A DNA stretch of 64,000 nt from Candidatus Saccharimonadota bacterium (GTDB lineage Bacteria > Patescibacteriota > Saccharimonadia > Saccharimonadales > SZUA-47): contig CP065013.1 of assembly GCA_016700315.1 (NCBI GenBank), forward strand, positions 65,449-129,448. The letters are read 5' to 3'. A program made the position numbers and the translations under genes. The notes under the pieces are model-generated. The model saw nothing but the letters and a program-made list of their open reading frames with translations, did not search any database and was not told the origin of the DNA. This document shows, in pieces, positions 1-64,000 of this stretch. How positions within the stretch are numbered: position 1 is the first letter of the stretch; the number at the start of each line of letters is the position of its first letter.

Positions 1-1124
1 TTAAGCAGCGGAAAAACAGCATACCGAACAGGCGCAAGCTCTGGCTTTAGCTTAAGCAGTGTTCTAACTTCGCCGTTTTGGAGCGTCTCTTCTGTATAAG
101 CGTCACTTAGTACAGCTAGGAATATGCGCCCCATTCCAGCCGACGTTTCTAGCACCCATGGAATGAATTTTTCTTTAGTTTGTGGGTCAGTGTAGCTCAG
201 ATCAACTCCAGAAAACTTCGTGTGCTGGCTTAGATCGTAATCACTACGGTCGTGGATTCCCTCTACCTCGTCAAAGCCTAGACTTGGATAATTGTATTCA
301 ATGTCCCAAGCATCCTTTGCATAAAAAACCAGGTTCTGGTGCTGTGTTAGCCTCAGATTCTCTTCCTTTATTCCCAGACTTAGGTACCAGTTCCATCTGT
401 CCTGCTTAATCTTTTCGTAAATTTCTTTATTCTGATTTGGTTTGACGAAATATTGGGTGTCCGCCTGCTCCATTTCGCGCGTTCTAAACAAGAAATTCCT
501 AGGACTAATCTCATTTCTAAAAGCTTTACCTATCTGGGCAATGCCAAAAGGCACCTTCATGCGCGTAGTATCAATGACGTTTTTAAAGTTCAAGTAAATT
601 CCTTGACAAGCCTCTCCGGGTAGGTAAACTGGCCGCTCGTCATGACCAGTAAAATCCCCAAGATTTGATTTTACTAAAAGATTAAAAGCCTTAACTTCTG
701 TAAAATCTTTTTTGCCGCAGCTGGGGCACTTTATTTTTTCACGATTGGAATCAAAAAGTTTATTTAGCTGGTCTTCGGTCATTTTTTCGTCGGCAACAAC
801 TCCAACGACAGTAAGCTCTTTGTCTACTCTAATACGGGTGTGGCACTGCTTACATTCGCTTAGCGGATCGCTAAATCCGCCGACATGACCACTTGCCTCC
901 CAGACTTTTGGGTTTTTAAACATTGCGGAATCGATACCAACCATATCCTCGCGGTCATGAACATTACTCTTCCACCAAGATTTTTTAATGTTGTTTAGCA
1001 GCTCTACTCCATACGGTCCGAAGTCATATAGACCTGCCTCACCCCCATATATCTCACTGCCCGGATATACAAAGCCGCGACGCTTGCATAAGGAAATTAT
1101 TTTTTCTAGAGTTACATCATTCAT
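1..1124 (-). CDS. glyQS: glycine--tRNA ligase (dimeric GlyQS type); C-terminal part runs off the window
   Basis: Not in the ORF track because there is no stop inside the window. My minus-strand translation from the ATG at 1122-1124 reads MNDVTLEKIISLCKRRGFVYPGSEIYGGEAGLYDFGPYGVELLNNIKKSWW...GKAFRNEISPRNFLFRTREMEQ...ETSAGMGRIFLAVL. The frame stays open to position 1. Confidence 0.85.
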   Translation of the reverse strand, partial: MNDVTLEKIISLCKRRGFVYPGSEIYGGEAGLYDFGPYGVELLNNIKKSWWKSNVHDREDMVGIDSAMFKNPKVWEASGHVGGFSDPLSECKQCHTRIRVDKELTVVGVVADEKMTEDQLNKLFDSNREKIKCPSCGKKDFTEVKAFNLLVKSNLGDFTGHDERPVYLPGEACQGIYLNFKNVIDTTRMKVPFGIAQIGKAFRNEISPRNFLFRTREMEQADTQYFVKPNQNKEIYEKIKQDRWNWYLSLGIKEENLRLTQHQNLVFYAKDAWDIEYNYPSLGFDEVEGIHDRSDYDLSQHTKFSGVDLSYTDPQTKEKFIPWVLETSAGMGRIFLAVLSDAYTEETLQNGEVRTLLKLKPELAPVRYAVFPLL

Positions 1125-1133
1125 TAAGGTGTA

Positions 1134-1466
1134 TTATAAACCAAACGCAAACTTTATACGACGCAGTATGGAGACATTTGGCACTTCATGAACACAGAAA
1201 CTACTCTGCGGAGGCCCTATGATGCAGGTTGGCTCTTGTGCGCGAAGCTTAGAAAGTCTCCTGCTCTCAACCGCATGATCAATCACACATAGTCTCTCTA
1301 AGCCAGTTCGTCGTACAATCCGGGGCGGATTTTCTTCACCGACATGTTCAATAGGCGGCATTCGCTTTTCGAAATCCTCTGGGTCGAATAAGCCAGCAAC
1401 CAGATCAGGCCTGGCACCTTCGCAATTTGCTAATAATTTTACACAACATCTATCCGACACTCGCAC
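1134..1466 (-). CDS. hypothetical protein (doubtful; may be a non-coding leader instead)
   Basis: 110-aa ORF with a GTG start that exactly fills the recO-glyQS gap. It is Cys/Arg-rich with no recognisable domain and looks G+C-richer than its neighbours. Confidence 0.25.
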   Translation of the reverse strand: MRVSDRCCVKLLANCEGARPDLVAGLFDPEDFEKRMPPIEHVGEENPPRIVRRTGLERLCVIDHAVESRRLSKLRAQEPTCIIGPPQSSFCVHEVPNVSILRRIKFAFGL

Positions 1467-1485
1467 TATTATATTATTCGTACTG

Positions 1486-2169
1486 CTATAATGAAAGACT
1501 TACTAGCCTTTCGAACAAATTAGTCGCCTTAAAGCCTTCATCAATGCTAATACTTAAACGATTTAATCTTTGAACGTCGTATTCTTGAGCCAGCCTGATG
1601 ATTTTTATATCTTTTGCGGTAAAATCACCGGCACTACTTAATACAAAAGCCTGTGCTAGAAGATCATAATTATATGTCTTGTTCAGTTCAAGTACTTTGC
1701 CGGTAGCCTCTTTGTATGCATCAACATTTCGCCCGTTCAAGTTAAGCCAGCGTGAATAGAAATATAACTTAGCAGCCCACAATTTAGAAGTTTGCTCGTT
1801 CAAAAAACTAATTGTGTTTTTAAGTAGCTCATACAGGTCGCCGTCAGCAGAAGACTCGATGTGCTTATTGTACAGTTTTAGCACCTCATACAGCCACATT
1901 GTTTTCTCTAGGTTTTTAGAGATATTGTCATAAACTCGTTTACTACTCGCTCCTACCAGAGTCTTAAGTTCTGAGCGGCCGTTAATGAATACTATGTCGG
2001 ACACGCAAAAAAGCTCGATTCCACCTGCCATTTTGCTTTTTGGTTTTCTTGCTCCTTTTACTAGGCAGCTAATTTTTCCAAACTTGGGGCTAAGAAAGGC
2101 TACGATCCTATCCGCCTCGCCATAGTCTCGTCTCGACAAAACAATTGATTCAGTTTGTTCGCGTTGCAT
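1486..2169 (-). CDS. recO: DNA repair protein RecO
   Basis: 227 aa. The N-terminal OB-fold signature IVLSRRDYGEADRIVAFLSPKFGKISCLVKGARKPKSK is typical of RecO. The recO-glyQS neighbourhood is also common. Confidence 0.85.
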   Translation of the reverse strand: MQREQTESIVLSRRDYGEADRIVAFLSPKFGKISCLVKGARKPKSKMAGGIELFCVSDIVFINGRSELKTLVGASSKRVYDNISKNLEKTMWLYEVLKLYNKHIESSADGDLYELLKNTISFLNEQTSKLWAAKLYFYSRWLNLNGRNVDAYKEATGKVLELNKTYNYDLLAQAFVLSSAGDFTAKDIKIIRLAQEYDVQRLNRLSISIDEGFKATNLFERLVSLSL

Positions 2170-2175
2170 CTTCTA

Positions 2176-2538
2176 TTAGGCCTGGAGCTCAGCAGTTACT
2201 CTTTTTAGGTCTGCTAACGTAGTATTGGGTTTGTATAAGTATCTTGCCACTCTAAGTCGTTTGAAGTTTTTGGACTGTAGAACCGCTGAGCTAATAAATG
2301 TGTTAGTTAGTAGCACCACTATTAGATCAGAAAGATCAGAGTAGCTGCGAAGTTCGTTTAAGATGTCAAAACAATTGTGATCACCAAGTTGATACTCGCA
2401 TATCAGAAGATCAACTTTTTGATTATCCAATGTTTCAAATAGTTGCTCAACGCTTTCCACTGTAATTACGCTAGAACCGATATACTCGGTTATTGACGCA
2501 GCTTGAATTGGGTCTGGTTCAAACAAAATGGTTGTCAT
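2176..2538 (-). CDS. atypical receiver-domain protein (Glu at the predicted phospho-acceptor)
   Basis: 120 aa with a CheY-like pattern: VDLLICEYQLGDHNCFDIL, VVLLTN, YLYKP. The acceptor Asp position reads Glu. Confidence 0.6.
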   Translation of the reverse strand: MTTILFEPDPIQAASITEYIGSSVITVESVEQLFETLDNQKVDLLICEYQLGDHNCFDILNELRSYSDLSDLIVVLLTNTFISSAVLQSKNFKRLRVARYLYKPNTTLADLKRVTAELQA

Positions 2539-3230
2539 ACTATTTTCAGTTGAGCACTTGGCATTAATGTCATGCTGTAACCCGACCCAGCAGTAGATGA
2601 GATTAGTTTTAACTTACCGTTCATAGCGCATAGAAGTTGGTTCGCAACATAAATACTTGCCGTAGGACCACCCCCAGCAATGTGAGACAAATCCGCACTG
2701 TTTTTGTGCTTCAAGCCATCAACACTTATTTGCCAAAGCGCCTGTTTAATATCGGCAGAACTTATAATCTTAATGTTCGGACAGTTATTTTTTTGGCCAA
2801 CATAAATCATGATTTTTTGAACTTTGCTAAAACCATAGCCAATGGTTGCAATCGTTCTCAATAATGTTCTGAGTACGGCGGTTAGCGCTTCAGGATTGAG
2901 CATGGCATTGTTTTTGACCCTAAAGTCGGTAGTAACTTGGCAGCCATAGCGCCTTATAAAGCTATGGCTCAAATTGATCGCATCGTAAACAGCTGCCGAA
3001 GGTGATTGAGCAACCAGCGGTAGCTCTAGTTGATTCAACCCACTGCGCAGTCCCAGCAACAAACTATCTATGTCATTCATCGCGCTACGAGCCAGTAGCT
3101 CTATCTGCCCAAAAGAATCAAGGTTTTTTGTATGTCTAGCCAACTCGGCAGTGTAGGCAATCTGCATCAGCGGCGTCTTTAAATCATCCGCCAAAGCCCC
3201 TACTATATAAGTTTGATCAATCTTGTTCAC
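2535..3230 (-). CDS. degenerate histidine-kinase-like protein (Asp at the H-box His position)
   Basis: 231 aa with an H-box-like ALADDLKTPLMQI. The C-terminal HATPase_c-like lid reads GGGPTASIYVANQLL...GSGYSMTLMP. No TM or sensor domain. It overlaps the receiver ORF by 4 nt. Confidence 0.55.
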   Translation of the reverse strand: MNKIDQTYIVGALADDLKTPLMQIAYTAELARHTKNLDSFGQIELLARSAMNDIDSLLLGLRSGLNQLELPLVAQSPSAAVYDAINLSHSFIRRYGCQVTTDFRVKNNAMLNPEALTAVLRTLLRTIATIGYGFSKVQKIMIYVGQKNNCPNIKIISSADIKQALWQISVDGLKHKNSADLSHIAGGGPTASIYVANQLLCAMNGKLKLISSTAGSGYSMTLMPSAQLKIV

Positions 3231-3262
3231 CTTACCCTCAATTATTACTAATTATACTTTAA

Positions 3263-3925
3263 TTAGGGTACGAAGGTTAGGCTTTCTAGCACTATGTTGT
3301 CGAAATCACTGGCGAATTCTTTGCTTTCGCTATAAATAAATATCGTTTTATCACGTAGCGGCAGTATTACCATAGATCCCACTTTACGAGAATCGACTTC
3401 CCCGTCTAGTCTTGTGCCCAGTATCGATGGCACTAATTTGGCCCGGTACGGCATTGCTGTCAGCTTACCGCTTTTAATCGAGGATTTATACGACTCTAGT
3501 GTTTTATCGTAGTTCTGATTCGTTACTCTAACTTTCAGAGCATAAGAAAAACTATCGCTAACTCCCGATGACGGTATCAAGATTGGATGAAAAGTGGCAT
3601 TGACAGGAGTTGAGGCACTTGGATTGGTAAGGCCGCTCCAGGTTTTGGGATAAGAGAAAGTAATCTGGCCATAGGTTGGGTCGCCTTGAAACTGCCGTGT
3701 AGGCTGTTTCTCTTTTTCGGCAAACTCTAGTTCCTTTTTGCTAGCTTCTTGTTTCTTGGCAACTTCTACGGCCTCGGCTATTTTCTTATCAACACTTGTT
3801 TGTAAATCCTGCTTGCGAGCAAAAGTAAAAGCACCAAAAACGCTACTGACAACAAACAAAACACCTAAAGTAATAGCTACGACTAAAGTAGCTGCTACTT
3901 CCCCACGATAATAACGCTTGTGCAT
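3263..3925 (-). CDS. hypothetical membrane-anchored exported protein
   Basis: The ORF track gives 3263..4042. I trimmed it to the ATG at 3925 (MHKRYYRGEVAATLVVAITLGVLFVV) to avoid overlap with 3963..4457. It has a single N-terminal TM helix and no recognised family. Confidence 0.5.
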   Translation of the reverse strand: MHKRYYRGEVAATLVVAITLGVLFVVSSVFGAFTFARKQDLQTSVDKKIAEAVEVAKKQEASKKELEFAEKEKQPTRQFQGDPTYGQITFSYPKTWSGLTNPSASTPVNATFHPILIPSSGVSDSFSYALKVRVTNQNYDKTLESYKSSIKSGKLTAMPYRAKLVPSILGTRLDGEVDSRKVGSMVILPLRDKTIFIYSESKEFASDFDNIVLESLTFVP

Positions 3926-3962
3926 ATCTGTAATATTACTTGAGTTTAAATCGCTATGCAAG

Positions 3963-4457
3963 CTAGTTGTACATGTAAAGCAGCATGCCTTGCCTCTCAT
4001 CAGATATGCTTTTTTCAGGTATCCTGAAAGCATAACTAACAAGTTTAACCGGCTTAACCTTACATTCGTTTATAATTTTTTTGTGCAATCTCTGCATAAA
4101 CCTTGTGTGCAGAAATACAAATATGCCATCTGCATCGGAGACGCTGGTAGTCCAAAAATTACCCCACCTTACAGTTACGAGCTGGCCATAACGGCGGGTT
4201 CTGAGCCACGCGATTATCACTAGAAACAAGTTTATTTCTACTCCTACGGCTTTAATTCCTTGTTGTGCAGCTAAGCTCAGGATTTTACCGTCACCGCAAC
4301 CAAGATCAAATAATGTTTGACCCTTTTTTAGATCAAGCATTTTAAGCGCCACTTCAGCTTGTGGCCTAAGGGTCGGCAGGTACGGTGCTCCGACAAAAAC
4401 CACGATTCCGAAAAGCAATATGACCGCCAAAACTATTATTAATATCAATGCCGGCAT
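3963..4457 (-). CDS. class I SAM-dependent methyltransferase with an N-terminal TM anchor
   Basis: 164 aa. A hydrophobic N-terminus is followed by SAM motif I, LFDLGCGDGKILSLAA. Confidence 0.7.
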   Translation of the reverse strand: MPALILIIVLAVILLFGIVVFVGAPYLPTLRPQAEVALKMLDLKKGQTLFDLGCGDGKILSLAAQQGIKAVGVEINLFLVIIAWLRTRRYGQLVTVRWGNFWTTSVSDADGIFVFLHTRFMQRLHKKIINECKVKPVKLVSYAFRIPEKSISDERQGMLLYMYN

Positions 4458-4464
4458 ATCGCCC

Positions 4465-4644
4465 CTAGGCCTTCTTTATCTTCTTGATTTGTAGCTCGGC
4501 TTTCGCGATCCGTTCATTAAGCTCGGCAATGAGCTTCTGCCCCTGTTTAAATTTATCAACTGCTTCGTCTATATCAACCTGATCTGACTCAAACCATTCA
4601 ATTATTTGGTCTAGCTGAGCCTGCAATTCCGAAAAACTCTTCAT
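4465..4644 (-). CDS. xseB: exodeoxyribonuclease VII small subunit
   Basis: Below the ORF-track size cutoff. My translation is MKSFSELQAQLDQIIEWFESDQVDIDEAVDKFKQGQKLIAELNERIAKAELQIKKIKKA (59 aa), a typical XseB helical hairpin. Its start overlaps the xseA stop as ATGA. Confidence 0.75.
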   Translation of the reverse strand: MKSFSELQAQLDQIIEWFESDQVDIDEAVDKFKQGQKLIAELNERIAKAELQIKKIKKA

Positions 4645-5759
4645 GTCGAACTAATTGTAACCGACACATCACCATCTGCAAAACTAAGATCAAAACTTTT
4701 TTCGTTTTTAGCTTTGACCGCGGAGACAATGTACTTGCCGTTTTTTCTAGCCAGAGCATAGCCGCGCCGCAAAACCGCTGCCGGGTCAAGAACCCGAAGC
4801 GCCTTGGTGCTAGACTCTATAGCTTTTCTTTTGTTGCTAAAGATCCTATCGACAACCGCATTCAATACATCAGTCCTAACACCGATCCAGCTGCTGTTAG
4901 CGCCAATACAGCCAATTAAACCTTGTCTCAACCAGTCATTTTTGTTTGCAAGATTTTGGATAAAGTCTTTCTTGTCGGGTAGTAGCAGCTCGGCCGCATT
5001 ACTAGGAGTACTTGCCCGTGCATCAGCCGCAAGCTCTGCCAAGCTAAAGTCACGTTCATGCCCTATTGCCGCCAAGGTTGGTATGCGACTTGAGGCCACA
5101 GCCCGCACAACTCTTTCATCATTAAATGCAGCCAGATCATCGGCACTACCGCCGCCGCGAGTGATCACCACAACATCCGCAGGCTGTTCGGCCAAGTTAG
5201 ATAAAGCTATGGCCTCGATAATTTGTGCCGGCGCATCGACGCCTTGCACCAAAACAGAATAAACCTCGATTTCTGCAAGCGGCCAGCGACTCCGAGCTAT
5301 TTTTATGAAATCACTGTATGCGGCTGACTCATCGGATGTCACTAGTGCTACTTTCTGCGGCAGCAGTGGCAGCGCTCTTTTTCTCTCGACAGCAAAAAGA
5401 CCTTCGCGCTCTAGCTTTTTTTGTAGCAAACTTGCCGCTTTTACAATCGAACCCTCGCCAACCGGCCTGACAGAACTTAAGTTGGCCGTAAAGCCGAATT
5501 GTGGGTGCAACCTCGGTGCAACCGTAACCTCAACCATCATTCCGTCTTCCAGCGGCCCCGGCAGCATATAGACTGTGCCAAAACAGTGTAGCTTGGCATA
5601 TTCATCACGCACATCAAAGTACAGCCATTTCCCCTTAGCAACACGAAAGTTAACCAGCTCACCAACTATGGTCATCTGCGGATAGACCATTTCTAAAGTC
5701 TGGTTAAGCAAACCTACAGCGTCACTAACACCTAAAATAATGCTTTCTATTCCCTGCAC
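4641..5759 (-). CDS. xseA: exodeoxyribonuclease VII large subunit
   Basis: 372 aa. The N-terminal OB fold reads VGELVNFRVAKGKWLYFDVRDEYAKLHCFG, followed by the catalytic region ITRGGGSADDL. It is translationally coupled to xseB. Confidence 0.85.
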   Translation of the reverse strand: MQGIESIILGVSDAVGLLNQTLEMVYPQMTIVGELVNFRVAKGKWLYFDVRDEYAKLHCFGTVYMLPGPLEDGMMVEVTVAPRLHPQFGFTANLSSVRPVGEGSIVKAASLLQKKLEREGLFAVERKRALPLLPQKVALVTSDESAAYSDFIKIARSRWPLAEIEVYSVLVQGVDAPAQIIEAIALSNLAEQPADVVVITRGGGSADDLAAFNDERVVRAVASSRIPTLAAIGHERDFSLAELAADARASTPSNAAELLLPDKKDFIQNLANKNDWLRQGLIGCIGANSSWIGVRTDVLNAVVDRIFSNKRKAIESSTKALRVLDPAAVLRRGYALARKNGKYIVSAVKAKNEKSFDLSFADGDVSVTISST

Positions 5760-5762
5760 CTG

Positions 5763-6842
5763 CTAAACCTCTTCGTGAGATTCAATATCTTTTTCTAGCT
5801 CATAGATTTGGCGGTTGTTCATGTTGCGATGATAGAAATAGTAGCCAATTGGCAGACCGATTAGCATCGTGATAACTCGATAGACGACTGTCGCCGATAG
5901 TGCCAAAGCCTTGTCCACACCACTGGCCGTCATGACCGCCGTCATTAGGCCTTCATAAACGCCGACACCACCAGGCAAAATCGCTACCAACCCAGCTAGG
6001 TTGGCGATGGCGTAGGCAATTATGAGTCCACCTGGGTTGATGTATTCTCCGAATGCAACGTAAGCTGAATAAATCGTCAATATTTCTGTAGTATTTATCA
6101 AAAGCGCCCACAAAAATGGACGCTTTAGAGCACTCTTGTCAGCCATCAGACTCATGTAATCTCGGTGCATCTCATCGAGCGTTTTCTCGACTTTAGCTAT
6201 GCTGATCGTATCCTTTTTGTTCTTTCTAAATAACCCTACGACTCGATTAACGAAGCGCGGCAGCCAACGAACAAAAGCTTTTATGCGGTTTGAGTCACTA
6301 ATAATGTAAATCGAAAGCAGTACACCAAAAATTGTCAAAAACATCACGCTGCTAGCTATCAAGATTGTAAGCGGGTTGGTCTTTCGTCTGAGCGCCAGCA
6401 CAAATAAGCCGAAAACCAGAAGAAGCAGAAACGAAATAAAAGTGAGAGCAAACCGAAGTAGCTGCGCCAAAGTACTTTGTGCAGTGCCAATACCCTCTTT
6501 TTTGAGTCTCAAGCTCAAATAGCTAAAACCACTGACACCGCCACTTGGGAAAACGTGATTTACAAAGTTTAGCTCCATGGCAATTTTGAAAGCCGTTTTT
6601 GGCTTTAGCGCCTCACCTCGAGCTTTGAAGAAGTCGCCGTACAACCTACCGACCGCGTAATAACCCAAAAACTGGAGTGGGATCATTAGCAGTAACGAAA
6701 AAGTATCGAGCTGCCCAAGCTTACTGAAGGCATCGACAATGGCGTGCCGACTAACAAAAATAAGTACCAGCAGCGCCAGACTAGTCAGCAGATTAAGTAG
6801 GAGCTTAATCCTTTTTGTTTTTTTGGTTTCTTTGATATCCAT
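5763..6842 (-). CDS. polytopic membrane protein, flippase-like / lysyl-PG-synthase TM-domain (UPF0104) family
   Basis: 359 aa with a Lys-rich N-terminus followed by about 8 hydrophobic helices. The family assignment is from memory of the architecture only. Confidence 0.5.
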   Translation of the reverse strand: MDIKETKKTKRIKLLLNLLTSLALLVLIFVSRHAIVDAFSKLGQLDTFSLLLMIPLQFLGYYAVGRLYGDFFKARGEALKPKTAFKIAMELNFVNHVFPSGGVSGFSYLSLRLKKEGIGTAQSTLAQLLRFALTFISFLLLLVFGLFVLALRRKTNPLTILIASSVMFLTIFGVLLSIYIISDSNRIKAFVRWLPRFVNRVVGLFRKNKKDTISIAKVEKTLDEMHRDYMSLMADKSALKRPFLWALLINTTEILTIYSAYVAFGEYINPGGLIIAYAIANLAGLVAILPGGVGVYEGLMTAVMTASGVDKALALSATVVYRVITMLIGLPIGYYFYHRNMNNRQIYELEKDIESHEEV

Positions 6843-6906
6843 CAGCTTGAATTATAAGCCACACCCTCTACCACTTCAATCAAAACTCTATTTGATTATC
6901 ACGGAG

Positions 6907-7959
6907 CTATATTTTTTCTGCGAAAACTACAAGCCTGTCCTCATAATGATCACCACTAATTTTTCCTGTACAAGTTACCAAATTTAATCCCTGTTTATCC
7001 CGAGATACAGAGCTATATAGATCGACGTTTGCCTCTCCAGCCTTGTATGTCTGACTTCTAACAACCACATACGTGTACGTTTGCCCTGTGACGTCTGTTA
7101 CTACTATCTGGTCGCCCGCAGCTAACTTGCCGAGATTATAAAATATTCCTGGTTTAGTCGGGCCGTGCACATGCCCGTTTATCACCACAACTCCCTTATC
7201 TTCAGACGGTTTGGCGCTGTTATTTGCCCAGCCCACATTCCATATATTGCCCGGTACGGCTAGCGCGCCGGATTTTGTAACTCCAACAGCTTGCACGTAA
7301 CCAGCTATACCTAACTTTTTAATACTAATTTTTCTAGGACGAGAACCATCTGCTGACTTGTAAGCCCCAGCTGGCTTTGTTTCGTCAATTTTACTGCGGC
7401 TCAGATCTTCGTTCTGTTGGACGTCTTCTGTTTCCGTCGATTCACCGAGAACTGCTGTTTGATCCTCTGTGGCATAAGCAACTTCTGGCACTGCCTCAAC
7501 TTTTCGCAAAGCCTTTTGGTATTGCAGAGCCGTAAAGCCCAGAAGCCCGCTCATAGCGAATGCCAGTACCACCGCCAGGTTTGCAACTTTTTTTGACCTA
7601 CTGCGCTTTGGTTTTTTTGGTGTTGTGCTTAACTCGGTGGCTGCTACAGTTTGAATGGGTTGAGGTCGCCGAACAGTTTTGGATGCTGTTTTTCCAACAG
7701 GCATTGTTGCTGGCAACGCCGCTGGCACGAGCTTGGCTGGCTGACGATAAAATCGGGCGTAGTTTTCACTGCTACTGTTGAGTCTTTTTTTGCTGACTAC
7801 AATATCCTGAAGGTGATGAGTTGGCCTGGATTTTGGCAAACTGTAAACTAGCCCTGCCCGACTAACCCTTTGATCGCCTAAAAGGCGGCGCGCACTCGAA
7901 GAATAGTCCAGTACTGCAGCTGGAGTCGAAACAGATTGTCTTTGCGTCCGAGCGTCCAT
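6907..7959 (-). CDS. sortase family transpeptidase
   Basis: 350 aa with a disordered N-terminus and one TM helix (VANLAVVLAFAMSGLLGFTAL). The C-terminal sortase fold has His (VVINGHVHG) and the catalytic Cys motif LNLVTCTG. Confidence 0.75.
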   Translation of the reverse strand: MDARTQRQSVSTPAAVLDYSSSARRLLGDQRVSRAGLVYSLPKSRPTHHLQDIVVSKKRLNSSSENYARFYRQPAKLVPAALPATMPVGKTASKTVRRPQPIQTVAATELSTTPKKPKRSRSKKVANLAVVLAFAMSGLLGFTALQYQKALRKVEAVPEVAYATEDQTAVLGESTETEDVQQNEDLSRSKIDETKPAGAYKSADGSRPRKISIKKLGIAGYVQAVGVTKSGALAVPGNIWNVGWANNSAKPSEDKGVVVINGHVHGPTKPGIFYNLGKLAAGDQIVVTDVTGQTYTYVVVRSQTYKAGEANVDLYSSVSRDKQGLNLVTCTGKISGDHYEDRLVVFAEKI

Positions 7960-8018
7960 ATTTTTGGGCGCGTCCTTTTTTGGTTATTTTTATTTTTCGT
8001 TAAAGATACTAGTTCATT

Positions 8019-9524
8019 CTAGCGCTTGTTGCGTGCGCCTGCAAACCTTCTGGACAGCAGCGCGGCAGAAATTGTAACAGCGATTAGAGCCATCACAACT
8101 GGCATAGACATGGTACTAACGCTGATGCCCGTAGCTGGATCGCTGGCGATTCCGGCACTAAAGCCACCAGAACCAGTCAAGCCATCTATTTGCCAGAACT
8201 TATTGCCGTTCAGAGTTATTATGGTTGCCTTGACACTCTTGCCTGCAGGTATAGATTTTGTGTCGGCGTCAGTTTTTGTCTGGCCATCTTTCAGGTAGTA
8301 GATACCAGAGCATTTATCGTTAACAGCAGCCATTTCGCTCGCTCCAGCACAGATACCAACAAAGCTCGTGCCTGTCTTATAGGGTACAAATAGCGTAAAC
8401 GAGCCATCTTTTGTGACAGTATTCAGATTATGAGCTAAAGCTTTGAAATCTGTAGCCGAAGTATCTAGTTTGACGCTGTTACCGGCCAAGTCTATATCCC
8501 CCGCCAACATGTCGAAGATACCGCCAGCGATAGGCCAAGCAGCGTCTTTTGGTATAGCCTTACCATCAGAAACTGTATCCAGCGAAAAGTAAACTTGCTG
8601 GGCTGCGCTATCGCTGAATGATAGATAATCAGTCGGAAAACCGCCCGAGTTGTACGTCAAAGAAGTAGAAGCCTCCAAATACGCTCCCTCTACATTGATA
8701 ACCGTCGTGCCGGTACCAACTACGCTATGTTTAACCACTACTCCACTACTGTTTCCCGCAATATTCTTGATATTAGCAACCTTGGTAGACGAATTGTACG
8801 TAGACTGATCGACTGCCGAGCAAGCACCAGCGTCCTTACTAAGACTTAGGTCTTCGGCTGTTGAGCCACTGAGCACCTGAACGTTTATTTCGTTTGCAGC
8901 AAGACTTGTGCAGGTGCCTTCACCATCAGAAGTGCCCCGACCTACATTTACACTTTTCAGCTGGTCTTCAGCCATAGCAATGTCGGCTAACTTCGCATCA
9001 GCTCCTGCTCCTTCTTTGAGGTACATACTAACTACGCCAGGACTTGAAGTATCAAATCCCACAATGTACTCTGTACCAGCAGCAAAATTATGGGTATATG
9101 TAATTCCGCAACCTGTACCTATACCATCAACACCTGTTCTGCCTACCACTCCGCTCGCAAGATTAGTGTAGTCGCTTGCCGACCAGCTATAGCTTGCTCT
9201 GGGTTTTGCGGCGTTATCATTTTCATAGCAAGTCATTGCCAGACTTGTAGGTGATACAGTGAAGCTGATCGAACCAGAGCTATTTGTAACAGACGATATT
9301 GCCGTGTTTATATTAACTGATACCCTGCCGCTAACATAAGCTGACACGCTATTAAGGCTAACATTTAATCTGCTGGGATAAGGGCTACTGAAGCTCTTTT
9401 CTACGCCACTATAATAAAGTGACCCTCCACCTTGTTGCGCCGAAGCTGCCATAGGAGCTAGTGCGAATAATGCAAGAAGAGTACTACTCAGCAGGCTCAA
9501 TGTTCGTTTAATATTTTTGTACAT
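8019..9524 (-). CDS. cell-surface protein with a C-terminal sortase-type sorting signal
   Basis: 501 aa with a signal peptide (LLALFALAPMAASAQQ) and a Ser/Thr/Gly-rich body. The C-terminus reads DPATG, then hydrophobic MPVVMALIAVTISAALL, then the basic tail SRRFAGARNKR. Confidence 0.6.
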   Translation of the reverse strand: MYKNIKRTLSLLSSTLLALFALAPMAASAQQGGGSLYYSGVEKSFSSPYPSRLNVSLNSVSAYVSGRVSVNINTAISSVTNSSGSISFTVSPTSLAMTCYENDNAAKPRASYSWSASDYTNLASGVVGRTGVDGIGTGCGITYTHNFAAGTEYIVGFDTSSPGVVSMYLKEGAGADAKLADIAMAEDQLKSVNVGRGTSDGEGTCTSLAANEINVQVLSGSTAEDLSLSKDAGACSAVDQSTYNSSTKVANIKNIAGNSSGVVVKHSVVGTGTTVINVEGAYLEASTSLTYNSGGFPTDYLSFSDSAAQQVYFSLDTVSDGKAIPKDAAWPIAGGIFDMLAGDIDLAGNSVKLDTSATDFKALAHNLNTVTKDGSFTLFVPYKTGTSFVGICAGASEMAAVNDKCSGIYYLKDGQTKTDADTKSIPAGKSVKATIITLNGNKFWQIDGLTGSGGFSAGIASDPATGISVSTMSMPVVMALIAVTISAALLSRRFAGARNKR

Positions 9525-9627
9525 CAGCTATCCTTTCAGCGTTTGATTTATTGTCTATCTTATTTTTACTTATATATAACAAAAACACAAGCACAATGAT
9601 TTGCGCCATACAAGTTATAATTGAGTA

Positions 9628-11045
9628 GTGAAACAGTACATATCAATTCTTGGGAGGCTACCAAAGCTCTCGCTAGCCGAGCTAGAGGCCGTTTTTGGGG
9701 CGCAAAATATCCAGCCCTTCACGAGCGAAGCGGCGATAATAAATAGCGAGGTCACCGCCGCCGACTACGCACGGCTTGGCGGCAGTCTTAAGCTTGCCAA
9801 AATACTGGCTGAGCTCCCAAACGATTGGCCGTCAATCGAGCAGTACTTAAGCCGCACCCTACCTGAACATGCTAGCTACACCCAGGGCAAGCTAACGCTA
9901 GGCATAAGCCTATATGGCCTCAGAGTCCCCGTGCCCAAACTCCAGCGGTCGATACTAGGCTTCAAAAAATTACTCAAAACTAGCGGCAAGCCTGTGCGAG
10001 TAATCCTCAACAAAAACCTCGAACTTTCAACCGCCGAAGTCTATCACAATAAATTGACAACTCAGAATGCTTGGGAGCTACTGATAGTTAGCAGCGGCAA
10101 GCAAACATACCTAGCCCAAACTAAATTTGTTCAAGATATTGATAGCTACGTTGCCCGCGACCGCGGCCGACCAAAGCGCGACAGCAGAGTTGGTATGTTG
10201 CCACCAAAACTGGCTCAGACCATCATCAACCTTGCAGTTGACGAGTACGGAGTGCAAGGTACGCGGTACGATAACAACGGGCTGGTTGGCGCAAGTAACG
10301 GCACACGGCCTGCGCTTGAGGAAGTTTCGGTGCCAAGAGGAAGCGCGCAACGAGCCGTAGTAAACTACGGTGAAGTGAACACTGGACTCTTGAAGCCGGA
10401 AATGCCCAAGAAGCCGGCAGAGTTTCTGGCTCAGCCAGAAAGCAGGCCGGCTGGCGCAGTCTGTGTGCTAGATCCGTTCTGCGGAACTGGCGTGGTGCTG
10501 CAAGAAGCTCTGTTGATGGGCTACAGCGCCTATGGCAGCGACCTAGAACCACGAATGATCGATTATTCAAGAGACAACTTAGACTGGCTCTAAAGAACGT
10601 GAACGATCAAGAGGAATGATCGCTTATCAACTATCAACGAGTTTCGTTCCTGGTGGGATGCAACCACTACTATCGCTGGGATTTTTCAAAGCTCAAAGCA
10701 CAAGGCTCAAAGCTTGCGATTGCCTGCGAGACCTACCTTGGGCCTCCTCTAACTAAGCAGATTTCCGACAACGAACTCAGCAAAATGGTTGCAGCCGTAG
10801 ATAGGCTGCACGAGAAGTTTTTGATTAACCTTGCCAGCCAGATTAGTGCCAACACTCGCCTCTGCTTAGCAGTACCGGCTTGGCGGCGCGGCGTACGGGG
10901 GTACAAAAAGCTACCTGTGCTTGAAAAGCTAGAGCAAATCGGCTATAATTGGGTGAAATACGAACATTGTGACAGCAAAAATTTGTTTTATGATCGTGAA
11001 GATCAGTTTGTTGCCCGCCAACTCGTAACTATCACTAAGCAATAA
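9628..11045 (+). pseudogene. Trm11/THUMP-like SAM-dependent RNA methyltransferase, split into two ORFs (9628..10593 and 10653..11045)
   Basis: ORF1 has GRPKRDSRVGMLPPKLAQTIINLA and motif I VLDPFCGTGVVLQEALLMGY. ORF2, in a different frame, has the motif-IV-like ACETYLGPP. Stops lie between them in all joining frames. Confidence 0.45.
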
Positions 11046-11059
11046 GGAGTCTATAACAA

Positions 11060-11332
11060 ATGTCCAAGGTAAAAGCTGGCGGCACCAGTAAAAATGTCAA
11101 AGACAGTCCCGGCCAAAGACTTGGTCTAAAGCGCAGCGGCGGCCAAAAAGTCCGCGCAGGCGAAGTCTTGGTGCGCCAAGTTGGTGTCACTAAACTAGCT
11201 GGAGACGGCACCTACAAAGCTCGTAATCACACCATACATGCTGCTCGTGACGGCGTTGTAAGCTTTGTTACACGCCGCAAGAAAAACTACACCGGCAAAA
11301 CCGTCCGCCGCACCGAAGTCGTCGTTAAGTAA
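11060..11332 (+). CDS. rpmA: 50S ribosomal protein L27
   Basis: 90 aa. KAGGTSKNVKDSPGQRLGLKRSGGQKVRAGEVLVRQVG matches the L27 core pattern. Confidence 0.85.
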   Translation: MSKVKAGGTSKNVKDSPGQRLGLKRSGGQKVRAGEVLVRQVGVTKLAGDGTYKARNHTIHAARDGVVSFVTRRKKNYTGKTVRRTEVVVK

Positions 11333-11439
11333 CTTTTCAATAAAAATATTTGTCTAACTTCCAGAAGATACAGTTTTTGCTATAGCTAATAACGCCCTTG
11401 TACACACTGATTTCGTTCAGTTCACTGGTATTCTATAAT

Positions 11440-12120
11440 TCATTCCTTACGTAGTGCTGCGTAACCAAAAGTACCGCTGTACAGATTGCCATCTTCTTCA
11501 CTTAGTAGTCTCGTAAAATAGTCTTTAACGCTACCAAAACTTTGTAAATCAAGATTCTGACCTAGGTCTAGACTCGAAAGCTTCAAAAAAGGTGCTGCCA
11601 ACTCATGGCTTGCTAACCCCTTTGCCTTTGCCTGATCTCTACTAGCAGTTACATAGCTGAAGTTCTTGGCATAATCAGCTTGATCGTCGTAAAGATCATG
11701 TAGCATGAAAGAAACTGCTCGTCCGGTCCGACCATTAGCTTCCTTGAAGGGATGTAGCGTAGTAATTACCATTGCTAACGCATCGCCCGCTCTTTCCGGA
11801 TTGATATTGTTAGCTGCAAGGTTGAGCTGTTCATAAAAATCCTTAAACAAATCATATCGATTTTTAATCGGCACCATATCTACGCCACCCACCTGCATTG
11901 TCGAGTCGTGAATTTGAGTTTCTTCTTCCCCTTGAATACATCGATTTATATCAGTCAGAAACAAAGCCAGACCATCAAGACCAAGACCTAACATTGCTTG
12001 TAATCTTTCTGACGGACTATCGCCGACGACGCCCCATGATTCTACAAAAGACTTGAAACTGTCCGGGCCGATTGGTTCATGATTTATAGTATTTGCTTGT
12101 TTATTTGCTTCGTATGACAT
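11440..12120 (-). CDS. Fic family protein (AMPylase-type fold)
   Basis: 226 aa. The Fic motif reads HPFKEANGRTGRAV, against the consensus HxFx[DE]GNGRxxR. Confidence 0.8.
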   Translation of the reverse strand: MSYEANKQANTINHEPIGPDSFKSFVESWGVVGDSPSERLQAMLGLGLDGLALFLTDINRCIQGEEETQIHDSTMQVGGVDMVPIKNRYDLFKDFYEQLNLAANNINPERAGDALAMVITTLHPFKEANGRTGRAVSFMLHDLYDDQADYAKNFSYVTASRDQAKAKGLASHELAAPFLKLSSLDLGQNLDLQSFGSVKDYFTRLLSEEDGNLYSGTFGYAALRKE

Positions 12121-12133
12121 ATTTTATTGATGC

Positions 12134-12370
12134 CTATTGCGTTATTTTCACGACTTTAGTTGGCTTTTCAGGCTGTCTGTCGGCTTGAGTAGCAGCAGGA
12201 CTTCGAACCTCTCCAAACAAAGCGACGAGGCCTAGATGAGTTGTTACTAAATGGTTAAAATTGTGCCTTGCCGATTGTTCTGCGGCTGCCGTCTCTGATC
12301 TTAGAAATTCAATGGTAGCCCTGCTTACTTCATTAGGAACCTTCCCTTTTCTTGGTCCTAAAATTGACAT
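12134..12370 (-). CDS. small protein upstream of Fic (possible antitoxin or inhibitor)
   Basis: 78 aa, lying 13 nt upstream of the Fic start. It contains TAAAEQ, which resembles the Fic-inhibitory [ST]xxxE[GN] motif but does not match it. Confidence 0.4.
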   Translation of the reverse strand: MSILGPRKGKVPNEVSRATIEFLRSETAAAEQSARHNFNHLVTTHLGLVALFGEVRSPAATQADRQPEKPTKVVKITQ

Positions 12371-12714
12371 CGCTACCTTCCGCCGAAGATGCCAAAGCGA
12401 GTAGCAGCTGGGACTTGGTCAAGGTCAAGGTTTAGCGGCCCTGTAGCCTGCAGCGTCTGTTCTGTTTCGACCGGTTTGTTAGTTTTTGTTTTGAATATCA
12501 TAATAATATTATCTTAGCATAAGCTTTATAATTTTGCAATGCTATAGTAACGAAAGGTATTATGTAATTTTTATAACATTACCAAAAATATGTTTTTTGG
12601 ATAGCACCTTATAATAAAGAACCGTGCGGAATAGGCAGTAATTATATAAGAAGCTATTATTGTCCTAGATTGGCATTTTTAGAAGGCTGCTTCGTAGGAG
12701 TTCGCTGCGCTAAA

Positions 12715-13155
12715 TTATGCTTCGTGAGGTAATTTTACGCCACTTTGTTTGGCGAGCTCAATAACTAGATTATAAATCTCTATCACTCTACCCTTTTGGG
12801 TTTTACTCTTAAAACTAGGCGTCGGCATATTTGCCATAGAATATAACTCTTTGATATCTGTTTCGATAGCAGCCAATCTACCTTCAACTCGGGTGAGCCT
12901 ATCAACAACATCACGTTGCGTTGATTCCATGCTAACCATGCGGGTTTCTAAGCCGTCCATGCGATTGTCCAAACCGTCCATGTGGGTTTCTAGACCGTCC
13001 ATGCGGGTTTCTAAGCCGTCCATGCGGGTTTCTAGACCACCGAACCTCTCATCTACTTTATCAAACCTGTCTGTAACTTCATTCGCAAAATTACCGATCA
13101 TATCTGTTAGCTGATCGATCTTTTTATCCAGGACTGTAAATTCATTAGACTTCAT
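12715..13155 (-). CDS. coiled-coil protein with five tandem MDGLETR-type heptads
   Basis: The ORF track starts at a TTG (13173); the first ATG is at 13155 (MKSNEFTVLDKK). The repeat reads GGLETRMDGLETRMDGLETHMDGLDNRMDGLETRM. Confidence 0.55.
   Translation of the reverse strand: MKSNEFTVLDKKIDQLTDMIGNFANEVTDRFDKVDERFGGLETRMDGLETRMDGLETHMDGLDNRMDGLETRMVSMESTQRDVVDRLTRVEGRLAAIETDIKELYSMANMPTPSFKSKTQKGRVIEIYNLVIELAKQSGVKLPHEA
12937..13041 (-). repeat. 5 x 21-nt tandem repeat inside the CDS
   Basis: The units on the + strand are catgcgggtttctaagccgtc, catgcgattgtccaaaccgtc, catgtgggtttctagaccgtc, catgcgggtttctaagccgtc and catgcgggtttctagaccacc. Confidence 0.9.
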
Positions 13156-13226
13156 ACTAACATTATAAATCAATCATGCGTACGAGGTTGCAGTATCTTT
13201 TACTTAAAAAACGGCAAAATCACAAC

Positions 13227-13631
13227 TTAGGACAAGTGTTGACGTATACGCTCGACAACGTCGGCTATAACAACTTGAGATTTGACGAGGTAATCGTCTA
13301 CGCCCAAGCTCATGGCTTTTTCACGGTCACTGTCTTGGCTTAGAGCTGTTAGCATAATGACTTTTGTATTGGCGGTTTCTGGGGTATTACGAAGTATATC
13401 TAGAACATCGAATCCGCTAACCTTTGGCATCATAACATCGAGCAATATTAAATCTGGATCAAACTTAAGCGCAGCAGCTAGTGCCTCTTCGCCGTTTGGT
13501 ACACGTTGGATGTCGAAACCTTCGGCCTGCAAGCGCGTCGTATAGACACTGGCTAAGCTGTCATCGTCCTCGACAAGTAGAATTTTCTTTGGTTTTAGGT
13601 CTGAAGGTTTAAGTGGTTGTTGATTATCCAT
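13227..13631 (-). CDS. single-domain response regulator (CheY-like receiver)
   Basis: 134 aa. It has the canonical KKILLVEDDD, DLILLDVMMP, VIMLTA and DDYLVKS motifs. Confidence 0.8.
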   Translation of the reverse strand: MDNQQPLKPSDLKPKKILLVEDDDSLASVYTTRLQAEGFDIQRVPNGEEALAAALKFDPDLILLDVMMPKVSGFDVLDILRNTPETANTKVIMLTALSQDSDREKAMSLGVDDYLVKSQVVIADVVERIRQHLS

Positions 13632-13723
13632 AACCCTATCTTACCATAAGCAATTTTATTATTTCAATTTTGGAGCTATAGAAAAGTGTTTGATATGAGA
13701 GGAGTCGGCGTAGCATGAACAAG

Positions 13724-15316
13724 CTACAGCATAGATCTTATGAAACCGACGAACATTGGGTGCGGGCGGTTAGGGCGTGACTTAAACTCTGGATGCGCTT
13801 GTGTAGCTAAGAAGAAAGGATGATCTATGGCTTCGATCATTTCTACAAGATTGTTTTCGCGGTTTAGGCCACTGGCTTTGATACCCCAGCTCTCGTATTC
13901 GCTACGGAAGTCATTGTTACATTCACCGCGGTGTCGATGACGTTCGACAATTTCAGTTGCGCCATAAGTCTTGTGAGCTAGGCTGTTCTTTTCGATATGA
14001 CAAGCGTAGTTTCCTAGTCTCATTGTGCCGCCAGTTTGGAGCTTATCCTTTTGATCCTGCATAGTTGTGATTACTTGGTTCTTTGAAGCTTGATCTAACT
14101 CGAAGGTAGTAGCGCCGTGAACGCCTGCGTTACGCGCAGCCGCAATTACAGCCATTTGAAGTCCTAGACAAATTCCTAGATATGGTTTTTTATTCTGGAG
14201 TGCGTACTGCGCAGCCATTATTTTTCCCTCTAGACCGCGCTGCCCAAAACCTCCAGGTACCAGAATGCCGTCAAAATCTGCAAGCCCCACAGCTTTGTTC
14301 AGTTTTGCGGCATCAACCCATGTAATATCTACGTTCACACCTTCTTGCCAGCTGGCCGATCTAAGCGCTTCAAAAACCGACATATAAGTATCTGTGTTGT
14401 CCATATACTTTGCGATAAAGCCTACTTTGACAGTTTTTGGATGCTGCATTTTGGCTCGATCTACCACTTTGCGCCATTCTTTGAGGTCTGGTTTGCCAGT
14501 CTTTAAACCTAGCTTAGAAATAACGGCTTCAGCAATACCATCTTCTTCGAGAGTAAGAGGAACTTCATAGATAGTGGAGGCATTATGCAAAAGCGCAATT
14601 GCACTCTCAGAGACACCAGAGAATAGACTCAGCTTGCTACGTGCAGACTCGCTAGCTTGTTTTTCGCTGCGAGCAACTAAGATGTTTGGTGCAATACCTA
14701 GCCCACGCAAGTCCCGAACAGAATTCTGCGCTGGCTTGGTTTTGAATTCATTACTCGCTCCTAAATATGGCAAGTAAACAACGTGTACATAGGCGCAGTT
14801 CTCAAGACCAACTCTAATCCCAAGTTCTCTTATCGCCTCCATAAAACTCAACGATTCATAGTCGCCAACTGTACCGCCGATTTCTACAATGTGTACATCA
14901 TAGCCCTCACCTGCTTTTAGGATCCATTCTTGTATCGCACCTGTTAAGTGCGGGATGATCTGCACATCATCTCCGTCAAACTTGCCAGCCCGTTCGTCTT
15001 GAATGAGCTTGAGTAAAACTTTGCCGCTCATCAGGCTACTCCTGGTGTTTAGCTCTTCATCGATAAAACGCTCGTAATGGCCAAGATCGAGATCGGTCTC
15101 TGCTCCGTCATACGTAACATAGCACTCACCGTGTTCCCGAGGATTTAAAAGGCCCGCATCAACGTTTAGATACGGGTCACATTTTTGTAGATTCACTTTC
15201 AAGCCACGAGCTTTTAAGAGGTTGCCAATCGAGGCGGCAGTAATACCCTTCCCAAGTCCGGAAAGCACACCACCTGTAACAAATATAAATTTCGTTGGTT
15301 TTTTAACCAATTCCAA
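13724..15316 (-). CDS. pyrG: CTP synthase
   Basis: 530 aa. FIFVTGGVLSGLGKGITAASIG lies at the N-terminus. The glutamine amidotransferase half has GICLGLQ and HRHR. Confidence 0.9.
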   Translation of the reverse strand: MELVKKPTKFIFVTGGVLSGLGKGITAASIGNLLKARGLKVNLQKCDPYLNVDAGLLNPREHGECYVTYDGAETDLDLGHYERFIDEELNTRSSLMSGKVLLKLIQDERAGKFDGDDVQIIPHLTGAIQEWILKAGEGYDVHIVEIGGTVGDYESLSFMEAIRELGIRVGLENCAYVHVVYLPYLGASNEFKTKPAQNSVRDLRGLGIAPNILVARSEKQASESARSKLSLFSGVSESAIALLHNASTIYEVPLTLEEDGIAEAVISKLGLKTGKPDLKEWRKVVDRAKMQHPKTVKVGFIAKYMDNTDTYMSVFEALRSASWQEGVNVDITWVDAAKLNKAVGLADFDGILVPGGFGQRGLEGKIMAAQYALQNKKPYLGICLGLQMAVIAAARNAGVHGATTFELDQASKNQVITTMQDQKDKLQTGGTMRLGNYACHIEKNSLAHKTYGATEIVERHRHRGECNNDFRSEYESWGIKASGLNRENNLVEMIEAIDHPFFLATQAHPEFKSRPNRPHPMFVGFIRSML

Positions 15317-15388
15317 AAACCCCTTCTGCTCCCACGCTTATGGATATATTTTACACATTGCTCCGACAATAGACAAGAGAAATAAGAA

Positions 15389-15836
15389 GGCTTAAGGTTA
15401 TTGGTTAGACTGACTGGGAACCAAGGTCTAGGAGCTACGGACCCGGGTCTAGTAGCTAGCAAGTATTACCCCGTACTGCCTACCGCTCAAGTAGAGTCAA
15501 GAGTCAAGAGTCATGAACCAAGAGCTAGGGACTCGAATCTAGGGTCTAGGGACTAGGGACGAGTTTATAGTTTATAGTTGATGGTTTATAAAAGAGCAAT
15601 GATTAGGTTATAGGTTAGAGGTTAGAGTTTAGAGTGATTAGTAGGACTACGGTCTAGGGTCCAGGGACTAGGGTCTATTATAGAATTTAGAGCTTAGAAT
15701 TTAGAATTTTACGCTTGCTACTTACTACTAACTACTCGCTACTATCTCTGGGCTTATACTTTATACATAATACTTAATACTATCTAGAGCTTAGATTTTC
15801 TATCCCCTCGTTCATCGTCCGCCTTCGGTGGGCTTG
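15389..15836. repeat. mosaic of phase-locked heptanucleotide tandem repeats
   Basis: Manual phasing gives 58 consecutive 7-mers (15389-15794) in one register, in blocks of related units (gagtcaa x3, tagggtc/cagggac, tttatag, ggttaga, gaattta, ctactaa, ttaatac). Confidence 0.85.
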
Positions 15837-17051
15837 CTACTTTAGCGCACTGAAAGCTGCATCCAACTGCGGATCCAGTTTGGCTTTTATGTCATCAAGG
15901 CTGCGCTTAACTTCTTGGTCTGGTTTTATGCCTTCTTTGTCGATATTTTTATCTGACGGCGTATACCAACGAGCAATCGTGACCTTAAGTGTGCCACCAC
16001 TCTTTAGGGGGATAACCTGCTGCACACTGCCTTTACCATAGGACTTCACACCAATTAGAGTTGCCTTGCCGTTATCTTTTAGTGCTCCAGCCGTAATCTC
16101 GCTAGCGCTGGCGCTACCTTCATTGATCAGTACAACAGTCTTTGCATCTTTAAACTTCTGATTGCCGCTGGCCTTGAGGGTTTGTATAACTTTACTACCC
16201 TGTTTTTCCATAAGCACAGTCTGGCCTTTATCAAGCCACAGACTAGATAGCGCAACCGCTGCATTCAGTGAGCCACCTGGATCGTTACGTAAATCTAGTA
16301 CGATCTTTTTGATACCTTTTTGGTTAAAATCATCTGCAGCTTTTTCGGCCAAACTCGCGGTGTCATCCCAAAAACGAGAAACAGTTATTATGCCGACATC
16401 GCCTTTGATCTCAGACTTTACGCTAGGAATGTTAATTTGAGCACGAGTAATATCGAAGCTCAGTGCTTCGGTTTCCCCGCGCACGATTCCTAGCTTCACT
16501 TTCGTACCTTCTTTACCTCTGATTTTGTCTACGGCTTGGCTAACGCTTAAGCCTGCGGCCGACTGGTCATCTATGCTAGCAATTACGTCTTTAGGCAGTA
16601 AGCCTGCCTTCGAAGCTGGACTATCTGCAATCGGAGAAATAACTACGAGTTTTTCGCCATCTTTACCAAGCTCAGCCCCGATCCCACTGAATGTACCGCT
16701 AAGCTCTTGATTAAACTCTTTGCTGCCTTCTTCGTTAAAATATTCGGTGTAAGGATCACCTGTTGCCTGAGCTAGGCCTATTTTAATACCGTCAATTAGC
16801 TTATTTGTGTCTAGTTCACCATCGTAATTTTCTTTCAACTCAGAATAGAGCTCATCAACACTTGAGAAATCTAGCTCTTTTGGCGTAGTGCTTACGGCTA
16901 CTTTTTTTGTACCATCTAGACTAATGCGACCGCTGCCAATACCCCAGCCTGCAAAAAACAAGCCAGAAGCCAAAATCAAGGTCAGTGCTAGTTTTCCGTA
17001 TTTGGTTTTGTTGTTAGCTCGCTTAGCAAAAGCGTCTTCGCTATTTTCCAA
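15837..17051 (-). CDS. ctpA: S41 family carboxy-terminal processing protease with PDZ domain
   Basis: 404 aa with an N-terminal TM anchor and a PDZ domain (SPIADSPASKAGLLPKDVIASID). The S41 core reads LINEGSASASEI, KSYGKGS. Confidence 0.85.
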   Translation of the reverse strand: MENSEDAFAKRANNKTKYGKLALTLILASGLFFAGWGIGSGRISLDGTKKVAVSTTPKELDFSSVDELYSELKENYDGELDTNKLIDGIKIGLAQATGDPYTEYFNEEGSKEFNQELSGTFSGIGAELGKDGEKLVVISPIADSPASKAGLLPKDVIASIDDQSAAGLSVSQAVDKIRGKEGTKVKLGIVRGETEALSFDITRAQINIPSVKSEIKGDVGIITVSRFWDDTASLAEKAADDFNQKGIKKIVLDLRNDPGGSLNAAVALSSLWLDKGQTVLMEKQGSKVIQTLKASGNQKFKDAKTVVLINEGSASASEITAGALKDNGKATLIGVKSYGKGSVQQVIPLKSGGTLKVTIARWYTPSDKNIDKEGIKPDQEVKRSLDDIKAKLDPQLDAAFSALK

Positions 17052-17235
17052 TCTTCTCTCCCATTTTTACTTATGCTTTATTACAGTTTAGCAAATTATA
17101 GTTAGTTGAACTAAGATTTGAATCAAGTTGCCTAGATACAGCTCGTGTAAAAGATCTTACCGGCTCTTATTTTTTTACTAACAATAAAATTCACATGAAT
17201 CTCTTCATTAATCAACAGATATAAATATCATAATT

Positions 17236-17288
17236 CACATATTCCTTATCTGTATAAGGACGGACCTTATACAGATAAGGAATATGTG
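17236..17288. repeat. perfect 24-bp inverted repeat (hairpin with a 5-nt loop)
   Basis: cacatattccttatctgtataagg / acgga / ccttatacagataaggaatatgtg. It lies in the 360-nt spacer downstream of the CHAP hydrolase gene. Confidence 0.9.
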
Positions 17289-17411
17289 GGTTTTAAGTAA
17301 TTTTACGTAGCCGTTAACACGTAAAATACGCCGCAGTGATAAGATTTACAGATACAAATTTATATTAACTTAGGTTGCTTTATTTCACGCTGGGGATATT
17401 ATAGAAATCGC

Positions 17412-18560
17412 TTATGGGAAGCGAATGTATTTATTGAACATATAGATTGAGACTGTTGCTTCGCTGTAGCTACCTGTTAACTGCGCATTGTATTGGCTAA
17501 TACGCATTGTACCATCGCCATAGACTTGTTCTATGTATACAACATGCCCGTAGCCACCACCTGTTGCAACGCCCACGTCTCCAGCTTGTGGAGTATTGAA
17601 CTGCCATGAAGCTGGTGCTACATTCACCCAATTTTTGGCATTACCGTAGCCGACTGGCGCTTGTCTACCGGAACGCTCGACCGCCCATGCGGCATAGCTA
17701 ACACATTGTCGAGTACAGTAGTTCCAGCGGTCCGGACCTTCGCCGGGACCGCAGCCGCCAGGCGTCATACTAAAGGCATAGTCGTTATATGGATAGCCAC
17801 CGTTGTTTCCGTTACCGCTTTCCAAACGAATTGCCGCGAAAAGTGCCGCATTTACCTGCTGCTGTTGTGCTAGAAGGCCAGCGACTAGACCTTCGTAGGT
17901 TCTTTGATCGCCTTTTGTCTGCTCTAAGAGCTGCTGTTGTTCCTGCTGCTTGGTCGCTAAAATGTTGCGTTGATTTTCTTGTTCGACCAAAAGCGCTTTT
18001 TGTTCATCTTGCTCGGCCTGAATTTGTTGCTTAAGTTTGACAACCTCGTCGGCCGAATCTTTGACTGAAGTCTGCAAACGATCTAGATACTCTTGATTGC
18101 TGATAAAATCCGAAAAGCTTTCGCTGGCAATCAGAAGTTCAACCGGCGATGCACCTTTCTTCTGATACAAAGCTCGTAATGATGCTTTCAGAAGTCCTTT
18201 TTGGCGATCTAACTCTGCTTGAGTCCTGACTAAACGATCAGCTAGTTCTTCTAACTTAACTTGAGTGAGACGTATTTGGTCATTGGCTGTCGAGATTTCT
18301 GCTGTTAAGCCTTCGATTTTAACTTGAAGAGTTTGCGCTTGTGCTTGCAGTTCTTTAATACGTTGTTTGCTGGCATTTATCTGATCCTGAAGTGCGCTTG
18401 ACTGAGCGCGAAGTTCAACACTACTGGCTGCATCGGCTTTACTAGTCGGTTTTAGCTGCAAACCTCCAACGACAAATACGGCTGCTAAAAGAATCGCCGT
18501 GAAAAGTTTTGTTTTAGAAAGTTTTTGTGTTGTATTCACAACTTTTATATTGTACCACAT
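17412..18560 (-). CDS. PcsB-like secreted peptidoglycan hydrolase (coiled coil plus C-terminal CHAP domain)
   Basis: 382 aa with a signal/TM segment and a long Q/E/L-rich coiled coil. The CHAP domain reads CTRQCVSYAAWAV...GYGHVVYIEQV. It is adjacent to ftsEX. Confidence 0.75.
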   Translation of the reverse strand: MWYNIKVVNTTQKLSKTKLFTAILLAAVFVVGGLQLKPTSKADAASSVELRAQSSALQDQINASKQRIKELQAQAQTLQVKIEGLTAEISTANDQIRLTQVKLEELADRLVRTQAELDRQKGLLKASLRALYQKKGASPVELLIASESFSDFISNQEYLDRLQTSVKDSADEVVKLKQQIQAEQDEQKALLVEQENQRNILATKQQEQQQLLEQTKGDQRTYEGLVAGLLAQQQQVNAALFAAIRLESGNGNNGGYPYNDYAFSMTPGGCGPGEGPDRWNYCTRQCVSYAAWAVERSGRQAPVGYGNAKNWVNVAPASWQFNTPQAGDVGVATGGGYGHVVYIEQVYGDGTMRISQYNAQLTGSYSEATVSIYMFNKYIRFP

Positions 18561-18618
18561 AATGCAATACCTCCGTCTTATTTATAGAGGTAACTATATT
18601 GTAGCAAATGCAACCGGT

Positions 18619-18800
18619 GATTAGGGATTAGCAGCAAGCAGTAAGTCCGCCGAAGGCGGGCCTAGAACGATGAACGAAGAACGAGGAAGTCGAAAATCTA
18701 AAAAAAATTCATAAACAGTTATCAGCAAACAGTCTTCAGTCTTCATTCACGAGTATTCAGTCTTCATCTATCAACTATAAACCCGAAGCTTTAGCCCTTA
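18619..18800. repeat. phase-locked heptamer tract (26 units) ending at the ftsX stop codon
   Basis: gattagg gattagc agcaagc agtaagt ccgccga aggcggg cctagaa cgatgaa cgaagaa cgaggaa ... agtcttc agtcttc attcacg agtattc agtcttc atctatc aactata, all in one register. Confidence 0.8.
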
Positions 18801-19733
18801 CCAATGCTTCAGCTTCAAATGTCGTTCCATCGCCAAAAGACTCGAGAATACTCCTATCATTACCCCTATGAGAATCGAACCAAGTAACATAGCAATCATG
18901 ATAGAAGTTTTTGTAAAAAGTTGGTAAGTTGCAGCGAACTCTGCCTGTTCTGCTACTTTAGCTCCGATTGAAACGACCATTGCATAGACAATGCTGTTAG
19001 CCAAAATACCTGCAATTATCCCATATAAGGCCGACTCAACCAGGAATGGTCCACGTATGTAGTTAGGTGTAGCGCCGATTAACTTCATAATTCTTATCTC
19101 TTCTTGACGAGTAAAAATGGCCATTCTAATGGTGTTAAAAATTATCATGATTGAGATAATCGCCAAAGTACCGGCCGCCACAATACTCCCAACTGTTATG
19201 GACTTCTGCGCGCCGGCTGCACGATCTATCGTTTTTTTAGCGTCTGTTTGGCCAAGTGAAACGTTACTTACTATGTCTCTAAACTCGTTTGCTTCTGCAA
19301 CTGTCTGGACTTCTGAGATTCTTGATAAATCTTTGACGCTGACCTTATATGAGGCAGGCAGTACCCCGCCACCAACCAAAGCATAGGCCTGCAGAATCTC
19401 TTCATTATTCTTGAAGCTACCTGCTAAGTCCTTCTGGGCTTTTTCTGGACTGATGTATTCGATACTATCAACATTATTGTTTGCTTTTAGGGCGCTAAAC
19501 AGCTTTTGCCTGTCACTATCACTAACGTCGTCTTTGAGATAAACTGCTGCTTTTAGATTTTTGGCGATCTGGTTGATGGCGTTGCTGGCAGTTACATTCA
19601 AAACAACTGCTAGCTGGATTATGACCAAAGAAACAATCATAACTGCGATAGCTGCGATAGTCAGCCATGAGTTTCGGAAAAGGTTTTTGGCGCCCATACT
19701 GAGCACTCGACGGAGAGTATTGAGGTTTTTCAT
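18798..19733 (-). CDS. ftsX: cell division permease-like protein FtsX
   Basis: 311 aa with four TM helices and a large first extracellular loop. It overlaps ftsE by 4 nt. Confidence 0.85.
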   Translation of the reverse strand: MKNLNTLRRVLSMGAKNLFRNSWLTIAAIAVMIVSLVIIQLAVVLNVTASNAINQIAKNLKAAVYLKDDVSDSDRQKLFSALKANNNVDSIEYISPEKAQKDLAGSFKNNEEILQAYALVGGGVLPASYKVSVKDLSRISEVQTVAEANEFRDIVSNVSLGQTDAKKTIDRAAGAQKSITVGSIVAAGTLAIISIMIIFNTIRMAIFTRQEEIRIMKLIGATPNYIRGPFLVESALYGIIAGILANSIVYAMVVSIGAKVAEQAEFAATYQLFTKTSIMIAMLLGSILIGVMIGVFSSLLAMERHLKLKHW

Positions 19734-20416
19734 CTCTGGACGTACTCCGATCCAGCCCGATCACTTATTACGCGGCCGTCCTTAATTGTCACAACTCGGC
19801 GACGCAGTTTATTAACAATCTCCTGGTTGTGAGTAGTCAAGATCACGGTGGTTCCGAAACGGTTAATTTTTTCGAGGACGCGTATGACGTCCCACGCATG
19901 TTTGGGGTCGAGGTTGCCCGTTGGCTCATCGGCTATTAATATTTTGGGCTGTCTAACAACTGCTCTAGCAATCGCTACACGCTGACGCTCTCCACCAGAT
20001 AGTTCGGCCGGGTAAAAATGCTCTTTGCCCTTTAGCCCTACGATATCTAAAACTTTGGGCACTGTATGGGCGATCTCTTTGTTGCCCATGCCAACTATCT
20101 CTAGCGCGAAGGCTACATTCTCAAAAACTGTACGCTTTGGCAGCAGCTTAAAATCCTGAAACACAACGCCAATTTTACGTCGTAGGTATGGAATATCTTT
20201 GTTTTTCAGTTTGTCATAATCAACGCCGCCGATCACGATCTTGCCGCTAGTCGGGCGTTCTTCTCGGGTTAGTAGCCGTAGAAGCGTACTCTTACCCGCC
20301 CCGCTCTGGCCAATAATAATAACAAACTCTTTGGGTTCGACGTGTAAAGAGACACGATCGAGCGCCGCCCCCGCTTTTTTGCTATAAGCCATTGTTACCC
20401 GATCGAGCAGTATCAT
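19730..20416 (-). CDS. ftsE: cell division ATP-binding protein FtsE
   Basis: 228 aa with Walker A GQSGAGKST, signature LSGGERQR and Walker B ILIADEPT. Confidence 0.9.
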   Translation of the reverse strand: MILLDRVTMAYSKKAGAALDRVSLHVEPKEFVIIIGQSGAGKSTLLRLLTREERPTSGKIVIGGVDYDKLKNKDIPYLRRKIGVVFQDFKLLPKRTVFENVAFALEIVGMGNKEIAHTVPKVLDIVGLKGKEHFYPAELSGGERQRVAIARAVVRQPKILIADEPTGNLDPKHAWDVIRVLEKINRFGTTVILTTHNQEIVNKLRRRVVTIKDGRVISDRAGSEYVQR

Positions 20417-20466
20417 ACTCTTATAGTATAAAGTATCGAGTAATAAGTATAAAGCTTATGCGGTTT

Positions 20467-20808
20467 TTATCTGATATTACCCTTTATTACTTGGCCTGCC
20501 CGAAATACCCTTGATGCCTCAGCAGCACTCACATTAGCACTTTCTCTCATTAGTCTAGCATGCTGGAGTGGCGAGTGCGTATTTCTACCTGCTATCATGT
20601 CGTCCTCTGCCTTATTTACCGCTTTTACTACGGCCTCCTCTGCTAACTAGCTTGCGTGTGCCATTACTTCGGCTTCTCTAGGGTCTTGTACTGCATTGGG
20701 GTGTGCTTGCAGGTAGTCGTCTACTCTTTCTTCTTTAGAGAATTGTGGTTGATATGCCTGTTCAATCGGTAATGATTCATTTGTTTGTGTTGGAAATCCT
20801 TCGCTCAT
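20467..20808 (-). pseudogene. small hypothetical ORF interrupted by one in-frame TAG (codon 54)
   Basis: My translation is MSEGFPTQTNESLPIEQAYQPQFSKEERVDDYLQAHPNAVQDPREAEVMAHAS*LAEEAVVKAVNKAEDDMIAGRNTHSPLQHARLMRESANVSAAEASRVFRAGQVIKGNIR. The TAG is at 20647-20649. Confidence 0.3.
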
Positions 20809-20921
20809 TTTTGTATTCCTTTTTTATTTTTTGATTAATACAAAACGAATATTACTCTCTCTCTCGATTTGTCAAAGAAATAATAAACACCCTTTGCCAG
20901 AGGCCTGGCCTCTAGTAACTG

Positions 20922-21449
20922 TTACACTGGATACAATTTGTCCGTGAATCTATTGAGCCTAGCCTGATCTTCTACGTCAATACCGAAAACCGTAGGATGA
21001 ATCATGGGCAGCACTTCCACTTGTGGGACAATAGCATCACCTAAGAACCCCTCAATAACCCACTCTTCTGGCTGGCTATCGTCGAATGCTGTGAAAGCTA
21101 CGACTGCTAATACACCCGCGCTGTAGCCTAGTTCAATAAAGCTTTGCTGGTATAGACGTTCTTGACTTAGTCTAGGATTTGCAATCTGTTCTTCAAGCCT
21201 GGCCGCAGCAAGCTTCTTATTATGAGCCAGGCCAATATCGCAACTCTGTAAATATCTTAATAGGTTGTCCCTACCGATATCTGAGAAATCTTTTGGTTCT
21301 TCAGCATCACCAAGAGCCTTAATAACTGCGCGATTCATTTTCTCTAACTCTGCCGCTACGTCAGCAAAGCTTTCGAATTTATCGGCCTTTGGGGTTAGAG
21401 CCCAAATCTTTTTTTCTTTCTCTGCAAAAAATTTTACTTCTTTTGGCAT
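20922..21449 (-). CDS. hypothetical protein
   Basis: 175-aa ORF with an ATG start, divergent from 21526..22200. No recognised domain. Confidence 0.5.
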   Translation of the reverse strand: MPKEVKFFAEKEKKIWALTPKADKFESFADVAAELEKMNRAVIKALGDAEEPKDFSDIGRDNLLRYLQSCDIGLAHNKKLAAARLEEQIANPRLSQERLYQQSFIELGYSAGVLAVVAFTAFDDSQPEEWVIEGFLGDAIVPQVEVLPMIHPTVFGIDVEDQARLNRFTDKLYPV

Positions 21450-21525
21450 TTCTCATCTCCTTATTATTAGTAACTGAATTCTGCAGCATAGACAAAGCAT
21501 GTTCTAGTCGAATAAAATTACCTTG

Positions 21526-22200
21526 ATGGACTTACACCACGTACAAAGAGATGTAATTAAGAAACTAGTAGAGACATCAGGCGCTCGTTATTCAGATCTG
21601 AAGCCGAAGACTTTGGAGGGTAACGTGTTTACTTACCATCTGAAATCATTGATATCACAAAAACTAGTTCAGAAAGATAGAGATAGCTTATACTCACTTA
21701 CTAGCGAGGGTAAGCTATACTGCATAAACTCAAGCCAAAACAAAAAATTCACCCTTTATCAAGCTCATTCAATCATACTTATATACTCACTTATAGACGG
21801 ACTATGGTTGGTTAGAAAAAGACTTGTCCAACCGATGTTTGGAAAGTACGGATTTATTCACGGAGAACCGATAGCTGGGAAAACCATAATAGAGGCGGCT
21901 AAGTACGCACTGCTACGCAGAACTTCCCTAACTGCAGATTTTACCGTGATTGGCTCGGGCTTCATACATATCTCAGAAAATAATGAAACCGTTTCATATG
22001 TAAATTTTACCATGCTATTAGCAGTTAACTTGAAGGGTGAAATGATAGAGAAAGACGCGCATGGGGAGAACAAGTGGGTAACGTACTCAGAACTAATGTC
22101 GTTAGATTTAATCCCTAGTATGTGTGATCTTATCAACGCAGTTAAAAACAGTGAGATGTTTTTCCTAGACTTAAGCTACGATGTAGAAAGCTCCAAGTAA
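21526..22200 (+). CDS. winged-helix DNA-binding protein with a degenerate Nudix-like C-terminal domain
   Basis: The first ATG is at 21526 (the track starts at a TTG, 21523). The N-terminal wHTH pattern reads VQRDVIKKLVETSGARYSDLKPKTLEGNVFTYHLKSLISQKLV. The segment HGEPIAGKTIIEAAKYALLRRTSL resembles a Nudix box without its Glu residues. Confidence 0.5.
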   Translation: MDLHHVQRDVIKKLVETSGARYSDLKPKTLEGNVFTYHLKSLISQKLVQKDRDSLYSLTSEGKLYCINSSQNKKFTLYQAHSIILIYSLIDGLWLVRKRLVQPMFGKYGFIHGEPIAGKTIIEAAKYALLRRTSLTADFTVIGSGFIHISENNETVSYVNFTMLLAVNLKGEMIEKDAHGENKWVTYSELMSLDLIPSMCDLINAVKNSEMFFLDLSYDVESSK

Positions 22201-23249
22201 CTGAGCATAAACTCGTCAAGCCCACCGTCTAAGACACTCTGTGCATCAGTTGTCTCGTGCTTTGTTCGAGTATCTTTGACCATTGTGTATGGATGAAGGA
22301 CATAGTTTCGTATCTGGTTGCCCCACGCCGCCTGTTCATTCGGACCGCGTAGCTCACTTAGTTCTTCTTTGTGCTGCTCCTCAAGTAATTGCGCGAGCTT
22401 GGAGCGCAGAATCGTCATGGCCATGTCTTTGTTCTGAACCTGACTACGCTCATTCTGAATCGCCACGACAATCCCGGTTGGCAAATGCGTAATCCTTACA
22501 GCCGAGTCTGTAGTGTTGACACTTTGGCCACCTTTGCCACCACTTCGATAAACATCAATTTTGAGATCTTTTTCATCGATTACCACTTCACTATCTTGCT
22601 CAATAGCTGGTACGACTTCAACTTTGGCAAAAGAAGTCTGGCGCAGGCTGTCGGCATTAAAGGGACTTAGACGCACCAAACGATGTACACCATGCTCGGC
22701 TTTGGCAAGACCGTAGGCGTGTGGCCCAGCAATACTAAAAGTCACGCTCTTTAAACCCGCTTCCTCGCCGGCACTTCTGTCAATCACCACCGCCTTGAAG
22801 CCTTTCTGCTCTGCCCATCTTAGATACATCCGCTCCAGCATTTCTGCCCAATCTTGCGCGTCCGTCCCACCTGCCCCAGCGTGAATACTAATAATTGCTG
22901 GATAATCGTCGTGTGCCCCATTGAACAACAAGGCCGTTTTTAAGATGTCATACTCCGATTTAAGCTTGCTATATGACTGCTCTATTTCGCTACTCAGCGA
23001 CTCGTCACCGAGCTCAGCTAGCTCCGCCAGATCTTTGGCATTTTCGGTGAGCTTGGCCCATGTTTCTACTTCGTTTTTTAGGCTAGCAGCCTGACGACTG
23101 GTCGCCTCAGCGCTGCTTGGATCACCCCAAAAATCTGCTGCCTGCATCAACTGTTCCAACTTGGCTAAACTCTCAGATTTTTCAGTAATTTTAAGCTGGG
23201 CGGAAGCTTTTTTGATGTCTTCATAAAGCAGCTTGATTTCAGACAGCAT
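22176..23249 (-). CDS. prfB: peptide chain release factor 2
   Basis: It has the SPF tripeptide (VRLSPFNA) and the GGQ motif ([22 protein letters not shown]). I use the ATG at 23249; the track starts at a TTG, 23261. The frame is uninterrupted. Confidence 0.9.
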   Translation of the reverse strand: MLSEIKLLYEDIKKASAQLKITEKSESLAKLEQLMQAADFWGDPSSAEATSRQAASLKNEVETWAKLTENAKDLAELAELGDESLSSEIEQSYSKLKSEYDILKTALLFNGAHDDYPAIISIHAGAGGTDAQDWAEMLERMYLRWAEQKGFKAVVIDRSAGEEAGLKSVTFSIAGPHAYGLAKAEHGVHRLVRLSPFNADSLRQTSFAKVEVVPAIEQDSEVVIDEKDLKIDVYRSGGKGGQSVNTTDSAVRITHLPTGIVVAIQNERSQVQNKDMAMTILRSKLAQLLEEQHKEELSELRGPNEQAAWGNQIRNYVLHPYTMVKDTRTKHETTDAQSVLDGGLDEFMLSYLELSTS

Positions 23250-24538
23250 TACTTGCTCCAAACGGGCTTTAGGGTTTCGCTTAACTCACGTACAAAGCTA
23301 AGTTTTATGTTGCCTAGACTTGCAAGCCCCCAAATATTTTCCGTAAACATACTTTTGAACACCCTCGTCACATCTTCTACTGTCACAGCGTTCATACGCT
23401 CAGTAAAATGCGCAAAATCTTCTAGTTGATCTTCGAAATAGTATGAGGGTGTGTAACCGTTGACGATCCCGCTCACTGTCTGGCCTGAGCGCTGATACCG
23501 GCCGATGAGGTATTGGGTAGCAGCTTTGATCTCATGCTCTGCCAAAATCCCGCTATGAACACTGGCCAGCTCGTCGCGTATCATTTTGAAAAGTGCTGGC
23601 GCGTTAGCAAGGCTAACCTGCGCACCTAGCCACCAACCGTGACCTTTTTTGAGTGGCGACTGCCCTGAACCCATAGCATAAACCAATCCACGCTCACGAG
23701 CTAAGCCAAAAATCCTCGAATAAAGTGTCTCGGTAAGGAGCGTACTCGCTACAAGTAGCGCATCGCGGTCTTCGTTTTTGAGATGTTTCTTGGTGTAAGT
23801 GTCGAGATAAAAATACATATTTGGCACATGCGTACGTCTCACTACCAAAGGCTTAGCTAGCTTCCTTGGAACTTCCACTGGCAGCTCAAATCTAGGTCCG
23901 CCAGTCGGCACAGTCAAAAACTTAGTGAACATTTCCTCGATTTGCTGCTCGCGGCCCTTCAGTTTACCGGCAACAACGAATCGAGCGTTGTTGATTGTAT
24001 GGGTATTTCTATAATGATCGGCGACGTCTTTTAGGGTCACCTCCTTCATGGCTTCCAGGCGTTTTTGGTCGGTCATTGCTATAAGCCCCATCTGTTCCCG
24101 AAGAGCAATATTGAGATGGCGAAAATGATTATTGCTCCGACCGACTAATTCTTCACGAACATTACCGGCTTCGCTGACAAATTCTTCCTCCAAAAAAAGC
24201 GGTTCGGCAATGGCTACCAACAACAGCTCTAGCACCCGCTTCCATTCAAAATCTGCACACTCCGACTCGTAAGTTATGTCATAAACACCTGTAGAAGCGT
24301 TGCAGTAAGCACCGTTTTTTTCTATTTCAGCCTGGAATTCGCGAGCTTTTGGATAGCGCTTATTGGCACCAAGCAGCACATGTTCCATCAAATGCGCAGT
24401 CTCCCACTTACCACGCTCTAGAAGGTACTCACCTGCGCGAAAGTTTATCTCTGTATATAGAACATCTGCATCTGGCACATCAACGAATAAACCCTTGAGG
24501 CCGCTTTTGAACTTCACTTCTGTGATTGTATGTTTCAT
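23249..24538 (-). CDS. M16 (pitrilysin/insulinase) family zinc peptidase
   Basis: 429 aa with the HxxEH motif in TAHLMEHVLLG. Its stop overlaps the prfB ATG (TAATG). Confidence 0.8.
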   Translation of the reverse strand: MKHTITEVKFKSGLKGLFVDVPDADVLYTEINFRAGEYLLERGKWETAHLMEHVLLGANKRYPKAREFQAEIEKNGAYCNASTGVYDITYESECADFEWKRVLELLLVAIAEPLFLEEEFVSEAGNVREELVGRSNNHFRHLNIALREQMGLIAMTDQKRLEAMKEVTLKDVADHYRNTHTINNARFVVAGKLKGREQQIEEMFTKFLTVPTGGPRFELPVEVPRKLAKPLVVRRTHVPNMYFYLDTYTKKHLKNEDRDALLVASTLLTETLYSRIFGLARERGLVYAMGSGQSPLKKGHGWWLGAQVSLANAPALFKMIRDELASVHSGILAEHEIKAATQYLIGRYQRSGQTVSGIVNGYTPSYYFEDQLEDFAHFTERMNAVTVEDVTRVFKSMFTENIWGLASLGNIKLSFVRELSETLKPVWSK

Positions 24539-24569
24539 TCTTTAAGATGCTTACTTAAGACGCTGCCTC

Positions 24570-27194
24570 TTACTTCCGACGACGGTTTTTGGCCTTATTT
24601 TTGCGTTCTTTTTTGCGTGATTGTTGCTTCTTCTTATGACTTAGGCTTGGCCTTGTAGCTGCATGCTTAGCTTTATCCGATCCCAAGAAATCTTCCTCGG
24701 AATAATTATCCTCGATTTCAACAACTACGTCGCTGCCTTCAACCGAACTACGAGCAGCTCGAGTCAGTTCGGTTTCGACCGGCCTATCAAGCGCATCTTC
24801 TTCGATCGGCTCGGCGTGGAAAAGCGTGCGCAGAGTATCATGCCTGAGATCTTGCTGCATCGTCTCAAACAAATGCTGAGCTTGACGGCGATATTCAACC
24901 AGCGGGTCACGCTGGCCAATACCAACCCAACCTATACCTTCGCGCAAGTGCTCCATGTTTTCTAGGTGTTGCATCCAAAGATTATCCAAAATCTGCAAAT
25001 AAACATCGCGCTCCACTTTTCGCAGAACTTCTGCGCCGAAGCGAGTCTCTTGAGTTGAGTATTGTTTTAGCGCAGCCTCTTCGAGTGACTTCTCGAATTT
25101 GTGAGTATCTGAATCAAAAAGTTTATCTAAAGTCTTCTCGCTAAGCGGGAAAACTTCCTTGACCATTGGCTCAAAATTGTCAGTGATGCTTTCTGGGCTG
25201 CGAGAAAGCTGACGCGCTTCATCGTTGATGAATACTTTTATGCGTCCATGAATGTCGGCCTCGTGCAAGATTTGTTTGCGCATTATGTATGTTGCCTTAC
25301 GGTGTCTGTTCATGACGTCGTCGTATTGAACAACATTTTTACGAGTATCGAAGTTAAAACCTTCGACCTTTTTCTGCGCGCCTTCTAGACTCTTGCTTAC
25401 GAAGCGGTTCTGAAGCGGCATCGAGTCGTCAATTTTTAGTCTGCCCATGACGGCCTGTATCTTCTCGCCACCGAAAATTCGCATTAGGTCGTCTTCGGTA
25501 CTAACGAAGAACTGACTTGTACCTGGGTCGCCCTGACGACCACCACGACCACGCAGCTGGTTATCGATACGTCTGGATTCGTGGCGTTCACTTCCGATCA
25601 CAGCCAAACCGCCGACTTCTTTCACCCCTTCTCCAAGCATAATGTCGGTGCCACGACCAGCAATGTTGGTAGCAAGCGTAACCGCACCTTTTTGGCCAGC
25701 CTGCATAATTATCTTGGCTTCACTTTCGTTGTTCTTGGCGTTTAAGACTTGGTGGGGTACGCCAGCTTTTTTGAGCAAGCGGCTTAACACTTCGTTTTTT
25801 TCGATTGAAACGGTACCAATTAGGACGGGCCGGCCTTCGGCATGAAGAACTTTTACTTCGTCGATTATGGCGTTAAACTTGCCCATTTCGGTCTTGTAAA
25901 TCTTGTCGGCTCGATCATCACGAACTACCTTGCGGTTTGGCGGAATCTGGACGACATCGAGTTTGTATATCTGGTGAAACTCTTCTGCCTCAGTTTCGGC
26001 TGTTCCGGTCATACCAGCTAGCTTGTTGTAGAGACGGAAATAGTTTTGGAAAGAAATTGTCGCAAGCGTCATTGATTCTTCCTGAACTTCGACGCCTTCT
26101 TTGGCCTCGATAGCTTGGTGCAAACCTTCGTTGTAGCGCCGACCTTTGAGTAGACGTCCAGTGAATTCGTCAACGATTACCACCTCGCCGTCGTTAGTGA
26201 CAACGTAGTCTTTGTCGCGCTTGAAGAGCGCCTGGGCTTTTAGAGCTTGGTTGAGGTGATAGATGTTGCGGATATTATCTGTACCGTAGAGGTTCTTGAT
26301 GCCGAGAGCTTTCTCAACTTGATCAATACCTTCGTCGGTCAAAGCAGTTTCTTTGCGTTTTTCGTCAACTTCGTAATGCTTATCGCGCTTGAGCTGGCGG
26401 ATAATTTTGGCAAATTGCGCATAAGAACTACCGCTTGTGGTGGCTGGCGCCGAGATGATCAACGGCGTTCTGGCCTCATCAATCAAGATTGAGTCAACTT
26501 CGTCGACAATAGCATAGTTTAGATCACGTTGGCGCAGCTGATCGACTTCGCGCACCATGTTGTCACGAAGATAATCAAAACCAAACTCATTGTTTGTTCC
26601 ATAAGTAATATCAGCGGCATATGCCTCTTGTCGAGTACAAGGCATTAGATGGCGGAAGCGTGGGTCATCGTGATCTTTGTTGTCAAAGGTCGGATCAAAA
26701 ATATACGACAAATCGGCCATAATAACAGCACAAGAAAGTCCCAAAAAGTTATAAATTTCCCCCATCCAGCCAGCATGCAGCTGAGCCAAATAATCGTTGA
26801 CGGTAACAAGATGCGCGCCCTTACCTTCTAGAGCGTTCAGATAAAGCGGCAGTGTTGCCACAAGGGTTTTTCCTTCACCGGTCTTCATTTCGGCAATCTT
26901 ACCCTCATGTAGCGTCATACCGCCGATCAGCTGAACATCGAAGTGGCGTTGTCCGATTGTTCGGCTAGCCGCTTCACGGACTAGCGCAAAAGCGTCATTA
27001 AGCACGATGTCAAGCGGGTTCTTCTTCTCGTTTTTGATACGATCCTTCAGAATAGCTGTTTGCGCAGCTAGCTCTTTATCGCTCATTTTTTTGTATTTAT
27101 CTTCGAGAGCATTAATCTGCACAACACGCTTTTTATAGCGTTTCAAAGTCTTTGCTTGAGGATCACCAAGCGCACGCTTCAAAAATTTTTTCAT
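24570..27194 (-). CDS. secA: preprotein translocase ATPase SecA
   Basis: 874 aa. MKTGEGKTLVATLP is the Walker A motif. DEVDSILIDEARTPLIIS and TNIAGRGTDI are also present. The C-terminal tail is Lys/Arg-rich. Confidence 0.95.
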   Translation of the reverse strand: MKKFLKRALGDPQAKTLKRYKKRVVQINALEDKYKKMSDKELAAQTAILKDRIKNEKKNPLDIVLNDAFALVREAASRTIGQRHFDVQLIGGMTLHEGKIAEMKTGEGKTLVATLPLYLNALEGKGAHLVTVNDYLAQLHAGWMGEIYNFLGLSCAVIMADLSYIFDPTFDNKDHDDPRFRHLMPCTRQEAYAADITYGTNNEFGFDYLRDNMVREVDQLRQRDLNYAIVDEVDSILIDEARTPLIISAPATTSGSSYAQFAKIIRQLKRDKHYEVDEKRKETALTDEGIDQVEKALGIKNLYGTDNIRNIYHLNQALKAQALFKRDKDYVVTNDGEVVIVDEFTGRLLKGRRYNEGLHQAIEAKEGVEVQEESMTLATISFQNYFRLYNKLAGMTGTAETEAEEFHQIYKLDVVQIPPNRKVVRDDRADKIYKTEMGKFNAIIDEVKVLHAEGRPVLIGTVSIEKNEVLSRLLKKAGVPHQVLNAKNNESEAKIIMQAGQKGAVTLATNIAGRGTDIMLGEGVKEVGGLAVIGSERHESRRIDNQLRGRGGRQGDPGTSQFFVSTEDDLMRIFGGEKIQAVMGRLKIDDSMPLQNRFVSKSLEGAQKKVEGFNFDTRKNVVQYDDVMNRHRKATYIMRKQILHEADIHGRIKVFINDEARQLSRSPESITDNFEPMVKEVFPLSEKTLDKLFDSDTHKFEKSLEEAALKQYSTQETRFGAEVLRKVERDVYLQILDNLWMQHLENMEHLREGIGWVGIGQRDPLVEYRRQAQHLFETMQQDLRHDTLRTLFHAEPIEEDALDRPVETELTRAARSSVEGSDVVVEIEDNYSEEDFLGSDKAKHAATRPSLSHKKKQQSRKKERKNKAKNRRRK

Positions 27195-27317
27195 TCTGTA
27201 ATAATTACCCTTCTATTTTTGGGCTGTTTCCACCATACACTAACGCCCGTTTATAGGAGTAATTATAACACGACCTTCGCTAGTTTTGAGCTAAAAAACT
27301 TGAAAATAATAAATAAC

Positions 27318-27695
27318 CTAGCGTTTTGGTAAAATCTTGCCTAGGGCAGCACGCACTCTGTTCTGCTTACGGCCTTGATGACGCATAACTTTTGTCTCTT
27401 TGTACTTGCTTAGCTGTGTCTTTAGTTTGGCATGGACAATGTCAAATGCAGCATACATATTGGTTGCGGTCTCAGTTACAGTAATCGTTTCGTTTGGTAA
27501 CTTAAAAATCACTTCGCAAGTTAATTTGCGCTTATCTTTGCTCGGGGTTTGCTTGAGTTTAACGCTGGCGTGCATCGCTTCGCGGTTGCGGCGGCCGCCG
27601 TATTTGAAAAGTTTAGAAAGTTTTTTGTCGATATACTTTTTGATATCTTCGTCAGCCTCAAAATGCACTCCATCTATGTCAATTTGTTTGTTCAT
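27318..27695 (-). CDS. hpf: ribosome hibernation promoting factor / RaiA family
   Basis: 125 aa. DEDIKKYIDKKLSKL ... TETATNMYAAFDIVHAKLKTQLSKYKE matches the YfiA/HPF pattern. Confidence 0.8.
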   Translation of the reverse strand: MNKQIDIDGVHFEADEDIKKYIDKKLSKLFKYGGRRNREAMHASVKLKQTPSKDKRKLTCEVIFKLPNETITVTETATNMYAAFDIVHAKLKTQLSKYKETKVMRHQGRKQNRVRAALGKILPKR

Positions 27696-27696
27696 T

Positions 27697-29004
27697 TTAT
27701 AGAACTTCCCTTCCGCCCATATAGGGCCTTAATACTTCTGGCACGATTAATTTGCCGTCAGAGGTTTGATAATTTTCGATAATTGCCACTAGGGGACGCA
27801 TGGATAAGGCCGTAGCATCGTTAGTATAAACAAGCTCAGTTTCACCACTACTACGCCGCACTTTGGTCTGGAGGCGGCGGGCCTGATAGTCTGTCATGTA
27901 ATCGGCGGTATGGGTTTCGCGGTATTTATTTTGGGTTGGAATCCAGGCCTCTATGTCGACAGCTTTAGCATCAGGCTTGCCTATGTCGAAAGTACACTTT
28001 TCTAATATGTGATAAGGCAGGTTAAGTTGCTGCATCAGGTATTCTTGAATGGCTACCATAAATAAGTGTTCGCTTAACCCATCTTCAGCTACCGTTAAAG
28101 ATTCCATTTCCAGCTTATCGAATTGATGCATACGGATTATGCCCTCCATATCCTTGCCGTAGGTCCCTGCTTCGCGCCTAAAACTTGTGGCATAACCTAG
28201 GTAGCGAATTGGCAGGTCTGCCTCGGCAAGAATTTCGTCGGCGTGCATACTACCAAGCACGTGTTCGGCGCTGCCCTGCAGCCACAGCTCATCACCTTCA
28301 ATTTTGTAGCGTTCTTCTTGTGGCTCTAGTCGATCCATCTTGTCGTAGATTTCGGTTTTTAAAAGGTGCGGCGGCAACACCAAAGTAAATGGCTTACTAC
28401 TCACTTTAAGGCTTGCACTTTCTGCGATACTGCTAAGTTGAGTTTCATCGGTTAAGATGTCGCTAGCAAACTGCAAAAGTGCCCAGTGAAGTTTTACTAA
28501 ATCGCCCTTAATATAAGCAAATCGTGCACCCGTAACTTTGGCAGCGCGCTCTTTGTCAAGCCAGCCTCTATTTTCGGCAAAAACTGCGTGATTCAACGGT
28601 TGAAAATCGAACTGTCTTTTTTGCCCCCAAACTTTTACCTCAAGATTCTCGTCTTCGCTTGCGCCAACCGGCACTGAATCGAGCGGCATGTTTGGTACCT
28701 GCTTTAAAAGCTGCGTTAGATTTTGCTCGATGCTGTTTAAATAATTCTCCTTTTCTGCAAGCTCGATCTTAAGATTTTTGCCCTCTTCTATTAAGGCTTG
28801 GTCTGGCTTACCACCGCCAACCGACTGCTTCATTCGTTCGGTTAGTTCGTTGCGCTTTGCGCGAAGCGCCTCAACAACTTGCAACAACTCACGACGTGAT
28901 TTATCAAGCTCTAAGATTTTCGGCACATCAACTTCGTAGCCTTTTTGCTTTGATTTTTCAGCAACAAGATCGGGATTATCCCTGAGTATTTGTATATCAA
29001 TCAT
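27697..29004 (-). CDS. serS: serine--tRNA ligase
   Basis: 435 aa with an N-terminal coiled-coil arm and class II motifs (FRREAG, RMHQFDKLE, TNDATALS). Confidence 0.9.
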   Translation of the reverse strand: MIDIQILRDNPDLVAEKSKQKGYEVDVPKILELDKSRRELLQVVEALRAKRNELTERMKQSVGGGKPDQALIEEGKNLKIELAEKENYLNSIEQNLTQLLKQVPNMPLDSVPVGASEDENLEVKVWGQKRQFDFQPLNHAVFAENRGWLDKERAAKVTGARFAYIKGDLVKLHWALLQFASDILTDETQLSSIAESASLKVSSKPFTLVLPPHLLKTEIYDKMDRLEPQEERYKIEGDELWLQGSAEHVLGSMHADEILAEADLPIRYLGYATSFRREAGTYGKDMEGIIRMHQFDKLEMESLTVAEDGLSEHLFMVAIQEYLMQQLNLPYHILEKCTFDIGKPDAKAVDIEAWIPTQNKYRETHTADYMTDYQARRLQTKVRRSSGETELVYTNDATALSMRPLVAIIENYQTSDGKLIVPEVLRPYMGGREVL

Positions 29005-29073
29005 CTATAATTATTATACAACTAACAGTCTACAGTCTACAGCTTTTAGTTATTATTTTTTGCTTTTTAGGAT

Positions 29074-29862
29074 TTATGATATAGATTTTAGTGCTTTTAG
29101 AGTTAGCTCTGTTCTGGCTTTGGCATAAGCACAGAATTCGCAAGGACCGCCCATGGCAGCCGTACCCACCTCTGGCATTTTGTCGTTATCAAGACAATTT
29201 TTCATGGCAACAAGCGTATCGCCCACCCAGTCGCTCTTGCCTTTATGCGGGAAAACATGAGTCTCGAACTCAACAACATTGTTAAAGCCGGCACGATCAG
29301 TCGTTCCGGTAGCATAAACAAAGTAACCAGTATCGCTGACGTCGAAGCCATTGGCTCGTAGTAACCATTGATAAATCTCCATCTGCCGGCGGTACATGTC
29401 TTGCCAGCCGCCTTCAGCGCCTAGTTCTTTAACGGGCTTATCTTTGGCAGTAGCTTTGTAGTCAACGACCATCAGTTTGCCGGCATCATCCACCCAGATG
29501 TCGTCTACTGCGCCAAAAACGTGTAAGTTCGTAGGTTCGTGCAGAGTCGCAACCCCAACAAAATTCTCTCGCCAAGTATCGAGATCTTTGTGAGCATAAG
29601 GCACCGCTCTTACTTTGTGTTCAAGCATCAAAGGATGCGGCTCAGCTTTGGCCCGATACATATCAAACTCTTTCTTAAAAAGTTCGTCGATGGCTTTATT
29701 GATATTGAACGGCGGGCTACTGGGCCGTTTAATCTTAAGCCGGGCGTCTAGCCAAAAACAACGTGGGCACTGCATGAAAAGTTCGATCTTACTACGGCTT
29801 ACTTTAAACGGCTCTTTCTGCCCTGACTGATACGGTTTTGATCTCTCCCTCATGTAACTCAT
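29074..29862 (-). CDS. PD-(D/E)XK (RecB/Cas4-like) nuclease family protein with terminal Cys pairs
   Basis: 262 aa with QCPRC near the N-terminus, VVDYKA (D-x-K core), QMEIYQWLL (QxxxY) and a C-terminal CEFC. Confidence 0.65.
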   Translation of the reverse strand: MSYMRERSKPYQSGQKEPFKVSRSKIELFMQCPRCFWLDARLKIKRPSSPPFNINKAIDELFKKEFDMYRAKAEPHPLMLEHKVRAVPYAHKDLDTWRENFVGVATLHEPTNLHVFGAVDDIWVDDAGKLMVVDYKATAKDKPVKELGAEGGWQDMYRRQMEIYQWLLRANGFDVSDTGYFVYATGTTDRAGFNNVVEFETHVFPHKGKSDWVGDTLVAMKNCLDNDKMPEVGTAAMGGPCEFCAYAKARTELTLKALKSIS

Positions 29863-29921
29863 GTACTTAGGTTATAGGTTTTAGGTTAGAGGGTCTAGGG
29901 TTAAAGTTACAACTAGGATGA

Positions 29922-30356
29922 TTATTTAATGTTTGGCCTAGCTTTTTGCTTCTCATTTAAGTGAGAAACAATCGGACCAACTATTGCTACTAAAACTGCC
30001 GAGCCTAGCGGAAAAACTAATAAGCTTTTTCTAAAACGTGCGTCGTTTGTGGCATCCTGTTTTTCAGCAATTCGCGTCAGGTCTTCTTTTGTCGGTACAA
30101 CATAAGTAACTCTTTTGGATGTATTGGAGTTTTCATGAGTATAGACTTCAGTCCTGGTTATTAGGACAGACAAGGCTGCGCACGAATCGGGTAGTTCGGA
30201 AATTTTAGTTCCTGGAGTTGGTAAGGCTTGTACGCATTTGTCGACCTTTGGGGAATGCTCAGGTCCTTCAGTAAGACCTATTGCCAAAGGCACCATACCC
30301 CCCATGCCGGCCCCTAAAGCTCCATAAGCTAACATTTGTTTAATCAGTTTAGTCAT
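29922..30356 (-). CDS. hypothetical membrane protein
   Basis: 144 aa with hydrophobic N- and C-terminal segments. No recognised family. Confidence 0.45.
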   Translation of the reverse strand: MTKLIKQMLAYGALGAGMGGMVPLAIGLTEGPEHSPKVDKCVQALPTPGTKISELPDSCAALSVLITRTEVYTHENSNTSKRVTYVVPTKEDLTRIAEKQDATNDARFRKSLLVFPLGSAVLVAIVGPIVSHLNEKQKARPNIK

Positions 30357-30392
30357 GACTTTATACTCCTATAGATTTGAATGCTATTGAAG

Positions 30393-31088
30393 TTATTTAT
30401 ACCACGTTAGGCTGCTAACTGCAACAATTGAGGCGGTTTCGGCGCGGAGGGTGAATTGACCGAGATTAAGTTTTTCACAATTGGCTGCCAATAGCTCTTT
30501 TTCTTCTTCGGTCCAGCCGCCCTCAGGACCGATGAAAACCCCTACGGCGCTTGGTAGATGGGATGTAGTAGATAGTAGATGGTCTGATTGCTCGGCAAAA
30601 TATAAATCAATTTTACCTTCAAATTCTTTGAGAGCTGTTTCGAGATGAATTGGCTCACGCACGCGCGGGACGTCGGAGCGTCCGCACTGCTCTGCCGCCT
30701 CGACAACTATTTTTGCTGCTCGCTCAAGGTTGAAGCCGGTCTTCTCGGTTCTTGAACTAAGTATGGGCACAAAATGTCGCACACCAAGCTCGGTGCACTT
30801 CTGGAGTACCCAATCATTTTTGTCTTTTTTGAGCAAAGAAAAAAGCAGATACAAATCACGTTCTGGTATACGCCTTTCAAGCTCAGTAACCAACTTTAGC
30901 TGCACAGCCCCATTACCAATCCTTGTAAGTTCGTATAGTCTGTCTTCTCGCTCTCCGTCAAACAGCACGAGTTGAGATCCTGTCTGATATCTTAGGACGC
31001 TAAGCCATTGCCTGAGTAAGTTTTTGTCATCTACCCAGATCGACTCGCCAAGTTCAGTATCTTTAACAAAAAAACGGTGTTGTTTCAT
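30393..31088 (-). CDS. rsmE: 16S rRNA (uracil1498-N3)-methyltransferase
   Basis: 231 aa. MKQHRFFV ... KKDKNDWVLQKCTELGV ... IGPEGGWTEEE ... TLRAETA matches the RsmE pattern. Confidence 0.8.
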   Translation of the reverse strand: MKQHRFFVKDTELGESIWVDDKNLLRQWLSVLRYQTGSQLVLFDGEREDRLYELTRIGNGAVQLKLVTELERRIPERDLYLLFSLLKKDKNDWVLQKCTELGVRHFVPILSSRTEKTGFNLERAAKIVVEAAEQCGRSDVPRVREPIHLETALKEFEGKIDLYFAEQSDHLLSTTSHLPSAVGVFIGPEGGWTEEEKELLAANCEKLNLGQFTLRAETASIVAVSSLTWYK

Positions 31089-31960
31089 TTTGCTACTCCA
31101 TTTTCCACTTTATATTTATTGAGAAGCTGGTTGTATGCGACCTGCAGTTCTGAGCATTTTGTTTGTTGATTAGCGAATGTAGTAACCAAACTTTCACGCT
31201 CATTTTTTAATTGACTGTATGCAACTTGGTCTCCACTCACGAAGGCTTTATCTATCTGTTGATTTGTTAGCTGCAACTGAGTACTAACTTGAGTAAAGTC
31301 ACTTTGACATGATTCGTAGGAGTTTCTCGCTTCTTTGATCTTGGAGAGTGCATCATCATTTAAAACTGCCGACGAAACTACGCCGGTTTTTTCGCCACGA
31401 TACCGCGCTAGAATTCCGTAAGTCCCAAAACCCACTACCAATACAGCCATAGCATAACAGGTAAAAAGAATCCTGGTTTCCAAAAAAGTTGTTTTTGGTT
31501 TTGCGCGCAAACTTAAACGATCATAAAATGCGCGTGAAAAACGCAAAGTCGCAATCAACATCAGCGGCAGAACTGCTAAGTAGATATTGCTGTTAGTGTA
31601 AAGATAAATTAAAACGGCCACCGCACTCGATACAGCTGTCACTAAACCATTTTGGCGCAGACTCTTATTGGTATCTTCCAGCAGCTGCTCTCTGGTTCTA
31701 TGATCGCTGGCCATTTCTGTGAAAAAAATCGATTCGTCCGGCGCCGGGCTATATTTGGCGCGGTGTATCTCGTCGTACAGTGCTCTGGCTCTCTCGTCTT
31801 TCAGAGTTTCGTAGGCTTCATTGATTTTGTGCATACGCTGCTCTTGGCCACCACGATCAGGATGATGTTCTTTGGCGCGATTTAAGTAGGCCTTTCTGAT
31901 TTCGGCCGAACTCGCTGATTTCTTCAGCCCTAAAACTTTGTAGTAATCAACGAACTTCAT
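31085..31960 (-). CDS. J-domain (DnaJ-like) membrane protein
   Basis: The N-terminal J domain reads YYKVLGLKKSASSAEIRKAYLNRAKEHHPDRGG. It is followed by TM helices and a C-terminal coiled coil. Confidence 0.7.
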   Translation of the reverse strand: MKFVDYYKVLGLKKSASSAEIRKAYLNRAKEHHPDRGGQEQRMHKINEAYETLKDERARALYDEIHRAKYSPAPDESIFFTEMASDHRTREQLLEDTNKSLRQNGLVTAVSSAVAVLIYLYTNSNIYLAVLPLMLIATLRFSRAFYDRLSLRAKPKTTFLETRILFTCYAMAVLVVGFGTYGILARYRGEKTGVVSSAVLNDDALSKIKEARNSYESCQSDFTQVSTQLQLTNQQIDKAFVSGDQVAYSQLKNERESLVTTFANQQTKCSELQVAYNQLLNKYKVENGVAK

Positions 31961-31998
31961 CTATATAACTCTAGCTTAAATTATTGCTTTCTCAGAAC

Positions 31999-32379
31999 TT
32001 AAACTTCTATGACATTTATTTTTTTGCCATAGAGCTTCTTTATTTGTCTGTCGGCAGTAACAAAATTTTCCACATTATTATCAAGCGCGCACGCTACTTG
32101 CAATGCATCTTCTAGATCGTTTTCAGCAGCAATATCGAATGCAAGCTCTACTGTATTGCCATTAACATTACAGATATGGTAGCTACCCATGGCTTTCCTA
32201 AATACATGATTCGGAATCTTTGAGTCTTTATTGATTATGTAATATACCGTATCAATTATCGAAGGGTTAATGAATAAATCGTAGTCTTTTAGTAGTTTTT
32301 GGATTTTCTCTGCCCTAGATCTTTGAATGATAATATCTATAATGATATTAATATCCAAAAAAGCTTGTTGCGCCGCCAC
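31999..32379 (-). CDS. PIN-domain (VapC-like) toxin
   Basis: 126 aa. It has FLDINIIIDII at the N-terminus and an acidic DLEDALQVACA...FVTADRQ at the C-terminus. Its GTG start overlaps the antitoxin stop. Confidence 0.7.
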   Translation of the reverse strand: MAAQQAFLDINIIIDIIIQRSRAEKIQKLLKDYDLFINPSIIDTVYYIINKDSKIPNHVFRKAMGSYHICNVNGNTVELAFDIAAENDLEDALQVACALDNNVENFVTADRQIKKLYGKKINVIEV

Positions 32380-32660
32380 TACAAATTACCCAGATACCTA
32401 TGGTCCTTATATTCTTCTTTGATTTTCTCTCGGTATTCTAAATCGTCAAGTTTGCCCCTAGTCTGGCTCGAAAGATAGTTAGATACTTCGCTATTAGCAG
32501 CAAACACACGAGATGCATTTGATTGTTTGGGAGTTTGGACCGGCCCGATTTGAGCCTGAAATTTATTTTTGTAAGTTATGCGTACAGTTTCACCACGACT
32601 TGCCCTTGCTAAAATAGATTTTAGATCTTCGCGAAGTTCTAATGCTGTAATTGTTTTCAT
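32379..32660 (-). CDS. Phd/YefM-like antitoxin
   Basis: 93 aa. The N-terminus is MKTITALELREDLKSILARASRGETVRITYKNK. It lies directly upstream of the PIN gene. Confidence 0.6.
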   Translation of the reverse strand: MKTITALELREDLKSILARASRGETVRITYKNKFQAQIGPVQTPKQSNASRVFAANSEVSNYLSSQTRGKLDDLEYREKIKEEYKDHRYLGNL

Positions 32661-32681
32661 AGTTGAAGTTTAACATGAAGT

Positions 32682-33938
32682 TTAACTTAAAGTCAAGCTG
32701 ATAAGTGTTTCGATATGTGGAGTGCGTGGAAAAAAGTTGTAGGCATCGAAGTTTTGGATTTTGTAACCGCCGTCAACGAGTAGCCGCACATCCCTGGCCT
32801 GAGTAGCTGGATTACAAGAAAGGTAAACAATTTGCGCCGGTTTCTCGTTGATAATTTTTGCGACAACATCCTTGTGCAGACCCGACCGAGGTGGATCAAC
32901 TATAATTACCGAGTCTTTTGTTATGTAGCGAAGCGCTTTTTCGGTACTGGCTTCAACTACTTCGATTGGTTGTTTACTGACATTTTCGCGAGCCATTTTT
33001 GCATTTACTGGGTCGAGTTCGACCAGAACTTTGGTGCCGCCAATAGGTATGCCGATCGAGCCGACACCTGAGTACATATCAACTTTATTGGTTGCTCCGC
33101 TAGTTAAATGGTCGATTCGTTTAAGCGCCAGTTCAAAAATTGGTAAGTTAACCTGGAAAAACGATAACACGTCATAGCTTAGCGCGCAGCCCAGTAACCG
33201 ATCGCTCAAGATTGTTGAACCGTTCTGATAAATCTTCTCGGTTGTAATCGATGCTGGGCTTTTGGGATCACTGTAGTAGACAACAAGGTTATCTAGTTTG
33301 AGCTTGGGAAAAGTTTTGGTTTTGACGAATAGAGCTAGTGCCACTTTTGCGTTTTTGGAAGCCGTTTCGCTGCGTATAATAACCGACTTTAGACTGCCCG
33401 CTCTAATTTTTTGATCATTTAACTCTTGTAAAAGGGCTTTAGCTTGGTCAGACATATTCTGGTAAATAAGATCATTGTACGGCAGTTCTAAGAATATTTT
33501 GCGGTGAGTTGCTCGCAAGTAATGCGCAAAATGAAGCCCGGCTTCGTCACCCCAAAACGAGAATTCAACCTTGTTTCGATAGTGATTAACCGGACCAGTG
33601 CTTTGCACCTCAAAATCTGGCAAGATAACTGACTCACGCTCAAATATCTCTGTGACTATCGACCTTTTGGCGGACAGTTCTGCCTCATAGCTCATTATTT
33701 TAAGCGGCTGGGTTGATAGCTCGATGTCCTCTCGACCTAGCTCACTTATGCGATCTGGGCTTGGCTTGATTATCTTGGTAGCAAAACCTTCGGCGTGTGT
33801 CTTTTTGGATTTGCTAATCTCAACTTCTACTTCTTCACCCGGCAGCGCATTCCATGCAAAAATCTTACGGCCGTCAGGAAGCGTGCCTAACCCCTGCCCA
33901 CCATGAACCAGCTTCTCAATTGTAACGAACTCGGTCAT
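32682..33938 (-). CDS. TRAM-domain RNA (uracil-5)-methyltransferase, RlmD/TrmA family
   Basis: 418 aa. The N-terminal TRAM-like barrel reads IEKLVHGGQGLG...VEVEI. The C-terminal MTase has DMYSGVGSIG, DPPRSG and YLSCNPAT. Confidence 0.8.
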   Translation of the reverse strand: MTEFVTIEKLVHGGQGLGTLPDGRKIFAWNALPGEEVEVEISKSKKTHAEGFATKIIKPSPDRISELGREDIELSTQPLKIMSYEAELSAKRSIVTEIFERESVILPDFEVQSTGPVNHYRNKVEFSFWGDEAGLHFAHYLRATHRKIFLELPYNDLIYQNMSDQAKALLQELNDQKIRAGSLKSVIIRSETASKNAKVALALFVKTKTFPKLKLDNLVVYYSDPKSPASITTEKIYQNGSTILSDRLLGCALSYDVLSFFQVNLPIFELALKRIDHLTSGATNKVDMYSGVGSIGIPIGGTKVLVELDPVNAKMARENVSKQPIEVVEASTEKALRYITKDSVIIVDPPRSGLHKDVVAKIINEKPAQIVYLSCNPATQARDVRLLVDGGYKIQNFDAYNFFPRTPHIETLISLTLS

Positions 33939-33941
33939 TTA

Positions 33942-34916
33942 CTACGGGCGGAGGGCGCCGGCAAAGACCTGCCATGCCAGTAAAGTTTTGGCTACAAGAC
34001 TGAGCACAATATAAGTTTTTTCACCATAAAGGTAGTCTGCCCAGCGACCTTTGCGCTTGTACTGAAGCCACATGTTGATAGCAAACGAGTTAAACATCAA
34101 GAATATGCTAACTAGTATTGCGTAGACAAAAGTTGGTGGGCTAGCTTCACCGTAGCGGCTTGAACCAAAAACGTACCACGCATAAACAAACCAAGGTAAC
34201 GCGCCGGCCACACAACCTACAACGTAGCTTGACCAATTAACTTTTTCGCTCCGCTTGTTATGTAGCTCCATTACCAAACCGCATAGATTCATGACTGCCG
34301 TTAGGCCAAACATCATCAGAAGCGTCGCTAAGTCTGCCACACCGGCAATCATGGCAATCGCTACAATCATAGTGCTGGCACTAAGCGAATACTCATACCA
34401 ACGAGCACGGTTAATGCCCTGGCTTAGATCGCTTTCATATTTTTTACGATACCAGGTGCTAACTGAGAAGTGAGCGATCGCCGATAGGGCAAAAAATGCC
34501 GCAATAACATAAGCAAGGTTTAAATCAAAGAAGCTCCTTGATGCATTGACCAATACTGGTGCGCTGCCTCCGGCTAGACTATCAGTTGTCAAATAACTAG
34601 TTGTAACTGGGAAGGTTCGATTACTTGCCAACAGTACAACTGCCACAGCCTGAGCTAAATGCAATAAGCCCGCTGCCATATTCCAGCGGCGAAGCCTCTC
34701 CATGACCGACAATGATTTATTTTTACTCTTGCTGTTTGTTGAATTCTCGACTTTACTTACAGGCTTAATTGAAGCGATTTTTGATGCTTTGGCAATTGCC
34801 GATTTTGTTGTTTTTGTGCTAGATTTCTTAGTTGTTTTAGAGCTAACTTTTTTGCCAGTTTGTTTAACGGTACTAGCTGTCCGCTTTGTGGTTGTACTTT
34901 TCCTCTTTGTAGCCAT
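33942..34916 (-). CDS. heliorhodopsin with a Lys/Ser/Thr-rich N-terminal extension
   Basis: 324 aa. RWYEYSLSASTMIVAIAMIAGVADL and GEKTYIVLSLVAKTLLAWQVFAGAL match my memory of heliorhodopsin 48C12 (RWVEYSLSSSVMIV, ERAYIVLSLVAKSALAWQIF). An alternative start at Met72 is at 34703. Confidence 0.85.
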   Translation of the reverse strand: MATKRKSTTTKRTASTVKQTGKKVSSKTTKKSSTKTTKSAIAKASKIASIKPVSKVENSTNSKSKNKSLSVMERLRRWNMAAGLLHLAQAVAVVLLASNRTFPVTTSYLTTDSLAGGSAPVLVNASRSFFDLNLAYVIAAFFALSAIAHFSVSTWYRKKYESDLSQGINRARWYEYSLSASTMIVAIAMIAGVADLATLLMMFGLTAVMNLCGLVMELHNKRSEKVNWSSYVVGCVAGALPWFVYAWYVFGSSRYGEASPPTFVYAILVSIFLMFNSFAINMWLQYKRKGRWADYLYGEKTYIVLSLVAKTLLAWQVFAGALRP

Positions 34917-34955
34917 AATGAGTTAAGTGTAACAGCGGCAAGCCAAACATACAAA

Positions 34956-35609
34956 TTACTGCTGAATTTCTGACATCAACTGCTCAAAAATCGGTCTCGT
35001 GAACGCTTCGTTTTCGCTAGAATTACCATTACTCGCATTAACTGAAAATATCCGGTTTTGCTGTAATGTCATGAAGCCTTCGTTCGAGTATATAACTCTT
35101 TGGTTCTGTACTTGAGCAAGCTCAAAGGCTTGATTCTGCCCAGCTTTTAGAAAGTAGTCAAACACGGCTGCGGCTTTTTGAGGACTGCTATAGCTGACCA
35201 AGCTCAGACTAACAAACTTTTGATTGTTATCCTTGTTGTGATAAACACAGGATTCATTTAAACCACTCTCAAGATCAGGCTTGTTGTGGTCTATCCTGGC
35301 ATAGAAAACACTTGGTGTGTTAATGATGGTTTTGCTTACATCACCTGCTAAGAATTGCTTAGCTTTTTTGTCGGTTAACAGCCCGCAGCCAAAACCTAGA
35401 CTAGCCTTTTGTGCAGCAAAGCTTCTATCATAGACGTCGTTCTGGTCACGCGAAACAGTGACTAGCAAGCTATTTTGTAATGCCAAAGCTGCAATTGAAA
35501 TAAAAAACCAGAATATTAGAATTAGTAACAATAGATTCCTGTATTTAGATTTCAAGTTATTACCACCAACCTTTTTTTGTTCAATGGTTTTTTTAGTCTT
35601 TTTTGTCAT
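34956..35609 (-). CDS. hypothetical membrane-anchored protein
   Basis: 217 aa with one N-terminal TM helix (LLLLILIFWFFISIAALAL). No recognised family. Confidence 0.5.
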   Translation of the reverse strand: MTKKTKKTIEQKKVGGNNLKSKYRNLLLLILIFWFFISIAALALQNSLLVTVSRDQNDVYDRSFAAQKASLGFGCGLLTDKKAKQFLAGDVSKTIINTPSVFYARIDHNKPDLESGLNESCVYHNKDNNQKFVSLSLVSYSSPQKAAAVFDYFLKAGQNQAFELAQVQNQRVIYSNEGFMTLQQNRIFSVNASNGNSSENEAFTRPIFEQLMSEIQQ

Positions 35610-35618
35610 ACTCTTTGG

Positions 35619-35921
35619 TTAGTCGGTAATCTTTACATTGCCATAGAAGGCTATGTATCCAGCAAATTCCCTGCCTACTCGCTGAACAGCCGAGGCCATC
35701 GGTTCTGGATAGCACCAGGCGTTGTCTTCTGACCAGTCTTCGCCTTCACCGACATCGAAGAACTGGCAGGCACCCTTCCACGGACATGTGTATGGTGTGT
35801 CACTTTTTCGCAAAAGTTTAAGATTGACGCTACTAGGCGGAAAATACCAGTTGCCTTCAATATTAACTAGGTCGTCTTGCACAGATTCGGCAACTATTTT
35901 ATCTTTCCAAATGGCCTTCAT
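35619..35921 (-). CDS. DUF427 domain protein
   Basis: 100 aa. AIWKDKIVAES...IEGNWYFPP...YTCPWKGACQFFDV matches my memory of the DUF427 pattern. Confidence 0.65.
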   Translation of the reverse strand: MKAIWKDKIVAESVQDDLVNIEGNWYFPPSSVNLKLLRKSDTPYTCPWKGACQFFDVGEGEDWSEDNAWCYPEPMASAVQRVGREFAGYIAFYGNVKITD

Positions 35922-35939
35922 AATGCCCCTTTTTTAGCT

Positions 35940-37328
35940 TTACTCTGTTCTGAGAGCCTCAATAGGATCAAGCTTGGCGGCTTTACGGGCCGGCAAATAA
36001 CCTGCCATTATTGCTACAAAACAGAGAACCAAAAGCAGCATGACTACCTGCTCAATTCTAAAGATCAATAGATCATTGCCTAGATCGAGTTTCTTGCTAA
36101 TCCATGGGTTCATCATTGTCCCCACAACAAAGGCTATCAGCGCACCTAAGATACCGCCGAGTAAACCAATCCACCCAGCTTCGAGCATGAACAGCCTTCG
36201 CACATCACGGTTGCGCATACCCAATGCTTTCATTAAGCCAATCTCGCGAGTACGCTCTAACACGCTAATGTACTGCGTGTTGACAATGCCGAAGATTGAG
36301 GCGATGAGGGTTATGAACCCAAAAACCGCCACGACAATCTGAAGTGTATCAACTATTTGTGTGACTGATTTCTGGATTTCTCTTGTACCGATGACGTAAT
36401 AGCCTTTTTTGCCGAGATCGTCTCGGGCTTCGTCCATTGCTTTTTGATCTTGGCCATTTCGTATACGTACATATGCGTAAATATACTTACCATAGCCAGA
36501 CGTATCTTTAGAGGTATATTCGTATATGTCGCTGGCATCTTTCTCGGAAACAATGAATGGTGGCGCACCAAAACTAAAACTAGTTGGTGATTTTCGACTA
36601 ACTGCTGAGATAGTTAACACCATATCCTTGCTGGCAACTTGTGACTCAGCCAGACTCTGCGGGTTTAGCTGCCCACTTTTAAAACTATCAACTAAACTCT
36701 GTACATTTGCAGTAGTAAAAGATTGTTGAATGTTCAGATTCACGGTTTTGCCAAGAGCTTCGTTAGCATCTTTGAAACCCAAAGCACCCAAAAAATTATC
36801 TGGAATAATGATGTGCCCCGGGCTTAGTGAGTCCTGGTCTAGATTGCCAGCTGTTATTTCTGGCCGCTGCGCCGGGTTAAACCCGATCAAACTTAGTGCA
36901 TACTTTTTCTGGCCTTCGCGGGTAATGTAGCGAGCTGAAATTTGCGTTTCTTCCCTGACTCTTTCAGCGTAAGGTAGAGACTTTAGCTCAGCTAGATCGG
37001 TGCTGCTAACTTGTTTTATTGCGATGCTACTCGAACCGCCACCACCGCCACCGAAGTTTAGGTTGGATGTATTCTCGTCATACTCTTTTGGTGCGGTGTT
37101 TGGGCTGCCGGTATTAGCCACTTCCGGGTCGCGGCCAACTATCAGCTCAGATGGGTCAAAATTACTCTTAATAAGATTCGAGGTGTACTGCCTAATGCCA
37201 TTACCGGCTGCCAAAGTTGCTGTAAGCGTAAAACCTCCAACAGCAATGGCGAGTGCCGTTAGAATCGTGCGGCCTTTAGCACTCCGCAAACTTCGGCCAC
37301 TTCGAGCAATTGTATCAAGCAATCTCAT
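35940..37328 (-). CDS. ABC transporter permease, MacB/FtsX type
   Basis: 462 aa with an N-terminal TM helix, a large periplasm-like loop and a C-terminal FtsX-type 3-TM bundle (REIGLMKALGMRNRDV). It overlaps the ATPase gene by 4 nt. Confidence 0.8.
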   Translation of the reverse strand: MRLLDTIARSGRSLRSAKGRTILTALAIAVGGFTLTATLAAGNGIRQYTSNLIKSNFDPSELIVGRDPEVANTGSPNTAPKEYDENTSNLNFGGGGGGSSSIAIKQVSSTDLAELKSLPYAERVREETQISARYITREGQKKYALSLIGFNPAQRPEITAGNLDQDSLSPGHIIIPDNFLGALGFKDANEALGKTVNLNIQQSFTTANVQSLVDSFKSGQLNPQSLAESQVASKDMVLTISAVSRKSPTSFSFGAPPFIVSEKDASDIYEYTSKDTSGYGKYIYAYVRIRNGQDQKAMDEARDDLGKKGYYVIGTREIQKSVTQIVDTLQIVVAVFGFITLIASIFGIVNTQYISVLERTREIGLMKALGMRNRDVRRLFMLEAGWIGLLGGILGALIAFVVGTMMNPWISKKLDLGNDLLIFRIEQVVMLLLVLCFVAIMAGYLPARKAAKLDPIEALRTE

Positions 37329-38023
37329 TTTTTGCCTCCAGCTTTGGCGGCGCCAGTGATCTTTTCTAGCCGTCCGTCTTTGATGTAAACTTTTATGTCA
37401 CACATACTAGCCAGGTCATGATCGTGGGTCACCATAACCAAAGTTGCACCCAGTTTTTTGTTCATGTTAAAGAGCAGCTGCATGATTTTGTCACCAGTCT
37501 CACTATCGAGGTTGCCTGTAGGCTCATCGGCAAAAATTATGCTTGGTTTGTTAACAATTGCTCTGGCTATCGCCAAGCGCTGCTTCTGGCCACCAGATAG
37601 ATTACGAGCTCTTGAATCGGCTTTGTCGGCAAGCTCAACTTGCGTTAAAGCCTGGAGTGCCCTTGCCTTTCGAGCCCTTGGTCTGACATTGGAAATTTCT
37701 AGAGGTAAGCTGACATTGCTAAGAACTTTTTGGTTGGCCTCGACAAAGAACGACTGAAAAACAAAACCCATTTTTTTGCTTCTAAAACTGTCTTTGGCCT
37801 TGGCTTTCATCCCAGCAATATTTACACCGTCAACAATCACTTGGCCTTCTGTTGCAGGGTCAAGCCCACTCATGACGTGCATCAGAGTGCTCTTGCCAGA
37901 GCCGCTTTTACCCACTATCGCCACACTAGCGCCATCAGGAATTGAAAAGCTCACTTCTGAGAGAGCAGTGAAGGCAGTCTCTTTTTTGCCATAAGTCTTG
38001 GATATATTTTTTAGTTCAATCAT
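37325..38023 (-). CDS. ABC transporter ATP-binding protein (MacB/LolD-like)
   Basis: 232 aa with Walker A GKSGSGKST, signature LSGGQKQR and Walker B IIFADEPT. Confidence 0.9.
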   Translation of the reverse strand: MIELKNISKTYGKKETAFTALSEVSFSIPDGASVAIVGKSGSGKSTLMHVMSGLDPATEGQVIVDGVNIAGMKAKAKDSFRSKKMGFVFQSFFVEANQKVLSNVSLPLEISNVRPRARKARALQALTQVELADKADSRARNLSGGQKQRLAIARAIVNKPSIIFADEPTGNLDSETGDKIMQLLFNMNKKLGATLVMVTHDHDLASMCDIKVYIKDGRLEKITGAAKAGGKK

Positions 38024-38038
38024 TACTATTATTGTACA

Positions 38039-39286
38039 CTAATTTAATACTTCAATTATGGGGATTGGGATCGTGCATATTTCCGGACAACTGTCTTCGC
38101 TAGTATCGACCGCCGTAGTGTCGACAGACAAAACGCCACTTTCGTTGACAACCGTCTTTATCTTGGATATATCAATATTTTTATGGGTAGTAAGCTTGAC
38201 GTTGCTGTACCAAGTGTCTAAAACATGATTATTGATCTTGCTGTTGTCACTAACTTCGAGCTTACCGCTTACAATTATGGAGTTGAACGGCTTCAGTGTT
38301 CTACTTTCAACGCTATACGTGCTACGATAACGCGCTTCCAACTTTGGCGCAGTACTACCAATCATACTCAATCCCAAGCAAAAGCTGAATGCCATAATAA
38401 CACCGAACCAGTTTGCCTTACGTTCTGACATGGCCCTTTTCTTACGAATTATTCTCAGGCTAACCATTACTATGCCTGCGAAAAACAGCAATACCGACAG
38501 TATCGTAAACCCAAAACCAAACTTCTCAATTAGGGTTAGTGGGAAAATATCGACTCCGTTTAACTTCAGATTTGCAAAATATATATAACTTGCCGCTGTA
38601 AAAACCCCGAACAAAGACAATAAAGAAACTACAAGTAAGATATAGGCGAAAAAATTAACAACTAGGCTGACGATAAAAGATGCAGCTTTTGTGAACTTCT
38701 TGCTAGCCTGAGTGGTTTTATCGTTGATGTTTAGAGATTCGATTCTCTCTTTTATATTATCAACTGTCACGGGGATCCCCTGCATCTTGAGTCTGTCTGA
38801 TTCGGTTATTGCTTGAGGGAGCAATATCCACATCGCAACATACAGCATGACACCGAAACCACTACCAAATGCTAGTGCGATGAATAGTAGTCGAAACCAC
38901 AGAGGATCGGTTTCAAAATATACACCCAAACCACTGGCCACGCCTCCGATTATCTGACCCTCTGGGTCTCGCATCAGTTTACGGCTTTCGTTTGTTTTTG
39001 ATCTACTATTATACCTGTCACCTACCGGTTCGTCACTTTCAAAGTCTACCGGCTGACCAAGCTGGTTTTTTAAGTATTCAATATCTTCTTTTAGAACAAC
39101 CTTTTCATTAGCGATACCACGATTCTCAATTAGTAGTTCGGCCATTCGTGCTTCAATTTCGTTAACAACTTCTTCACTTTCGGCGTGTTTTTTGACAGCC
39201 TCTAGGTACACTTGCAGGTGTTTGTAGGCATCGTGCGCAATCACGAATTGCGAACGGTTAAGGTTGATGCGTTTCACTTCGTTCAT
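38039..39286 (-). CDS. PspC-domain membrane protein
   Basis: 415 aa. The PspC motif reads IIGGVASGLGVYFETDPLWFRLLFIALAF. Further TM helices follow. It overlaps the PadR gene by 4 nt. Confidence 0.7.
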   Translation of the reverse strand: MNEVKRINLNRSQFVIAHDAYKHLQVYLEAVKKHAESEEVVNEIEARMAELLIENRGIANEKVVLKEDIEYLKNQLGQPVDFESDEPVGDRYNSRSKTNESRKLMRDPEGQIIGGVASGLGVYFETDPLWFRLLFIALAFGSGFGVMLYVAMWILLPQAITESDRLKMQGIPVTVDNIKERIESLNINDKTTQASKKFTKAASFIVSLVVNFFAYILLVVSLLSLFGVFTAASYIYFANLKLNGVDIFPLTLIEKFGFGFTILSVLLFFAGIVMVSLRIIRKKRAMSERKANWFGVIMAFSFCLGLSMIGSTAPKLEARYRSTYSVESRTLKPFNSIIVSGKLEVSDNSKINNHVLDTWYSNVKLTTHKNIDISKIKTVVNESGVLSVDTTAVDTSEDSCPEICTIPIPIIEVLN

Positions 39287-39642
39287 CTGCTTTTTTCTCC
39301 TTCCAGTTTCTTTATCGCACTATTTAAATTCTTGTAGGCGGCCGCTAGACCCTTCATTACCGTTTTTCCCTCATCTGTTAACCAGTAGTATTTACGGGGC
39401 GGTCCCTGCTCTGACTCTTGCCATTCATAGCCCAAAAGCCCAATTCCAGCTAATCGGTTTAGCAGCGGATAGAGCGTCCCCTCGACGACGATTAGCTCAC
39501 TGGCGTGAAGTTTGACAATTATTTGACTGCTATACACTTTTCCTTGCGAACAAAGCAGTAGCACGGCGTAGGTTAAAGCGCCCTTTTTCATCTGTACGGC
39601 ACTTGATTCGACGAATTCGTTTTGGTCAGTAGTCTGATTCAT
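39283..39642 (-). CDS. PadR family transcriptional regulator
   Basis: 119 aa. GTLYPLLNRLAGIGLLGYEWQESEQGPPRKYYWLTDEGK is a typical PadR wing. Confidence 0.8.
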   Translation of the reverse strand: MNQTTDQNEFVESSAVQMKKGALTYAVLLLCSQGKVYSSQIIVKLHASELIVVEGTLYPLLNRLAGIGLLGYEWQESEQGPPRKYYWLTDEGKTVMKGLAAAYKNLNSAIKKLEGEKSR

Positions 39643-39763
39643 ACACTACTATGTTATACAAGGTAGTAAGTAATGTCAAGTACAAAATTTAATGTTAGGA
39701 AGCTTTTGCTTTAGATAACCCCAGCTCAACACAACACTTGGGTTGCCTTATGTCGATCTGGGG

Positions 39764-41266
39764 TTAAAGTACCAGTTTTTCTAAGCGAGCTTTTATAGAG
39801 CCTTCGTGACGGCCAAACTGCTGGCTCAATTGCCGGAATGTTTTGCCTTTTGAGTTTAGTTTGAGCAGTTTTTGGTCATCTTGCCCTGTCCATGGAGTAT
39901 AGGCATTCGGATACTCAAGTCTCATCTTGGCAAGTTTTTCTGCCCAAGTTCCGCCTGATTTAGTCTTTTTGAGCTTCTTTTGAGCACATGCTTTTTCCCA
40001 TGCGCTCTCTAGGGTTTTATACAAAGCGTCATTTTGGAGAGATGATTTTCGTAATTGTTTATCGATTTCCTGCGCACGCTCATTCATTGTTAGGGCCGTC
40101 CTGTTAAGCCCACCAAGACTCAAACTATCCAGCGACCTAACACGACTGATCGCTACGTAACCCATGCCCGGGACAAAGGCCTTTGATAGATCAATGTGCG
40201 CAGAGTCCAGGGTCATACCCTGGCTTTTGTGAATGGTGATCGCCCAGGCTAAGCGCAGCGGGATCTGACTAATGCTAGCTATCTTTTTTTCACCGTCTCT
40301 TAGTTCCCATGTTTCGTAGTCGGCAACTACTTGCTTACTGTTTTTGATTCTGACTATTGGCAATCCCGAATCTTCTTCAAAACCGACCACCTCGCCAAGC
40401 GTACCATTAACATATTTTTGCTCTTGGCTGTTTTTGACGAACATCACAAATGCACCCTCTTTAAGTTTCAAAACTTCTGGCGCTAGGCAACTTTTTTTGA
40501 GCGTAGCTACGCCCGTTTTGCGCCCACTTGAGTTCATAAAAAACTCATGTTCTTCACCCTCCACTGCGCCGAGCTTAGCGTTATTTATTACATCTACATT
40601 TATATTGTGAGTGTAGAGTTCTGTTGTCCCCTCCGGTAATTCAGTGCTTAAACGTCTATTCATTAGCGCCTCAACATGACGACGACGTAAATCATTCTCA
40701 CGAAAGGCCGTCAGAATTTCACTAAGCATGTCGTCGTTCTGACGATGCTGTTCCTCCAGATAACAAACTATTGGATCAAGCTCTTGCCATGAAAAACTAT
40801 CAAAAATAAAATCACCCTGCCTACTACCATCTCGGTTAATAGGTGGTAATTGGAAAAAGTCACCGCTCAGCACAACCTGCAAACCACCAAACGGTGAATC
40901 GTTTTCTCGAACCAATCTACAAACCTTTTCCACCATATCTAGCCTAAAATCATGAAGCATAGAAACTTCGTCGATGATCAAAATGTCGGAGGTTTGGATT
41001 TGTGCCTTTCGGCTCTTACTCATCGATTCGATCTGCCCTTTATTAAGTTCATCAGCGATACCAATACCCGCCCAGGAGTGTATCGTGTTTCCTCCAAGAT
41101 GAGTTGCAGCAAGGCCTGTGCTCGCGGTAACGGCTACTTTCTTTCCATTGGCCCTCGCCCACTTAACAAACTCGTTAAGAACGTACGTTTTTCCGCTACC
41201 TGCGGGCCCAGTCAAAAAAACAGAATTACCTTCACTCAAAATCCCCAGAGCCATAGCTTGCTTCAT
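39764..41266 (-). CDS. Pif1/RecD-like ATP-dependent DNA helicase with a C-terminal HTH-like tail
   Basis: 500 aa. It has Walker A LTGPAGSGKTY and the motifs ILIIDEVSML, VLSGDFFQLPP and ITIHKSQG. Confidence 0.8.
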   Translation of the reverse strand: MKQAMALGILSEGNSVFLTGPAGSGKTYVLNEFVKWARANGKKVAVTASTGLAATHLGGNTIHSWAGIGIADELNKGQIESMSKSRKAQIQTSDILIIDEVSMLHDFRLDMVEKVCRLVRENDSPFGGLQVVLSGDFFQLPPINRDGSRQGDFIFDSFSWQELDPIVCYLEEQHRQNDDMLSEILTAFRENDLRRRHVEALMNRRLSTELPEGTTELYTHNINVDVINNAKLGAVEGEEHEFFMNSSGRKTGVATLKKSCLAPEVLKLKEGAFVMFVKNSQEQKYVNGTLGEVVGFEEDSGLPIVRIKNSKQVVADYETWELRDGEKKIASISQIPLRLAWAITIHKSQGMTLDSAHIDLSKAFVPGMGYVAISRVRSLDSLSLGGLNRTALTMNERAQEIDKQLRKSSLQNDALYKTLESAWEKACAQKKLKKTKSGGTWAEKLAKMRLEYPNAYTPWTGQDDQKLLKLNSKGKTFRQLSQQFGRHEGSIKARLEKLVL

Positions 41267-41329
41267 CTGCTCTAGTATACACTCGCAGCAAGCTTGCAGT
41301 ATCCCATCTGGCCAGTTAAGACCTTAAAT

Positions 41330-41365
41330 ACAACAAACTTTGCGCACATGTGCAAAGTTTGTTGT
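41330..41365 (-). terminator. 14-bp perfect-stem hairpin downstream of the doc operon
   Basis: acaacaaactttgc / gcacatgt / gcaaagtttgttgt. It lies 14 nt after the doc stop. There is no clear U-tract, so the terminator role is tentative. Confidence 0.4.
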
Positions 41366-41378
41366 AGCTTTCTGATGT

Positions 41379-41762
41379 CTAGATACTGGAGGTGTGTGAT
41401 TTAAACCAAGCAGCTATTTCGGGAATATCCGCTTTCGAGAAGGCTATATGAACCGCAAAATCTTCTAGTTCTTTAGGCATAGCATTTAACAGATGGCCAT
41501 TCTGCATCATAAACAAAGCAGCACAAGTGATACCTGTTCTTTTGTTCCCATCAACAAAAAGATGATCAGAAATAACGATACGCGCGTAAACCGCAGCTTT
41601 TTCGAAAACTCCATTGTACTGCTCTTGCCCGAAAACGCTTTGTTGTGGTGCAGCTATAACCGAAAACAGACTTCTCTCATCACGAACACCATGACTTCCG
41701 CCATAGTCTTCAATTAGCTGAAAATGTATCAACAGAATATCTTCTGTACTAAGATACTTCAC
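41379..41762 (-). CDS. doc: Doc (death-on-curing) toxin, Fic superfamily
   Basis: 127 aa. The Doc motif reads HLFVDGNKRTG. Confidence 0.8.
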   Translation of the reverse strand: MKYLSTEDILLIHFQLIEDYGGSHGVRDERSLFSVIAAPQQSVFGQEQYNGVFEKAAVYARIVISDHLFVDGNKRTGITCAALFMMQNGHLLNAMPKELEDFAVHIAFSKADIPEIAAWFKSHTSSI

Positions 41763-41764
41763 TA

Positions 41765-41980
41765 TTATCTACCTGCTAGATTTTTGAGCGCCTGGCCGTA
41801 TTGCTGTTTAAATTTTTTGTAGTTTAGTGCTACTTCATTAGCAGGCGCTTCTAGCTTTTTAAATGTAACACTAACTTCATCGCCCGGTTTTAGGTTGAGG
41901 CTTTTGAGGTTTTTTGCAGGTATCGTGACTCCTGCGGATGTGCCAATTTTTATAATTTTTTGGATTGTTGTTACTGTCAT
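41765..41980 (-). CDS. AbrB/MazE/SpoVT-type antitoxin
   Basis: 71 aa. IKIGTSAGVTIPAKNLKSLNLKPGDEVSV is a swapped-hairpin barrel pattern. It lies 2 nt upstream of doc. Confidence 0.7.
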   Translation of the reverse strand: MTVTTIQKIIKIGTSAGVTIPAKNLKSLNLKPGDEVSVTFKKLEAPANEVALNYKKFKQQYGQALKNLAGR

Positions 41981-42040
41981 ACTATGACTTTAGCAAATTC
42001 CGCAAAATATTACAATATTATTATAATGTTTCCGAGAACT

Positions 42041-42165
42041 ACAGGAATTACGTGTTTAGTGCATTTTCGGATGAAAATAGAGTACCGCAAGCCGAGCCGT
42101 ACTCAACGTACGGTGAGCGCGTAACGGAGATTTTCATCAAAAAGGTGCAAACGTGTAATTCCTGT
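42041..42165 (+). ncRNA. candidate structured RNA or inverted-repeat element (three nested stems)
   Basis: The outer stem is 16 bp (42041-56 with 42150-65) and has two G-U pairs only if read on the + strand. The middle stem is 9 bp (42070-78 with 42130-38). The apical stem is 6 bp (42097-102 with 42108-113). No family assigned. Confidence 0.35.
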
Positions 42166-42244
42166 TTACTTGGGTTGACTAATGTCGAGCTGGGGGTTAT
42201 TAAAACTACCGCCCAAATTACGTCAGAGTCTTCATCTTATTTCT

Positions 42245-43759
42245 CTAAAATTTCAGTTCTGAGTAGATAGACTTTGTTACGTCGTCTATTTCGTGGCGCA
42301 TTTGTGGGAACGGCACACCCTCACGGGCCGAAACACCTTCAAAAATCCAAAAAACACGTTCAGAAAAGCCAAGCCCACAAGTTGGCGGCATGCCATATTC
42401 GAGCATTTCGACGTAATCAATATCAAGCATTTGAGCTTCTGCATCGCCGCTGGCGCGCATCGCTTCTTGTTCTAGGAAGCGATTTAACTGATCAATTGGG
42501 TCATTAAGCTCAGAATAGCCGTTGCACAATTCGCTGCCAGCAATCACTGCCTGAAAACGCTGCACAGTATCGGGATTTTCAAGATTAGTTTTTGCAAGCG
42601 GACTAATAAATAACGGCGTATTGATTAGCCAAGCTGGCCCCGCCACACCTGCCCTGATTCGTTTCCAAAGCTTGTCGATAGACCGCGGAATATTATCGGT
42701 TTTTTCGACCTCAAGTTTGTGTTCTTTTAATGCTTTTTGGACCTGCTCCAACGTACAATCAAAAACATCTATACCGTACTCGGCTTTGATAACACTTGCG
42801 TAATCGAGTTTGGCCCATGGTTTTGCAAAATCGACCTCGAAACCACGAAGGTTGAACTTCTTGGTTCCAAAAGTTTTTTCTAGCACAAAGCTAAACATGT
42901 CTTCCATCAGCTGCATACCATCTTGCCAGCTAGCGTAAGCCCAATACCATTCCATTGCGATATGCTCTGGCAGATGCTCTTCTGTATAATTTTCGTTTCT
43001 AAAACGCGGCCCGATATCGTAGACTTTTTCGTAACCGCCGCCTATCAATCTTTTAAGTGGCAGCTCATGACTAATGCGTAAATAAAAATCCTGATCCAGC
43101 GCATCCATGTGAGTAACAAATGGGTTCGCGTCAGCCCCGCCAGTTGTGTGCTCAAGTACTGGGATGTTTACTTCCAAAAACCCACGCTCATTCATAAAAT
43201 CTCTGGTAGCCTGCCAAAACTTACTACGCCTAATGTATCGCTGTTTTACTTCATCATTGACATTGGTATCTATGTATCTACGACGTAGGCGCTGTTCTTT
43301 GTCAGTAAAACCCTCCTGACGTGTTGGCATCGGCCTCAAAGCTTTGGAAAGCAAGCGCATAGTTTTTACTTCGACCGATATTTCGCCGGTCTGGGTTCTA
43401 ACCACTTCGCCTCTAGCCTCAACGAAATCGCCACTGTCGAGCAGTGGTAATTCTTCTGGCACTGCCAGCTCGCTATCAGCCCGTTTCGGGTTGCCAGATT
43501 GGTTATCCGCCTTAACAAAAAGCTGCAGTTCACCACTAGCATCTTTTATGACCACGAACGCTATTTTGCCAAACTTACGGATTGAGACTATGCGACCAAC
43601 CACACCGACCGTCGCACCTTCTAGCTGGTCGAAGTCATTCAATATCTGCCCTAAATTGTGTGTACGATTAGAATCTGCCGGGTATGGGTTTATGCCAAGC
43701 TTTCTCAGCTCTTCAAGTTTGCGCAGTCGCTCATCACGAAAATCTTTTAGTGTTGCCAT
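42245..43759 (-). CDS. lysS: lysine--tRNA ligase (class II)
   Basis: 504 aa with an N-terminal OB anticodon-binding domain and class II core motifs (FRNENYTEEHLPE, GLGFSERV). Confidence 0.9.
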   Translation of the reverse strand: MATLKDFRDERLRKLEELRKLGINPYPADSNRTHNLGQILNDFDQLEGATVGVVGRIVSIRKFGKIAFVVIKDASGELQLFVKADNQSGNPKRADSELAVPEELPLLDSGDFVEARGEVVRTQTGEISVEVKTMRLLSKALRPMPTRQEGFTDKEQRLRRRYIDTNVNDEVKQRYIRRSKFWQATRDFMNERGFLEVNIPVLEHTTGGADANPFVTHMDALDQDFYLRISHELPLKRLIGGGYEKVYDIGPRFRNENYTEEHLPEHIAMEWYWAYASWQDGMQLMEDMFSFVLEKTFGTKKFNLRGFEVDFAKPWAKLDYASVIKAEYGIDVFDCTLEQVQKALKEHKLEVEKTDNIPRSIDKLWKRIRAGVAGPAWLINTPLFISPLAKTNLENPDTVQRFQAVIAGSELCNGYSELNDPIDQLNRFLEQEAMRASGDAEAQMLDIDYVEMLEYGMPPTCGLGFSERVFWIFEGVSAREGVPFPQMRHEIDDVTKSIYSELKF

Positions 43760-43856
43760 ATGTAATTGATTATAGATTATAGATTATAGAATTCCGAATT
43801 TTGTGGGACCATTAAGTTGCACTGACCCAAATAGACATAAAATCTACCCGCAGCGA

Positions 43857-43960
43857 ACTACTACTAACTACTAACTACTAACTACTAACTACTAACTACT
43901 AACTACTAACTACTAACTACTAACTACTAACTACTAACTACTAACTACTAACTACTAACT
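43857..43960. repeat. (CTACTAA)14 perfect heptamer array abutting the greA stop codon
   Basis: I counted 14 consecutive perfect copies at 43861-43958, plus a degenerate copy on the lysS-proximal (low-coordinate) side. On the transcribed minus strand the unit is TTAGTAG. Confidence 0.95.
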
Positions 43961-44421
43961 TATGATATTTCAGCTACTTTGTAACTATCAATGCCTGCCG
44001 GCGTCTTGATTTCTACTTGGTCGCCAACTTTTTTACCGATTAATGCCTGGCCAATTGGCGATTCATCGCTAATTTTACCTTTAAGAGGGTCAGCTTCAAC
44101 TGTGCCTACTACCTGGAACTCTTTCGCCTTACCGTCGTCGCTCTTGAGCTTCACGTTACTACCCATGGCAACTTTGTTATCGCCTTTGGGTTTTGCAATC
44201 ACTTCAACATTTAGAAGTATATTTTCAATATCAGAAATTCTGCCTTCGGCTTTGTTCTGCTCTTCACGCGCTGAGCTATACTCAGCATTCTCGGCCAAAT
44301 CACCAAATTCACGAGCGGTCTTTATACGCTCGGCTACCGCCGTTCGCTGACTCTTAAGTAGTTCTAGCTCTTTCTCAAGTTCGGCCACCCCTTCTTTGGT
44401 CAAGTGAAACTGCTTTTTCAT
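43960..44421 (-). CDS. greA: transcription elongation factor GreA
   Basis: 153 aa. AREFGDLAENAEYSSAREEQ lies in the coiled-coil finger, followed by the C-terminal FKBP-like domain. Confidence 0.9.
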   Translation of the reverse strand: MKKQFHLTKEGVAELEKELELLKSQRTAVAERIKTAREFGDLAENAEYSSAREEQNKAEGRISDIENILLNVEVIAKPKGDNKVAMGSNVKLKSDDGKAKEFQVVGTVEADPLKGKISDESPIGQALIGKKVGDQVEIKTPAGIDSYKVAEIS

Positions 44422-44553
44422 GAAATAAAATATCCTTTTTAGGTTACTAGATTTATCTACCGTCGCTTGTTGGTTTTTGCCTGAACTTACTGGAGTTTCC
44501 TCCGCACATAACGCCCAACTAGTCTTTACTATACCAAGCTTAAAAGGACTTGG

Positions 44554-45801
44554 CTAGACTTTTATCGCCGCTACTAAATCTTCAATTTTGACCATTTGTA
44601 TGTCTGAGCTTGTTCTCTCTTTTAGCTCAACCGAACCCCCCGACAGTGTACGTTCGCTAATTACAACTCTGAAAGGGATGCCCAGCAAGTCGGCGTCAGC
44701 GAATTTTTCACCAGGGCGTTCATCTCTATCATCATAAAGCACCTCAATACCAGCATCTTCTAAATTATGATAGATTTCTTCGGCGGCTTTTGAGACCGAT
44801 TCTGCTTGCCCTACCGTTGCAAGATAGACCCTAAAAGGCGCTACTTCTGCTGGCCAAACAATGCCTTTTTCATCTGCAAATTTCTCAACAATCACTCCCA
44901 TAACTCTAGTAATACCTATACCGTAACTACCAATATAGAGCGATTTTCTGGTACCACTTGAATCGGTATAAAACAGTTCCATTTCATCCGTTTTCTGAGT
45001 ACCAAAATTAAAAATATTGCCGACCTCGGCTGTTTTTATAGGCTCTAACTCTTGCCGGTTTATCCCGAGCTCTTTGATGGCTTCGTCGATAACCTCTTCA
45101 TTGACTGCGATATTCTTCTCTCGATGAAGATAAATAACATCTTCGCCAGCACCACAGATAGTCTGGAATTCGTGGCTAAACTTAGTGAACGCGCCGCCAC
45201 TAGCGAAGGTCACATAAGTATCGCCGCCAAGCCCTAATCTTTCGTAGACCCTTTTATAAGCTTCGATAGTTTGATTGTAGTAATCGTCCAAATCTTCTGC
45301 AGATTCATGAAAACTGTACATGTCTTTCATGACAAACTCACGACCACGCATAATGCCGCTTTTGGCTCTCAGTTCATTGCGTAGTTTGGTTTGGAACTGA
45401 TATAAGCTTGCAGGCAAATCTTTGTAGCTATGTATGTGCTGCTTCATCATTTCCACAATTGGTTCCTCGTGACTCCAGCCCAGACCAAGCTCTATGCCGT
45501 CTTGCATTTTGGTTTTGAACCAAACATCGACCACTTTATCATCCCAGCGGCCAGTTTTCTCCCATATTTCTCTGCGTTGCAGACTACTCATAATGACTTC
45601 TTGGCTACGAACTTTGTTCATTTCCTCGCGGACAACTTGCTTGATCTTTTCTATTACTCTAAGTCCCAGCGGTAAATAATCGTAGACTCCGGCCATTTCC
45701 TTAAAAACATAGCCTGCTCGAATTAATAATTGGGCATTCTTTGCGACTTCGTCGGCTGGCGCCGTTTTGGAAGTGCGAGTAAATAATTCACTTCGTCTCA
45801 T
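44554..45801 (-). CDS. proS: proline--tRNA ligase (short form without the INS editing domain)
   Basis: 415 aa. RAGYVFKEMAGVYDYLPLGLRV, FRNELRAKSGIMRGREFVMKDMYSF and an anticodon-binding C-terminus are present. Confidence 0.9.
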   Translation of the reverse strand: MRRSELFTRTSKTAPADEVAKNAQLLIRAGYVFKEMAGVYDYLPLGLRVIEKIKQVVREEMNKVRSQEVIMSSLQRREIWEKTGRWDDKVVDVWFKTKMQDGIELGLGWSHEEPIVEMMKQHIHSYKDLPASLYQFQTKLRNELRAKSGIMRGREFVMKDMYSFHESAEDLDDYYNQTIEAYKRVYERLGLGGDTYVTFASGGAFTKFSHEFQTICGAGEDVIYLHREKNIAVNEEVIDEAIKELGINRQELEPIKTAEVGNIFNFGTQKTDEMELFYTDSSGTRKSLYIGSYGIGITRVMGVIVEKFADEKGIVWPAEVAPFRVYLATVGQAESVSKAAEEIYHNLEDAGIEVLYDDRDERPGEKFADADLLGIPFRVVISERTLSGGSVELKERTSSDIQMVKIEDLVAAIKV

Positions 45802-45813
45802 ATAAGTGTTATT

Positions 45814-46605
45814 TTACTTTACGAGAAAGAGAAACACAAAGGCTAGCGAGTTCTTTAGAGCGTGTAGCATAATCGGGGCTGTTATAGTCCCAGTTCTTTT
45901 ATACAGCTTAATCAAGAAGACAGACAGAATCGCCGTGTCAATCCCGGCCGCCCAGTTGAGCGGCTTTCCGCCAATAAACTCTAGATGAGCCGCTCCAAAA
46001 AGTAAGGTAGTTATAGTTGCGGCAATTAGATAGCCAACGTACCGATTTAGCCCCTTAAAAAGCAGACCTCTAAACATTAGCTCCTCACCGATTGGCACAG
46101 CCACACATAGCGCAAGAAAAACAATTGATAATTGCCAGCCTGCCGCATTCTTAAATCCTATGTCTTGCTCCATTTCGGTATCAACTCTGGGTAGAGTCTG
46201 GCTTATTAGTAACATTGCGGCCCACGAAACCAGTAGATAAAGGAGAAAAACTTTTACTACTTTCCACAATAGCGATAACGTAGGTTTCTGAAGATTAAAA
46301 ACAGTTTTTAGCTTACGATCATAGAATTGCACCATAACCCAGACACCTGCAACAACTAATGCTTCAATCATTAGTACGAGAACAAACTGCGTCAGTATAG
46401 AATCAGTTAGTAGATTTTCAATTTTTGCAGCGTCAAACCCACCGGCAGCACTTAGAAATATTCCTAACAATATCATTGCCAGAAACTGTGCACCTACAAA
46501 TATCGCAGCGCTACCAGTTACAACTTTTAATGACTCAGTTAGCTTTTTAAGTAGTGAGAAAGTACCCTGCTGCGGATTCTTTTTTTTAGAGGTTGTGATA
46601 GACAT
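45814..46605 (-). CDS. CPBP family intramembrane glutamic endopeptidase
   Basis: 263 aa, polytopic, with the motifs PIGEELMFRG and FGAAH. Confidence 0.75.
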   Translation of the reverse strand: MSITTSKKKNPQQGTFSLLKKLTESLKVVTGSAAIFVGAQFLAMILLGIFLSAAGGFDAAKIENLLTDSILTQFVLVLMIEALVVAGVWVMVQFYDRKLKTVFNLQKPTLSLLWKVVKVFLLYLLVSWAAMLLISQTLPRVDTEMEQDIGFKNAAGWQLSIVFLALCVAVPIGEELMFRGLLFKGLNRYVGYLIAATITTLLFGAAHLEFIGGKPLNWAAGIDTAILSVFLIKLYKRTGTITAPIMLHALKNSLAFVFLFLVK

Positions 46606-47744
46606 TAGTAAAACCGTTTTACGTCGACAATAGTTATAAGAATGAACAATAACATAAGGATTGCAAAACCAGTACCATGAATTCTCTCTTCGGTCTCTTT
46701 ACTCAGAGGTCTTTTGGCGTAACGAAACAGCATCATCACAAATAACCTACCACCATCGAGCGCCGGTATCGGCAGCACGTTCATAATCGCCAGCGTCAGA
46801 GAGATTACGGCAATGATCACTAGCAAAAAGTTTATTCCCAGCCTACTGCCCTCTTGAAGAATCTTAAAAATTCCTAACGGTCCTGAAACTTGCTCGCTAG
46901 CCGTTGTCGTGTCTCCTTTGACCAGACTACTTAGCGCCCTTCCTATACCCTTAAAAGTCTCCTTGGTGATCTGGTAACTCAAAACCACACCTTGGATCGG
47001 CGCGCTCCAAGTGCTACGAGTCTGCGTAAACTCGCTTGGTAAAACTCCCATGAATCCTTTGGGGTTATCGGTGCTATTGCTAGCTTCAACTTCTTCATTG
47101 GAGCGCAAATTTACGCTTGCGGTTTTTATAGTTCGATCACGTTCGTATTCGACAGTTATAGTTTTGCCGGCATTACTGCTAGTAGCGGCTCTCAGGCCAT
47201 CGGCAGAACTAAAAAGTTTGCAGGTCTGGGCCTCCGAACAATCATCGCTGCTGTATCTTAGCAGCCTATCTCCAACCCTTAAGCCCGCGCTGCTAGCCGG
47301 GCTGTCGGGCTCAATATAACCGACATACACGTCATTTCGAACAATTTTTGTGTCCGATTTTATACTAAATTGATGTGGGATTAACTTCGGTAACCCCGTC
47401 ATCGCTAGCAAGGTAAAGAGGCTAATCGCAACCACTAAATTCATTACCACGCCGGCCAGCATAATCCGAATCTTATCGGCATCACTTGCCGCGCCGAAAC
47501 TCCCCTTACTGCGGTCGGCATCGTGCTCGCCTTTGAGTTTTACAAAACCGCCTAGTGGCAACAAATTAACACTCAAAAGCATGCCGCTTTTGAGTTTTTT
47601 GCCCCAAATTCGTGGTGGAAAGCCTAGACCAAATTCTTCAACATCAACTCCACTAGAACGAGCGGCTTTGTAGTGTCCCCACTCGTGCACCAACACCAAA
47701 CAGATGAAAAGCACCAACCCCAAAATGATTAGAAACAATGACAT
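46605..47744 (-). CDS. rseP: RIP site-2 metalloprotease RseP (M50) with PDZ domain
   Basis: 379 aa with HEWGHY (HExxH), a PDZ domain (DSPASSAGLRVGDRLL) and a C-terminal NVLPIPALDGG. Confidence 0.85.
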   Translation of the reverse strand: MSLFLIILGLVLFICLVLVHEWGHYKAARSSGVDVEEFGLGFPPRIWGKKLKSGMLLSVNLLPLGGFVKLKGEHDADRSKGSFGAASDADKIRIMLAGVVMNLVVAISLFTLLAMTGLPKLIPHQFSIKSDTKIVRNDVYVGYIEPDSPASSAGLRVGDRLLRYSSDDCSEAQTCKLFSSADGLRAATSSNAGKTITVEYERDRTIKTASVNLRSNEEVEASNSTDNPKGFMGVLPSEFTQTRSTWSAPIQGVVLSYQITKETFKGIGRALSSLVKGDTTTASEQVSGPLGIFKILQEGSRLGINFLLVIIAVISLTLAIMNVLPIPALDGGRLFVMMLFRYAKRPLSKETEERIHGTGFAILMLLFILITIVDVKRFY

Positions 47745-47781
47745 TAGCTACAGTATACATTAGCTAACTCGCTGATTGTAG

Positions 47782-48030
47782 CTAAAAATTACGATACGTT
47801 TGATCGTCTCGTCTGGAGAGCTCTAAAATAATGACAGTGCCTGTTGTTTTCTTGCTAAAAATAATTCGAATTTGGCCTTTTCGAACTCTATAAATATCTT
47901 TGTGGCCTTTTAAAGGTTTTACGTCAAGATTGTCCAACTGATCATTACGAATGTCTAGAAGCAAAGACTCGAAAAGTTCAAATTCTTTGCGGGATAGTTT
48001 ATTTAGAAACTTTTCGATCTTATCGGCCAT
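47782..48030 (-). CDS. RelE/ParE family toxin
   Basis: I start at the internal ATG (MADKIEKFLNKL), 82 aa. LKGHKDIYRVRKGQIRIIFSKK...ILELSRRDDQTY matches the RelE pattern. It overlaps the antitoxin gene by 11 nt. Confidence 0.7.
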   Translation of the reverse strand: MADKIEKFLNKLSRKEFELFESLLLDIRNDQLDNLDVKPLKGHKDIYRVRKGQIRIIFSKKTTGTVIILELSRRDDQTYRNF

Positions 48031-48298
48031 ACTTATCAGGATTATCTCGCTTGACCTTTTCCATAGCACCCAATATATCTTTGATCTCCACACCTTCGTG
48101 GTTGACCTTGGTAAAATCTATTACTGTTTGCCAGACTTCTTCCTCGACAGGCACAATACGAAAAACTGCTTCGCTTTTTCGCCGCACCAAATAACTTTGG
48201 CCACTTCGAACTGCCTCAACAACCTCGTCTGCATTTAGCCTTAGCTGTCTTAAGCCTATTTCTCGTACTTTTTTTGGGTTAGATTCAATAATTTTCAT
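48020..48298 (-). CDS. Phd/YefM-like antitoxin
   Basis: 92 aa, immediately upstream of and overlapping the RelE-like gene. Confidence 0.6.
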   Translation of the reverse strand: MKIIESNPKKVREIGLRQLRLNADEVVEAVRSGQSYLVRRKSEAVFRIVPVEEEVWQTVIDFTKVNHEGVEIKDILGAMEKVKRDNPDKYGR

Positions 48299-48305
48299 AT
48301 CCTAA

Positions 48306-48327
48306 GTTTAACAAATGTTTAACAAAT
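48306..48327. promoter_or_regulatory. 2 x 11-nt direct repeat just upstream of the antitoxin start (possible operator)
   Basis: gtttaacaaat gtttaacaaat on the + strand, which is ATTTGTTAAAC x2 on the coding strand. It lies 8 nt from the start codon. Confidence 0.3.
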
Positions 48328-48384
48328 CTGTCAAATTACTAGTTTATCTTACTTTAGAATTTAGGATTTAGTACTTAGAATTTA

Positions 48385-48948
48385 CTAAAGTGTCATTATT
48401 TCTTGCTCTCTGGCTTTGGCTACCGACTCAATTTCGGCTTTGACCTTTGCCATAGCTTCGTCGATCTGCTTTTCTAGTCGGGCTACGTCATCTTTACTTG
48501 CAAGCTTATCTTTTTCGGCTTGAGTAATTTTACTCCTAGCTTCGTGTCGGGCGTTGCGCATAGCAATCATGCTCTCCTCAAGCTTTTCATGGAGCTGCTT
48601 AACGATTTGGGCGCGGCGTTCAGTTGTGAGCGGCGGTATCTGCAGGCGTATCACATGACCATCGTCCGAGGGGTTCAAGCCCAGACTCTGGTTGTCACGA
48701 ATTGCTTGAGAGATGGCACTCAGGTTACTTGGGTCAAAAGGAGAAATTTGAATCAGCTGAGCCTCAGGAGTAGTAATAGTAGCCAGCTGAACCAGTGGCA
48801 TTGGCGTGCCGTAGGCTAGCGCAGTGACACCCTCAACCATGCTCGGGTGGGCCCGGCCAGTACGAAGCTTCTTGGCCTCGTCCTCAAAACGTTCACGAGC
48901 TTTGTCGAACTCTTTTTTGGCTGTTTCTAGATAAGAATTTGGGTTCAT
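48385..48948 (-). CDS. frr: ribosome recycling factor
   Basis: 187 aa. GRAHPSMVEGV ... IRLQIPPLTEERR-type sequence (here IRLQIPPLTTERR). Confidence 0.9.
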   Translation of the reverse strand: MNPNSYLETAKKEFDKARERFEDEAKKLRTGRAHPSMVEGVTALAYGTPMPLVQLATITTPEAQLIQISPFDPSNLSAISQAIRDNQSLGLNPSDDGHVIRLQIPPLTTERRAQIVKQLHEKLEESMIAMRNARHEARSKITQAEKDKLASKDDVARLEKQIDEAMAKVKAEIESVAKAREQEIMTL

Positions 48949-48987
48949 TGATTCTCCCTTTAGTTTTACTAACTCATTATACGCCTT

Positions 48988-49746
48988 TTAGAGCGTGAAT
49001 TTGGTACCGATTTGGCCTTTTTCGGCTTCGGCTAATGCATAGGGTTCTTCGGCAGAGGCCACGTAAAGCGCCTTTTGCGGAGCATCAAGAAAGAGCCTTG
49101 CAGCTTCGAGCTTGGTTGTCATACCGCCTACGGCTTGCGGATCATTAGTTGGTTGGCAAACATCCTCCACCCCAACAAAGTTCGCTAAACTTATGTCTTT
49201 GATCCGAGTCTGATTGCTTGGATAATCGCTAAAAACCGCCCCCGCAGTACCAAGCAAATGGACACTTCCGGCGCCCACCGCTAATCCAACTCTTGCAGCA
49301 AGCTGGTCATTGTCGCCCAACTTTATCTCATCTGCCGCAACAGAGTCGTTTTCGTTGACGATAGGCACTATACCCTGCTTTATCATGCCCAGTAACACGC
49401 CTTTTACCATGGGATCGTTTCTCTTGCTACCCACTTTTAGCTCCTGCGGTGTGACCAAAACTTGACCAACACGTCTGCCAAATAAGGTAAAGGCTTTTGC
49501 CCATTCGGCCATCAGCAGCGGCTGGCCGACGCTAGCCTGAACTTGCGAACCGTGCACGTCGGCTCGATCAATTGACTGCCCCAAAGCTACTGCCCCGAAA
49601 GCAATCGCTCCGGACGAAACCAGAATATGCGTTTTGCCAAGGTTCTGATCATCAAAAATCTGCGCGGCAATGGATTCAAAGATTTGCAGCCTGGGCTTTT
49701 CACCGTTATGCAGACTACTAGAACCAAGTTTAATTACTTTTAGCAT
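48988..49746 (-). CDS. proB: glutamate 5-kinase-like amino-acid-kinase family protein (no PUA domain)
   Basis: I start at the ATG at 49746 (MLKVIKLGSSSL). LVSSGAIAFG, SVGQPLLM, IVPIVNENDSVAADEIKLGDNDQLAA and VGGMTTKLEAA track E. coli ProB motifs. The PyrH motif GGGN.fRG is absent. Confidence 0.7.
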   Translation of the reverse strand: MLKVIKLGSSSLHNGEKPRLQIFESIAAQIFDDQNLGKTHILVSSGAIAFGAVALGQSIDRADVHGSQVQASVGQPLLMAEWAKAFTLFGRRVGQVLVTPQELKVGSKRNDPMVKGVLLGMIKQGIVPIVNENDSVAADEIKLGDNDQLAARVGLAVGAGSVHLLGTAGAVFSDYPSNQTRIKDISLANFVGVEDVCQPTNDPQAVGGMTTKLEAARLFLDAPQKALYVASAEEPYALAEAEKGQIGTKFTL

Positions 49747-49945
49747 GATTATTGTTTTGATTAGCCTGTAGCACAAGCGAGCCTACTGCGCCAATGAACG
49801 GCCTACCCAAATCAACCTTAGGTAAGTGCGCTCTTTTTGCCGCTTCTGGGTCGTGTTCCCACGTATACCTGACATACCCTCGCCAGACTTCATCTGGGTT
49901 ACGCAAAGGCACGTCCATAGTAAATCCTGGCCTAAAACTAGACAT
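49730..49945 (-). CDS. hypothetical small protein
   Basis: 71-aa ORF starting 4 nt after the tsf stop. It overlaps the ProB-like start by 17 nt. No recognised family. Confidence 0.3.
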   Translation of the reverse strand: MSSFRPGFTMDVPLRNPDEVWRGYVRYTWEHDPEAAKRAHLPKVDLGRPFIGAVGSLVLQANQNNNHAKSN

Positions 49946-49948
49946 AAT

Positions 49949-50545
49949 TTATGCAACTTCGCCTAACTGCAAACGACTAAAACGACGCACAACAATGTTT
50001 TCACCGAGCTGAGCATTGGCTTCTTTAACAACATCACCAACCGTAATATCGGGGTTTTTGACAAATGGTTGGTCAAGAAGACAACGCTCTGCATAATGCT
50101 TTTTGAGCATTCCCTCGACAATCATGTCAGCCTTGTCGGCTGGCTTGCCTTCAGTAATTACCTTTTCCTTAAACTCATGCGCTTGCTTTGCGCGCTCTTC
50201 GGCTGGCACATCGTCTATACTCACGTACATCGGTGCACTGGCAGCGATATGGAGGCAAATGTCTTTTACAAGGTCGGTGAACTTTTCGTTGCGGGCAACA
50301 AAGTCTGTTTCACAGTTTACTTCTGCGAGCACCCCAATGCGGTTGTCGTGAACGTAGCTGCCGATCAAGCCAGCACGTGCTTCACGCTCACCGCGCTTTT
50401 CGGCTTTGGTCATGCCTTTTTTGCGCATTGCTTCTAGAGCTTTGTCGAAATCACCGCCAGCTTCGGTTAGCGCCTGCTTTGCATCAGTTAAACCGACACC
50501 TGTTAGTTCTTTTAGTCTTTTGATTGTATCGATATCTACAGCCAT
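49949..50545 (-). CDS. tsf: translation elongation factor Ts (short form)
   Basis: 198 aa. The UBA-like N-terminus reads IKRLKELTGVGLTDAKQALTEAGGDFDKALEAMRKKG. Confidence 0.9.
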   Translation of the reverse strand: MAVDIDTIKRLKELTGVGLTDAKQALTEAGGDFDKALEAMRKKGMTKAEKRGEREARAGLIGSYVHDNRIGVLAEVNCETDFVARNEKFTDLVKDICLHIAASAPMYVSIDDVPAEERAKQAHEFKEKVITEGKPADKADMIVEGMLKKHYAERCLLDQPFVKNPDITVGDVVKEANAQLGENIVVRRFSRLQLGEVA

Positions 50546-50629
50546 AAAAAATCCTTTCAGTAAATTTTAGTTGTTGGTAGATAGAAGATGGTAGATGGTA
50601 GCTCTCAACTACCAAATACTAACTACTGC

Positions 50630-51379
50630 CTACTCTTTTGTTTCTTCCGCTTTGGCTTGCTTGTCCGCAGAAACTTCGTCGGAGTTTTTGGCGGATGCGC
50701 CCTGTCCTGCTTCTATAGCTTTTTTGACTTCGTCAAGTATAAGTTTAACGGCCTTTAGCGAGTCGTCGTTGCATGGAATTGGGTACTTTATATCTGAAGG
50801 ATCGGTGTTGGTATCAACTAGGGCCACGACAGGTATATTTAGTTTGTTCGCTTCAGCAACTGCATTTTTGTCGGCTAGAATGTCGAGCACAAAAACTACC
50901 CCCACTCTTGCAGCCATGTGTTTCACACCAAGATAAAGCTCGTTCATGGCGTCGATTTCCTCTTGGAAACGCTGTACTTCAAGCTTGTTGTATTTGTTTG
51001 CAAGCTCACCGCTCTCCATGCGTGCCTCTAGATCTTTGAGGTGCTTGACGCGTGCATTCATGGTATTGGCGTTAGTCAGCATGCCGCCCAACCAACGATT
51101 GGTAACATATGGCATTTTGGTAGACTGCGCAACCTCAAGTAGCGACTCTTGCATCTGCTTTTTGGTTGAGACTAGCAGCACCTGTTTACCGCTTGCAACT
51201 TCTTTTTCGATGAAGGCTAACGCCTCATCGAGCATTGGCACAGTCTTAGCAAGGTCAATAATATGAACTCCGCCACGCTTACTGTGAATATATTGTGCCA
51301 TTTTAGGGTGCCAACGGCTAGTTTTGTGGCCAAAATGTGCGCCGGCCTCAAATAGCGCTTTTATATCGACGTCTGACAT
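50630..51379 (-). CDS. rpsB: 30S ribosomal protein S2
   Basis: 249 aa. LFEAGAHFGHKTSRWHPKM and VTNRWLGGMLTN are present. The C-terminal tail is acidic and Lys-rich. Confidence 0.9.
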   Translation of the reverse strand: MSDVDIKALFEAGAHFGHKTSRWHPKMAQYIHSKRGGVHIIDLAKTVPMLDEALAFIEKEVASGKQVLLVSTKKQMQESLLEVAQSTKMPYVTNRWLGGMLTNANTMNARVKHLKDLEARMESGELANKYNKLEVQRFQEEIDAMNELYLGVKHMAARVGVVFVLDILADKNAVAEANKLNIPVVALVDTNTDPSDIKYPIPCNDDSLKAVKLILDEVKKAIEAGQGASAKNSDEVSADKQAKAEETKE

Positions 51380-51510
51380 CGTTATAAATCCTTTCTCTTC
51401 GGTTCGGTACTAGCCCGCTAAAAGCCTACATGACTCAAAGCAGGAGGATTAGTATTTACCGCCCTGTTTAGTTTATTACTAGGTTATTGTAACAGATAAA
51501 ACCTAGTACT

Positions 51511-53280
51511 TCAATACTCTTTGTGCAACTTTTGGCGGTTCCAAAGCTTGGCGTAAAGCCCGTTTTTCGTAAGCAAAGCTTCATGACTGCCTTCTTCTAT
51601 AATCCTACCTTTGTCAACCACTATGATGCGGTCCATGTGAGAAAGTGTACTCAAACGGTGGGCCACTACAATGGCTGTTTTACCCTTAAATATTTCAACA
51701 AATGAGTCCTTTATAATCTGCTCACTCTCACTATCGAGCGCGCTGGTGGCTTCGTCAAAAACGACAATTGGTGTATTTTGTAGTACAGCGCGCGCGATCG
51801 CTACACGCTGCTTCTGGCCGCCGCTAAGTTTTACTCCTCTCTCGCCAACTACACTTTGATAACCCAGTGGTAGCACGTCTATGAACTCTGCGGCGTGCGC
51901 AGCTTTAGCAGCCTTTTTGACTTTATCCACCGAGGCATCAGGCTGACCGATCAAGATATTGTTGAGAATTGTATCGTGAAAAAGTAGCGGTTCTTGAGCC
52001 ACGTAAGCAACTTGCGAGCGTAGATCTTTTTGGAGCAAACTCCGAACATCAAAGCCATCAATCAAAACACTGCCTTCTTGCACATCTTCAAAGCGCATGA
52101 GTAGCTTTGTTAGTGTACTTTTGCCAGCACCACTTATACCAACAACACCCAACTTTTCTCCACGCTTTATTTTGAGATTGAATTTATCAAAAACCTTCGC
52201 AGCACCAGGCTCATAGGCAAAAGTCACATCAGAGAAGTCAATATCTCCTTTTATCCGCCCTACTGTTGCCGGTTCCGCCGGGTCGGTAACTGTGCTTTTA
52301 TAAGAGTATACCTCAAGCGCTGGCAAAATTTTGTCTACATAATCATCATGTTCTTCTACTTTGTCCGACAATTCATAAATAGCTGTCATAATCGACAAGC
52401 TGTAAGCCGCCATCAACACAGCTTCGGCCACACCGATCGCCCCACTTTTCATTCGTGAAACGGTGAGAAGAAATGTCAACAGAAAGAACACAACCGTTAT
52501 ACCTTCACGTATTAGAGCTAGTTTGGCCTGCTTGATATAACGAGTTGTAAATAGTTTAGTTTCACGCTGCAACTTGACTTTCAAATCTTCCGACTTGGAG
52601 TCTTCCTGCGCTGTTGAACGTACCGCCAAGATATTAGAAATAGTGTCTGAAATGAAGCCAGAGCCTAGCCTGTATTGTTCACGTGACTCGCTACGTAGAC
52701 TAGATAAGGCATTAGAAGCCCAAAACAAGTAGACTATCTGAACGCCAGCAAGGATAGCGGTCGCCAAACCCAGTGGAATATCATAGTAAGCTATAACCCC
52801 CACCGGCATGACGATAGCCATGACGGCGTTGATATATTTATCTCGCAAACTCCTCTCAAGATTCAAGGTATTATCAGAAAATTGCCTGACAGAAGTCGTA
52901 AGGTAGCCTGCCATGTTGTCGTTAAAAAACTTCATGTCAGTCGACAGCAGTTTGGCGAAGTAGTCCTTTACGGCAGATGCATATATTCGGTTTTCGTCTC
53001 TCAGTGACAAAAACTTGGTTGCAGGGTTAAGAAGCCCAAGCAGTGCAGAAAAGATTGCATACATAAAGCTAAACTTAACTGCGGCCGCAAAATCATACCG
53101 CGACAAGTGATAGACAATGCGACTAACCATAATTGGGAGCATTATCAGTTTACAAACCCTACTCAACATCAAAGTCAGATACGAAGCACGGACTTTCCAA
53201 CTCTGACCATAAGTAGACCACAGCAAGCCGTAAACAAGCCGATAATCAGCTAGTGCTTTCTTTTTTCCCATTGAATTCAT
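51511..53280 (-). CDS. ABC exporter, fused permease/ATPase (MsbA-like type I exporter)
   Basis: 589 aa with a six-TM N-terminal half. It has Walker A GISGAGKST, signature LSGGQKQR and Walker B VVFDEATS. Confidence 0.85.
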   Translation of the reverse strand: MNSMGKKKALADYRLVYGLLWSTYGQSWKVRASYLTLMLSRVCKLIMLPIMVSRIVYHLSRYDFAAAVKFSFMYAIFSALLGLLNPATKFLSLRDENRIYASAVKDYFAKLLSTDMKFFNDNMAGYLTTSVRQFSDNTLNLERSLRDKYINAVMAIVMPVGVIAYYDIPLGLATAILAGVQIVYLFWASNALSSLRSESREQYRLGSGFISDTISNILAVRSTAQEDSKSEDLKVKLQRETKLFTTRYIKQAKLALIREGITVVFFLLTFLLTVSRMKSGAIGVAEAVLMAAYSLSIMTAIYELSDKVEEHDDYVDKILPALEVYSYKSTVTDPAEPATVGRIKGDIDFSDVTFAYEPGAAKVFDKFNLKIKRGEKLGVVGISGAGKSTLTKLLMRFEDVQEGSVLIDGFDVRSLLQKDLRSQVAYVAQEPLLFHDTILNNILIGQPDASVDKVKKAAKAAHAAEFIDVLPLGYQSVVGERGVKLSGGQKQRVAIARAVLQNTPIVVFDEATSALDSESEQIIKDSFVEIFKGKTAIVVAHRLSTLSHMDRIIVVDKGRIIEEGSHEALLTKNGLYAKLWNRQKLHKEY

Positions 53281-53355
53281 TATACTAAGATGACTGCATA
53301 AAAACTAACTCCTTGACTAAGAAGTTAGGCTCATGTATAGTTATTGTTAAGTTTT

Positions 53356-53694
53356 ATGAAAAAAGATATCCACCCGACCAATTATCAGTTTGTTGTTTTC
53401 GAAGATTTGAACGACGGCACGCGCTTTTTGACACGCGCATGTGTTGCCAGTGAGGAAACAACTAAATGGGAAGATGGCAACACCTACCCATTAGTTAAAG
53501 TGCACATTTCAAGCTCTTCTCACCCATTCTTCACTGGTCAAGAGAAGCTAATCGACATCGAAGGCCGCGTTGACAAGTTTGAAGCTCGCCGCAAAGCCGC
53601 CGAAGAAGCCCGCAAAGCCGCTGCCGCTCGTGTCAGCAAGGCAGATAAAAAAGCTGCGAAAGCCGAAAAAGACGAATCCAAGAAAATAGGTTAG
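53356..53694 (+). CDS. rpmE: 50S ribosomal protein L31 (type B, no CxxC) with a Lys/Ala-rich C-terminal extension
   Basis: First ATG at 53356. [21 protein letters not shown]...HPFFTG matches the L31 pattern. Confidence 0.85.
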
Positions 53695-53717
53695 AGGTTA
53701 TAGGTTAGAGGTTATAG
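53689..53717. repeat. heptamer tract ggttaga ggttata ggttaga ggttata overlapping the rpmE stop
   Basis: Read directly from the sequence. An inverted, imperfect copy lies inside prfA at 54318-54348. Confidence 0.85.
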
Positions 53718-53721
53718 ATAA

Positions 53722-54075
53722 ATGCCTATAACTTCTTACGAGCAACTTACCGTATGGCAAAAGTCTTTCGAACTAGTGAGACAAGTGTATGTTTTGACAG
53801 AAAAGCTGCCTAAACACGAGCAGTTTGGGTTATCTAACCAGATTCGACGTTGTGCAGTTTCGATACCAAGTAATATAGCTGAAGGACAACAAAGACATAG
53901 CCGAAAAGAGTATCTGCAGTTTCTGGCAATAGCAAGAGGCTCGGCTGCAGAACTGGATACCCAACTACTACTTATTGAGAGTATCTACGGTTTAGATTGC
54001 GAAAAAGAACTAAGCTTACTAGACGAAGTACAAAGAATGCTTACTGTATTAACAAATAAACTTAGCGCTTTATAA
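53722..54075 (+). CDS. four-helix-bundle protein (23S rRNA intervening-sequence protein / Avd-like family)
   Basis: 117 aa. [70 protein letters not shown] is the family signature. Confidence 0.8.
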
Positions 54076-54082
54076 TATACTT

Positions 54083-55135
54083 ATGGATAAACACGGCAAA
54101 CTAAAAGAAGAACTATCGCAAATCGACTTACAATTAAGCGATAGCTCTATATACTCGTCGCCTAAATACCCTGCACTCGCTAGAAGAAAAAGTGAAATAG
54201 AGAAGCTAAATGAGCTTTTTGAGCAACAAGCGAAACTATCTAGAGATCTCAAAGAAGCTGAAGTATTAGCAAATGGTACTGATGAACTTGCCGAACTAGC
54301 TAAGGAAGAAGTTAAATCTATAACCTCTAACCTCTCCACTATAACCTCGAGTCTGGAGGAGGCTTTGCTTCCCAAAGACCCGAATGATAACAAAGACTGC
54401 ATTATTGAAATTCGGGCTGGCGCTGGTGGTGACGAGTCAAGCCTTTTCGGAGCTGAGCTATACAAAATGTATGCACGCTACGCCGAGACTCACTCCCTCA
54501 AAATCGAGCTTTTAAGCGAAAGCCCAAGTGAAGTCGGCGGTTTCAAAGAAATAATCTTTGCCGTCCGCGGCGACAGCGCATATGGCCTGCTCAAATATGA
54601 GGCCGGCGTGCACCGTGTACAACGCGTCCCTGCTACAGAAAGTCAGGGCCGGATTCATACCTCGACTGTCACTGTTGCCGTACTGCCTGAAGCCGAAGAA
54701 ACAGACATCGAAATCAGCCCGAACGACCTGCGCATAGATGTCTACCGCAGTAGTGGTAATGGCGGCCAAAGCGTCAACACTACCGACTCGGCGGTACGTA
54801 TTACTCATTTACCAAGTGGAGTGGTTGTAACCTGCCAAGATGAAAAGTCCCAGATCAAAAACAAGCTAAAAGCTATGGGCGTGCTCCGCTCGCGCCTACT
54901 TCAGGCCAAAATTGACGCTGAAAACGCTAAGCTCAGCGCTGAACGGAAAGCGCTCATTGGCTCTGGCGATCGTAGCGAAAAAATCCGCACCTACAACTTC
55001 CCTCAAGACCGCATTACTGACCACCGAATTGGCTACTCGCGCTCTAACATCCCAGCAGCACTTGCTGGGCAGATCGAAGACCTCTTTGAAGAGCTCAAAA
55101 AAGCCGAACTCTCCTTGCTAAAAACCGAAGTTTAA
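54083..55135 (+). CDS. prfA: peptide chain release factor 1
   Basis: 350 aa with the PAT tripeptide ([17 protein letters not shown]) and the GGQ motif ([22 protein letters not shown]). Confidence 0.9.
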
Positions 55136-55242
55136 ACGTTTTAGAACTTGTCTCATGTGTTACTTATACGATGTAACATCGTAGTTTTTGCGAATATTTA
55201 CAACATAGCAACTGAGATTAGATACCTAGTCAGTAAGACAGC

Positions 55243-55269
55243 AAAAAAAAGCACCTATCATAAAGGTGC
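55243..55269 (-). terminator. Rho-independent terminator (minus strand)
   Basis: On the minus strand the stem is gcacct / ttatgat / aggtgc, followed by tttttttt (+ strand A-run at 55243-55250). Confidence 0.6.
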
Positions 55270-55358
55270 CTCCAAAAAATCACCTGTACTTAAACAAATG
55301 TTTATTAGATTGTACTACTTAGCCAGTACTACCAGTTTGCGTTTCTGTACGGTCCCAT
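55243..55358 (-). ncRNA. candidate small RNA in the prfA-prmC spacer
   Basis: Minus-strand promoter-like TTGAAT (55392-55387), a 16-nt spacer, then TATCAT (55370-65). About 115 nt further on is the terminator above. The only ORF inside is 8 codons. Confidence 0.3.
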
Positions 55359-55443
55359 GCATTTATGATATCAACCTAGCTGATATATTCAAAATTGTAT
55401 ACCATTTTTAGTTAGTTTGGCCGTTGTTGAGTACAATACTTCT

Positions 55444-56292
55444 ATGACTATTAAAAGATGGATTTTAGATAGTACTCTATTATTAAGCCCCTACTCCGCT
55501 ACCGCAAGATTAGACTGCGAGGTATTGCTAGCGCACGTTTTAGACAAAGATAGAGTTTGGCTGCTGGCTCACCCAGAGCACGTTCTTCAAGGACAGTCCC
55601 TGAAAAGAGTAGATCGGTATTTGCAGCGCCGTAAATCTCAGGAACCGATCGCTTACATAATCGGCCACAGTGAATTTTATGGGCGTGAGTTTGAGGTTTC
55701 GGCTGATACTCTGCAGCCGCGCCCGGAAACAGAGACCATGGTTGAGCTTCTTCTCGACACAATAAACAGTAAACAGTTGTCGGTAAACAGTATTGTTGAT
55801 GTTGGCACTGGATCTGGCGCAATTATTATCTCTGCATTCCTAGAGCTCTCTATCAACCATAAACTATCAACTATCAACTTCCATGCTACCGACATCAGCC
55901 CAGCTGCTTTAGAAATCGCCCGTCAAAACGCTAAGAGGTACGATGCTGATATCAAATTCTATCAAGGAGATTTACTAGGTCCCCTACTATCTACTATCTA
56001 CCATCTACCATCTGCCATAATTCTGGCTAATCTGCCCTATGTGCCAGACAGCCACACAATCAATCAAGCCGCCATGCACGAACCAAAACACGCTATTTTC
56101 GGCGGCACTGATGGCCTCGATTTGTATAGAACTATGTTCGACCAACTATCAACTATCAACTATCAACTATCAACTATCCTGTTTACAGAATCTTTACCTC
56201 CGCAGCATAAAGAATTAGCTCGGATTGCCGAACAAGCTGGCTTCAAGCAAATTGCCGAACAAGACTTTATCCAAGTTTTCGAAAAAAAGTAA
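55444..56292 (+). CDS. prmC: release-factor glutamine methyltransferase PrmC-like, with heptamer-encoded segments and NLPY in place of NPPY
   Basis: EPIAYIIGHSEFYGREFEV, LQPRPETE and motif I VDVGTGSGAI are present. Motif IV reads ANLPYV. I start at the ATG at 55444; the track starts at a TTG, 55417. Confidence 0.7.
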   Translation: MTIKRWILDSTLLLSPYSATARLDCEVLLAHVLDKDRVWLLAHPEHVLQGQSLKRVDRYLQRRKSQEPIAYIIGHSEFYGREFEVSADTLQPRPETETMVELLLDTINSKQLSVNSIVDVGTGSGAIIISAFLELSINHKLSTINFHATDISPAALEIARQNAKRYDADIKFYQGDLLGPLLSTIYHLPSAIILANLPYVPDSHTINQAAMHEPKHAIFGGTDGLDLYRTMFDQLSTINYQLSTILFTESLPPQHKELARIAEQAGFKQIAEQDFIQVFEKK

Positions 56293-56316
56293 TACTTTTT
56301 GTGTATAATTGCAATA

Positions 56317-56919
56317 ATGAATGTCGGGATTAGTAAAACTCAACGTACTGAGCTGGACACGATGTCTAGCCCAGAAGTATTAGGCAGATATTTTGAAAGT
56401 CTTCAGCAAGTAGCACGGCAAGGAGAAGCCATACGCGAAGAGGTAACAGACGGAGAAATCGAAGGAGCGTACACAGCTGGGTGGTCTTTAGGCAATCTAC
56501 GCTTTATTGAGGGCAAAGACCCTATCGAATCGGCCGATTTAGACCCAGTTACTATAACTAATGCCAAGTTTTTCAGAGCTCAGACTAGACTAGAAAGTTA
56601 TATTAACAACCGTTTTTTGGGCAGTATGGTGCAAGTAATACCACTCGATCAAGAAATTGTAGCAGCAAGAGCACCCTGGGGGACACTGTCTGTTGTGCCA
56701 CACTTTCTGAGGGGTGGTGAGACGAGACTTAATCATGCAAGATTACTAGCATTTGGGACTTCATCAAATGGCCGAACGGTGTTGTCTGTTGTAACAAGAC
56801 GAGGCTTACCTTCTATTACCCACTATATGAACATCGTTGGACCTGACGGTCCCAAAATCAGCATTAGTGTTAGAGATGACAAAAAACGCATGTCAGCAAA
56901 ATCTATATCCAGACTTTAG
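56317..56919 (+). CDS. hypothetical protein
   Basis: First ATG at 56317, with TATAAT at 56304-56309 just upstream. No recognised domain. Confidence 0.45.
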   Translation: MNVGISKTQRTELDTMSSPEVLGRYFESLQQVARQGEAIREEVTDGEIEGAYTAGWSLGNLRFIEGKDPIESADLDPVTITNAKFFRAQTRLESYINNRFLGSMVQVIPLDQEIVAARAPWGTLSVVPHFLRGGETRLNHARLLAFGTSSNGRTVLSVVTRRGLPSITHYMNIVGPDGPKISISVRDDKKRMSAKSISRL

Positions 56920-57010
56920 TATGTAACTTACTGAAACTTAGCCCCCTTCTTCGAACTCCTGAGGAGTTGAGTGCCAAATAGACAATCAGAATGATGGGAG
57001 TGTTTTAATA

Positions 57011-57035
57011 CCCCACGAAATATCATTTCGTGGGG
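57011..57035. terminator. 11-bp stem hairpin in a convergent intergenic region
   Basis: ccccacgaaat / atc / atttcgtgggg. It lies between the 3' ends of 56317..56919 (+) and htrA (-). There is no strong U-tract. Confidence 0.45.
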
Positions 57036-57237
57036 GCCACTATTAAAGCTTAATCAAGAAAAATATTATTGTGTATTTTTCTTGTCAAGCAAGTTGCCCG
57101 AATATTGTCTTATTTGACTACGAAAGCATCAAGAGTTTGAAGCGGGGGTCGTTTCTTTCGTCTATTTCTTTGCGACAAAAGAAATGGACTCGACAAAGCC
57201 AGGCGAAGCCGGGTGGCGAAACAAGGTGAAAAAGTGA

Positions 57238-58410
57238 CTAATTGCTTGGGGCGGCTTCGAGAGTAACAGTAATAGTTTGCTCTTTGCCGTCTCGTAAAAT
57301 TGTCAGATCAACTTTGTCGCCGACTGATTTACTGCCCAAAATACTCACCAGACTCCTCTTGGGAGTAATTGCTTCACCTGCAATTTTGGTGATGATGTCT
57401 TTTTCTTGAAGGCCTGCTTTTTCTGCGGGGCTGCCCGACACAATCGAGGCTGAGTTTCGGCTCGGAATAATGTAAGCACCCTCCTGAACGGGTAAATTAT
57501 ATGTGTAGGCCAGATCTGCGGTGATCGAAGCGTAGCGCACACCAAGATACGGCCGCTCAAGCTTACCCTTATCGAGAACTGTTTTAATCAACGGCTGAAT
57601 ATCATCAATCGGAATTGCGAACCCTATATTCTCTGCCCCGCCGCCGGCAACAGCGGTATTGATCCCAATAACTTCACCTTTTAGATTAACCAAAGGCCCG
57701 CCAGAGTTGCCCTGATTGATAGATGCATCTGTCTGAAAAAGATTTAGTAAGGTTTCGGTCTGTGCGCTGCCACTGCTATCGCCAGCCTGGATAGAGCGTC
57801 CAAAACCCGAAATAATGCCGCTAGTAACCGTGTTCTGAAATTGGCCGAGAGCGTTACCGATTGCTACCACACGGTCGCCAACTTTTACATCGGCTGATTT
57901 GCCTAGAGCCGCCGGCTTCAGCTCTTTACCTTTGGCATCTTTGATCTTCAGAAACGCTACGTCCAGAGGATCGGTTGCATTGGTTCTGCCCAAGACTTCA
58001 ACCTGATCTAGTTCGGTTCCATCTGACAAAGTAATGCTGACCTTATCGTTAGCATTAGGTACCACATGACGGTTAGTGATGACCACACCTTCTTTGGTTA
58101 GGATAAGGCCGGTGCCCGCACTCTCCTGCTCAAAACTCTGAGTTCCAAAAAAGACACTGTTTTGAGTAGCGGTACCAGTCACATTGATAGAGACGACGCT
58201 ATCACCCATATTTTTACTAATCTGACTGATAAGGTCGCCTTCGCTATTGATGACTTCTCGTTGCACCTGGGTGTTGCTTGCCTGCTGGACTTTAGTGTTA
58301 TTAGCTAACAGTCCGCCGCCAAAACCAGCCAGTACAGCTAGCGCTAGCATTCCGAATCGTGATATTTCTAATGTTTTTTTTGATGAAGATAAGCTCTGCT
58401 CTGGTTTCAT
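57238..58410 (-). CDS. htrA: HtrA/DegP family serine protease with PDZ domain
   Basis: 390 aa with an N-terminal TM anchor, the catalytic GNSGGPLVN and a C-terminal PDZ domain (GSPAEKAGLQEKDIITKI). Confidence 0.85.
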   Translation of the reverse strand: MKPEQSLSSSKKTLEISRFGMLALAVLAGFGGGLLANNTKVQQASNTQVQREVINSEGDLISQISKNMGDSVVSINVTGTATQNSVFFGTQSFEQESAGTGLILTKEGVVITNRHVVPNANDKVSITLSDGTELDQVEVLGRTNATDPLDVAFLKIKDAKGKELKPAALGKSADVKVGDRVVAIGNALGQFQNTVTSGIISGFGRSIQAGDSSGSAQTETLLNLFQTDASINQGNSGGPLVNLKGEVIGINTAVAGGGAENIGFAIPIDDIQPLIKTVLDKGKLERPYLGVRYASITADLAYTYNLPVQEGAYIIPSRNSASIVSGSPAEKAGLQEKDIITKIAGEAITPKRSLVSILGSKSVGDKVDLTILRDGKEQTITVTLEAAPSN

Positions 58411-58446
58411 TATTGCCTTTCTGCTTTTTTACCCATATTTTTAGCT

Positions 58447-59199
58447 TCAAAGTACTATGTTGTCGGAGCGACCTGAAAACATAATTATTACAAAAGCCAA
58501 TGCGCATATTGTAATCACAACTTGCCTTAAAACATGCTTAGAAAGTGCTGACTTGTGATCCAGATAGTATAGTGTGGCCGTACCATAGCCCATCACTGAG
58601 ATTAGTAAGACTGGCTGAGCGATGGTGCCAAAATAAATCAGCCAATGTGTCGACAACCAGACAATCGCAGCCGTCACGTAACCCCAAGTATATGCAATCA
58701 TTCGCGACATGTTCTCGTCAAACGAGCTCAAAAAATGCCTAGCTGCAAGAACGCAAATTAGAGCAGTAGCCGCAACCAAAAACAGCACACTGTGTTCACC
58801 CCAAATATGAAAAACTGTATAAAGTGAAATGGTTTGGCCGATCAGTGCCTGCATTGATACCCAGACCAGACTAGAGCGCGGTTTAATAACTACTAACCAT
58901 ATGACGTAGAGCGCCGCCAGTAACAAATGGGACAACATGGAGTTGGTTGATGACATCAAAAGTACTACCGATAGCCCAACAGAGATATCTATTGAGTTAC
59001 TTCTAAGGTGCGCTGGCCAATAGCGTGCTCGAACTGCAAATATTCGCCACTTGCTTAATAAGATAACTGCTACCGAGAGCTCGGTAAAGCCGACACGAGC
59101 CAAAATATATAGTATTGCTGGTAGCAAAATCAATCCAACGCTATGAACTAGACGTCCAAAACCCCTTTGAGGTTTAATTAGCCTGCCGATTTGCTTCAT
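58447..59199 (-). CDS. hypothetical polytopic membrane protein
   Basis: 250 aa with about 7 hydrophobic helices. Its start overlaps the 3' end of the LCP gene by 26 nt. Confidence 0.5.
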   Translation of the reverse strand: MKQIGRLIKPQRGFGRLVHSVGLILLPAILYILARVGFTELSVAVILLSKWRIFAVRARYWPAHLRSNSIDISVGLSVVLLMSSTNSMLSHLLLAALYVIWLVVIKPRSSLVWVSMQALIGQTISLYTVFHIWGEHSVLFLVAATALICVLAARHFLSSFDENMSRMIAYTWGYVTAAIVWLSTHWLIYFGTIAQPVLLISVMGYGTATLYYLDHKSALSKHVLRQVVITICALAFVIIMFSGRSDNIVL

Positions 59200-60796
59200 T
59201 CTTACCGATTATTATAACAAAATCTGCATCCAGAGGGTTAATGTTTGGATCAGTCAGGTCTGTCCGACCCACTACCTGCATACGTCTTTCCAAGTAGCTT
59301 AGAGTATACTTCATAGCGCCGTTTGTACGGTCGATGACAAAGTTATTGACATAATCCTGGGTTGGCGCATTGCCAACACTAAGCACATTGTAGCCGTAAG
59401 ATTTTAATTCTGTAGCCGTTTTACTCGCCAAGCCGACTGTTGTCGTACCATTTAAAATGAGTATTTTAGCGTTTTCATTCTTTAGGTATGCATCTTTGAG
59501 AGCATTGTTTCGGACATAACTTTGAATTTGACTGTAATCAAAGGTCCCGGCTTTAGGATAGACAACGGATTGGTCGCCTACTATGCCCGTTGTTAGCAGG
59601 ACGTTTGGTTCGTCAACTAAACTGACTGATGCGATCTTGTCTGAGCTAATCTGTTTAGCAATTTCATACATCCGGCCTATCTCGTCAGTACCTATATCGG
59701 TACGCACATTACCGCTGAATGTTGCCAGCAATTGTTGCAGCTTATAAGGGTTTGAGTAGGTCCCGCTGCTTAATATTTTATCTTTTAGGGCGATTAGAAT
59801 CTCGCGCTGACGCTCCGAACGACCAAAATCAGAGCGAGCATCGCAATGGCGACAACGAGCATATCCAAGCGCACGCAAACCGTTAAACTGTTGCTGCCCG
59901 GTACCGACGTTCAGAAAATAAGGTTTGCCGTTTAGTAGCATCTGTTCGCTGACAGCCTGCTTAACGTCAATTGTTATGCCGCCAACGGTGTCTATAGCTT
60001 TTTGGAAAGCAGTAAAATCTACCATAACATGGTAATGAATCGGCACTCCAAGTACCGCTTCGACACGATTAGAAATAGCCTCAGTTCCGGCTTGCTCGGC
60101 TGCCTCTTTATCTTTAGGATTATTATTTAGTGCCCGTTCTTTAGCGAAGGCGTATACTGCATTAATTTTGGTCGCGGAACCGTTGTCTTTAACCCAAAGA
60201 TCGCGAGGAAGACTCAAAATAGCTGCTTCATTCTGGACAGGGTCAATACTGGCCAACAGAATCGTGTCTGTCAGATCGGGGCCATCCTCTTGCGTCGGCC
60301 CTCCTTTGCCTAGAATCAAAACATTTACGCGGCCATCGCCCTCGCCCTTAAGCCTTGCAGGGTCGGGATTTTTCTGAAGGGCTACAGCACCTTCTGCATT
60401 ACCACGAAAAACATTTTTCACTTTGAAATAAACATAGCCTAAGCCGCCACCTGCTAGAAGTATTAATACCAAAAAACTGACCATTGCCCGCTTTAAAGTA
60501 AATCGCCGTTTTCTTTTGACCAGTTGTTCTTTTTTGTTGCGACGAAAAAGCCGCTTTTTAGGACGCGGCTCTTTAAAATTTTCTAGCGGAATGTTTTCAT
60601 CGAAGCTGGAGGCATTTTGCTTCTGATTATTGGTTAAAAAGCCCTCCGTACGATCAAACGAAGGATCAGAACTAGAACGATCCTTAAGGTAGCTGCGATT
60701 AAAACGCTTCGTCGGCTGACGATTTGCAGAACTAAAGCCGTCAATTGACCCAGAAGCTACGCGACCAGGCCGTTTTTTTGGTCTGAAATTATCCAT
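59174..60796 (-). CDS. LytR-CpsA-Psr (LCP) family cell-wall glycopolymer transferase with a LytR_C-like C-terminus
   Basis: 540 aa with a basic disordered N-terminus and one TM helix. The LCP core reads VNVLILGKGG...TDTILLASIDP...SLPRDLWV. Confidence 0.8.
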   Translation of the reverse strand: MDNFRPKKRPGRVASGSIDGFSSANRQPTKRFNRSYLKDRSSSDPSFDRTEGFLTNNQKQNASSFDENIPLENFKEPRPKKRLFRRNKKEQLVKRKRRFTLKRAMVSFLVLILLAGGGLGYVYFKVKNVFRGNAEGAVALQKNPDPARLKGEGDGRVNVLILGKGGPTQEDGPDLTDTILLASIDPVQNEAAILSLPRDLWVKDNGSATKINAVYAFAKERALNNNPKDKEAAEQAGTEAISNRVEAVLGVPIHYHVMVDFTAFQKAIDTVGGITIDVKQAVSEQMLLNGKPYFLNVGTGQQQFNGLRALGYARCRHCDARSDFGRSERQREILIALKDKILSSGTYSNPYKLQQLLATFSGNVRTDIGTDEIGRMYEIAKQISSDKIASVSLVDEPNVLLTTGIVGDQSVVYPKAGTFDYSQIQSYVRNNALKDAYLKNENAKILILNGTTTVGLASKTATELKSYGYNVLSVGNAPTQDYVNNFVIDRTNGAMKYTLSYLERRMQVVGRTDLTDPNINPLDADFVIIIGKNEANRQAN

Positions 60797-60883
60797 TTAT
60801 GTAAGTAATATTATAGCTGTTTTAAGCTAACGAAACCAAATTATTTCCGTTTATCAGAGTCTTTGGAGTATAGTAATAAGTCA

Positions 60884-61543
60884 ATGGATCAGCAAAACAT
60901 ACACAGTACGCCACAGATGACACCAGTTGTTAATGGTCAAACGCAGCCACCTGCTAGTAACAAAACTAGCCGCGAGGGTAAGAAAAATATTATTTCGACG
61001 GTTCTGGCACTTGTACTGGCACCGCTCTTGGCCGTTTTCTTAACATCTTACGTTTTTCATTCCTATGAAGTTTTTGGCCCAAGCATGCAACCAACACTTG
61101 AACAAGGTGATCGATTAATAGTACTAAAAGCTCCCCGTACGTGGGCTAAGATTACCGGTAAGCAGTTTATGCCGAAGCGCGGCCAAATTGTAGTTTTTGA
61201 CAAACCCGACCTGCTTATTGGTGGAGAGCACGGTAAACAATTAATCAAGAGAGTGATTGGTTTGCCAGGCGATCGAGTTGTTGTCGCTGGTGGTAAGATT
61301 ACTGTTTATAACAACGATCACCCAGAGGGTTATGACGTAGATAAAGACACTGATTACGGAGATAAAATTCCAGAAACTGAAGGTAATGACGACCGTATAA
61401 TACCTGAGGGCGAAGTCTATGTAAGTGGAGATAATCGCCAAAACTCGCTAGATTCACGCTCGTTTGGTTCAATCAAAACCAGCTACATCGTTGGGACCGC
61501 CGAGTATCGCCTTTTTCCTTTCAGCAAGCACCGTAGCTTCTAG
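60884..61543 (+). CDS. lepB: signal peptidase I
   Basis: GPSMQPTLEQGDRLIV (catalytic Ser), KRVIGLPGD (Lys) and SGDNRQNSLDSR are present. First ATG at 60884; the track starts at a TTG, 60863. Confidence 0.85.
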   Translation: MDQQNIHSTPQMTPVVNGQTQPPASNKTSREGKKNIISTVLALVLAPLLAVFLTSYVFHSYEVFGPSMQPTLEQGDRLIVLKAPRTWAKITGKQFMPKRGQIVVFDKPDLLIGGEHGKQLIKRVIGLPGDRVVVAGGKITVYNNDHPEGYDVDKDTDYGDKIPETEGNDDRIIPEGEVYVSGDNRQNSLDSRSFGSIKTSYIVGTAEYRLFPFSKHRSF

Positions 61544-61607
61544 CAGCTATTATAATCATTTTTCTACGATGACTACTTTGATTGTACGGTTCTGCCTCTT
61601 GCAAGCC

Positions 61608-63374
61608 TTAACGAGACGCTAAAAATACCTTGTTTGAATCAAGTGACCTATTTAAGACTTCGGCTGAGGTGAGCCTAGCGAAGTTGGCATAGCCGCCGAT
61701 GTGAGCTAGGTTAGTTAGACCTTCGGCTGAGGTGAGCCTATCGAAGTAGGCATCGCCGCCGATGTGAGCTAGGTTAGTTAGACCTTCGGCTGAGGTGAGC
61801 CTATCGAAGTAGGCATCGCCGCCGATGTGAGCTAGGTTAGTTAGACCTTCGGCTGAGGTGAGCCTAGCGAAGTTGGCATAGCCGCCGATGTGAGCTAGGT
61901 TAGTTAGACCTTCGGCTGAGGTGAGCCTAGCGAAGTTGGCATAGCCGCCGATATGAGCTAGGTTAGTTAGACCTTCGGCTGAGGTGAGCCTATCGAAGTT
62001 GGCATAGCTGCCGATGTGAGCTAGGTTTGTTAGACCTTCGGCTGAGGTGAGCCTATCGAAGTAGGCATCGCCGCCGATGTGAGCTAGGTTAGTTAGACCT
62101 TCGGCTGAGGTGAGCCTATCGAAGTTGGCATCGCCGCCGATGTGAGCTAGGTTAGTTAGACCTTCGGCTGAGTTGAGCCTAGCGAAGTTGGCATAGCCGT
62201 TTATCGTTCTAACTCCTTCAAGTATTAGAGCAAGAAGCTCGTTACTATTACCAAAGTAATTAACATCTACATTTGAATTATTGATTATGTCTGCTAAATT
62301 ACTTGGCCGACTAGATAGATCGTATTCGTCACTGAAACTAAGGCTGCCAAACAATACGTCTGACGCATCGAGATTTGCTAGCTTTTCCAGTTCGACCAGC
62401 TGACCCTGCCGCGTGAGTAACGTGTTTTCTGGTAGTTTAATATCCAGCACTTTAGGAGGCTTTTCATCTCTCGCAAGCTTGCTCATTAGTACCCCCAGAC
62501 CAGCAAAAACCTCCTCCCAATTTTGGCCACCAACAACCACAGCTTTATTGTCGCTAGTCTTGATCTGCTTTATGCTGTGGCTTGCAACGACATATTCGAT
62601 AGAATAGTGCTGACTAGAAGCATCAGCCTGATTTACTCGTATCGAGAAGAACCTTGCTTTGCCAACTTCAAGAGCTTTAGAGTAGGAGGTAGACGTACCG
62701 ATACAGTGACCGGTTACAACCGACTCTTGGGCTAAATGTTCTTTAGTAGTAAGCTCTACAAGACTGAATGAGTCACTTTCGTGGATTAAGCTAGGTTCGG
62801 CACCTTCGGCGTTGGCGGCATTGCGCCTAGCTTCGGCAATCCTTTGCTCGGTTACCGCATTGTGGCGTGCTATAAGCTTGCCTATGCCACCGTTATTTTT
62901 GGCTGCTTTCGGAGCAGTGGCTGGGGCGATGCAACCTAAAGTTTCAGAACTCAGCTCAGTCAAAGGAACTTTGAACCACTCAACTACGCTTGCTCGTTTT
63001 TTGGCGATGCTCTTGCTGGTGGCAGCAGGATTGCTTACATAGGCTAGTAGCCCTTCGATTATGGAGTCGGCTATAGTTGAAGAATCGGCTACATCCTCAT
63101 TTGCCTGACTACCGTCAAGGACTGATTCGATAAAGTACTGCGCAATTTTATGAGCTAGCAGCCTTCTACGCTCACCTTTTGTTTCTCCGTTATTATCTGA
63201 GCCTAGGAACTCACCAACATATGTCATATTGCGCTGCGCAGTGTACTCTACGAGTTGGTCGCGCTCAGCCAGTGTCCCAACTACTTCATCTGTAAGTTTT
63301 TCAACCGAACCTAGGAATGCTAACTGCTCAGGGGTCAAAGCTTCGATTGATGGCAATATGGATGTCATGGTCAT
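61608..63374 (-). CDS. PcfJ-like domain protein fused to a C-terminal array of 21-aa leucine-rich repeats
   Basis: 588 aa. The central segment LAQESVVTGHCIGTSTSYSKALEVGKARFFSIRV...HYSIEYVV..IKQIKTSDNKAV fits my memory of the PcfJ-like motif. The C-terminus has 8 full LTSAEGLTNLAHIGGxAxFxR units. Confidence 0.6.
   Translation of the reverse strand: MTMTSILPSIEALTPEQLAFLGSVEKLTDEVVGTLAERDQLVEYTAQRNMTYVGEFLGSDNNGETKGERRRLLAHKIAQYFIESVLDGSQANEDVADSSTIADSIIEGLLAYVSNPAATSKSIAKKRASVVEWFKVPLTELSSETLGCIAPATAPKAAKNNGGIGKLIARHNAVTEQRIAEARRNAANAEGAEPSLIHESDSFSLVELTTKEHLAQESVVTGHCIGTSTSYSKALEVGKARFFSIRVNQADASSQHYSIEYVVASHSIKQIKTSDNKAVVVGGQNWEEVFAGLGVLMSKLARDEKPPKVLDIKLPENTLLTRQGQLVELEKLANLDASDVLFGSLSFSDEYDLSSRPSNLADIINNSNVDVNYFGNSNELLALILEGVRTINGYANFARLNSAEGLTNLAHIGGDANFDRLTSAEGLTNLAHIGGDAYFDRLTSAEGLTNLAHIGSYANFDRLTSAEGLTNLAHIGGYANFARLTSAEGLTNLAHIGGYANFARLTSAEGLTNLAHIGGDAYFDRLTSAEGLTNLAHIGGDAYFDRLTSAEGLTNLAHIGGYANFARLTSAEVLNRSLDSNKVFLASR
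61659..62205 (-). repeat. about 8.7 x 63-nt near-identical tandem repeat (coding LRR units)
   Basis: The unit start ttcggctgagg recurs at 61659, 61722, 61785, 61848, 61911, 61974, 62037, 62100 and 62163, an exact 63-nt spacing. Confidence 0.9.
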
Positions 63375-63401
63375 TGCTTAATCACTGGCTCCGAAGTAAA
63401 A

Positions 63402-63863
63402 TTAGTACACTCCCAGTCGAGGGTTAGCTCCGGGCGAGTCCTTGCAGCTCGATAAGATCAGAGTTGCTGTGTGGTATCGTAGATCATCTGTAAGTGGCTG
63501 CAAGAATACTAGTGATGACACAGCCATTCCAGCCCCTACCGATATGCATGCTGACGACACTACCTTTCGCTGGTGATCAATAATTTCACCAAGGTTCCCT
63601 TCGTAGTTCGGAAAAAAATGTACAGCGTCATTATCTACAAAAGCTCTTGGAGTATGGGGTGGGTGCTGCACACTATTGCCATGCATTCTCTCAAAAATAC
63701 TTGGCTCGAGTGAGCCTAAAAACGGAAGTTCTACGATTTCACAAGGGTTACCTAAAACCAGCCCAAAAAGACGCCCTGCAATCTCAGCCTCATTACTACT
63801 TGGACCATAAAGCTTAGAAATCTCAACTCTGTCCAGAGTCTGGTTTGGAATAATAGCAAACAT
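63402..63863 (-). CDS. hypothetical protein
   Basis: 153-aa ORF ending 27 nt upstream of the PcfJ-like/LRR gene start, so probably co-transcribed with it. No recognised domain. Confidence 0.45.
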   Translation of the reverse strand: MFAIIPNQTLDRVEISKLYGPSSNEAEIAGRLFGLVLGNPCEIVELPFLGSLEPSIFERMHGNSVQHPPHTPRAFVDNDAVHFFPNYEGNLGEIIDHQRKVVSSACISVGAGMAVSSLVFLQPLTDDLRYHTATLILSSCKDSPGANPRLGVY

Positions 63864-63920
63864 ATATAATATTATACTTCATTATAGGTAAAATGTAAAT
63901 TAAATTATCCTGATAGAACG

Positions 63921-64000
63921 CTACCGTAGGAGCATCCTTTTGAGCTTGGCTAGTTCGGCATCATTTTTGTATGCAATGGCTACTATCCCACCGCGTTTTT
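63921..64000 (-). CDS. 3' end of an unidentified gene entering from the right edge
   Basis: Open minus-strand frame from the window edge: ...KRGGIVAIAYKNDAELAKLKRMLLR, then TAG at 63921-63923. Too short to identify. Confidence 0.25.
   Translation of the reverse strand, partial: KRGGIVAIAYKNDAELAKLKRMLLR

Follow-up and report, generated by a model that had tools for sequence, protein, structure and literature searches.

The spacer between an S41 peptidase gene and pyrG of a Candidatus Saccharibacteria genome (Saccharimonadales) is filled in its middle part by a mosaic of 7-nt repeats, and similar arrays recur at other loci of the window, i.e., the whole 64-kb stretch of DNA analysed. With moderate confidence, these arrays are hypermutable heptanucleotide DNA of the STRR type, which changes by slippage of units, duplication of segments and copying of blocks to ectopic sites, is filtered by selection, and is tolerated in spacers and protein loops. 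On the best explanation, they are neither structured RNA nor a conserved regulatory element, and they are best regarded as a by-product of mutation specific to this lineage, one that has no sequence-specific function. The features are collected in Table 1.

Table 1. Heptamer tracts and associated features, in coordinates of the 64-kb window.
Position	Strand	Feature	Context
10620-10716	+	heptamer tracts AACTATC, TCAAAGC	break point of split methyltransferase-like gene
15317-15376	-	conserved right boundary: promoter-like TTGTCT-17-TAAAAT and RBS GGAG/AAGGGG	upstream of pyrG
15389-15794	.	main mosaic, ~10 heptamer blocks of 3-6 units	'type A' allele
15808-15831	-	conserved left boundary: stem-loop CCACCGAAGGCGG, then GACGATGAACGA / GGACGATGAACGA heptamers	directly 3' of S41 stop codon
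18647-18766	+	stem-loop CCGCCGAAGGCGG, then GAACGAT/GAACGAA/GAACGAG, then CAGTCTT-family heptamers	ftsX-CHAP spacer
20417-20460	.	weak CTTTATA-family tract	directly upstream of ftsE-like gene; 28 period-7 bases at 15-of-21; no TRF call
29020-29061	.	(ACAGTCT)2.6 tract	69-nt spacer
29866-29921	.	GGTTATA/GGTTAGA/GGGTCTA tract	occupies entire 59-nt spacer
43767-43790	.	(GATTATA)3.3 = (CTATAAT)3 on sense strand	10 nt upstream of lysS start
43860-43960	.	perfect (ACTACTA)14.4 = (GTTAGTA)14 on sense strand	begins at greA stop codon
48353-48387	.	(TTTAGAA)4.6 tract	directly 3' of RRF stop codon
50556-50630	.	opposed GTAGTTA and CTACCAT heptamer runs	rpsB-tsf spacer
53686-53717	.	(ATAGGTTAGAGGTT)2.3 tract	occupies spacer between rpmE and IVP-like gene
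55757-56191	+	four in-frame heptamer tracts	inside prmC (55444-56292)
55757-55792		prmC tract 1
55848-55889		prmC tract 2, CTATCAA
55977-56025		prmC tract 3, CTACCAT	encodes LPSTIYH
56131-56191		prmC tract 4, (CAACTAT)5	encodes QLSTINY

The main array is located between the stop codon of the PDZ/S41 C-terminal processing peptidase gene (15837-17051) and the promoter of pyrG, the CTP synthase gene (13724-15316), both on the minus strand. Its extent and the 7-mers listed for it in the original prediction match the sequence, and the period-7 signal is real and far above chance, with a self-match of 0.569 at lag 7, 0.487 at lag 14 and 0.413 at lag 21 against 0.20-0.29 at other lags. Nine period-7 arrays were called by TRF within it. 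The single register of 58 units without slip that had been read from the array is a cutting effect. Since any period-7 run can be cut in any frame, phase is meaningful only between related motifs, and GGGTCTA occurs in three phases. In addition, a 63-nt multi-block segment (15529-15591) has a second copy at 15644-15706 with 71% identity and an offset of 115 nt, equal to 3 mod 7, and a 35-nt segment is repeated at an offset of 226 nt (2 mod 7). In a block-rotation test, the observed positional information was attained in 12% of random rotations (p = 0.12). The near-absence of indels that had been claimed for the array was found inside the blocks, which contain none, whereas the register is lost between blocks.

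Regarding composition, most units had been said to carry TAG, TAA or CTA; the count within units is 28 of 58. Stop codons are frequent in all six frames, as stated, with 7-18 per frame. TAG is 4-fold and CTA 2.7-fold over the composition expectation, TAA is mildly raised, and TGA and ATG are depleted. The units are TAG/CTA-rich, not G/C-rich, and the sense-strand RNA is G-poor. Across the window list of exact-doublet motifs, 13 of 18 contain CTA or TAG. Neither slippage nor a general stop-codon effect accounts for this excess of TAG and CTA.

Period 7 is nearly exclusive in the window. Over the 64 kb, 28-nt segments with a self-match of at least 75% were counted for lags 2-15; lag 7 yielded 192 and lag 14 yielded 115, and none of the remaining lags exceeded one. 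Exact doublets were also counted, with 23 for period 7 as compared with one for period 8 and two for period 9. The 23 doublets represent 18 canonical motifs, four of them found at more than one locus, in 64 kb of a ~1-Mb genome. Of the intergenic bases, 9.5% lie in period-7 tracts, compared with 0.49% of the coding bases and at most 0.5% for other lags, and at least 21 period-7 bases are present in 9 of the 54 spacers. Eight of the other sites named in the original prediction were recovered by TRF or self-match scans; the ninth, 20417-20460, is weak, was not called by TRF and passes only the looser threshold of 15-of-21. The recurrence of motif families at these junctions is also real, extending to multi-unit blocks with matching order of variant units. 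The nine spacers with arrays are all flanked by co-oriented genes, but so are most spacers of the window, and the bias means little. The 308-nt prfA-prmC spacer gave no period-7 signal. Two longer repeats, one of 63 nt (61658-62199) and one of 21 nt (12936-13038), were set aside as ordinary protein repeats with no internal 7-nt periodicity. The tracts in prmC and those at 10620-10716 are additional to those listed originally.

The conserved parts of the S41-pyrG spacer are only its stem-loop end and its promoter/RBS end, with the array filling the middle. Its first ~29 nt can be aligned among all strains, and its last ~45 nt are identical in 10 of 10 strain alleles. The left-boundary stem-loop has a second copy at 18647-18684 (+), and at the pyrG promoter-like site TGTG precedes the second hexamer. 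The main array is upstream of this site, i.e., outside the pyrG leader. The spacer gave no match in an Rfam scan and no terminator-like site in a terminator scan, and the tRNA/tmRNA scan was also without a match. The MFE of the sense RNA is less stable than that of 98 of 100 shuffles (z = +2.2). Since it is less structured than its shuffles, the sequence is not an RNA element; a riboswitch leader or other structured RNA was rejected on the same weak folding, the lack of an Rfam match and the lack of sequence conservation between strains. A MITE or REP-like element was likewise discarded, as the inverted repeats around the main array are only weak (21 nt, 71%), none of them terminal, and the stem-loop module shared by two loci has no defined ends.

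Strain variation was followed in contigs encoding an identical PyrG, obtained from a dozen samples. In these strains the S41-pyrG spacer measures 520 nt (the window), 513, 270 or 263 nt. The longer alleles (type A, 520/513) and the shorter ones (type B, 270/263) are unalignable save for the first ~29 and last ~45 nt, with flanks that are 98-99.5% identical and PyrG at 100%; spacer alleles can therefore be unalignable in strains that are ~99% identical. The type B core of 196 nt is also period-7, with a lag-7 match of 0.466 that was attained by 0 of 5000 shuffles. Within each class, the differences in length are exact 7-nt indels (15628 in L096, 15499 in L098, and L101 relative to L100), and the perfect greA-lysS array has 14 copies in the window, 8 in L088 and 6 in L085. 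Growth and loss by whole units, as had been proposed, is borne out, since all strain-level indels inside arrays are of 7 nt, and copy number thus differs by whole units between close strains, which is a criterion of contingency loci. The suggestion that orthologous spacers should differ in length by multiples of 7 was correct within classes; between classes the difference is 250 nt and the sequences are unalignable. Unlike the long perfect array, the degenerate arrays in the ftsX-CHAP spacer (4 strains) and the rpsB-tsf spacer show no differences among 4-5 strains, which, for these few strains, is as slippage predicts. Among the strains, each stem-loop variant is found with each array class, giving four combinations. 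Therefore, the population recombines, and the A/B dimorphism could go back to an old polymorphism rather than to recent turnover. A length difference of the pyrH-RRF spacer in L081 was discarded as a case of array variation because it is due to a small ORF.

Three modes of change were directly shown: gain or loss of whole units, duplication of multi-unit segments inside an array, and copying of 3-9-unit blocks between unlinked loci, ORFs included. Growth by whole-unit addition and drift alone, the mode originally put forward, is thus insufficient, as segmental duplication at non-multiples of 7 and inter-locus block copying also contribute. The 25-nt block AGAACGATGAACGAAGAACGAGGAA of the ftsX-CHAP spacer (18664-18688) is found in identical form inside the methyltransferase-like ORF of L093, L094, L096 and L097. 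The block TCTAACCTCTAACCTATAACC is present in three spacers of the window, and a 25-nt block is common to 15606-15630, 29866-29921 and 53686-53717. The module of stem-loop and GAACGAT occurs in two spacers in opposite orientations. In L189, a heptamer mosaic of ~340 nt lies 3' of prmC, replacing a gene-bearing segment of 955 nt (window 56283-57237), and has blocks of 26-32 nt (91-96%) in common with the window array and one of 27 nt (96%) in common with the short class.

The closest PyrG among genome representatives has 73-75% identity. Scanning genomes and metagenomes with PyrG revealed no relative above 75% identity, and intermediates at 79-86% were found only via protein search. No strong period-7 array was detected in 17 loci (~240 kb) from Saccharibacteria at 63-86% PyrG identity. 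Four of these loci, from two species with two contigs each, keep the S41-pyrG adjacency with spacers of 78-415 nt that have no period 7; gene order is kept in the sister relatives and the arrays are absent. From these comparisons, the intergenic bloom is restricted to this species-level lineage. In the distant relative L190, a degenerate heptamer tract was observed in the rpsB-tsf spacer.

The coding tracts have a wider distribution, and the process behind the arrays would also place 7-nt repeats in prmC throughout the order. The gene prmC encodes the release-factor glutamine methyltransferase, and its in-frame tracts contain no stops on the sense strand. Homologues were screened with a peptide test, in which a window of 9 or 8 aa is positive if it can be encoded solely by a tandem heptamer. 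PrmC homologues were positive in 28 of 120 cases at 9 aa and 35 of 120 at 8 aa, PyrG homologues in 0 of 120, and shuffled PrmC sequences in 0 of 2400 at 9 aa and 2 of 2400 at 8 aa. All positives of PrmC fall within four loops, with at least 25 different heptamers, and a control set of relatives' open frames, 127,000 aa in total, gave matches only in prmC of L190. The DNA of two distant genomes contains (ATCTGGA)4 and (CAAATAT)4 (L190) or (CTACCAT)~5 and (GAGTCAA)4.5 (L192) in prmC, and every strong period-7 region of the locus is within this gene in both. Since near-perfect tracts are found in proteins only ~55% identical, the prmC tracts would be continually renewed. The heptamers deduced for prmC of other lineages were compared with the intergenic arrays of the window, and their sharing is not significant (p = 0.06-0.6). 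All prmC alleles seen are in frame and no OFF allele was found; P0127, considered as a frameshifted OFF allele, is cut by a contig end instead.

The methyltransferase-like gene is split in the window (9628-10593 and 10653-11045) and intact, with 483 aa, in L093, L094 and L097. The break lies at the tract and comes with a net loss of 7 nt as well as several other changes, and weaker tracts of this gene are present in L185 and L187. On a broader reading, which is considered distinctly doubtful, the live tracts in four prmC surface loops and at least one methyltransferase-like gene would be contingency loci that switch or adjust the enzyme. Their clade-specific upkeep, by a polymerase or repair peculiarity with 7-nt steps or by templated copying, would have spilled over into the intergenic TAG-rich mosaics here, so that the arrays would be the visible by-product of a so far unrecognised mutational system, present throughout the order, whose target is a translation-termination factor.

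Other origins of the arrays were weighed against these data. A dedicated process, either a templated repeat-adding enzyme or a small non-autonomous mobile element (the stem-loop plus heptamer module) that expands after its insertion, is rather unlikely. It would fit the burst of arrays in one lineage, the identical 25-nt and near-identical 26-32-nt multi-unit blocks at unlinked loci, one of them inside an ORF, the two oppositely oriented copies of the stem-loop and GAACGAT module, and the replacement of the gene-bearing segment in L189. However, the motifs are many and unrelated, the array has no terminal inverted repeats, no target-site duplication was noticed in the allele flanks, and no reverse transcriptase or transposase gene is beside the arrays in the annotated loci, where the only candidate is an IS30-like gene located elsewhere in some strains. 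The non-significant sharing of heptamers with prmC of other lineages also argues against it. The tracts could be suspected to be assembly artefacts of repetitive short reads, because short-read contigs often break at arrays (most of those shown end within ~60 nt past the greA stop, at the array start). The degenerate arrays are, however, the same base for base in independent ENA, JGI, NCBI and Logan assemblies, and only the perfect 14-unit array may have an uncertain copy number. Since the arrays recur in independent assemblies, the probability of an artefact is practically negligible.

The functional roles suggested originally, insulators or binding arrays, are unsupported, because sister species have no arrays in the corresponding spacers, and because the arrays are swapped between strains that are ~99% identical and are also found in frame inside genes. 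That the arrays are DNA or single-stranded RNA binding sites of an abundant regulator (S1, CSP or CsrA-like) that tunes the downstream gene is unlikely for the same reasons. At least 18 motifs exist and not one, the main array is upstream of the pyrG promoter-like site and not in the leader, and it is swapped or halved between strains with identical flanking proteins. On the other hand, the over-representation of TAG/CTA units suggests a common core, the RNA is unstructured with a G-poor sense strand, and some arrays end at or within ~10 nt of a start codon that lacks an SD-like site (29074-29862, 42245-43759 and 19730-20416). There are also precedent proposals for TAACTGA in Beggiatoaceae (PMC4679880) and for the Nostoc heptamers (bioRxiv 10.1101/2022.06.06.494920). 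Selection as translational insulators, whose stops in every frame, located between genes of the same orientation, would halt read-through or reinitiating ribosomes, is highly improbable. The sense-strand stop density is 0.132 compared with 0.066 ± 0.006 in shuffles, the six frames are all closed, and three arrays begin at or overlap the upstream stop codon (43860-43960, 48353-48387 and 53686-53717). Nevertheless, the stop counts are inflated by repeated units, and the enrichment is specific for TAG (CTA on the other strand), with TAA mildly up and TGA depleted. The antisense strand is enriched as well, a single in-frame stop is already sufficient to end translation, and relatives cope with repeat-free spacers of 78 nt.

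Under the reading as hypermutable heptanucleotide DNA, unit gain and loss would arise by slipped-strand mispairing during replication, and block copying by template switching or short-patch recombination between arrays. Selection would act as a filter only, so that arrays persist in spacers and tolerant protein loops, and those in ORFs would persist only in the stop-free orientation and with frame-keeping steps. Several observations count against it. Neutral slippage gives no account of the TAG/CTA excess and TGA depletion, nor of the exclusivity of period 7. The reading also gives no account of the bloom of arrays here compared with none in the 86% relative, nor of prmC as an order-wide hot spot. 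In addition, several arrays abut start codons, as in Beggiatoaceae, where regulation has been proposed.

Heptamer repeats are a long-noted and unexplained oddity, found here in a reduced CPR genome of ~1 Mb. Near-identical strains and graded relatives make the birth, growth, copying and loss of arrays directly traceable. Since the three modes of change are visible and the bloom arose recently and in a single species only, the question 'why 7?' becomes approachable via replication and repair genes in array-rich and array-free sisters. In practical terms, the tracts break short-read assemblies and give spurious or split ORFs in CPR MAGs. If the order-wide prmC tracts switch the enzyme, this would be an unusual example of a core translation factor whose variation is driven by repeats. 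A literature search found no paper on such repeats in Saccharibacteria or CPR, in agreement with the original prediction, nor any on heptamer repeats in prmC. Fast-changing, strain-variable heptamer DNA is known in cyanobacteria and a few other bacteria and is apparently unreported for Saccharibacteria.

The analogy with the STRR of heterocystous cyanobacteria, drawn originally, is apt, since both consist of 7-nt units in head-to-tail arrays, mostly intergenic, in several motif families at many loci and with obscure function. The classical STRR motifs are CCCCAGT, TTGGTCA and CAACAGT, none of which was found in tandem in the window. The arrays differ from STRR in their Saccharibacteria/CPR host, in their mosaics of ~10 blocks per spacer and in being TAG/CTA-rich and not G/C-rich. 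Lacking STRR1-3 sequences and having a non-cyanobacterial host, they are therefore STRR-like and not members in the narrow sense. STRR primers serve to fingerprint Nostoc isolates (PMC5088731), which points to variation of STRR between strains.

Other heptamer systems share some of these traits, and none of their named motifs stands in tandem in the window. An excess of heptamers in many bacteria has been attributed to polymerase slippage (PMC4692102, citing Mrazek 2007). Such slippage is known to favour 7-nt units in many bacteria, for reasons unexplained. The TAACTGA direct repeats of marine Beggiatoaceae, some cyanobacteria and Bacteroidetes (MacGregor 2015, PMC4679880) are also mostly intergenic heptamers. 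As here, one orientation has stops in every frame, and the other is open and encodes a repeating peptide; this reverse reading, LSVISYQ, is close to QLSTINY here. That system has a single motif with 2-6 copies per set, usually just upstream of starts, whereas many motifs and up to 58 units per spacer are found here; TAACTGA/TCAGTTA occurs in the window 11 times singly and in no tandem doublet. The GGGAATC and GGGGA(T/C)T heptamers of Xanthomonas and Nostoc (Rehm et al. 2015, PMC4692102) are similar in their intergenic excess and in the variation of length and sequence between close relatives at conserved junctions. However, those repeats are G-rich and form G-quadruplexes, whereas the window units are not G-rich, and no tandem GGGAATC is present in the window. 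For the heptamer repeats of Nostoc, regulation of the downstream gene has been proposed (bioRxiv 10.1101/2022.06.06.494920).

The closest match to the prmC tracts is the poly-psi (AAGACTC)n coding VNTR of NeuO, a phage O-acetyltransferase of E. coli K1 (PMC3046976). In both cases, three 7-nt units encode one heptad (RLKTQDS in NeuO, LPSTIYH and QLSTINY here), and full-length translation needs copy numbers that preserve the frame. The NeuO tract is N-terminal, has 2-93 copies and undergoes demonstrated ON/OFF switching, whereas those of prmC are located in four internal loops with 3-6 units each.

Heptanucleotide tracts were found within coding sequence as well as in spacers. The release-factor glutamine methyltransferase gene prmC carries such tracts in the window, and they were also located in prmC of two distant Saccharimonadales relatives (Table). 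Across Saccharimonadales, 35 of the 120 PrmC homologues contain peptides that can be encoded solely by a tandem heptamer, and these represent at least 25 different motifs. No peptide of this kind was found in the homologues of PyrG (CTP synthase) used as the comparison set, and almost none in shuffled PrmC sequences.

A methyltransferase-like gene, unbroken in three closely related strains (483 aa in L093, L094 and L097), is present in the window as two ORFs of 321 and 130 aa, with the split point exactly at the loop that bears heptamer tracts. Compared with the intact gene, the window copy shows a net change of −7 nt plus several further changes. In its orthologues from two other contigs (L185 and L187), this loop likewise bears heptamer tracts, which are weak.

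In the related strain L189, a heptamer mosaic of about 340 nt (10865-11200) stands in place of the 955-nt window segment 56283-57237, which carries a 206-aa ORF (56299-56919). Between greA and lysS, L085 carries a 99-aa ORF (5193-5492), of which just the last ~47 nt remain in the window (43812-43858, − strand) and in strain L088, straight after the greA-lysS heptamer array.

Heptamer-associated features and other repeats (window coordinates unless a contig is named)
Feature	Position	Strand	Remark
prmC with in-frame heptanucleotide tracts	55444-56292		tracts in four loops
prmC tracts, distant relatives	L190 10317-10728; L192 2235-2594		
Methyltransferase-like gene, split	9628-11045	+	break near 10590-10670
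Stem-loop + heptamer module	15808-15831; 18647-18684	−; +	
117-aa gene, 23S rRNA intervening-sequence protein family	53722-54075	+	
21-nt repeat	12936-13038	−	within ORF 12715-13173
63-nt repeat	61658-62199	−	within ORF 61608-63374; 8.6 copies, 96% identity

Gene content varies among the strains. L093, L094 and L097 carry an inserted IS30-like gene (HTH_38 + rve) at ~12617 (window 12616-12618). L094 lacks window segment 6843-9633 (two genes), and L082 lacks segment 51481-53329 with its 589-aa gene (51511-53280), assigned to the ABC-transporter family from the annotation of the L189 counterpart.

The 21-nt repeat encodes the GLETRMD heptads of a coiled-coil protein, which ranges from 135 to 152 aa among strains in 21-nt steps, and the 63-nt repeat translates into 21-aa repeats (LTSAEGLTNLAHIGGDAYFDR) that form the C-terminal part of a 588-aa protein, for which Pfam gave no match. 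No internal 7-nt period was found in either repeat. A dinucleotide run (AG)n near 20854 also varies by strain, with spacers of 505, 507 and 509 nt.

Over the whole window, an SD-like site was present in 27 of the 65 genes. Many genes have a TATAAT-like hexamer 7-12 nt upstream of the ATG, which suggests that leaderless or very short-leader mRNAs are common.

Degenerate heptamer runs occur in the rpsB-tsf spacer of the window (50546-50629) and of the distant relative L190 (7545-7671), with differing motifs, which suggests a lasting hot spot at this junction. A heptamer tract also fills the spacer preceding the 117-aa gene, which is placed between rpmE and prfA and which precomputed annotations match faintly to bAvd.

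Two spacers share a module, oppositely oriented relative to the genes, formed by the stem-loop CC(G/A)CCGAAGGCGG, after which come heptamers of the GAACGAT type and GAAAATCTAA. In addition, a 25-nt block of 3.5 heptamer units is identical at window 18664-18688 and L094 16656-16680. Since this block sits in the ftsX-CHAP spacer and, in other strains, within the methyltransferase-like ORF, its identity is evidence that array blocks are copied from locus to locus.

What the first reader, a model, noticed from the sequence alone, without database searches (positions are those of the whole stretch)
29866..29921. Heptamer tracts begin exactly at stop codons of the upstream gene
The tract here reads cttaggt tataggt tttaggt tagaggg tctaggg ttaaagt tacaact aggatga. 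It ends at 29921, and the stop codon of the upstream minus-strand gene occupies 29922-29924.
The same abutment occurs at four other sites:
- greA: array to 43958, stop at 43960-62.
- frr: tttagaa tttagga tttagta cttagaa tttacta at 48353-48387, overlapping the stop at 48385-87.
- ftsX: tract to 18800, stop at 18798-800.
- rpmE on the + strand: tract from 53689, stop at 53692-94.
Such consistent placement argues for a function or insertion preference tied to translation termination or 3' UTR starts, rather than random slippage.
Basis: seen in the sequence. Interest (0 to 1): 0.6.

Follow-up and report, generated by a model that had tools for sequence, protein, structure and literature searches.

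The report
Heptamer repeat tracts at gene ends
This stretch of a Saccharibacteria (TM7) genome is peppered with unstable 7-base tandem repeats that fill the small gaps between genes; they touch stop codons in three of the five places claimed (not the focal one), a bias already described in other bacteria, and one tract is the arm of a selfish 'intervening-sequence' gene cassette.

Summary
The period-7 tracts are real: 19 at lag 7 against 0-1 at other lags, and 15 lie in the 12% of non-coding DNA. The abutment claim holds at 3 of 5 sites (greA, frr, rpmE). At the focal site the periodicity decays by 29899-29907. The 14-22 nt next to the stop are not repeat units, and the tract sits 3-12 nt from the next gene's start. 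At ftsX the tract ends 17-31 nt short.

The host is a Saccharibacteria, not a cyanobacterium. In 18 Saccharibacteria spacers, stop contact matches uniform placement. In 61 metagenomic spacers it is about twice that expected (24 vs 11.7-18.2), with no excess on the start side. Rehm 2015 and MacGregor 2015 already reported this bias.

Strain comparisons show slippage: 6, 8.5 or 14 copies at greA, motif replacement, and a frameshift in prmC. Protein C-termini stay fixed.

Best reading: these are hypermutable heptanucleotide repeats, rich in TAG/TAA, sitting in dispensable DNA next to stops. No termination function is shown.

Unexpectedly, the rpmE tract is the 5' arm of an IVS-like cassette. It holds a PF05635 four-helix-bundle gene flanked by inverted heptamer arrays, an architecture seen in four phyla.

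The parts
29866..29907 (.). Focal heptamer tract: 5 clear units plus 1 degenerate unit, reading TAACCTA/ACCCTAG-type on the transcribed minus strand
   Evidence: identical in 10 independent assemblies
29908..29921 (.).
   Evidence: TRF and my detector both end the tract earlier
29922..30356 (-). 144-aa ORF with no family match; its stop TAA is at 29922-24
29074..29862 (-). PD-(D/E)XK nuclease-family gene; its start lies 3-12 nt from the focal tract
43860..43960 (.). (ACTACTA)14.4 tract that abuts and overlaps by 1 nt the greA stop at 43960-62; copy number is polymorphic
43768..43790 (.). (GATTATA)3.3 tract, 8 nt from the start codon of the class II (D/K/N-type) aminoacyl-tRNA synthetase gene (43759)
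48353..48387 (.). TTTAGAA-type tract whose last unit contains the frr stop TAG (48385-87)
53686..53719 (+). AGGTTAG/AGGTTAT tract. It contains the rpmE stop (53692-94) and fills the spacer to the IVP start. It is the 5' arm of the inverted pair.
53722..54075 (+). PF05635 / TIGR02436 four-helix-bundle gene ('23S rRNA intervening sequence protein', S23p)
54316..54347 (+). Tract inside prfA (about codons 79-89), complementary to 53688-53719: 32 nt, 84% complementary, 596 nt apart
18664..18766 (.). GAACGAA and CAGTCTT tracts in the CHAP-ftsX spacer; they end 17-31 nt before the ftsX stop (18798-800)
15386..15800 (.). About 60-unit, nearly phase-coherent period-7 lattice of changing motifs between pyrG and an S41 peptidase gene
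29025..29042 (.). (ACAGTCT)2.6 tract in the serS-PD-(D/E)XK spacer, mid-spacer
50575..50601 (.). TGGTAGA tract in the rpsB-tsf spacer, mid-spacer
55759..56178 (+). Four heptamer tracts inside the prmC coding sequence (55759-92, 55850-79, 55984-56018, 56143-78). None puts a stop in the prmC reading frame (two are stop-free on the sense strand in all three frames); the last three carry stops on the antisense strand.

Best explanation
The tracts are hypermutable heptanucleotide simple-sequence repeats in a compact Saccharibacteria genome.

Slipped-strand mispairing creates them and changes their copy number. This step is shown by the copy-number polymorphisms.

They persist only where sequence is dispensable. 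That means the few tens of bases between genes and a few tolerant loop- or helix-coding segments. This step is shown by their distribution.

Their units are rich in TAG/TAA, so three consecutive units close all three reading frames. A tract can therefore lie directly against a stop codon, or even contain it, without altering the protein. It cannot overlap a start codon, ribosome-binding region or promoter.

Deletion bias and selection then leave nothing between the stop and the tract, while the functional 5' region of the next gene is kept. This last step is inferred.

The result is a modest pile-up of tract edges at stop codons. It is a by-product of constraint, not a termination device. The focal tract is simply one such filler. 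It occupies most of a 59-nt spacer and lies closer to the next start than to the stop.
For: - The period-7 excess is specific to that period: 19 tracts against 0-1 at other periods. Fifteen of the 19 lie in the 12% non-coding DNA, and the median spacer is 39 nt.
- Slippage: the greA tract has 6, about 8.5 or 14 copies with identical GreA, the stop codon is TAA or TAG, and contigs break inside the tract. The prmC CAACTAT tract has 5 or 4 copies, and the 4-copy form causes a frameshift.
- Turnover with a fixed protein end: three haplotypes downstream of frr (a TTCTAAA tract, TAGTTGA x4, or no tract) all keep the ...IMTL C-terminus and the same stop position.
- The prmC C-terminus changes (KK*, FSSK*, NTV*) exactly where the variable DNA begins. 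In one haplotype a 347-nt heptamer mosaic is bounded by the end of prmC on one side and by the stop of the convergent gene on the other.
- Composition: TAG and CTA make up 6.1% and 7.4% of trinucleotides in intergenic tracts against about 2% in other spacers. Most tracts close 3 frames on the sense strand. Inside prmC no tract puts a stop in the reading frame: two are stop-free on the sense strand in all frames, and the other two carry TAA only out of frame.
- Position statistics: in 18 Saccharibacteria spacers the relative position has mean 0.41 (Wilcoxon p = 0.23). Seven tracts lie within 9 nt of a stop and 8 within 9 nt of a start. Five overlap a stop and none overlaps a start.
- Wider set: 24 of 61 tracts lie within 3 nt of the stop against 11.7-18.2 expected, while the start side equals expectation.
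- There is no RNA structure (z about 0 to -1.5), no promoter or terminator match, and no Rfam hit.
- Literature: MacGregor 2015 (PMC4679880) states that forward repeats carry stops in all three frames and so lie at ORF ends. Rehm 2015 (PMC4692102) reports the stop-proximal bias in Xanthomonas and Nostoc. It also cites the earlier polymerase-slippage proposal for heptamers (its ref. 33).
Against: - Uniform seeding within a spacer does not by itself predict the two-fold stop-side excess seen in the metagenomic set. The deletion-bias and constraint-asymmetry step is inferred, not shown.
- The focal tract is invariant in 10 assemblies. That is not what a highly unstable repeat would show, although short degenerate tracts are expected to be stable.
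- Slippage alone does not explain why units are so TAG/CTA-rich even far from stops.
- Intragenic tracts are concentrated in prmC and prfA (15 of 21).
- At least one tract (rpmE) belongs to a structured cassette.
- The metagenomic sample was ascertained by one motif, (AGGTTAN)3, which carries stops on both strands.
Confidence: 0.6

Rival explanations
1. The tracts are arms, or decayed solo arms, of selfish IVS-like cassettes. Each cassette is a PF05635 (S23p, four-helix-bundle) gene bracketed by inverted heptamer arrays. The cassettes insert in the spacer right after a stop codon, so the stop-codon placement reflects an insertion preference.
For: - rpmE site: the arms at 53688-53719 and 54316-54347 are 84% complementary. 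Their duplex energy is -37.6 kcal/mol against -11.8 +/- 3.5 for 605 control windows.
- In Saccharibacteria, 5 of 9 IVP genes have a tract within 20 nt, against 19 of 1151 other genes (P = 3e-7).
- Fifteen or 16 of 18 plasmid-borne homologues carry flanking period-7 arrays, at least 11 as inverted pairs. They come from Nostocales, other cyanobacteria, Riemerella and Azospirillum, and were chosen without regard to repeats.
- The 5' arm starts 0-10 nt after the upstream stop in most cases.
- The Coxiella IVS has the same parts: an S23p ORF, a 28-bp terminal stem cut by RNase III, and strain-variable GACAGAT heptamers (PMC4990558).
- Among rpmE-prfA spacers, 4 of 6 with the IVP gene have tracts, against only one real tract (L047) among 37 without it (4 flagged at the low detection threshold).
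Against: - The focal, greA and frr tracts have no inverted partner within 1.5 kb.
- The small ORFs beside them are not IVP-like (hhalign probability 1% or less).
- Ten of 16 tract-positive Saccharibacteria loci have no IVP gene in the 20 kb held.
- Only a few of the stop-touching metagenomic cases have an IVP gene nearby.
Confidence: 0.2
2. The tracts are a functional translation module. It would provide fail-safe stops in all three frames and an unstructured spacer directly after the stop. Such a module would catch read-through or frameshifted ribosomes, or set the spacing for re-initiation on the next cistron.
For: - Most intergenic tracts close all three frames on the transcribed strand.
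- The tract RNA is unstructured.
- The flanking genes are often translation genes (frr, rpmE, rpsB-tsf, prfA, prmC, and the serS and class II D/K/N-type aminoacyl-tRNA synthetase genes).
- The stop-side enrichment exists in the wider set.
- Heptamer repeats near starts have been reported to affect expression in Nostoc (bioRxiv 10.1101/2022.06.06.494920).
Against: - Tracts are present, replaced by another motif, or absent at the same stop in sister strains with the same protein.
- Copy number is free to vary from 6 to 14.
- The same motif occurs in both orientations relative to transcription.
- Some tracts (50575-50601, 18664-18688) have no stop on the sense strand.
- The window as a whole is dominated by housekeeping genes, so the gene-class association was not tested.
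Confidence: 0.12
3. At the five listed sites the abutment is coincidence. Tracts of 25-100 nt in spacers of 27-200 nt must lie near a gene end.
For: - The rpmE spacer is 27 nt and its tract 32 nt. The two greA-spacer tracts, taken as one block, span 193 of its 200 nt.
- The window expectation is 1.2-2.9 contacts against 3 observed (P 0.016-0.65, depending on the null). For 18 spacers it is 4.7-6.9 against 6.
- Two of the five claimed sites do not abut at all.
Against: The 61-spacer set shows a significant excess specific to the stop side. It also holds for contigs with GC of 0.5 or less (12 of 37 against 3.6-7.4) and for Pfam-verified genes. Independent published observations agree.
Confidence: 0.08

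Closest known systems
Heptanucleotide long simple-sequence repeats of prokaryotes (Mrazek and co-workers 2007, as summarised in PMC4679880 and PMC4692102)
   Same: Tandem 7-nt units, over-represented relative to other unit lengths, mostly intergenic, and variable in length between close relatives. Slippage was proposed as the origin.
   Different: The host here is a Saccharibacteria (CPR). I found no report for this phylum in the searchable library. Arrays here are often mosaics of several motifs on one period-7 lattice.
GGGAATC / GGGGA(C/T)T heptamer repeats of Xanthomonas and Nostoc (Rehm et al. 2015, PMC4692102)
   Same: Mostly intergenic. That paper reports a strong bias to lie very close to, or overlapping, the stop codon of the upstream ORF, and length variation between related strains.
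   Different: Those units are G-rich and can form quadruplexes. The window's units are TAG/CTA-rich with no G-runs. In this lineage the stop bias is not significant with n = 18.
TAACTGA direct repeats of Beggiatoaceae, cyanobacteria and Bacteroidetes (MacGregor 2015, PMC4679880)
   Same: Heptamers with stops in all frames in one orientation, which therefore overlap upstream stops. They are translatable in the reverse orientation inside ORFs: LSVISYQ there, LSTINYQ in prmC here. Many end a few nt before a start codon.
   Different: That family has one dominant unit and a strong orientation and start-codon preference. The window has many units, in both orientations.
STRR (short tandemly repeated repetitive) heptamers of heterocystous cyanobacteria (from my own knowledge: Mazel et al. 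1990; also cited)
   Same: Tandem heptamers dispersed in intergenic DNA.
   Different: STRR consensus units (CCCCAGT, TTGGTCA, CAACAGT) are not the units found here, and the organism is not a cyanobacterium.
Intervening sequence (IVS) elements carrying an S23p ORF in 23S rRNA genes (Coxiella, Leptospira; PMC4990558)
   Same: For the rpmE tract only: a PF05635 ORF, complementary termini predicted to form a long stem, and tandem heptamers upstream of the ORF.
   Different: Here the cassette is inserted in a protein operon (rpmE-IVP-prfA), not in rRNA. The 3' arm lies inside the prfA coding sequence. RNase III cleavage was not tested.
Phase-variable contingency loci (SSRs in coding regions)
   Same: A unit length that is not a multiple of three inside prmC. 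A one-unit difference (5 to 4) truncates the protein from 285-287 aa to 258 aa in two assemblies.
   Different: There is no evidence that the switch is used. An assembly error cannot be excluded, and prmC is a housekeeping gene rather than a surface or restriction gene.

Membership tests
Heptanucleotide long SSR (general class) | Head-to-tail tandem copies of a 7-nt unit, over-represented relative to other unit lengths | tested here: met
   19 tracts at lag 7 against 0-1 at lags 4-12; TRF rows
Heptanucleotide long SSR (general class) | Predominantly intergenic | tested here: met
   15 of 19 lie in the 11.8% non-ORF DNA; 29 of 50 in 1.17 Mb of Saccharibacteria loci with 11.6% non-coding
Heptanucleotide long SSR (general class) | Copy-number polymorphism between close relatives | tested here: met
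   greA tract with 6, 8.5 or 14 copies; prmC tract with 5 or 4. The focal tract itself is invariant.
Cyanobacterial STRR | STRR1-3 consensus units in a heterocystous cyanobacterium | tested here: not met
   The units differ. All close frr relatives are Saccharimonadales MAGs.
Stop-proximal heptamer repeats (Rehm 2015) | Tract edge within a few nt of, or overlapping, the upstream stop more often than expected | tested here: inconclusive
   Window: 3 of 8. Saccharibacteria: 6 of 18 against 4.7-6.9. Mixed metagenomic set: 24 of 61 against 11.7-18.2.
Stop-proximal heptamer repeats (Rehm 2015) | G-rich unit able to form a G-quadruplex | tested here: not met
   The window's units have no G3-4 runs
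TAACTGA repeats (MacGregor 2015) | The unit TAACTGA | tested here: not met
   No such unit among the 19 tracts. The nearest is TAGTTGA in strain L103.
TAACTGA repeats (MacGregor 2015) | Stops in all three frames in one orientation; open in the other orientation when inside ORFs | tested here: met
   prmC translation
IVS element with S23p ORF | ORF of family PF05635 / TIGR02436 | tested here: met
   53722-54075: Pfam E = 5e-36, TIGR02436 E = 1e-34, PDB 2gsc E = 2e-24
IVS element with S23p ORF | Complementary termini forming a long stem around the ORF | tested here: met
   32-nt arms, 84% complementary. Duplex energy -37.6 kcal/mol, z = -7.4. The 3' arm lies inside prfA.
IVS element with S23p ORF | Located in a 23S rRNA gene helix | tested here: not met
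   It lies between rpmE and prfA. There is no rRNA in the window.
IVS element with S23p ORF | Excision of the stem by RNase III | not testable with these tools
   Needs RNA end mapping or an in vitro RNase III assay, as in PMC4990558
Phase-variable contingency locus | Frameshifting repeat-number variants of a coding SSR in natural populations | tested here: inconclusive
   The 4-copy variant truncates PrmC in L084 and L085. Both assemblies come from related ENA samples, and read-level support was not checked.

The most novel reading that the evidence does not exclude
Heptamer arrays in bacteria may not be only a slippage curiosity. They may be the terminal arms and footprints of a widespread family of selfish IVS-like cassettes, each a PF05635 (S23p, Avd-like four-helix-bundle) gene bracketed by inverted heptamer arrays. 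These cassettes lodge in inter-cistronic spacers directly after stop codons in protein operons. Examples are rpmE-prfA and frr in Saccharibacteria, and cas6-cas4, cas10-cmr3 and nrdB-nrdA on cyanobacterial plasmids.

Under this reading, free-standing tracts at gene ends, and the colonised sites in prfA and prmC, are solo or captured arms. The cassette would be the missing vehicle for the patchy, cross-phylum distribution of heptamer repeats that MacGregor 2015 could not explain. The stem may make host operon transcripts substrates for RNase III.
Probability: 0.3. Interest if true: 0.7.

Novelty: new member of a known kind. Interest (0 to 1): 0.4.

Why it matters
Taken as stated, the finding re-discovers a published property of bacterial heptamer repeats in a new host phylum, so it is only modestly interesting. 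Stop-proximal placement is in Rehm 2015, and overlap of stops through three-frame stop content is in MacGregor 2015.

Three things raise its value.

1. Saccharibacteria have tiny, streamlined genomes, yet some lineages tolerate mutable heptamer arrays. These arrays even invade essential translation-termination genes (prfA, prmC) and break metagenome assemblies.

2. The strain comparisons give an unusually clean picture of how gene ends act as hard boundaries for hypervariable spacer DNA.

3. There is a tight link between PF05635 'intervening sequence protein' genes and inverted heptamer arrays across four phyla. In the library I searched, this link is documented only for the Coxiella rRNA IVS. 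It offers a testable origin and vehicle for these repeats, and a possible role for a protein family of unknown function.

Tried and rejected
1. I first assumed cyanobacterial STRR repeats. I rejected this when frr relatives proved to be Saccharimonadales and the units did not match.

2. 'Stop-codon-seeded' expansion, in which the tract grows from the heptamer containing the stop. For tracts starting 0-12 nt after a stop, the stop is in phase with the recurrent in-tract stop triplet in 5 of 30 cases against 4.7 expected. Not supported.

3. 'The tract supplies a new stop after invading the gene.' The frr C-terminus and stop position are identical with a tract, with a different tract, or with none. 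The L31 C-terminus ...KIG is shared with relatives. This is supported only for the prmC tail variants.

4. RNA structure, terminator or promoter roles for the free-standing tracts. Fold z-scores run from about 0 to -1.5, there are no consensus sites, and no Rfam family matches.

5. Inverted partners for the focal, greA and frr tracts. None within 1.5 kb.

6. Small ORFs next to tracts as degenerate IVP genes (92, 103, 99, 144, 206 and 130 aa). hhalign probability is 1% or less. The 92-aa ORF matches the Phd antitoxin family, and the 103-aa ORF has a sub-threshold ParE-toxin match (17.8 bits against a cut-off of 23), so a toxin-antitoxin pair is only suggested.

7. Spurious-ORF artefact as the cause of the stop enrichment. 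Sixteen of 20 upstream ORFs have Pfam domains, and the effect holds at GC of 0.5 or less.

8. An exact-protein look-up of the PD-(D/E)XK gene found nothing on record.

9. Literature searches for Saccharibacteria plus heptanucleotide or tandem repeats returned nothing.

Full report
**What is there.** The window is 44% GC, 88% coding, and has a median intergenic spacer of 39 nt. A lag-match detector finds 19 tandem tracts at period 7, none at periods 4-6, 8 and 10, and one each at periods 9, 11 and 12. TRF gives the same picture. Fifteen of the 19 lie in the 12% of DNA outside long ORFs. The organism is not a cyanobacterium. All close relatives of its RRF in one-genome-per-species GTDB contigs are Saccharibacteria / Saccharimonadales MAGs, the best at 82% identity. 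Period-7 tracts, and essentially no other period, occur in 16 of the 65 related Saccharibacteria loci of at least 5 kb, and in the window itself.

**The five sites.**
- Focal site. Only cttaggt tataggt tttaggt tagaggg tctaggg, and marginally ttaaagt, are periodic. 'tacaact aggatga' are not repeat units. TRF ends the array at 29899. The tract is therefore 14-22 nt from the stop at 29922-24. It is only 3 nt from the ATG at 29860-62 of the downstream PD-(D/E)XK gene, or 12 nt from the ATG that metagenome gene callers use.
- ftsX. The tract ends at 18766-18780, which is 17-31 nt before the stop.
- greA, frr and rpmE. The claim is correct at all three. (ACTACTA)14 runs to 43960 and the stop is at 43960-62. 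The frr stop TAG is in the last degenerate unit. The rpmE stop TAG is in the first unit, and that tract fills the entire 27-nt spacer.

**Is it more than chance?**
- For each spacer I compared the gap to the upstream stop with uniform placement of the tract in that same spacer.
- Window: 3 of 8 touch the stop (within 3 nt), against 1.2-2.9 expected depending on the null.
- Eighteen Saccharibacteria spacers: 6 against 4.7-6.9. The relative position has mean 0.41 (p = 0.23). Seven edges lie within 9 nt of a stop and eight within 9 nt of a start. The only asymmetry is that five tracts overlap a stop and none overlaps a start.
- To enlarge the sample I scanned metagenome contigs for (AGGTTAN)3, which gave 120 loci from diverse taxa.
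- In their 61 co-directional tract-bearing spacers, 24 tracts lie within 3 nt of the stop or overlap it, against 11.7 expected with no overlap allowed and 18.2 with 10 nt of overlap allowed (P from below 1e-4 to 0.02).
- The start side shows 10, which equals expectation. The median relative position is 0.25 (p = 0.0007).
- The effect holds for contigs with GC of 0.5 or less. Sixteen of 20 upstream ORFs have Pfam domains, so it is not an ORF-calling artefact.
- A stop-side bias therefore exists for this class of repeat. It is not demonstrable in this lineage, and the focal site is not an instance of it.

**What the tracts do in populations.**
- Contigs encoding identical GreA carry 6, about 8.5 or 14 copies, with the stop as TAA or TAG. 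Many contigs end inside the tract.
- Downstream of frr there are three haplotypes: a TTCTAAA-type tract, (TAGTTGA)4, or no tract. The downstream gene content differs between them. RRF always ends ...IMTL at the same codon.
- Downstream of prmC, a 206-aa ORF plus its spacer is replaced in other strains by a 347-nt mosaic of heptamers. The replacement is bounded by the end of prmC on one side and by the stop of the convergent protease gene on the other. The prmC tail reads KK*, FSSK* or NTV* according to what follows.
- The focal spacer is identical in ten assemblies.
- The 520-nt pyrG-peptidase spacer is an almost phase-coherent lattice of about 60 units with changing motifs.

**Composition.** TAG and CTA make up 6-7% of trinucleotides in intergenic tracts, against about 2% in other spacers and 1.6% in genes. 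Most tracts close all three frames on the transcribed strand. The tracts inside prmC put no stop in the reading frame: two are stop-free on the sense strand in all frames and the other two carry TAA only out of frame. The three detector-called ones carry stops on the antisense strand. No fold, promoter, terminator or Rfam signal accompanies the free-standing tracts.

**Interpretation.**
- These are heptanucleotide simple-sequence repeats maintained by slippage, confined to dispensable DNA and bounded by gene ends.
- Because they carry stops in every frame, they can touch or include a stop codon harmlessly. They cannot intrude on a start region.
- The DNA between a stop and the next functional element is the only free DNA in such spacers. 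I infer that this asymmetry of constraint, together with deletion bias, produces the pile-up at stops.
- I tested and did not support the idea that tracts grow out of the stop-containing heptamer. The stop is in phase with the tract's own stop triplets in 5 of 30 adjacent cases against 4.7 expected.
- Both halves of the observation are already published. Rehm et al. 2015 describe a strong bias of GGGAATC / GGGGA(C/T)T heptamers to lie next to or over the stop codon. MacGregor 2015 explains overlaps with upstream stops by three-frame stop content, and describes reverse-orientation repeats translated inside ORFs.
- I found no report for Saccharibacteria in the searchable library.

**An unexpected lead.**
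[quoted passage not shown] Its best solved relative is Xanthomonas XCC0516, PDB 2gsc.
- The rpmE tract is complementary to a tract inside prfA: arms 53688-53719 and 54316-54347, 84% complementary. The duplex energy is -37.6 kcal/mol against -11.8 +/- 3.5 for 605 control windows.
- Of the 15 IVP-like ORFs found in the Saccharibacteria and metagenomic loci searched, ten have a heptamer tract 8-18 nt from the gene, often as inverted complementary arms.
- Within Saccharibacteria, 5 of 9 IVP genes have such a tract against 19 of 1151 other genes (P = 3e-7).
- Among rpmE-prfA spacers, 4 of 6 that contain the IVP gene carry tracts. Of the 37 without it, 4 are flagged at the low detection threshold and I judge only one (L047) a real heptamer tract. 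The prfA tract at codons 79-85 occurs in 3 of 6 against 1 of 37.
- As a sample chosen without regard to repeats, I took tblastn hits of the window protein on plasmids. There were 32 records, mostly Nostocales, with Riemerella, Azospirillum and Gemmatirosa as well. I fetched 18 regions.
- Fifteen or 16 of these have period-7 arrays in the flanks, at least 11 as inverted pairs with duplex z-scores of -3 to -11. The genes sit inside operons such as cas6-cas4, cas10-cmr3 and nrdB-nrdA.
- The Coxiella 23S rRNA IVS has the same ingredients: an S23p ORF, a 28-bp terminal stem cut by RNase III, and two or three strain-variable GACAGAT heptamers (PMC4990558). I found no paper generalising this link.
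- The focal, greA and frr tracts have no inverted partner, and their neighbouring small ORFs are unrelated to IVP. The cassette therefore explains the rpmE site with confidence, but the other sites only speculatively.

**Verdict.** A stop-side bias exists for the class and is already known, but no evidence ties it to a termination function. The finding is a new member of a known kind. The cassette association is the part worth following.

Noticed in passing
window 53686-54347; loci L017, L022, L035, L048, L068, L114, L213, L230-L247: PF05635 (S23p, four-helix-bundle, Avd-like) genes are flanked by inverted complementary heptamer arrays. This looks like an IVS-type cassette sitting in protein operons rather than in rRNA. 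It is seen in Saccharibacteria, cyanobacteria, Riemerella and Azospirillum. In the window the 3' arm lies inside prfA.
   Followed up: yes
window 55759-56178 (prmC 55443-56292); L022, L025, L035, L044, L068: Heptamer tracts lie inside the prmC coding sequence in six divergent Saccharibacteria lineages (12 of 21 intragenic tracts). All six have one at the loop just upstream of the N(P/L)PY motif, each with a different unit. In L022 and L068 two prmC tracts are inverted complements about 200 nt apart.
   Followed up: partly
L084, L085 against window 56143-56178: The CAACTAT tract has 4 instead of 5 copies in two assemblies. This shifts the frame and truncates PrmC to 258 aa. It could be phase variation of the release-factor methyltransferase or an assembly error.
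   Followed up: partly
window 54316-54347 (prfA codons ~79-89); L022, L035, L047: The same helix-coding site of prfA carries a period-7 tract in four lineages. It occurs in 3 of 6 loci with an upstream IVP gene and in 1 of 37 without.
   Followed up: partly
window 15386-15800: A 520-nt spacer is almost entirely a lattice of about 60 heptamer units. The motifs change along it, but the period-7 phase is largely kept: 19 of 27 TAG triplets fall in two adjacent phases.
   Followed up: partly
window 47782-48298: Two small ORFs downstream of frr: a Phd-family antitoxin match (92 aa) and a sub-threshold ParE-toxin match (103 aa), so possibly a toxin-antitoxin pair. They are present in some strains, absent in others (L103-L105), and replaced by a different gene in L109.
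   Followed up: partly
window 56283-57237 against L083/L087: A 206-aa ORF of unknown family plus its spacer is replaced in other strains by a 347-nt mosaic of heptamer runs. The replacement is bounded by the end of prmC on one side and by the stop of the convergent protease gene on the other.
   Followed up: partly
L001 about 3530-4030 (greA-downstream spacer): One strain has an insertion of about 470 bp carrying a 99-aa ORF with no family match. It sits right at the distal end of the greA heptamer tract.
   Followed up: partly
window 61658-62199 (ORF 61608-63374, minus strand): A 63-nt unit repeated 8.6 times at 96% identity. It encodes 21-aa repeats (GLTNLAHIGGDAYFDRLTSAE) that look like leucine-rich repeats, at the C-terminus of a 588-aa protein.
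   Followed up: partly
window 12936-13038 (ORF 12715-13173, minus strand): A 21-nt unit repeated 4.9 times inside a small coiled-coil protein, giving heptad-like 7-aa repeats.
   Followed up: no
window 17236-17288: A perfect 24-bp inverted repeat with a 5-nt loop in the spacer between the CHAP-domain gene and the S41 peptidase gene. It is unrelated to the heptamers.
   Followed up: no
L235, L241, L240 (cyanobacterial plasmids): Four-helix-bundle (S23p) genes with heptamer arms are inserted inside CRISPR-cas operons: between cas6 and cas4 in two cases, and between cas10 and cmr3 in one.
   Followed up: no
L003-L008, L091, L092: Metagenome contigs of this species frequently end inside heptamer tracts (greA, downstream of prmC). 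The repeats therefore fragment assemblies and are probably under-counted in MAGs.
   Followed up: no

What the first reader, a model, noticed from the sequence alone, without database searches (positions are those of the whole stretch)
33942..34916. Heliorhodopsin with a 71-aa Lys/Ser/Thr-rich N-terminal extension
The C-terminal 250 aa or so match heliorhodopsin 48C12 as I remember it. The retinal Schiff-base lysine context is conserved (IVLSLVAKTLLAWQVFAG versus IVLSLVAKSALAWQIFSG). So are the counterion Glu in RWYEYSLS and the two conserved His residues (GLLHLAQ, AIAHFSV).
Upstream of an internal Met (MERLRRWN, 34703) the ORF continues for 71 aa of basic low-complexity sequence (MATKRKSTTTKRTASTVKQTGKKVSSKTTKKSSTKTTKS...). 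This extended start leaves only a 39-nt gap to the upstream gene, in keeping with the compact spacing elsewhere in the window.
Heliorhodopsins have an inverted topology with a cytoplasmic N-terminus. The tail would therefore be a cytoplasmic, histone-H1-like polycationic arm on a photoreceptor whose function is still debated. It could tether nucleic acid, ribosomes or an acidic partner in a light-dependent way.
Basis: partly seen in the sequence, partly recalled or inferred. Interest (0 to 1): 0.7.

Follow-up and report, generated by a model that had tools for sequence, protein, structure and literature searches.

The report
Heliorhodopsin with conserved polycationic disordered tail
This is a genuine heliorhodopsin light-sensor gene from a Saccharibacteria (TM7) genome whose 71-residue, strongly positively charged, floppy N-terminal tail is really translated and is shared by many Saccharibacteria heliorhodopsins, which gives a new but still untested handle on what these enigmatic photoreceptors do.

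Summary
Window 33942..34916 (-) encodes a 324-aa protein. Residues 75-322 are a full-length heliorhodopsin (Pfam E 2.5e-94; NCBIfam equivalog; TaHeR fold TM 0.9), and H86, H149, E175, S306 and K310 are invariant in relatives.

The 71-aa Lys/Ser/Thr tail (net +19) is real coding sequence, not an over-extended ORF.
- 105-110 of the 120 closest 90%-identity clusters carry a tail of 51-84 aa (mean 68, net charge +19.5±2.6). It starts with a conserved MATT(T)KK, and 85 of 105 have no Met near the Met72 position.
- All 9 tail-bearing loci examined have a -10-like promoter hexamer ending 6-10 nt before ATG1 and no Shine-Dalgarno, which implies a leaderless mRNA. Nothing comparable precedes Met72.
- NCBI annotates the same gene from Met72, so its record drops the tail.

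AlphaFold predicts the tail to be disordered. It lies on the cytoplasmic side by the positive-inside rule. Similar tails occur in 52 of 142 diverse heliorhodopsin cluster representatives, and length differs between syntenic orthologues (15-20 aa versus 50-84 aa).

Function is inferred only. The tail most likely acts as an electrostatic tether to a cytoplasmic polyanion (nucleic acid, ribosome or anionic lipid). Light dependence is pure speculation. I rate this a new variant of a known kind, of moderate interest.

The parts
33942..34916 (-). Complete heliorhodopsin gene: 324 codons plus TAG stop
   Evidence: ORF list. Pfam PF18761 E=2.5e-94. NCBIfam HeR equivalog at 321 bits. Identical 324-aa protein found on public contigs (P0134).
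34704..34916 (-). Codons 1-71: the Lys/Ser/Thr-rich polycationic N-terminal tail. Net charge +19, predicted disordered, cytoplasmic.
   Evidence: Composition. AF2 pLDDT 40-49 for residues 1-60 and no secondary structure before residue 71. Conserved as a 51-84 aa tail in 105 close homologues, with net charge +19.5±2.6. NG86 omega 0.42 with one in-frame indel against L081.
33951..34694 (-). Heliorhodopsin 7-TM core (residues 75-322), including H86, H149, counterion E175, and S306/K310 of the SxxxK retinal-binding motif
   Evidence: Pfam/NCBIfam envelope. These residues are invariant across 57 aligned homologues. Foldseek best hit is TaHeR 6is6, TM-score 0.91 normalised to target, rmsd 2.3 A. Helix boundaries and the ECL1 beta-hairpin at residues 102-132 come from the AF2 model.
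34926..34934 (-). Extended -10-like promoter element TGT-TACACT, ending 9 nt before ATG1. Implies a leaderless or near-leaderless mRNA that starts at Met1.
   Evidence: A -10-like hexamer ends 6-10 nt before ATG1 in 9 of 9 tail-bearing loci, 7 of them with TGn. Background is 6.2% of all ATGs in the window. None is found upstream of Met72. Coordinates checked. The generic promoter scan did not flag this site because its -35 is weak.
34949..34954 (-). Weak -35-like hexamer TTGTAT, 17 nt upstream of the -10. It abuts the upstream gene's stop codon.
   Evidence: The block TAATTTGTAT is identical in the window and in the 71%-identical syntenic locus L081, while the spacer has diverged. Only 3 of 6 positions match TTGACA, so this is tentative.
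34701..34703 (-). Internal Met72 codon. NCBI uses it as the start (253-aa form QQS65402.1). It is most likely not the main start.
   Evidence: Cluster members of 253 aa start MERLRRWN. There is no -10 or SD element upstream of it. Only 20 of 105 long-tail homologues have any Met near this position. Of 8 homologue loci, 4 have no ATG/GTG/TTG at all between Met1 and the core, and 1 more has its only candidate inside the core.
32682..33938 (-). Context: downstream TRAM + RlmD-like RNA (uracil-5) methyltransferase, 3 nt after the heliorhodopsin stop and probably co-transcribed
   Evidence: Pfam TRAM + tRNA_U5-meth_tr. NCBIfam best match is RlmD but below its cut-off. It lies downstream of the heliorhodopsin in 17 Saccharibacteria loci, with a 2-9 nt gap in L003 and L010-L014.

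Best explanation
The gene encodes a bona fide heliorhodopsin (HeR) of a Saccharibacteria (TM7/CPR) bacterium. The protein is made from Met1, probably from a leaderless mRNA driven by an extended -10 promoter in the 39-nt gap.

Its first ~70 residues form an intrinsically disordered tail on the cytoplasmic face, directly ahead of helix A. The tail is almost acid-free and aromatic-free, is rich in Lys/Thr/Ser/Ala, and carries about +19 charge (about +38 if the protein is a dimer, as solved heliorhodopsins are). Selection appears to act on charge, length and disorder rather than on exact sequence.

My inference on function: the tail works as an electrostatic tether that keeps the photoreceptor in contact with a cytoplasmic polyanion. 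The most likely candidate is nucleic acid (nucleoid DNA, or rRNA/ribosomes), with the anionic lipid surface as the alternative. In these ultra-small cells such polyanions are within reach of a 70-residue chain.

Shown here: identity, start site, conservation, disorder prediction, sidedness.
Inferred: what the tail binds.
Speculative: any light control of that binding.
For: Identity.

The tail is translated and conserved:
- 110 of the 120 closest 90%-identity clusters have a tail of at least 40 aa.
- In 105 re-parsed tails, length is 68.1±6.5 aa, net charge +19.5±2.6, K:R 18:1, aromatics 0.27%, and the first three quintiles contain essentially no acidic residues.
- The extreme N-terminus MATT(T)KK is conserved.
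- In-frame stops lie 1-14 codons upstream of ATG1 in species-representative genomes.
- Against L081, omega is 0.42 for the tail and 0.07 for the core, with a single in-frame indel.

Start site: a -10-like hexamer ends 6-10 nt before ATG1 in 9 of 9 loci, against a 6.2% background, and there is none before Met72. 85 of 105 homologues have no Met near position 72. The short database forms are truncated calls: P0114 is the L001 ORF minus its 65-aa tail, and QQS65402.1 is the 253-aa form.

Disorder: pLDDT 40-49 and no secondary structure.

Sidedness: positive-inside count of 10/33 against 3/50, plus the established N-in topology of heliorhodopsins (stated in PMC7807009 and PMC9166423).

Specificity: only the heliorhodopsins and two MIP channels among ~693 crude genes carry such a tract.

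Breadth: 52 of 142 diverse representatives have a tail of at least 40 aa with net charge of at least +8. This includes Arg/Ala/Pro-rich versions that stay cationic, so charge rather than A-rich DNA is what is kept.

Precedent, from general knowledge and not tested here: basic C-terminal tails of Oxa1 and some YidC homologues bind ribosomes, and Lys-rich tails of mycobacterial HupB and actinobacterial TopA bind DNA.
Against: - No binding partner or activity was tested or can be computed here.
- The tail sequence evolves fast. Amino-acid identity to L081 is 51% against 77% for the core, and differences are spread evenly over codon positions (25/25/29). Omega of 0.42 rests on a saturated dS. That pattern is also compatible with weak constraint.
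- Syntenic orthologues manage with only 14-22 basic residues (L006-L016), so the long tail is dispensable for basic heliorhodopsin function.
- The trait needs about 19 gains or losses on a crude NJ tree.
- A similar tail on an unrelated MIP channel argues for a generic membrane-protein role rather than photoreceptor signalling.
- No transcript or proteomic data are available to prove the start.
Confidence: 0.4

Rival explanations
1. The tail is a weakly constrained low-complexity expansion, an 'accordion' of the short basic N-terminus (MSKKIT, then 15-20 aa, then 50-84 aa). On this view it has no specific function beyond being harmless, or at most acts as an entropic or solubility spacer.
For: There is a graded series of N-terminal lengths in syntenic orthologues. 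Sequence turnover is fast, with substitutions even across codon positions and omega 0.42. About 19 state changes are needed on the tree. No detectable similarity to any family.
Against: Length and charge fall in narrow ranges across 105 diverged clusters (68±6.5 aa, +19.5±2.6) and acidic and aromatic residues are almost excluded. The MATT(T)KK start is conserved. Charge is retained where Lys is replaced by Arg. There are no tandem DNA repeats that would drive slippage. Such tracts are rare in the same genomes: 15 of ~693 genes, of which 11 are heliorhodopsins.
Confidence: 0.25
2. The tail serves biogenesis or expression rather than signalling. It could be a strong N-in topogenic and retention signal, a lipid-surface anchor for a polytopic protein in a reduced insertion system, or an A-rich unstructured 5' coding region that favours initiation on a leaderless mRNA.
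For: The mRNA appears leaderless. The tail-coding DNA is A-rich. A similar tail is found on another N-in polytopic protein, a MIP channel. The extreme N-terminal codons are the best conserved part: the first 12 residues are identical to L081.
Against: The core loops already satisfy the positive-inside rule without the tail. Tail-less and short-tail orthologues exist in the same syntenic slot. About 200 nt is far more than initiation would need. Arg/Ala/Pro-rich tails from less A-rich genes keep the charge. The tail has essentially no aromatic or hydrophobic residues for membrane insertion.
Confidence: 0.2
3. The extension is an annotation artefact. On this view translation begins at Met72, as in NCBI's 253-aa model, and the upstream 213 nt are a 5' UTR that happens to be open.
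For: NCBI PGAP and some IMG calls use Met72. A 71-codon open stretch occurs at 22.5% of random positions on this strand. No Shine-Dalgarno precedes either start.
Against: 105-110 diverged homologues keep an open, compositionally constrained tail that starts at a conserved MATT(T)KK. 85 of 105 lack any Met near position 72, and 4 of 8 loci have no ATG/GTG/TTG between Met1 and the core. The promoter -10 sits 6-10 nt before ATG1 in 9 of 9 loci and none precedes Met72. The indel against L081 is in frame. NCBI itself annotates the long form in another Saccharimonadales genome (MGH7195694.1).
Confidence: 0.04

Closest known systems
Heliorhodopsins with solved structures: TaHeR (6is6) and 48C12 (6su3)
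   Same: Full-length match to PF18761 and NF038020. 7-TM fold with an ECL1 beta-hairpin (TM-score 0.86-0.91). Conserved H86/H149, counterion E175, and S306xxxK310. N-in charge distribution.
   Different: TaHeR and 48C12 have only about 7-15 residues before helix A in the alignments. This protein has 70, with net charge +19 and predicted disorder.
Heliorhodopsins with N-terminal fusions described by Bulzu et al. 2021 (PMC8612252): MORN-HeR, Znf-HeR (ntv1) and the uninterpreted 'ntv2-ntv10' extensions
   Same: Extra sequence at the cytoplasmic N-terminus of a heliorhodopsin, taken as a clue to downstream partners.
   Different: MORN and zinc-ribbon are folded domains found in Firmicutes and Thermoplasmatales. 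This tail is a low-complexity disordered polycation in Saccharibacteria with no profile match. It may be one of their ntv classes, but the supplementary table is not held and the paper's text gives no description of a Lys-rich tail.
Saccharimonadia heliorhodopsins surveyed by Chiriac et al. 2022 (PMC9166423)
   Same: Same lineage and same SLVAK retinal motif. They report 80 heliorhodopsins in Saccharimonadia.
   Different: That paper does not mention the N-terminal tail.
Polybasic disordered tails that tether proteins to polyanions: histone H1 C-terminal domain, mycobacterial HupB and actinobacterial TopA Lys-rich tails, Oxa1/YidC ribosome-binding tails (general knowledge); Ala/Lys-rich extension of CPR uS19 (PMC9297842)
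   Same: High Lys content, very few acidic residues, disorder, and location on the cytoplasmic (nucleic-acid) side.
   Different: No sequence homology. Much richer in Thr/Ser and poorer in Ala/Pro than H1-type tails. Attached to a photoreceptor. Binding is untested.
MIP/aquaporin-family proteins of two Saccharibacteria genomes (L043:6448-7293, L050:6885-7736)
   Same: An N-terminal 'MATKKATKTVKKTTVKKP...' Lys/Thr-rich tail on a polytopic membrane protein with a cytoplasmic N-terminus.
   Different: Unrelated core fold, shorter tail (about 30-50 aa), and found in genomes whose heliorhodopsin has only a 6-aa N-terminus.

Membership tests
Heliorhodopsin (PF18761 / NF038020) | Significant full-length match to the family profile, above the curated cut-off | tested here: met
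   Pfam 315.6 bits against a cut-off of 26.7, covering model positions 1-242 of 242. NCBIfam equivalog 321.2 bits against a cut-off of 100.
Heliorhodopsin (PF18761 / NF038020) | Retinal Schiff-base Lys in TM7 within the SxxxK motif | tested here: met
   S306-L-V-A-K310. It aligns to the Lys of TaHeR and 48C12 and is invariant in 57 homologues.
Heliorhodopsin (PF18761 / NF038020) | Counterion Glu in TM3 and the two conserved His residues | tested here: met
   E175 (RWYEYSLS), H86 and H149 are invariant columns and align.
Heliorhodopsin (PF18761 / NF038020) | 7-TM rhodopsin fold with a long beta-hairpin in the first extracellular loop | tested here: met
   AF2 core pLDDT mostly above 90, with strands at 102-111 and 122-132. 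Foldseek top 10 hits are all heliorhodopsins, TM-score 0.83-0.91.
Heliorhodopsin (PF18761 / NF038020) | Inverted topology (N-terminus cytoplasmic) | tested here: inconclusive
   The positive-inside count supports N-in: 10 K/R in 33 loop residues on the N-terminal side against 3 in 50 on the other. This is a prediction, not a measurement.
Heliorhodopsin (PF18761 / NF038020) | Binds retinal and shows a slow photocycle without ion pumping | not testable with these tools
   Needs expression with all-trans retinal and spectroscopy.
Histone-H1-like / linker-histone-type basic tails | Detectable sequence relationship to H1 or other known basic DNA-binding tails | tested here: not met
   Apart from Heliorhodopsin, no Pfam family matches the full protein. 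The tail alone finds nothing in PDB at E<=10 or in the 5.8-billion protein set.
Histone-H1-like / linker-histone-type basic tails | Lys/Ala/Pro-dominated composition with S/TPxK motifs (general knowledge of H1 C-terminal domains) | tested here: not met
   Query tail: K 25%, S+T 39%, A 8.5%, P 1.4%. Pooled tails: K 30%, T 21%, S 14%, A 13%, P 4%. No SPKK-type motif in the query tail (sequence).
Histone-H1-like / linker-histone-type basic tails | Binds DNA or RNA | not testable with these tools
   Needs EMSA or anisotropy with the purified tail.
Domain-fused heliorhodopsins (MORN-HeR, Znf-HeR; PMC8612252) | A folded, profile-detectable N-terminal domain | tested here: not met
   No second Pfam domain. 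The tail is predicted disordered.

The most novel reading that the evidence does not exclude
The tail makes this clade of heliorhodopsins a light-modulated electrostatic tether. The slow photocycle would move helix A and the cytoplasmic face, changing how available the +19 arm (+38 per dimer) is. That would reversibly capture or release nucleoid DNA, ribosomes/rRNA or another polyanion at the membrane of an ultra-small epibiont. The gene often lies 2-9 nt from an RlmD-like rRNA methyltransferase and is probably co-transcribed with it, which hints at an rRNA or ribosome link. If so, this would be a direct photoreceptor-to-nucleic-acid coupling with no folded effector domain.
Probability: 0.08. 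Interest if true: 0.85.

Novelty: new variant of a known kind. Interest (0 to 1): 0.5.

Why it matters
Heliorhodopsins are abundant, and no general function has been agreed for them. Published clues come from cytoplasmic partners and from rare fused domains.

A conserved, charge-constrained cytoplasmic arm present on a large share of Saccharibacteria heliorhodopsins is a concrete and cheap experimental handle. Full-length and Δtail proteins can be compared directly for DNA, RNA, ribosome or lipid binding, in light and in dark.

The result also exposes a systematic annotation problem. NCBI models start some of these genes at an internal Met and drop the tail, so surveys built on those models miss the feature. 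It adds evidence that leaderless transcripts are common in this CPR lineage.

If the tail proves to be only a weakly constrained expansion, the finding is a minor note on low-complexity evolution.

Tried and rejected
- Tail-only searches found nothing. phmmer against PDB at E<=10 gave 0 hits. The word-indexed search of 5.8 billion proteins gave 6 candidates and none scored. I therefore could not survey which other families carry such tails beyond the ~693 genes I held locally.
- Tandem Repeats Finder on the tail DNA found no repeats, so recent slippage is not the origin.
- The generic sigma-70 scan did not flag the promoter upstream of ATG1, because the -35 matches only 3 of 6. I used a targeted -10 test with a background instead.
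- Shine-Dalgarno evidence is uninformative, since only 20 of 67 genes in the window have an SD-like core.
- Variation within the 90% cluster is too sparse for a tail-versus-core test: 0-1 tail and 0-4 core differences per sequence.
- dN/dS against L081 is usable but dS is saturated (core dS 2.7), so I treat omega as rough.
- The supplement of Bulzu et al. listing ntv1-10 is not held. I cannot say whether this tail is one of their classes.
- 9vfc, a 317-aa heliorhodopsin in PDB with extra N-terminal residues, is a eukaryotic heliorhodopsin, and its paper does not discuss N-termini.
- Neighbour genes (DUF427, ABC/FtsX, RlmD-like methyltransferase) co-occur with the heliorhodopsin only within related Saccharibacteria loci. 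That is lineage synteny, not a cross-phylum functional link.
- There is no second heliorhodopsin in the window.
Full report
**1. What is there**

Window 33942..34916 on the minus strand is a 324-codon ATG-initiated ORF (sequence).

Residues 75-322 match the whole Pfam heliorhodopsin model (PF18761, positions 1-242 of 242, E=2.5e-94). They also match NCBI's equivalog model NF038020 'heliorhodopsin HeR' at 321 bits against a cut-off of 100. phmmer against PDB sequences gives TaHeR (6is6) at E=1.9e-66 and 48C12 (6su3) at E=3e-56.

In a 57-sequence alignment, H86, H149, E175, S306 and K310 are invariant. An AlphaFold2 model built on that alignment has a high-confidence core. It shows seven helices plus the beta-hairpin in the first extracellular loop. 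Its ten best Foldseek matches in the PDB are all heliorhodopsins (TM-score 0.83-0.91 normalised to target, rmsd 2.3 A to TaHeR).

The organism is a Saccharibacteria (TM7) bacterium. The same protein is annotated in NCBI as 'heliorhodopsin HeR [Candidatus Saccharibacteria bacterium]', QQS65402.1, on a 988-kb contig. The best related loci in species-representative genomes are Saccharibacteria/Saccharimonadales MAGs.

**2. Is the 71-aa extension real?**

Openness of the frame alone is weak evidence. On this gene-dense strand, 22.5% of random positions have 71 stop-free codons upstream. Four other lines of evidence carry the case.

(a) Conservation in close relatives. Of the 120 closest 90%-identity clusters, 110 have at least 40 residues before the core (median 68). 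These are overwhelmingly Lys/Thr/Ser/Ala, and the N-terminus is a conserved MATT(T)KK.
- After re-parsing, 105 tails have length 68.1±6.5 aa (range 51-84) and net charge +19.5±2.6.
- K:R is 18:1, aromatics are 0.27%, there is no H/W/Y/C, and the first three-fifths hold virtually no acidic residues.
- Only 20 of 105 have any Met near the Met72 position.

(b) Stops upstream of ATG1. In species-representative genomes the tail-bearing genes have an in-frame stop 1-14 codons upstream of the MATT ATG. Of 8 homologue loci, 4 have no ATG/GTG/TTG anywhere between Met1 and the core, and in a fifth (L004) the only candidate falls inside the core.

(c) Promoter position. All 9 tail-bearing loci I could read have a -10-like hexamer (TATAGT, TAAACT, TACACT, TATCAT or TATTAT) ending 6-10 nt before ATG1.
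- 7 of the 9 are preceded by TGn, and none has a Shine-Dalgarno.
- The same test is positive for 6.2% of all ATGs in the window and for 21 of 58 crude gene starts.
- It is negative upstream of Met72.
- This is the signature of a leaderless or near-leaderless mRNA that begins at Met1.
- In the 71%-identical syntenic locus L081, the -35-like and -10 blocks of the 39-nt gap are conserved while the spacer has diverged.

(d) Codon-level comparison with L081. The tail has dN 0.42, dS 1.0 and omega 0.42, against omega 0.07 for the core. It has one single-codon in-frame indel, and its first 12 residues are identical. dS is saturated, so these numbers are rough. They show relaxed but not absent constraint.

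The short forms in databases are truncated calls. P0114 (NCBI, 257 aa) is exactly the L001 ORF minus its 65-residue tail. The 253-aa QQS65402.1 starts at Met72. Elsewhere NCBI annotates a long form (MGH7195694.1). I put the artefact reading at about 4%.

**3. Properties and distribution of the tail**

AlphaFold gives pLDDT 40-49 and no secondary structure for residues 1-60. Helix A starts at residue 71.

Core loops on the N-terminal side hold 10 K/R in 33 residues, against 3 in 50 on the other side. The core alone therefore dictates the N-in topology known for heliorhodopsins, and the tail is cytoplasmic.

The tail is not a general habit of this proteome. In 67 crude genes of the window, and about 693 across the window plus 83 fetched loci, such tracts occur in 15 genes, of which 11 are heliorhodopsins.
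- The notable exceptions are MIP/aquaporin-family proteins in L043 and L050. These have a 'MATKKATKTVKKTTVKKP...' N-terminus.

Nor is the tail confined to this gene's immediate clade. An exhaustive HMMER search with the core alone found 3,320 heliorhodopsin representatives.
- Among the best 142 full-length ones (34-58% core identity), 52 have an N-terminal extension of at least 40 aa with net charge of at least +8.
- Some are Arg/Ala/Pro-rich instead of Lys/Thr-rich yet remain cationic, for example P0272 from a Saccharimonadales MAG.
- This argues that charge, not A-rich DNA, is the retained property.
- A few other heliorhodopsins have acidic or neutral extensions instead (P0164, P0204, P0253).

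On a crude NJ tree the trait is clumped, needing 19 parsimony changes against about 42 in label shuffles, but it is not a single clade.

Among 80 species-representative loci, long tails occur only in the Saccharibacteria nearest the query (L001-L005, L009, L018).
- A second group of Saccharibacteria has 14-22 basic residues.
- Most other Saccharibacteria, Dojkabacteria, Chloroflexi and archaeal heliorhodopsins have 4-8 residues.

Long-tail and short-tail genes occupy the same syntenic slot: ABC/FtsX, DUF427, hypothetical, HeR, RlmD-like methyltransferase, RsmE. The tail therefore lengthened or shortened within orthologues.

**4. Mechanism**

Shown or strongly supported: a heliorhodopsin is made with a ~70-residue, disordered, +19 cytoplasmic arm, and the arm's charge and length are maintained.

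Inferred: the arm acts electrostatically. My preferred reading, at about 0.4, is a tether to a cytoplasmic polyanion, which could be nucleoid DNA, rRNA/ribosomes or the anionic lipid surface. I base this on the near-exclusion of acidic and hydrophobic residues and the steady charge density of about 0.26-0.29 per residue. It is also supported, from general knowledge, by well-known polybasic tails that bind ribosomes (Oxa1/YidC) or DNA (HupB, TopA, H1). CPR ribosomal protein uS19 also carries an Ala/Lys-rich extension (PMC9297842).

Against a photoreceptor-specific role:
- orthologues with short N-termini exist;
- a similar tail sits on a MIP channel;
- the sequence turns over quickly.

Rivals:
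- a weakly constrained low-complexity 'accordion' (0.25);
- a biogenesis or expression role, whether topogenic, lipid-surface or leaderless-mRNA related (0.2);
- an annotation artefact (0.04).

I put it at about 8%.

**5. Comparison with what is known**

The core is an ordinary member of the heliorhodopsin family, and every sequence-testable defining feature is met.
- Heliorhodopsins in Saccharimonadia are already reported (80 occurrences, PMC9166423).
- Saccharibacteria with rhodopsins are thought to lack retinal synthesis and to scavenge retinal (PMC9296517).
- Bulzu et al. (PMC8612252) described MORN and zinc-ribbon N-terminal fusions. They mention 'at least 10 N-terminal extensions (ntv1-ntv10)' but interpret only ntv1. 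The table is not held.

I found no text in the searchable library describing a Lys-rich or disordered heliorhodopsin tail.

'Histone-H1-like' fails as a membership claim. There is no homology, and the composition is Thr/Ser-rich and poor in Ala and Pro. It remains a functional analogy.

**6. Verdict**

I class this as a new variant of a known kind. It is a widespread but apparently undescribed polycationic disordered N-terminal arm on Saccharibacteria heliorhodopsins, and some NCBI gene models hide it.

Interest is 0.5. The finding offers a cheap experimental route into the open question of heliorhodopsin function. However, function is not shown, and a weak or generic role is a serious possibility.

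Noticed in passing
L043:6448-7293 (-) and L050:6885-7736 (-): MIP/aquaporin-family proteins (Pfam MIP, E about 1e-19) in two Saccharibacteria genomes start with a Lys/Thr-rich tail, 'MATKKATKTVKKTTVKKPVAAKKTTK...'. It resembles the heliorhodopsin tail. The heliorhodopsins of these two genomes have only a 6-aa N-terminus.
   Followed up: partly
window 24570..27194 (-): SecA (all four SecA Pfam domains) ends in a strongly basic tail, '...SHKKKQQSRKKERKNKAKNRRRK'. This is another polybasic terminus on a membrane-associated protein.
   Followed up: no
window, whole (e.g. upstream of 37325..38023, 39283..39642, 39764..41266): Leaderless-type starts look common. 21 of 58 crude gene starts have a -10-like hexamer ending 6-10 nt before the ATG, and only 20 of 67 genes have a Shine-Dalgarno-like core.
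   Followed up: partly
window 32682..33938 (-), with L003 and L010-L014: A TRAM + RlmD-like RNA (uracil-5) methyltransferase starts 3 nt after the heliorhodopsin stop, and 2-9 nt after it in six other Saccharibacteria loci. It is probably co-transcribed. In other loci a 71-670 nt gap separates the two, long enough in several to hold another gene (a NUDIX gene in L081).
   Followed up: partly
window 31999..32660 (-): A PIN-domain toxin (31999..32379) and a Phd/YefM-like antitoxin (32379..32660, below the Pfam cut-off) sit between the methyltransferase and DnaJ. The pair is absent from the otherwise syntenic locus L081.
   Followed up: partly
window 34956..35609 (-) and 35619..35921 (-): The immediate upstream neighbour is a 217-aa protein with a basic N-terminus followed by a hydrophobic stretch that looks like a TM anchor. 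It has no Pfam or NCBIfam match and no tblastn hit in the other loci, although a positional counterpart of 219 aa exists in L081. Next to it is a DUF427 protein that recurs within about 4 kb of the heliorhodopsin in 12 Saccharibacteria loci.
   Followed up: partly
public annotations of this gene (QQS65402.1) and of L001 (P0114): NCBI gene models start at an internal Met and omit the 65-71 aa tail. Other gene callers give the long form, so the database holds two lengths (253/257 aa versus 322-324 aa) for the same genes.
   Followed up: yes
representatives P0164, P0204, P0253, P0278: Some other heliorhodopsin clusters carry long N-terminal extensions of quite different character: acidic (net -14, -8) or neutral, including Cys-containing. 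These are possibly further unexplored cytoplasmic modules.
   Followed up: no
window 34702..34926 (+) and 34757..34954 (-): Two mechanical ORFs overlap the tail-coding region. One is antisense (Phe/Leu/Val-rich, the mirror of the Lys-rich frame) and the other is in another frame with a TTG start. Both look like by-products of the low-complexity sequence.
   Followed up: no
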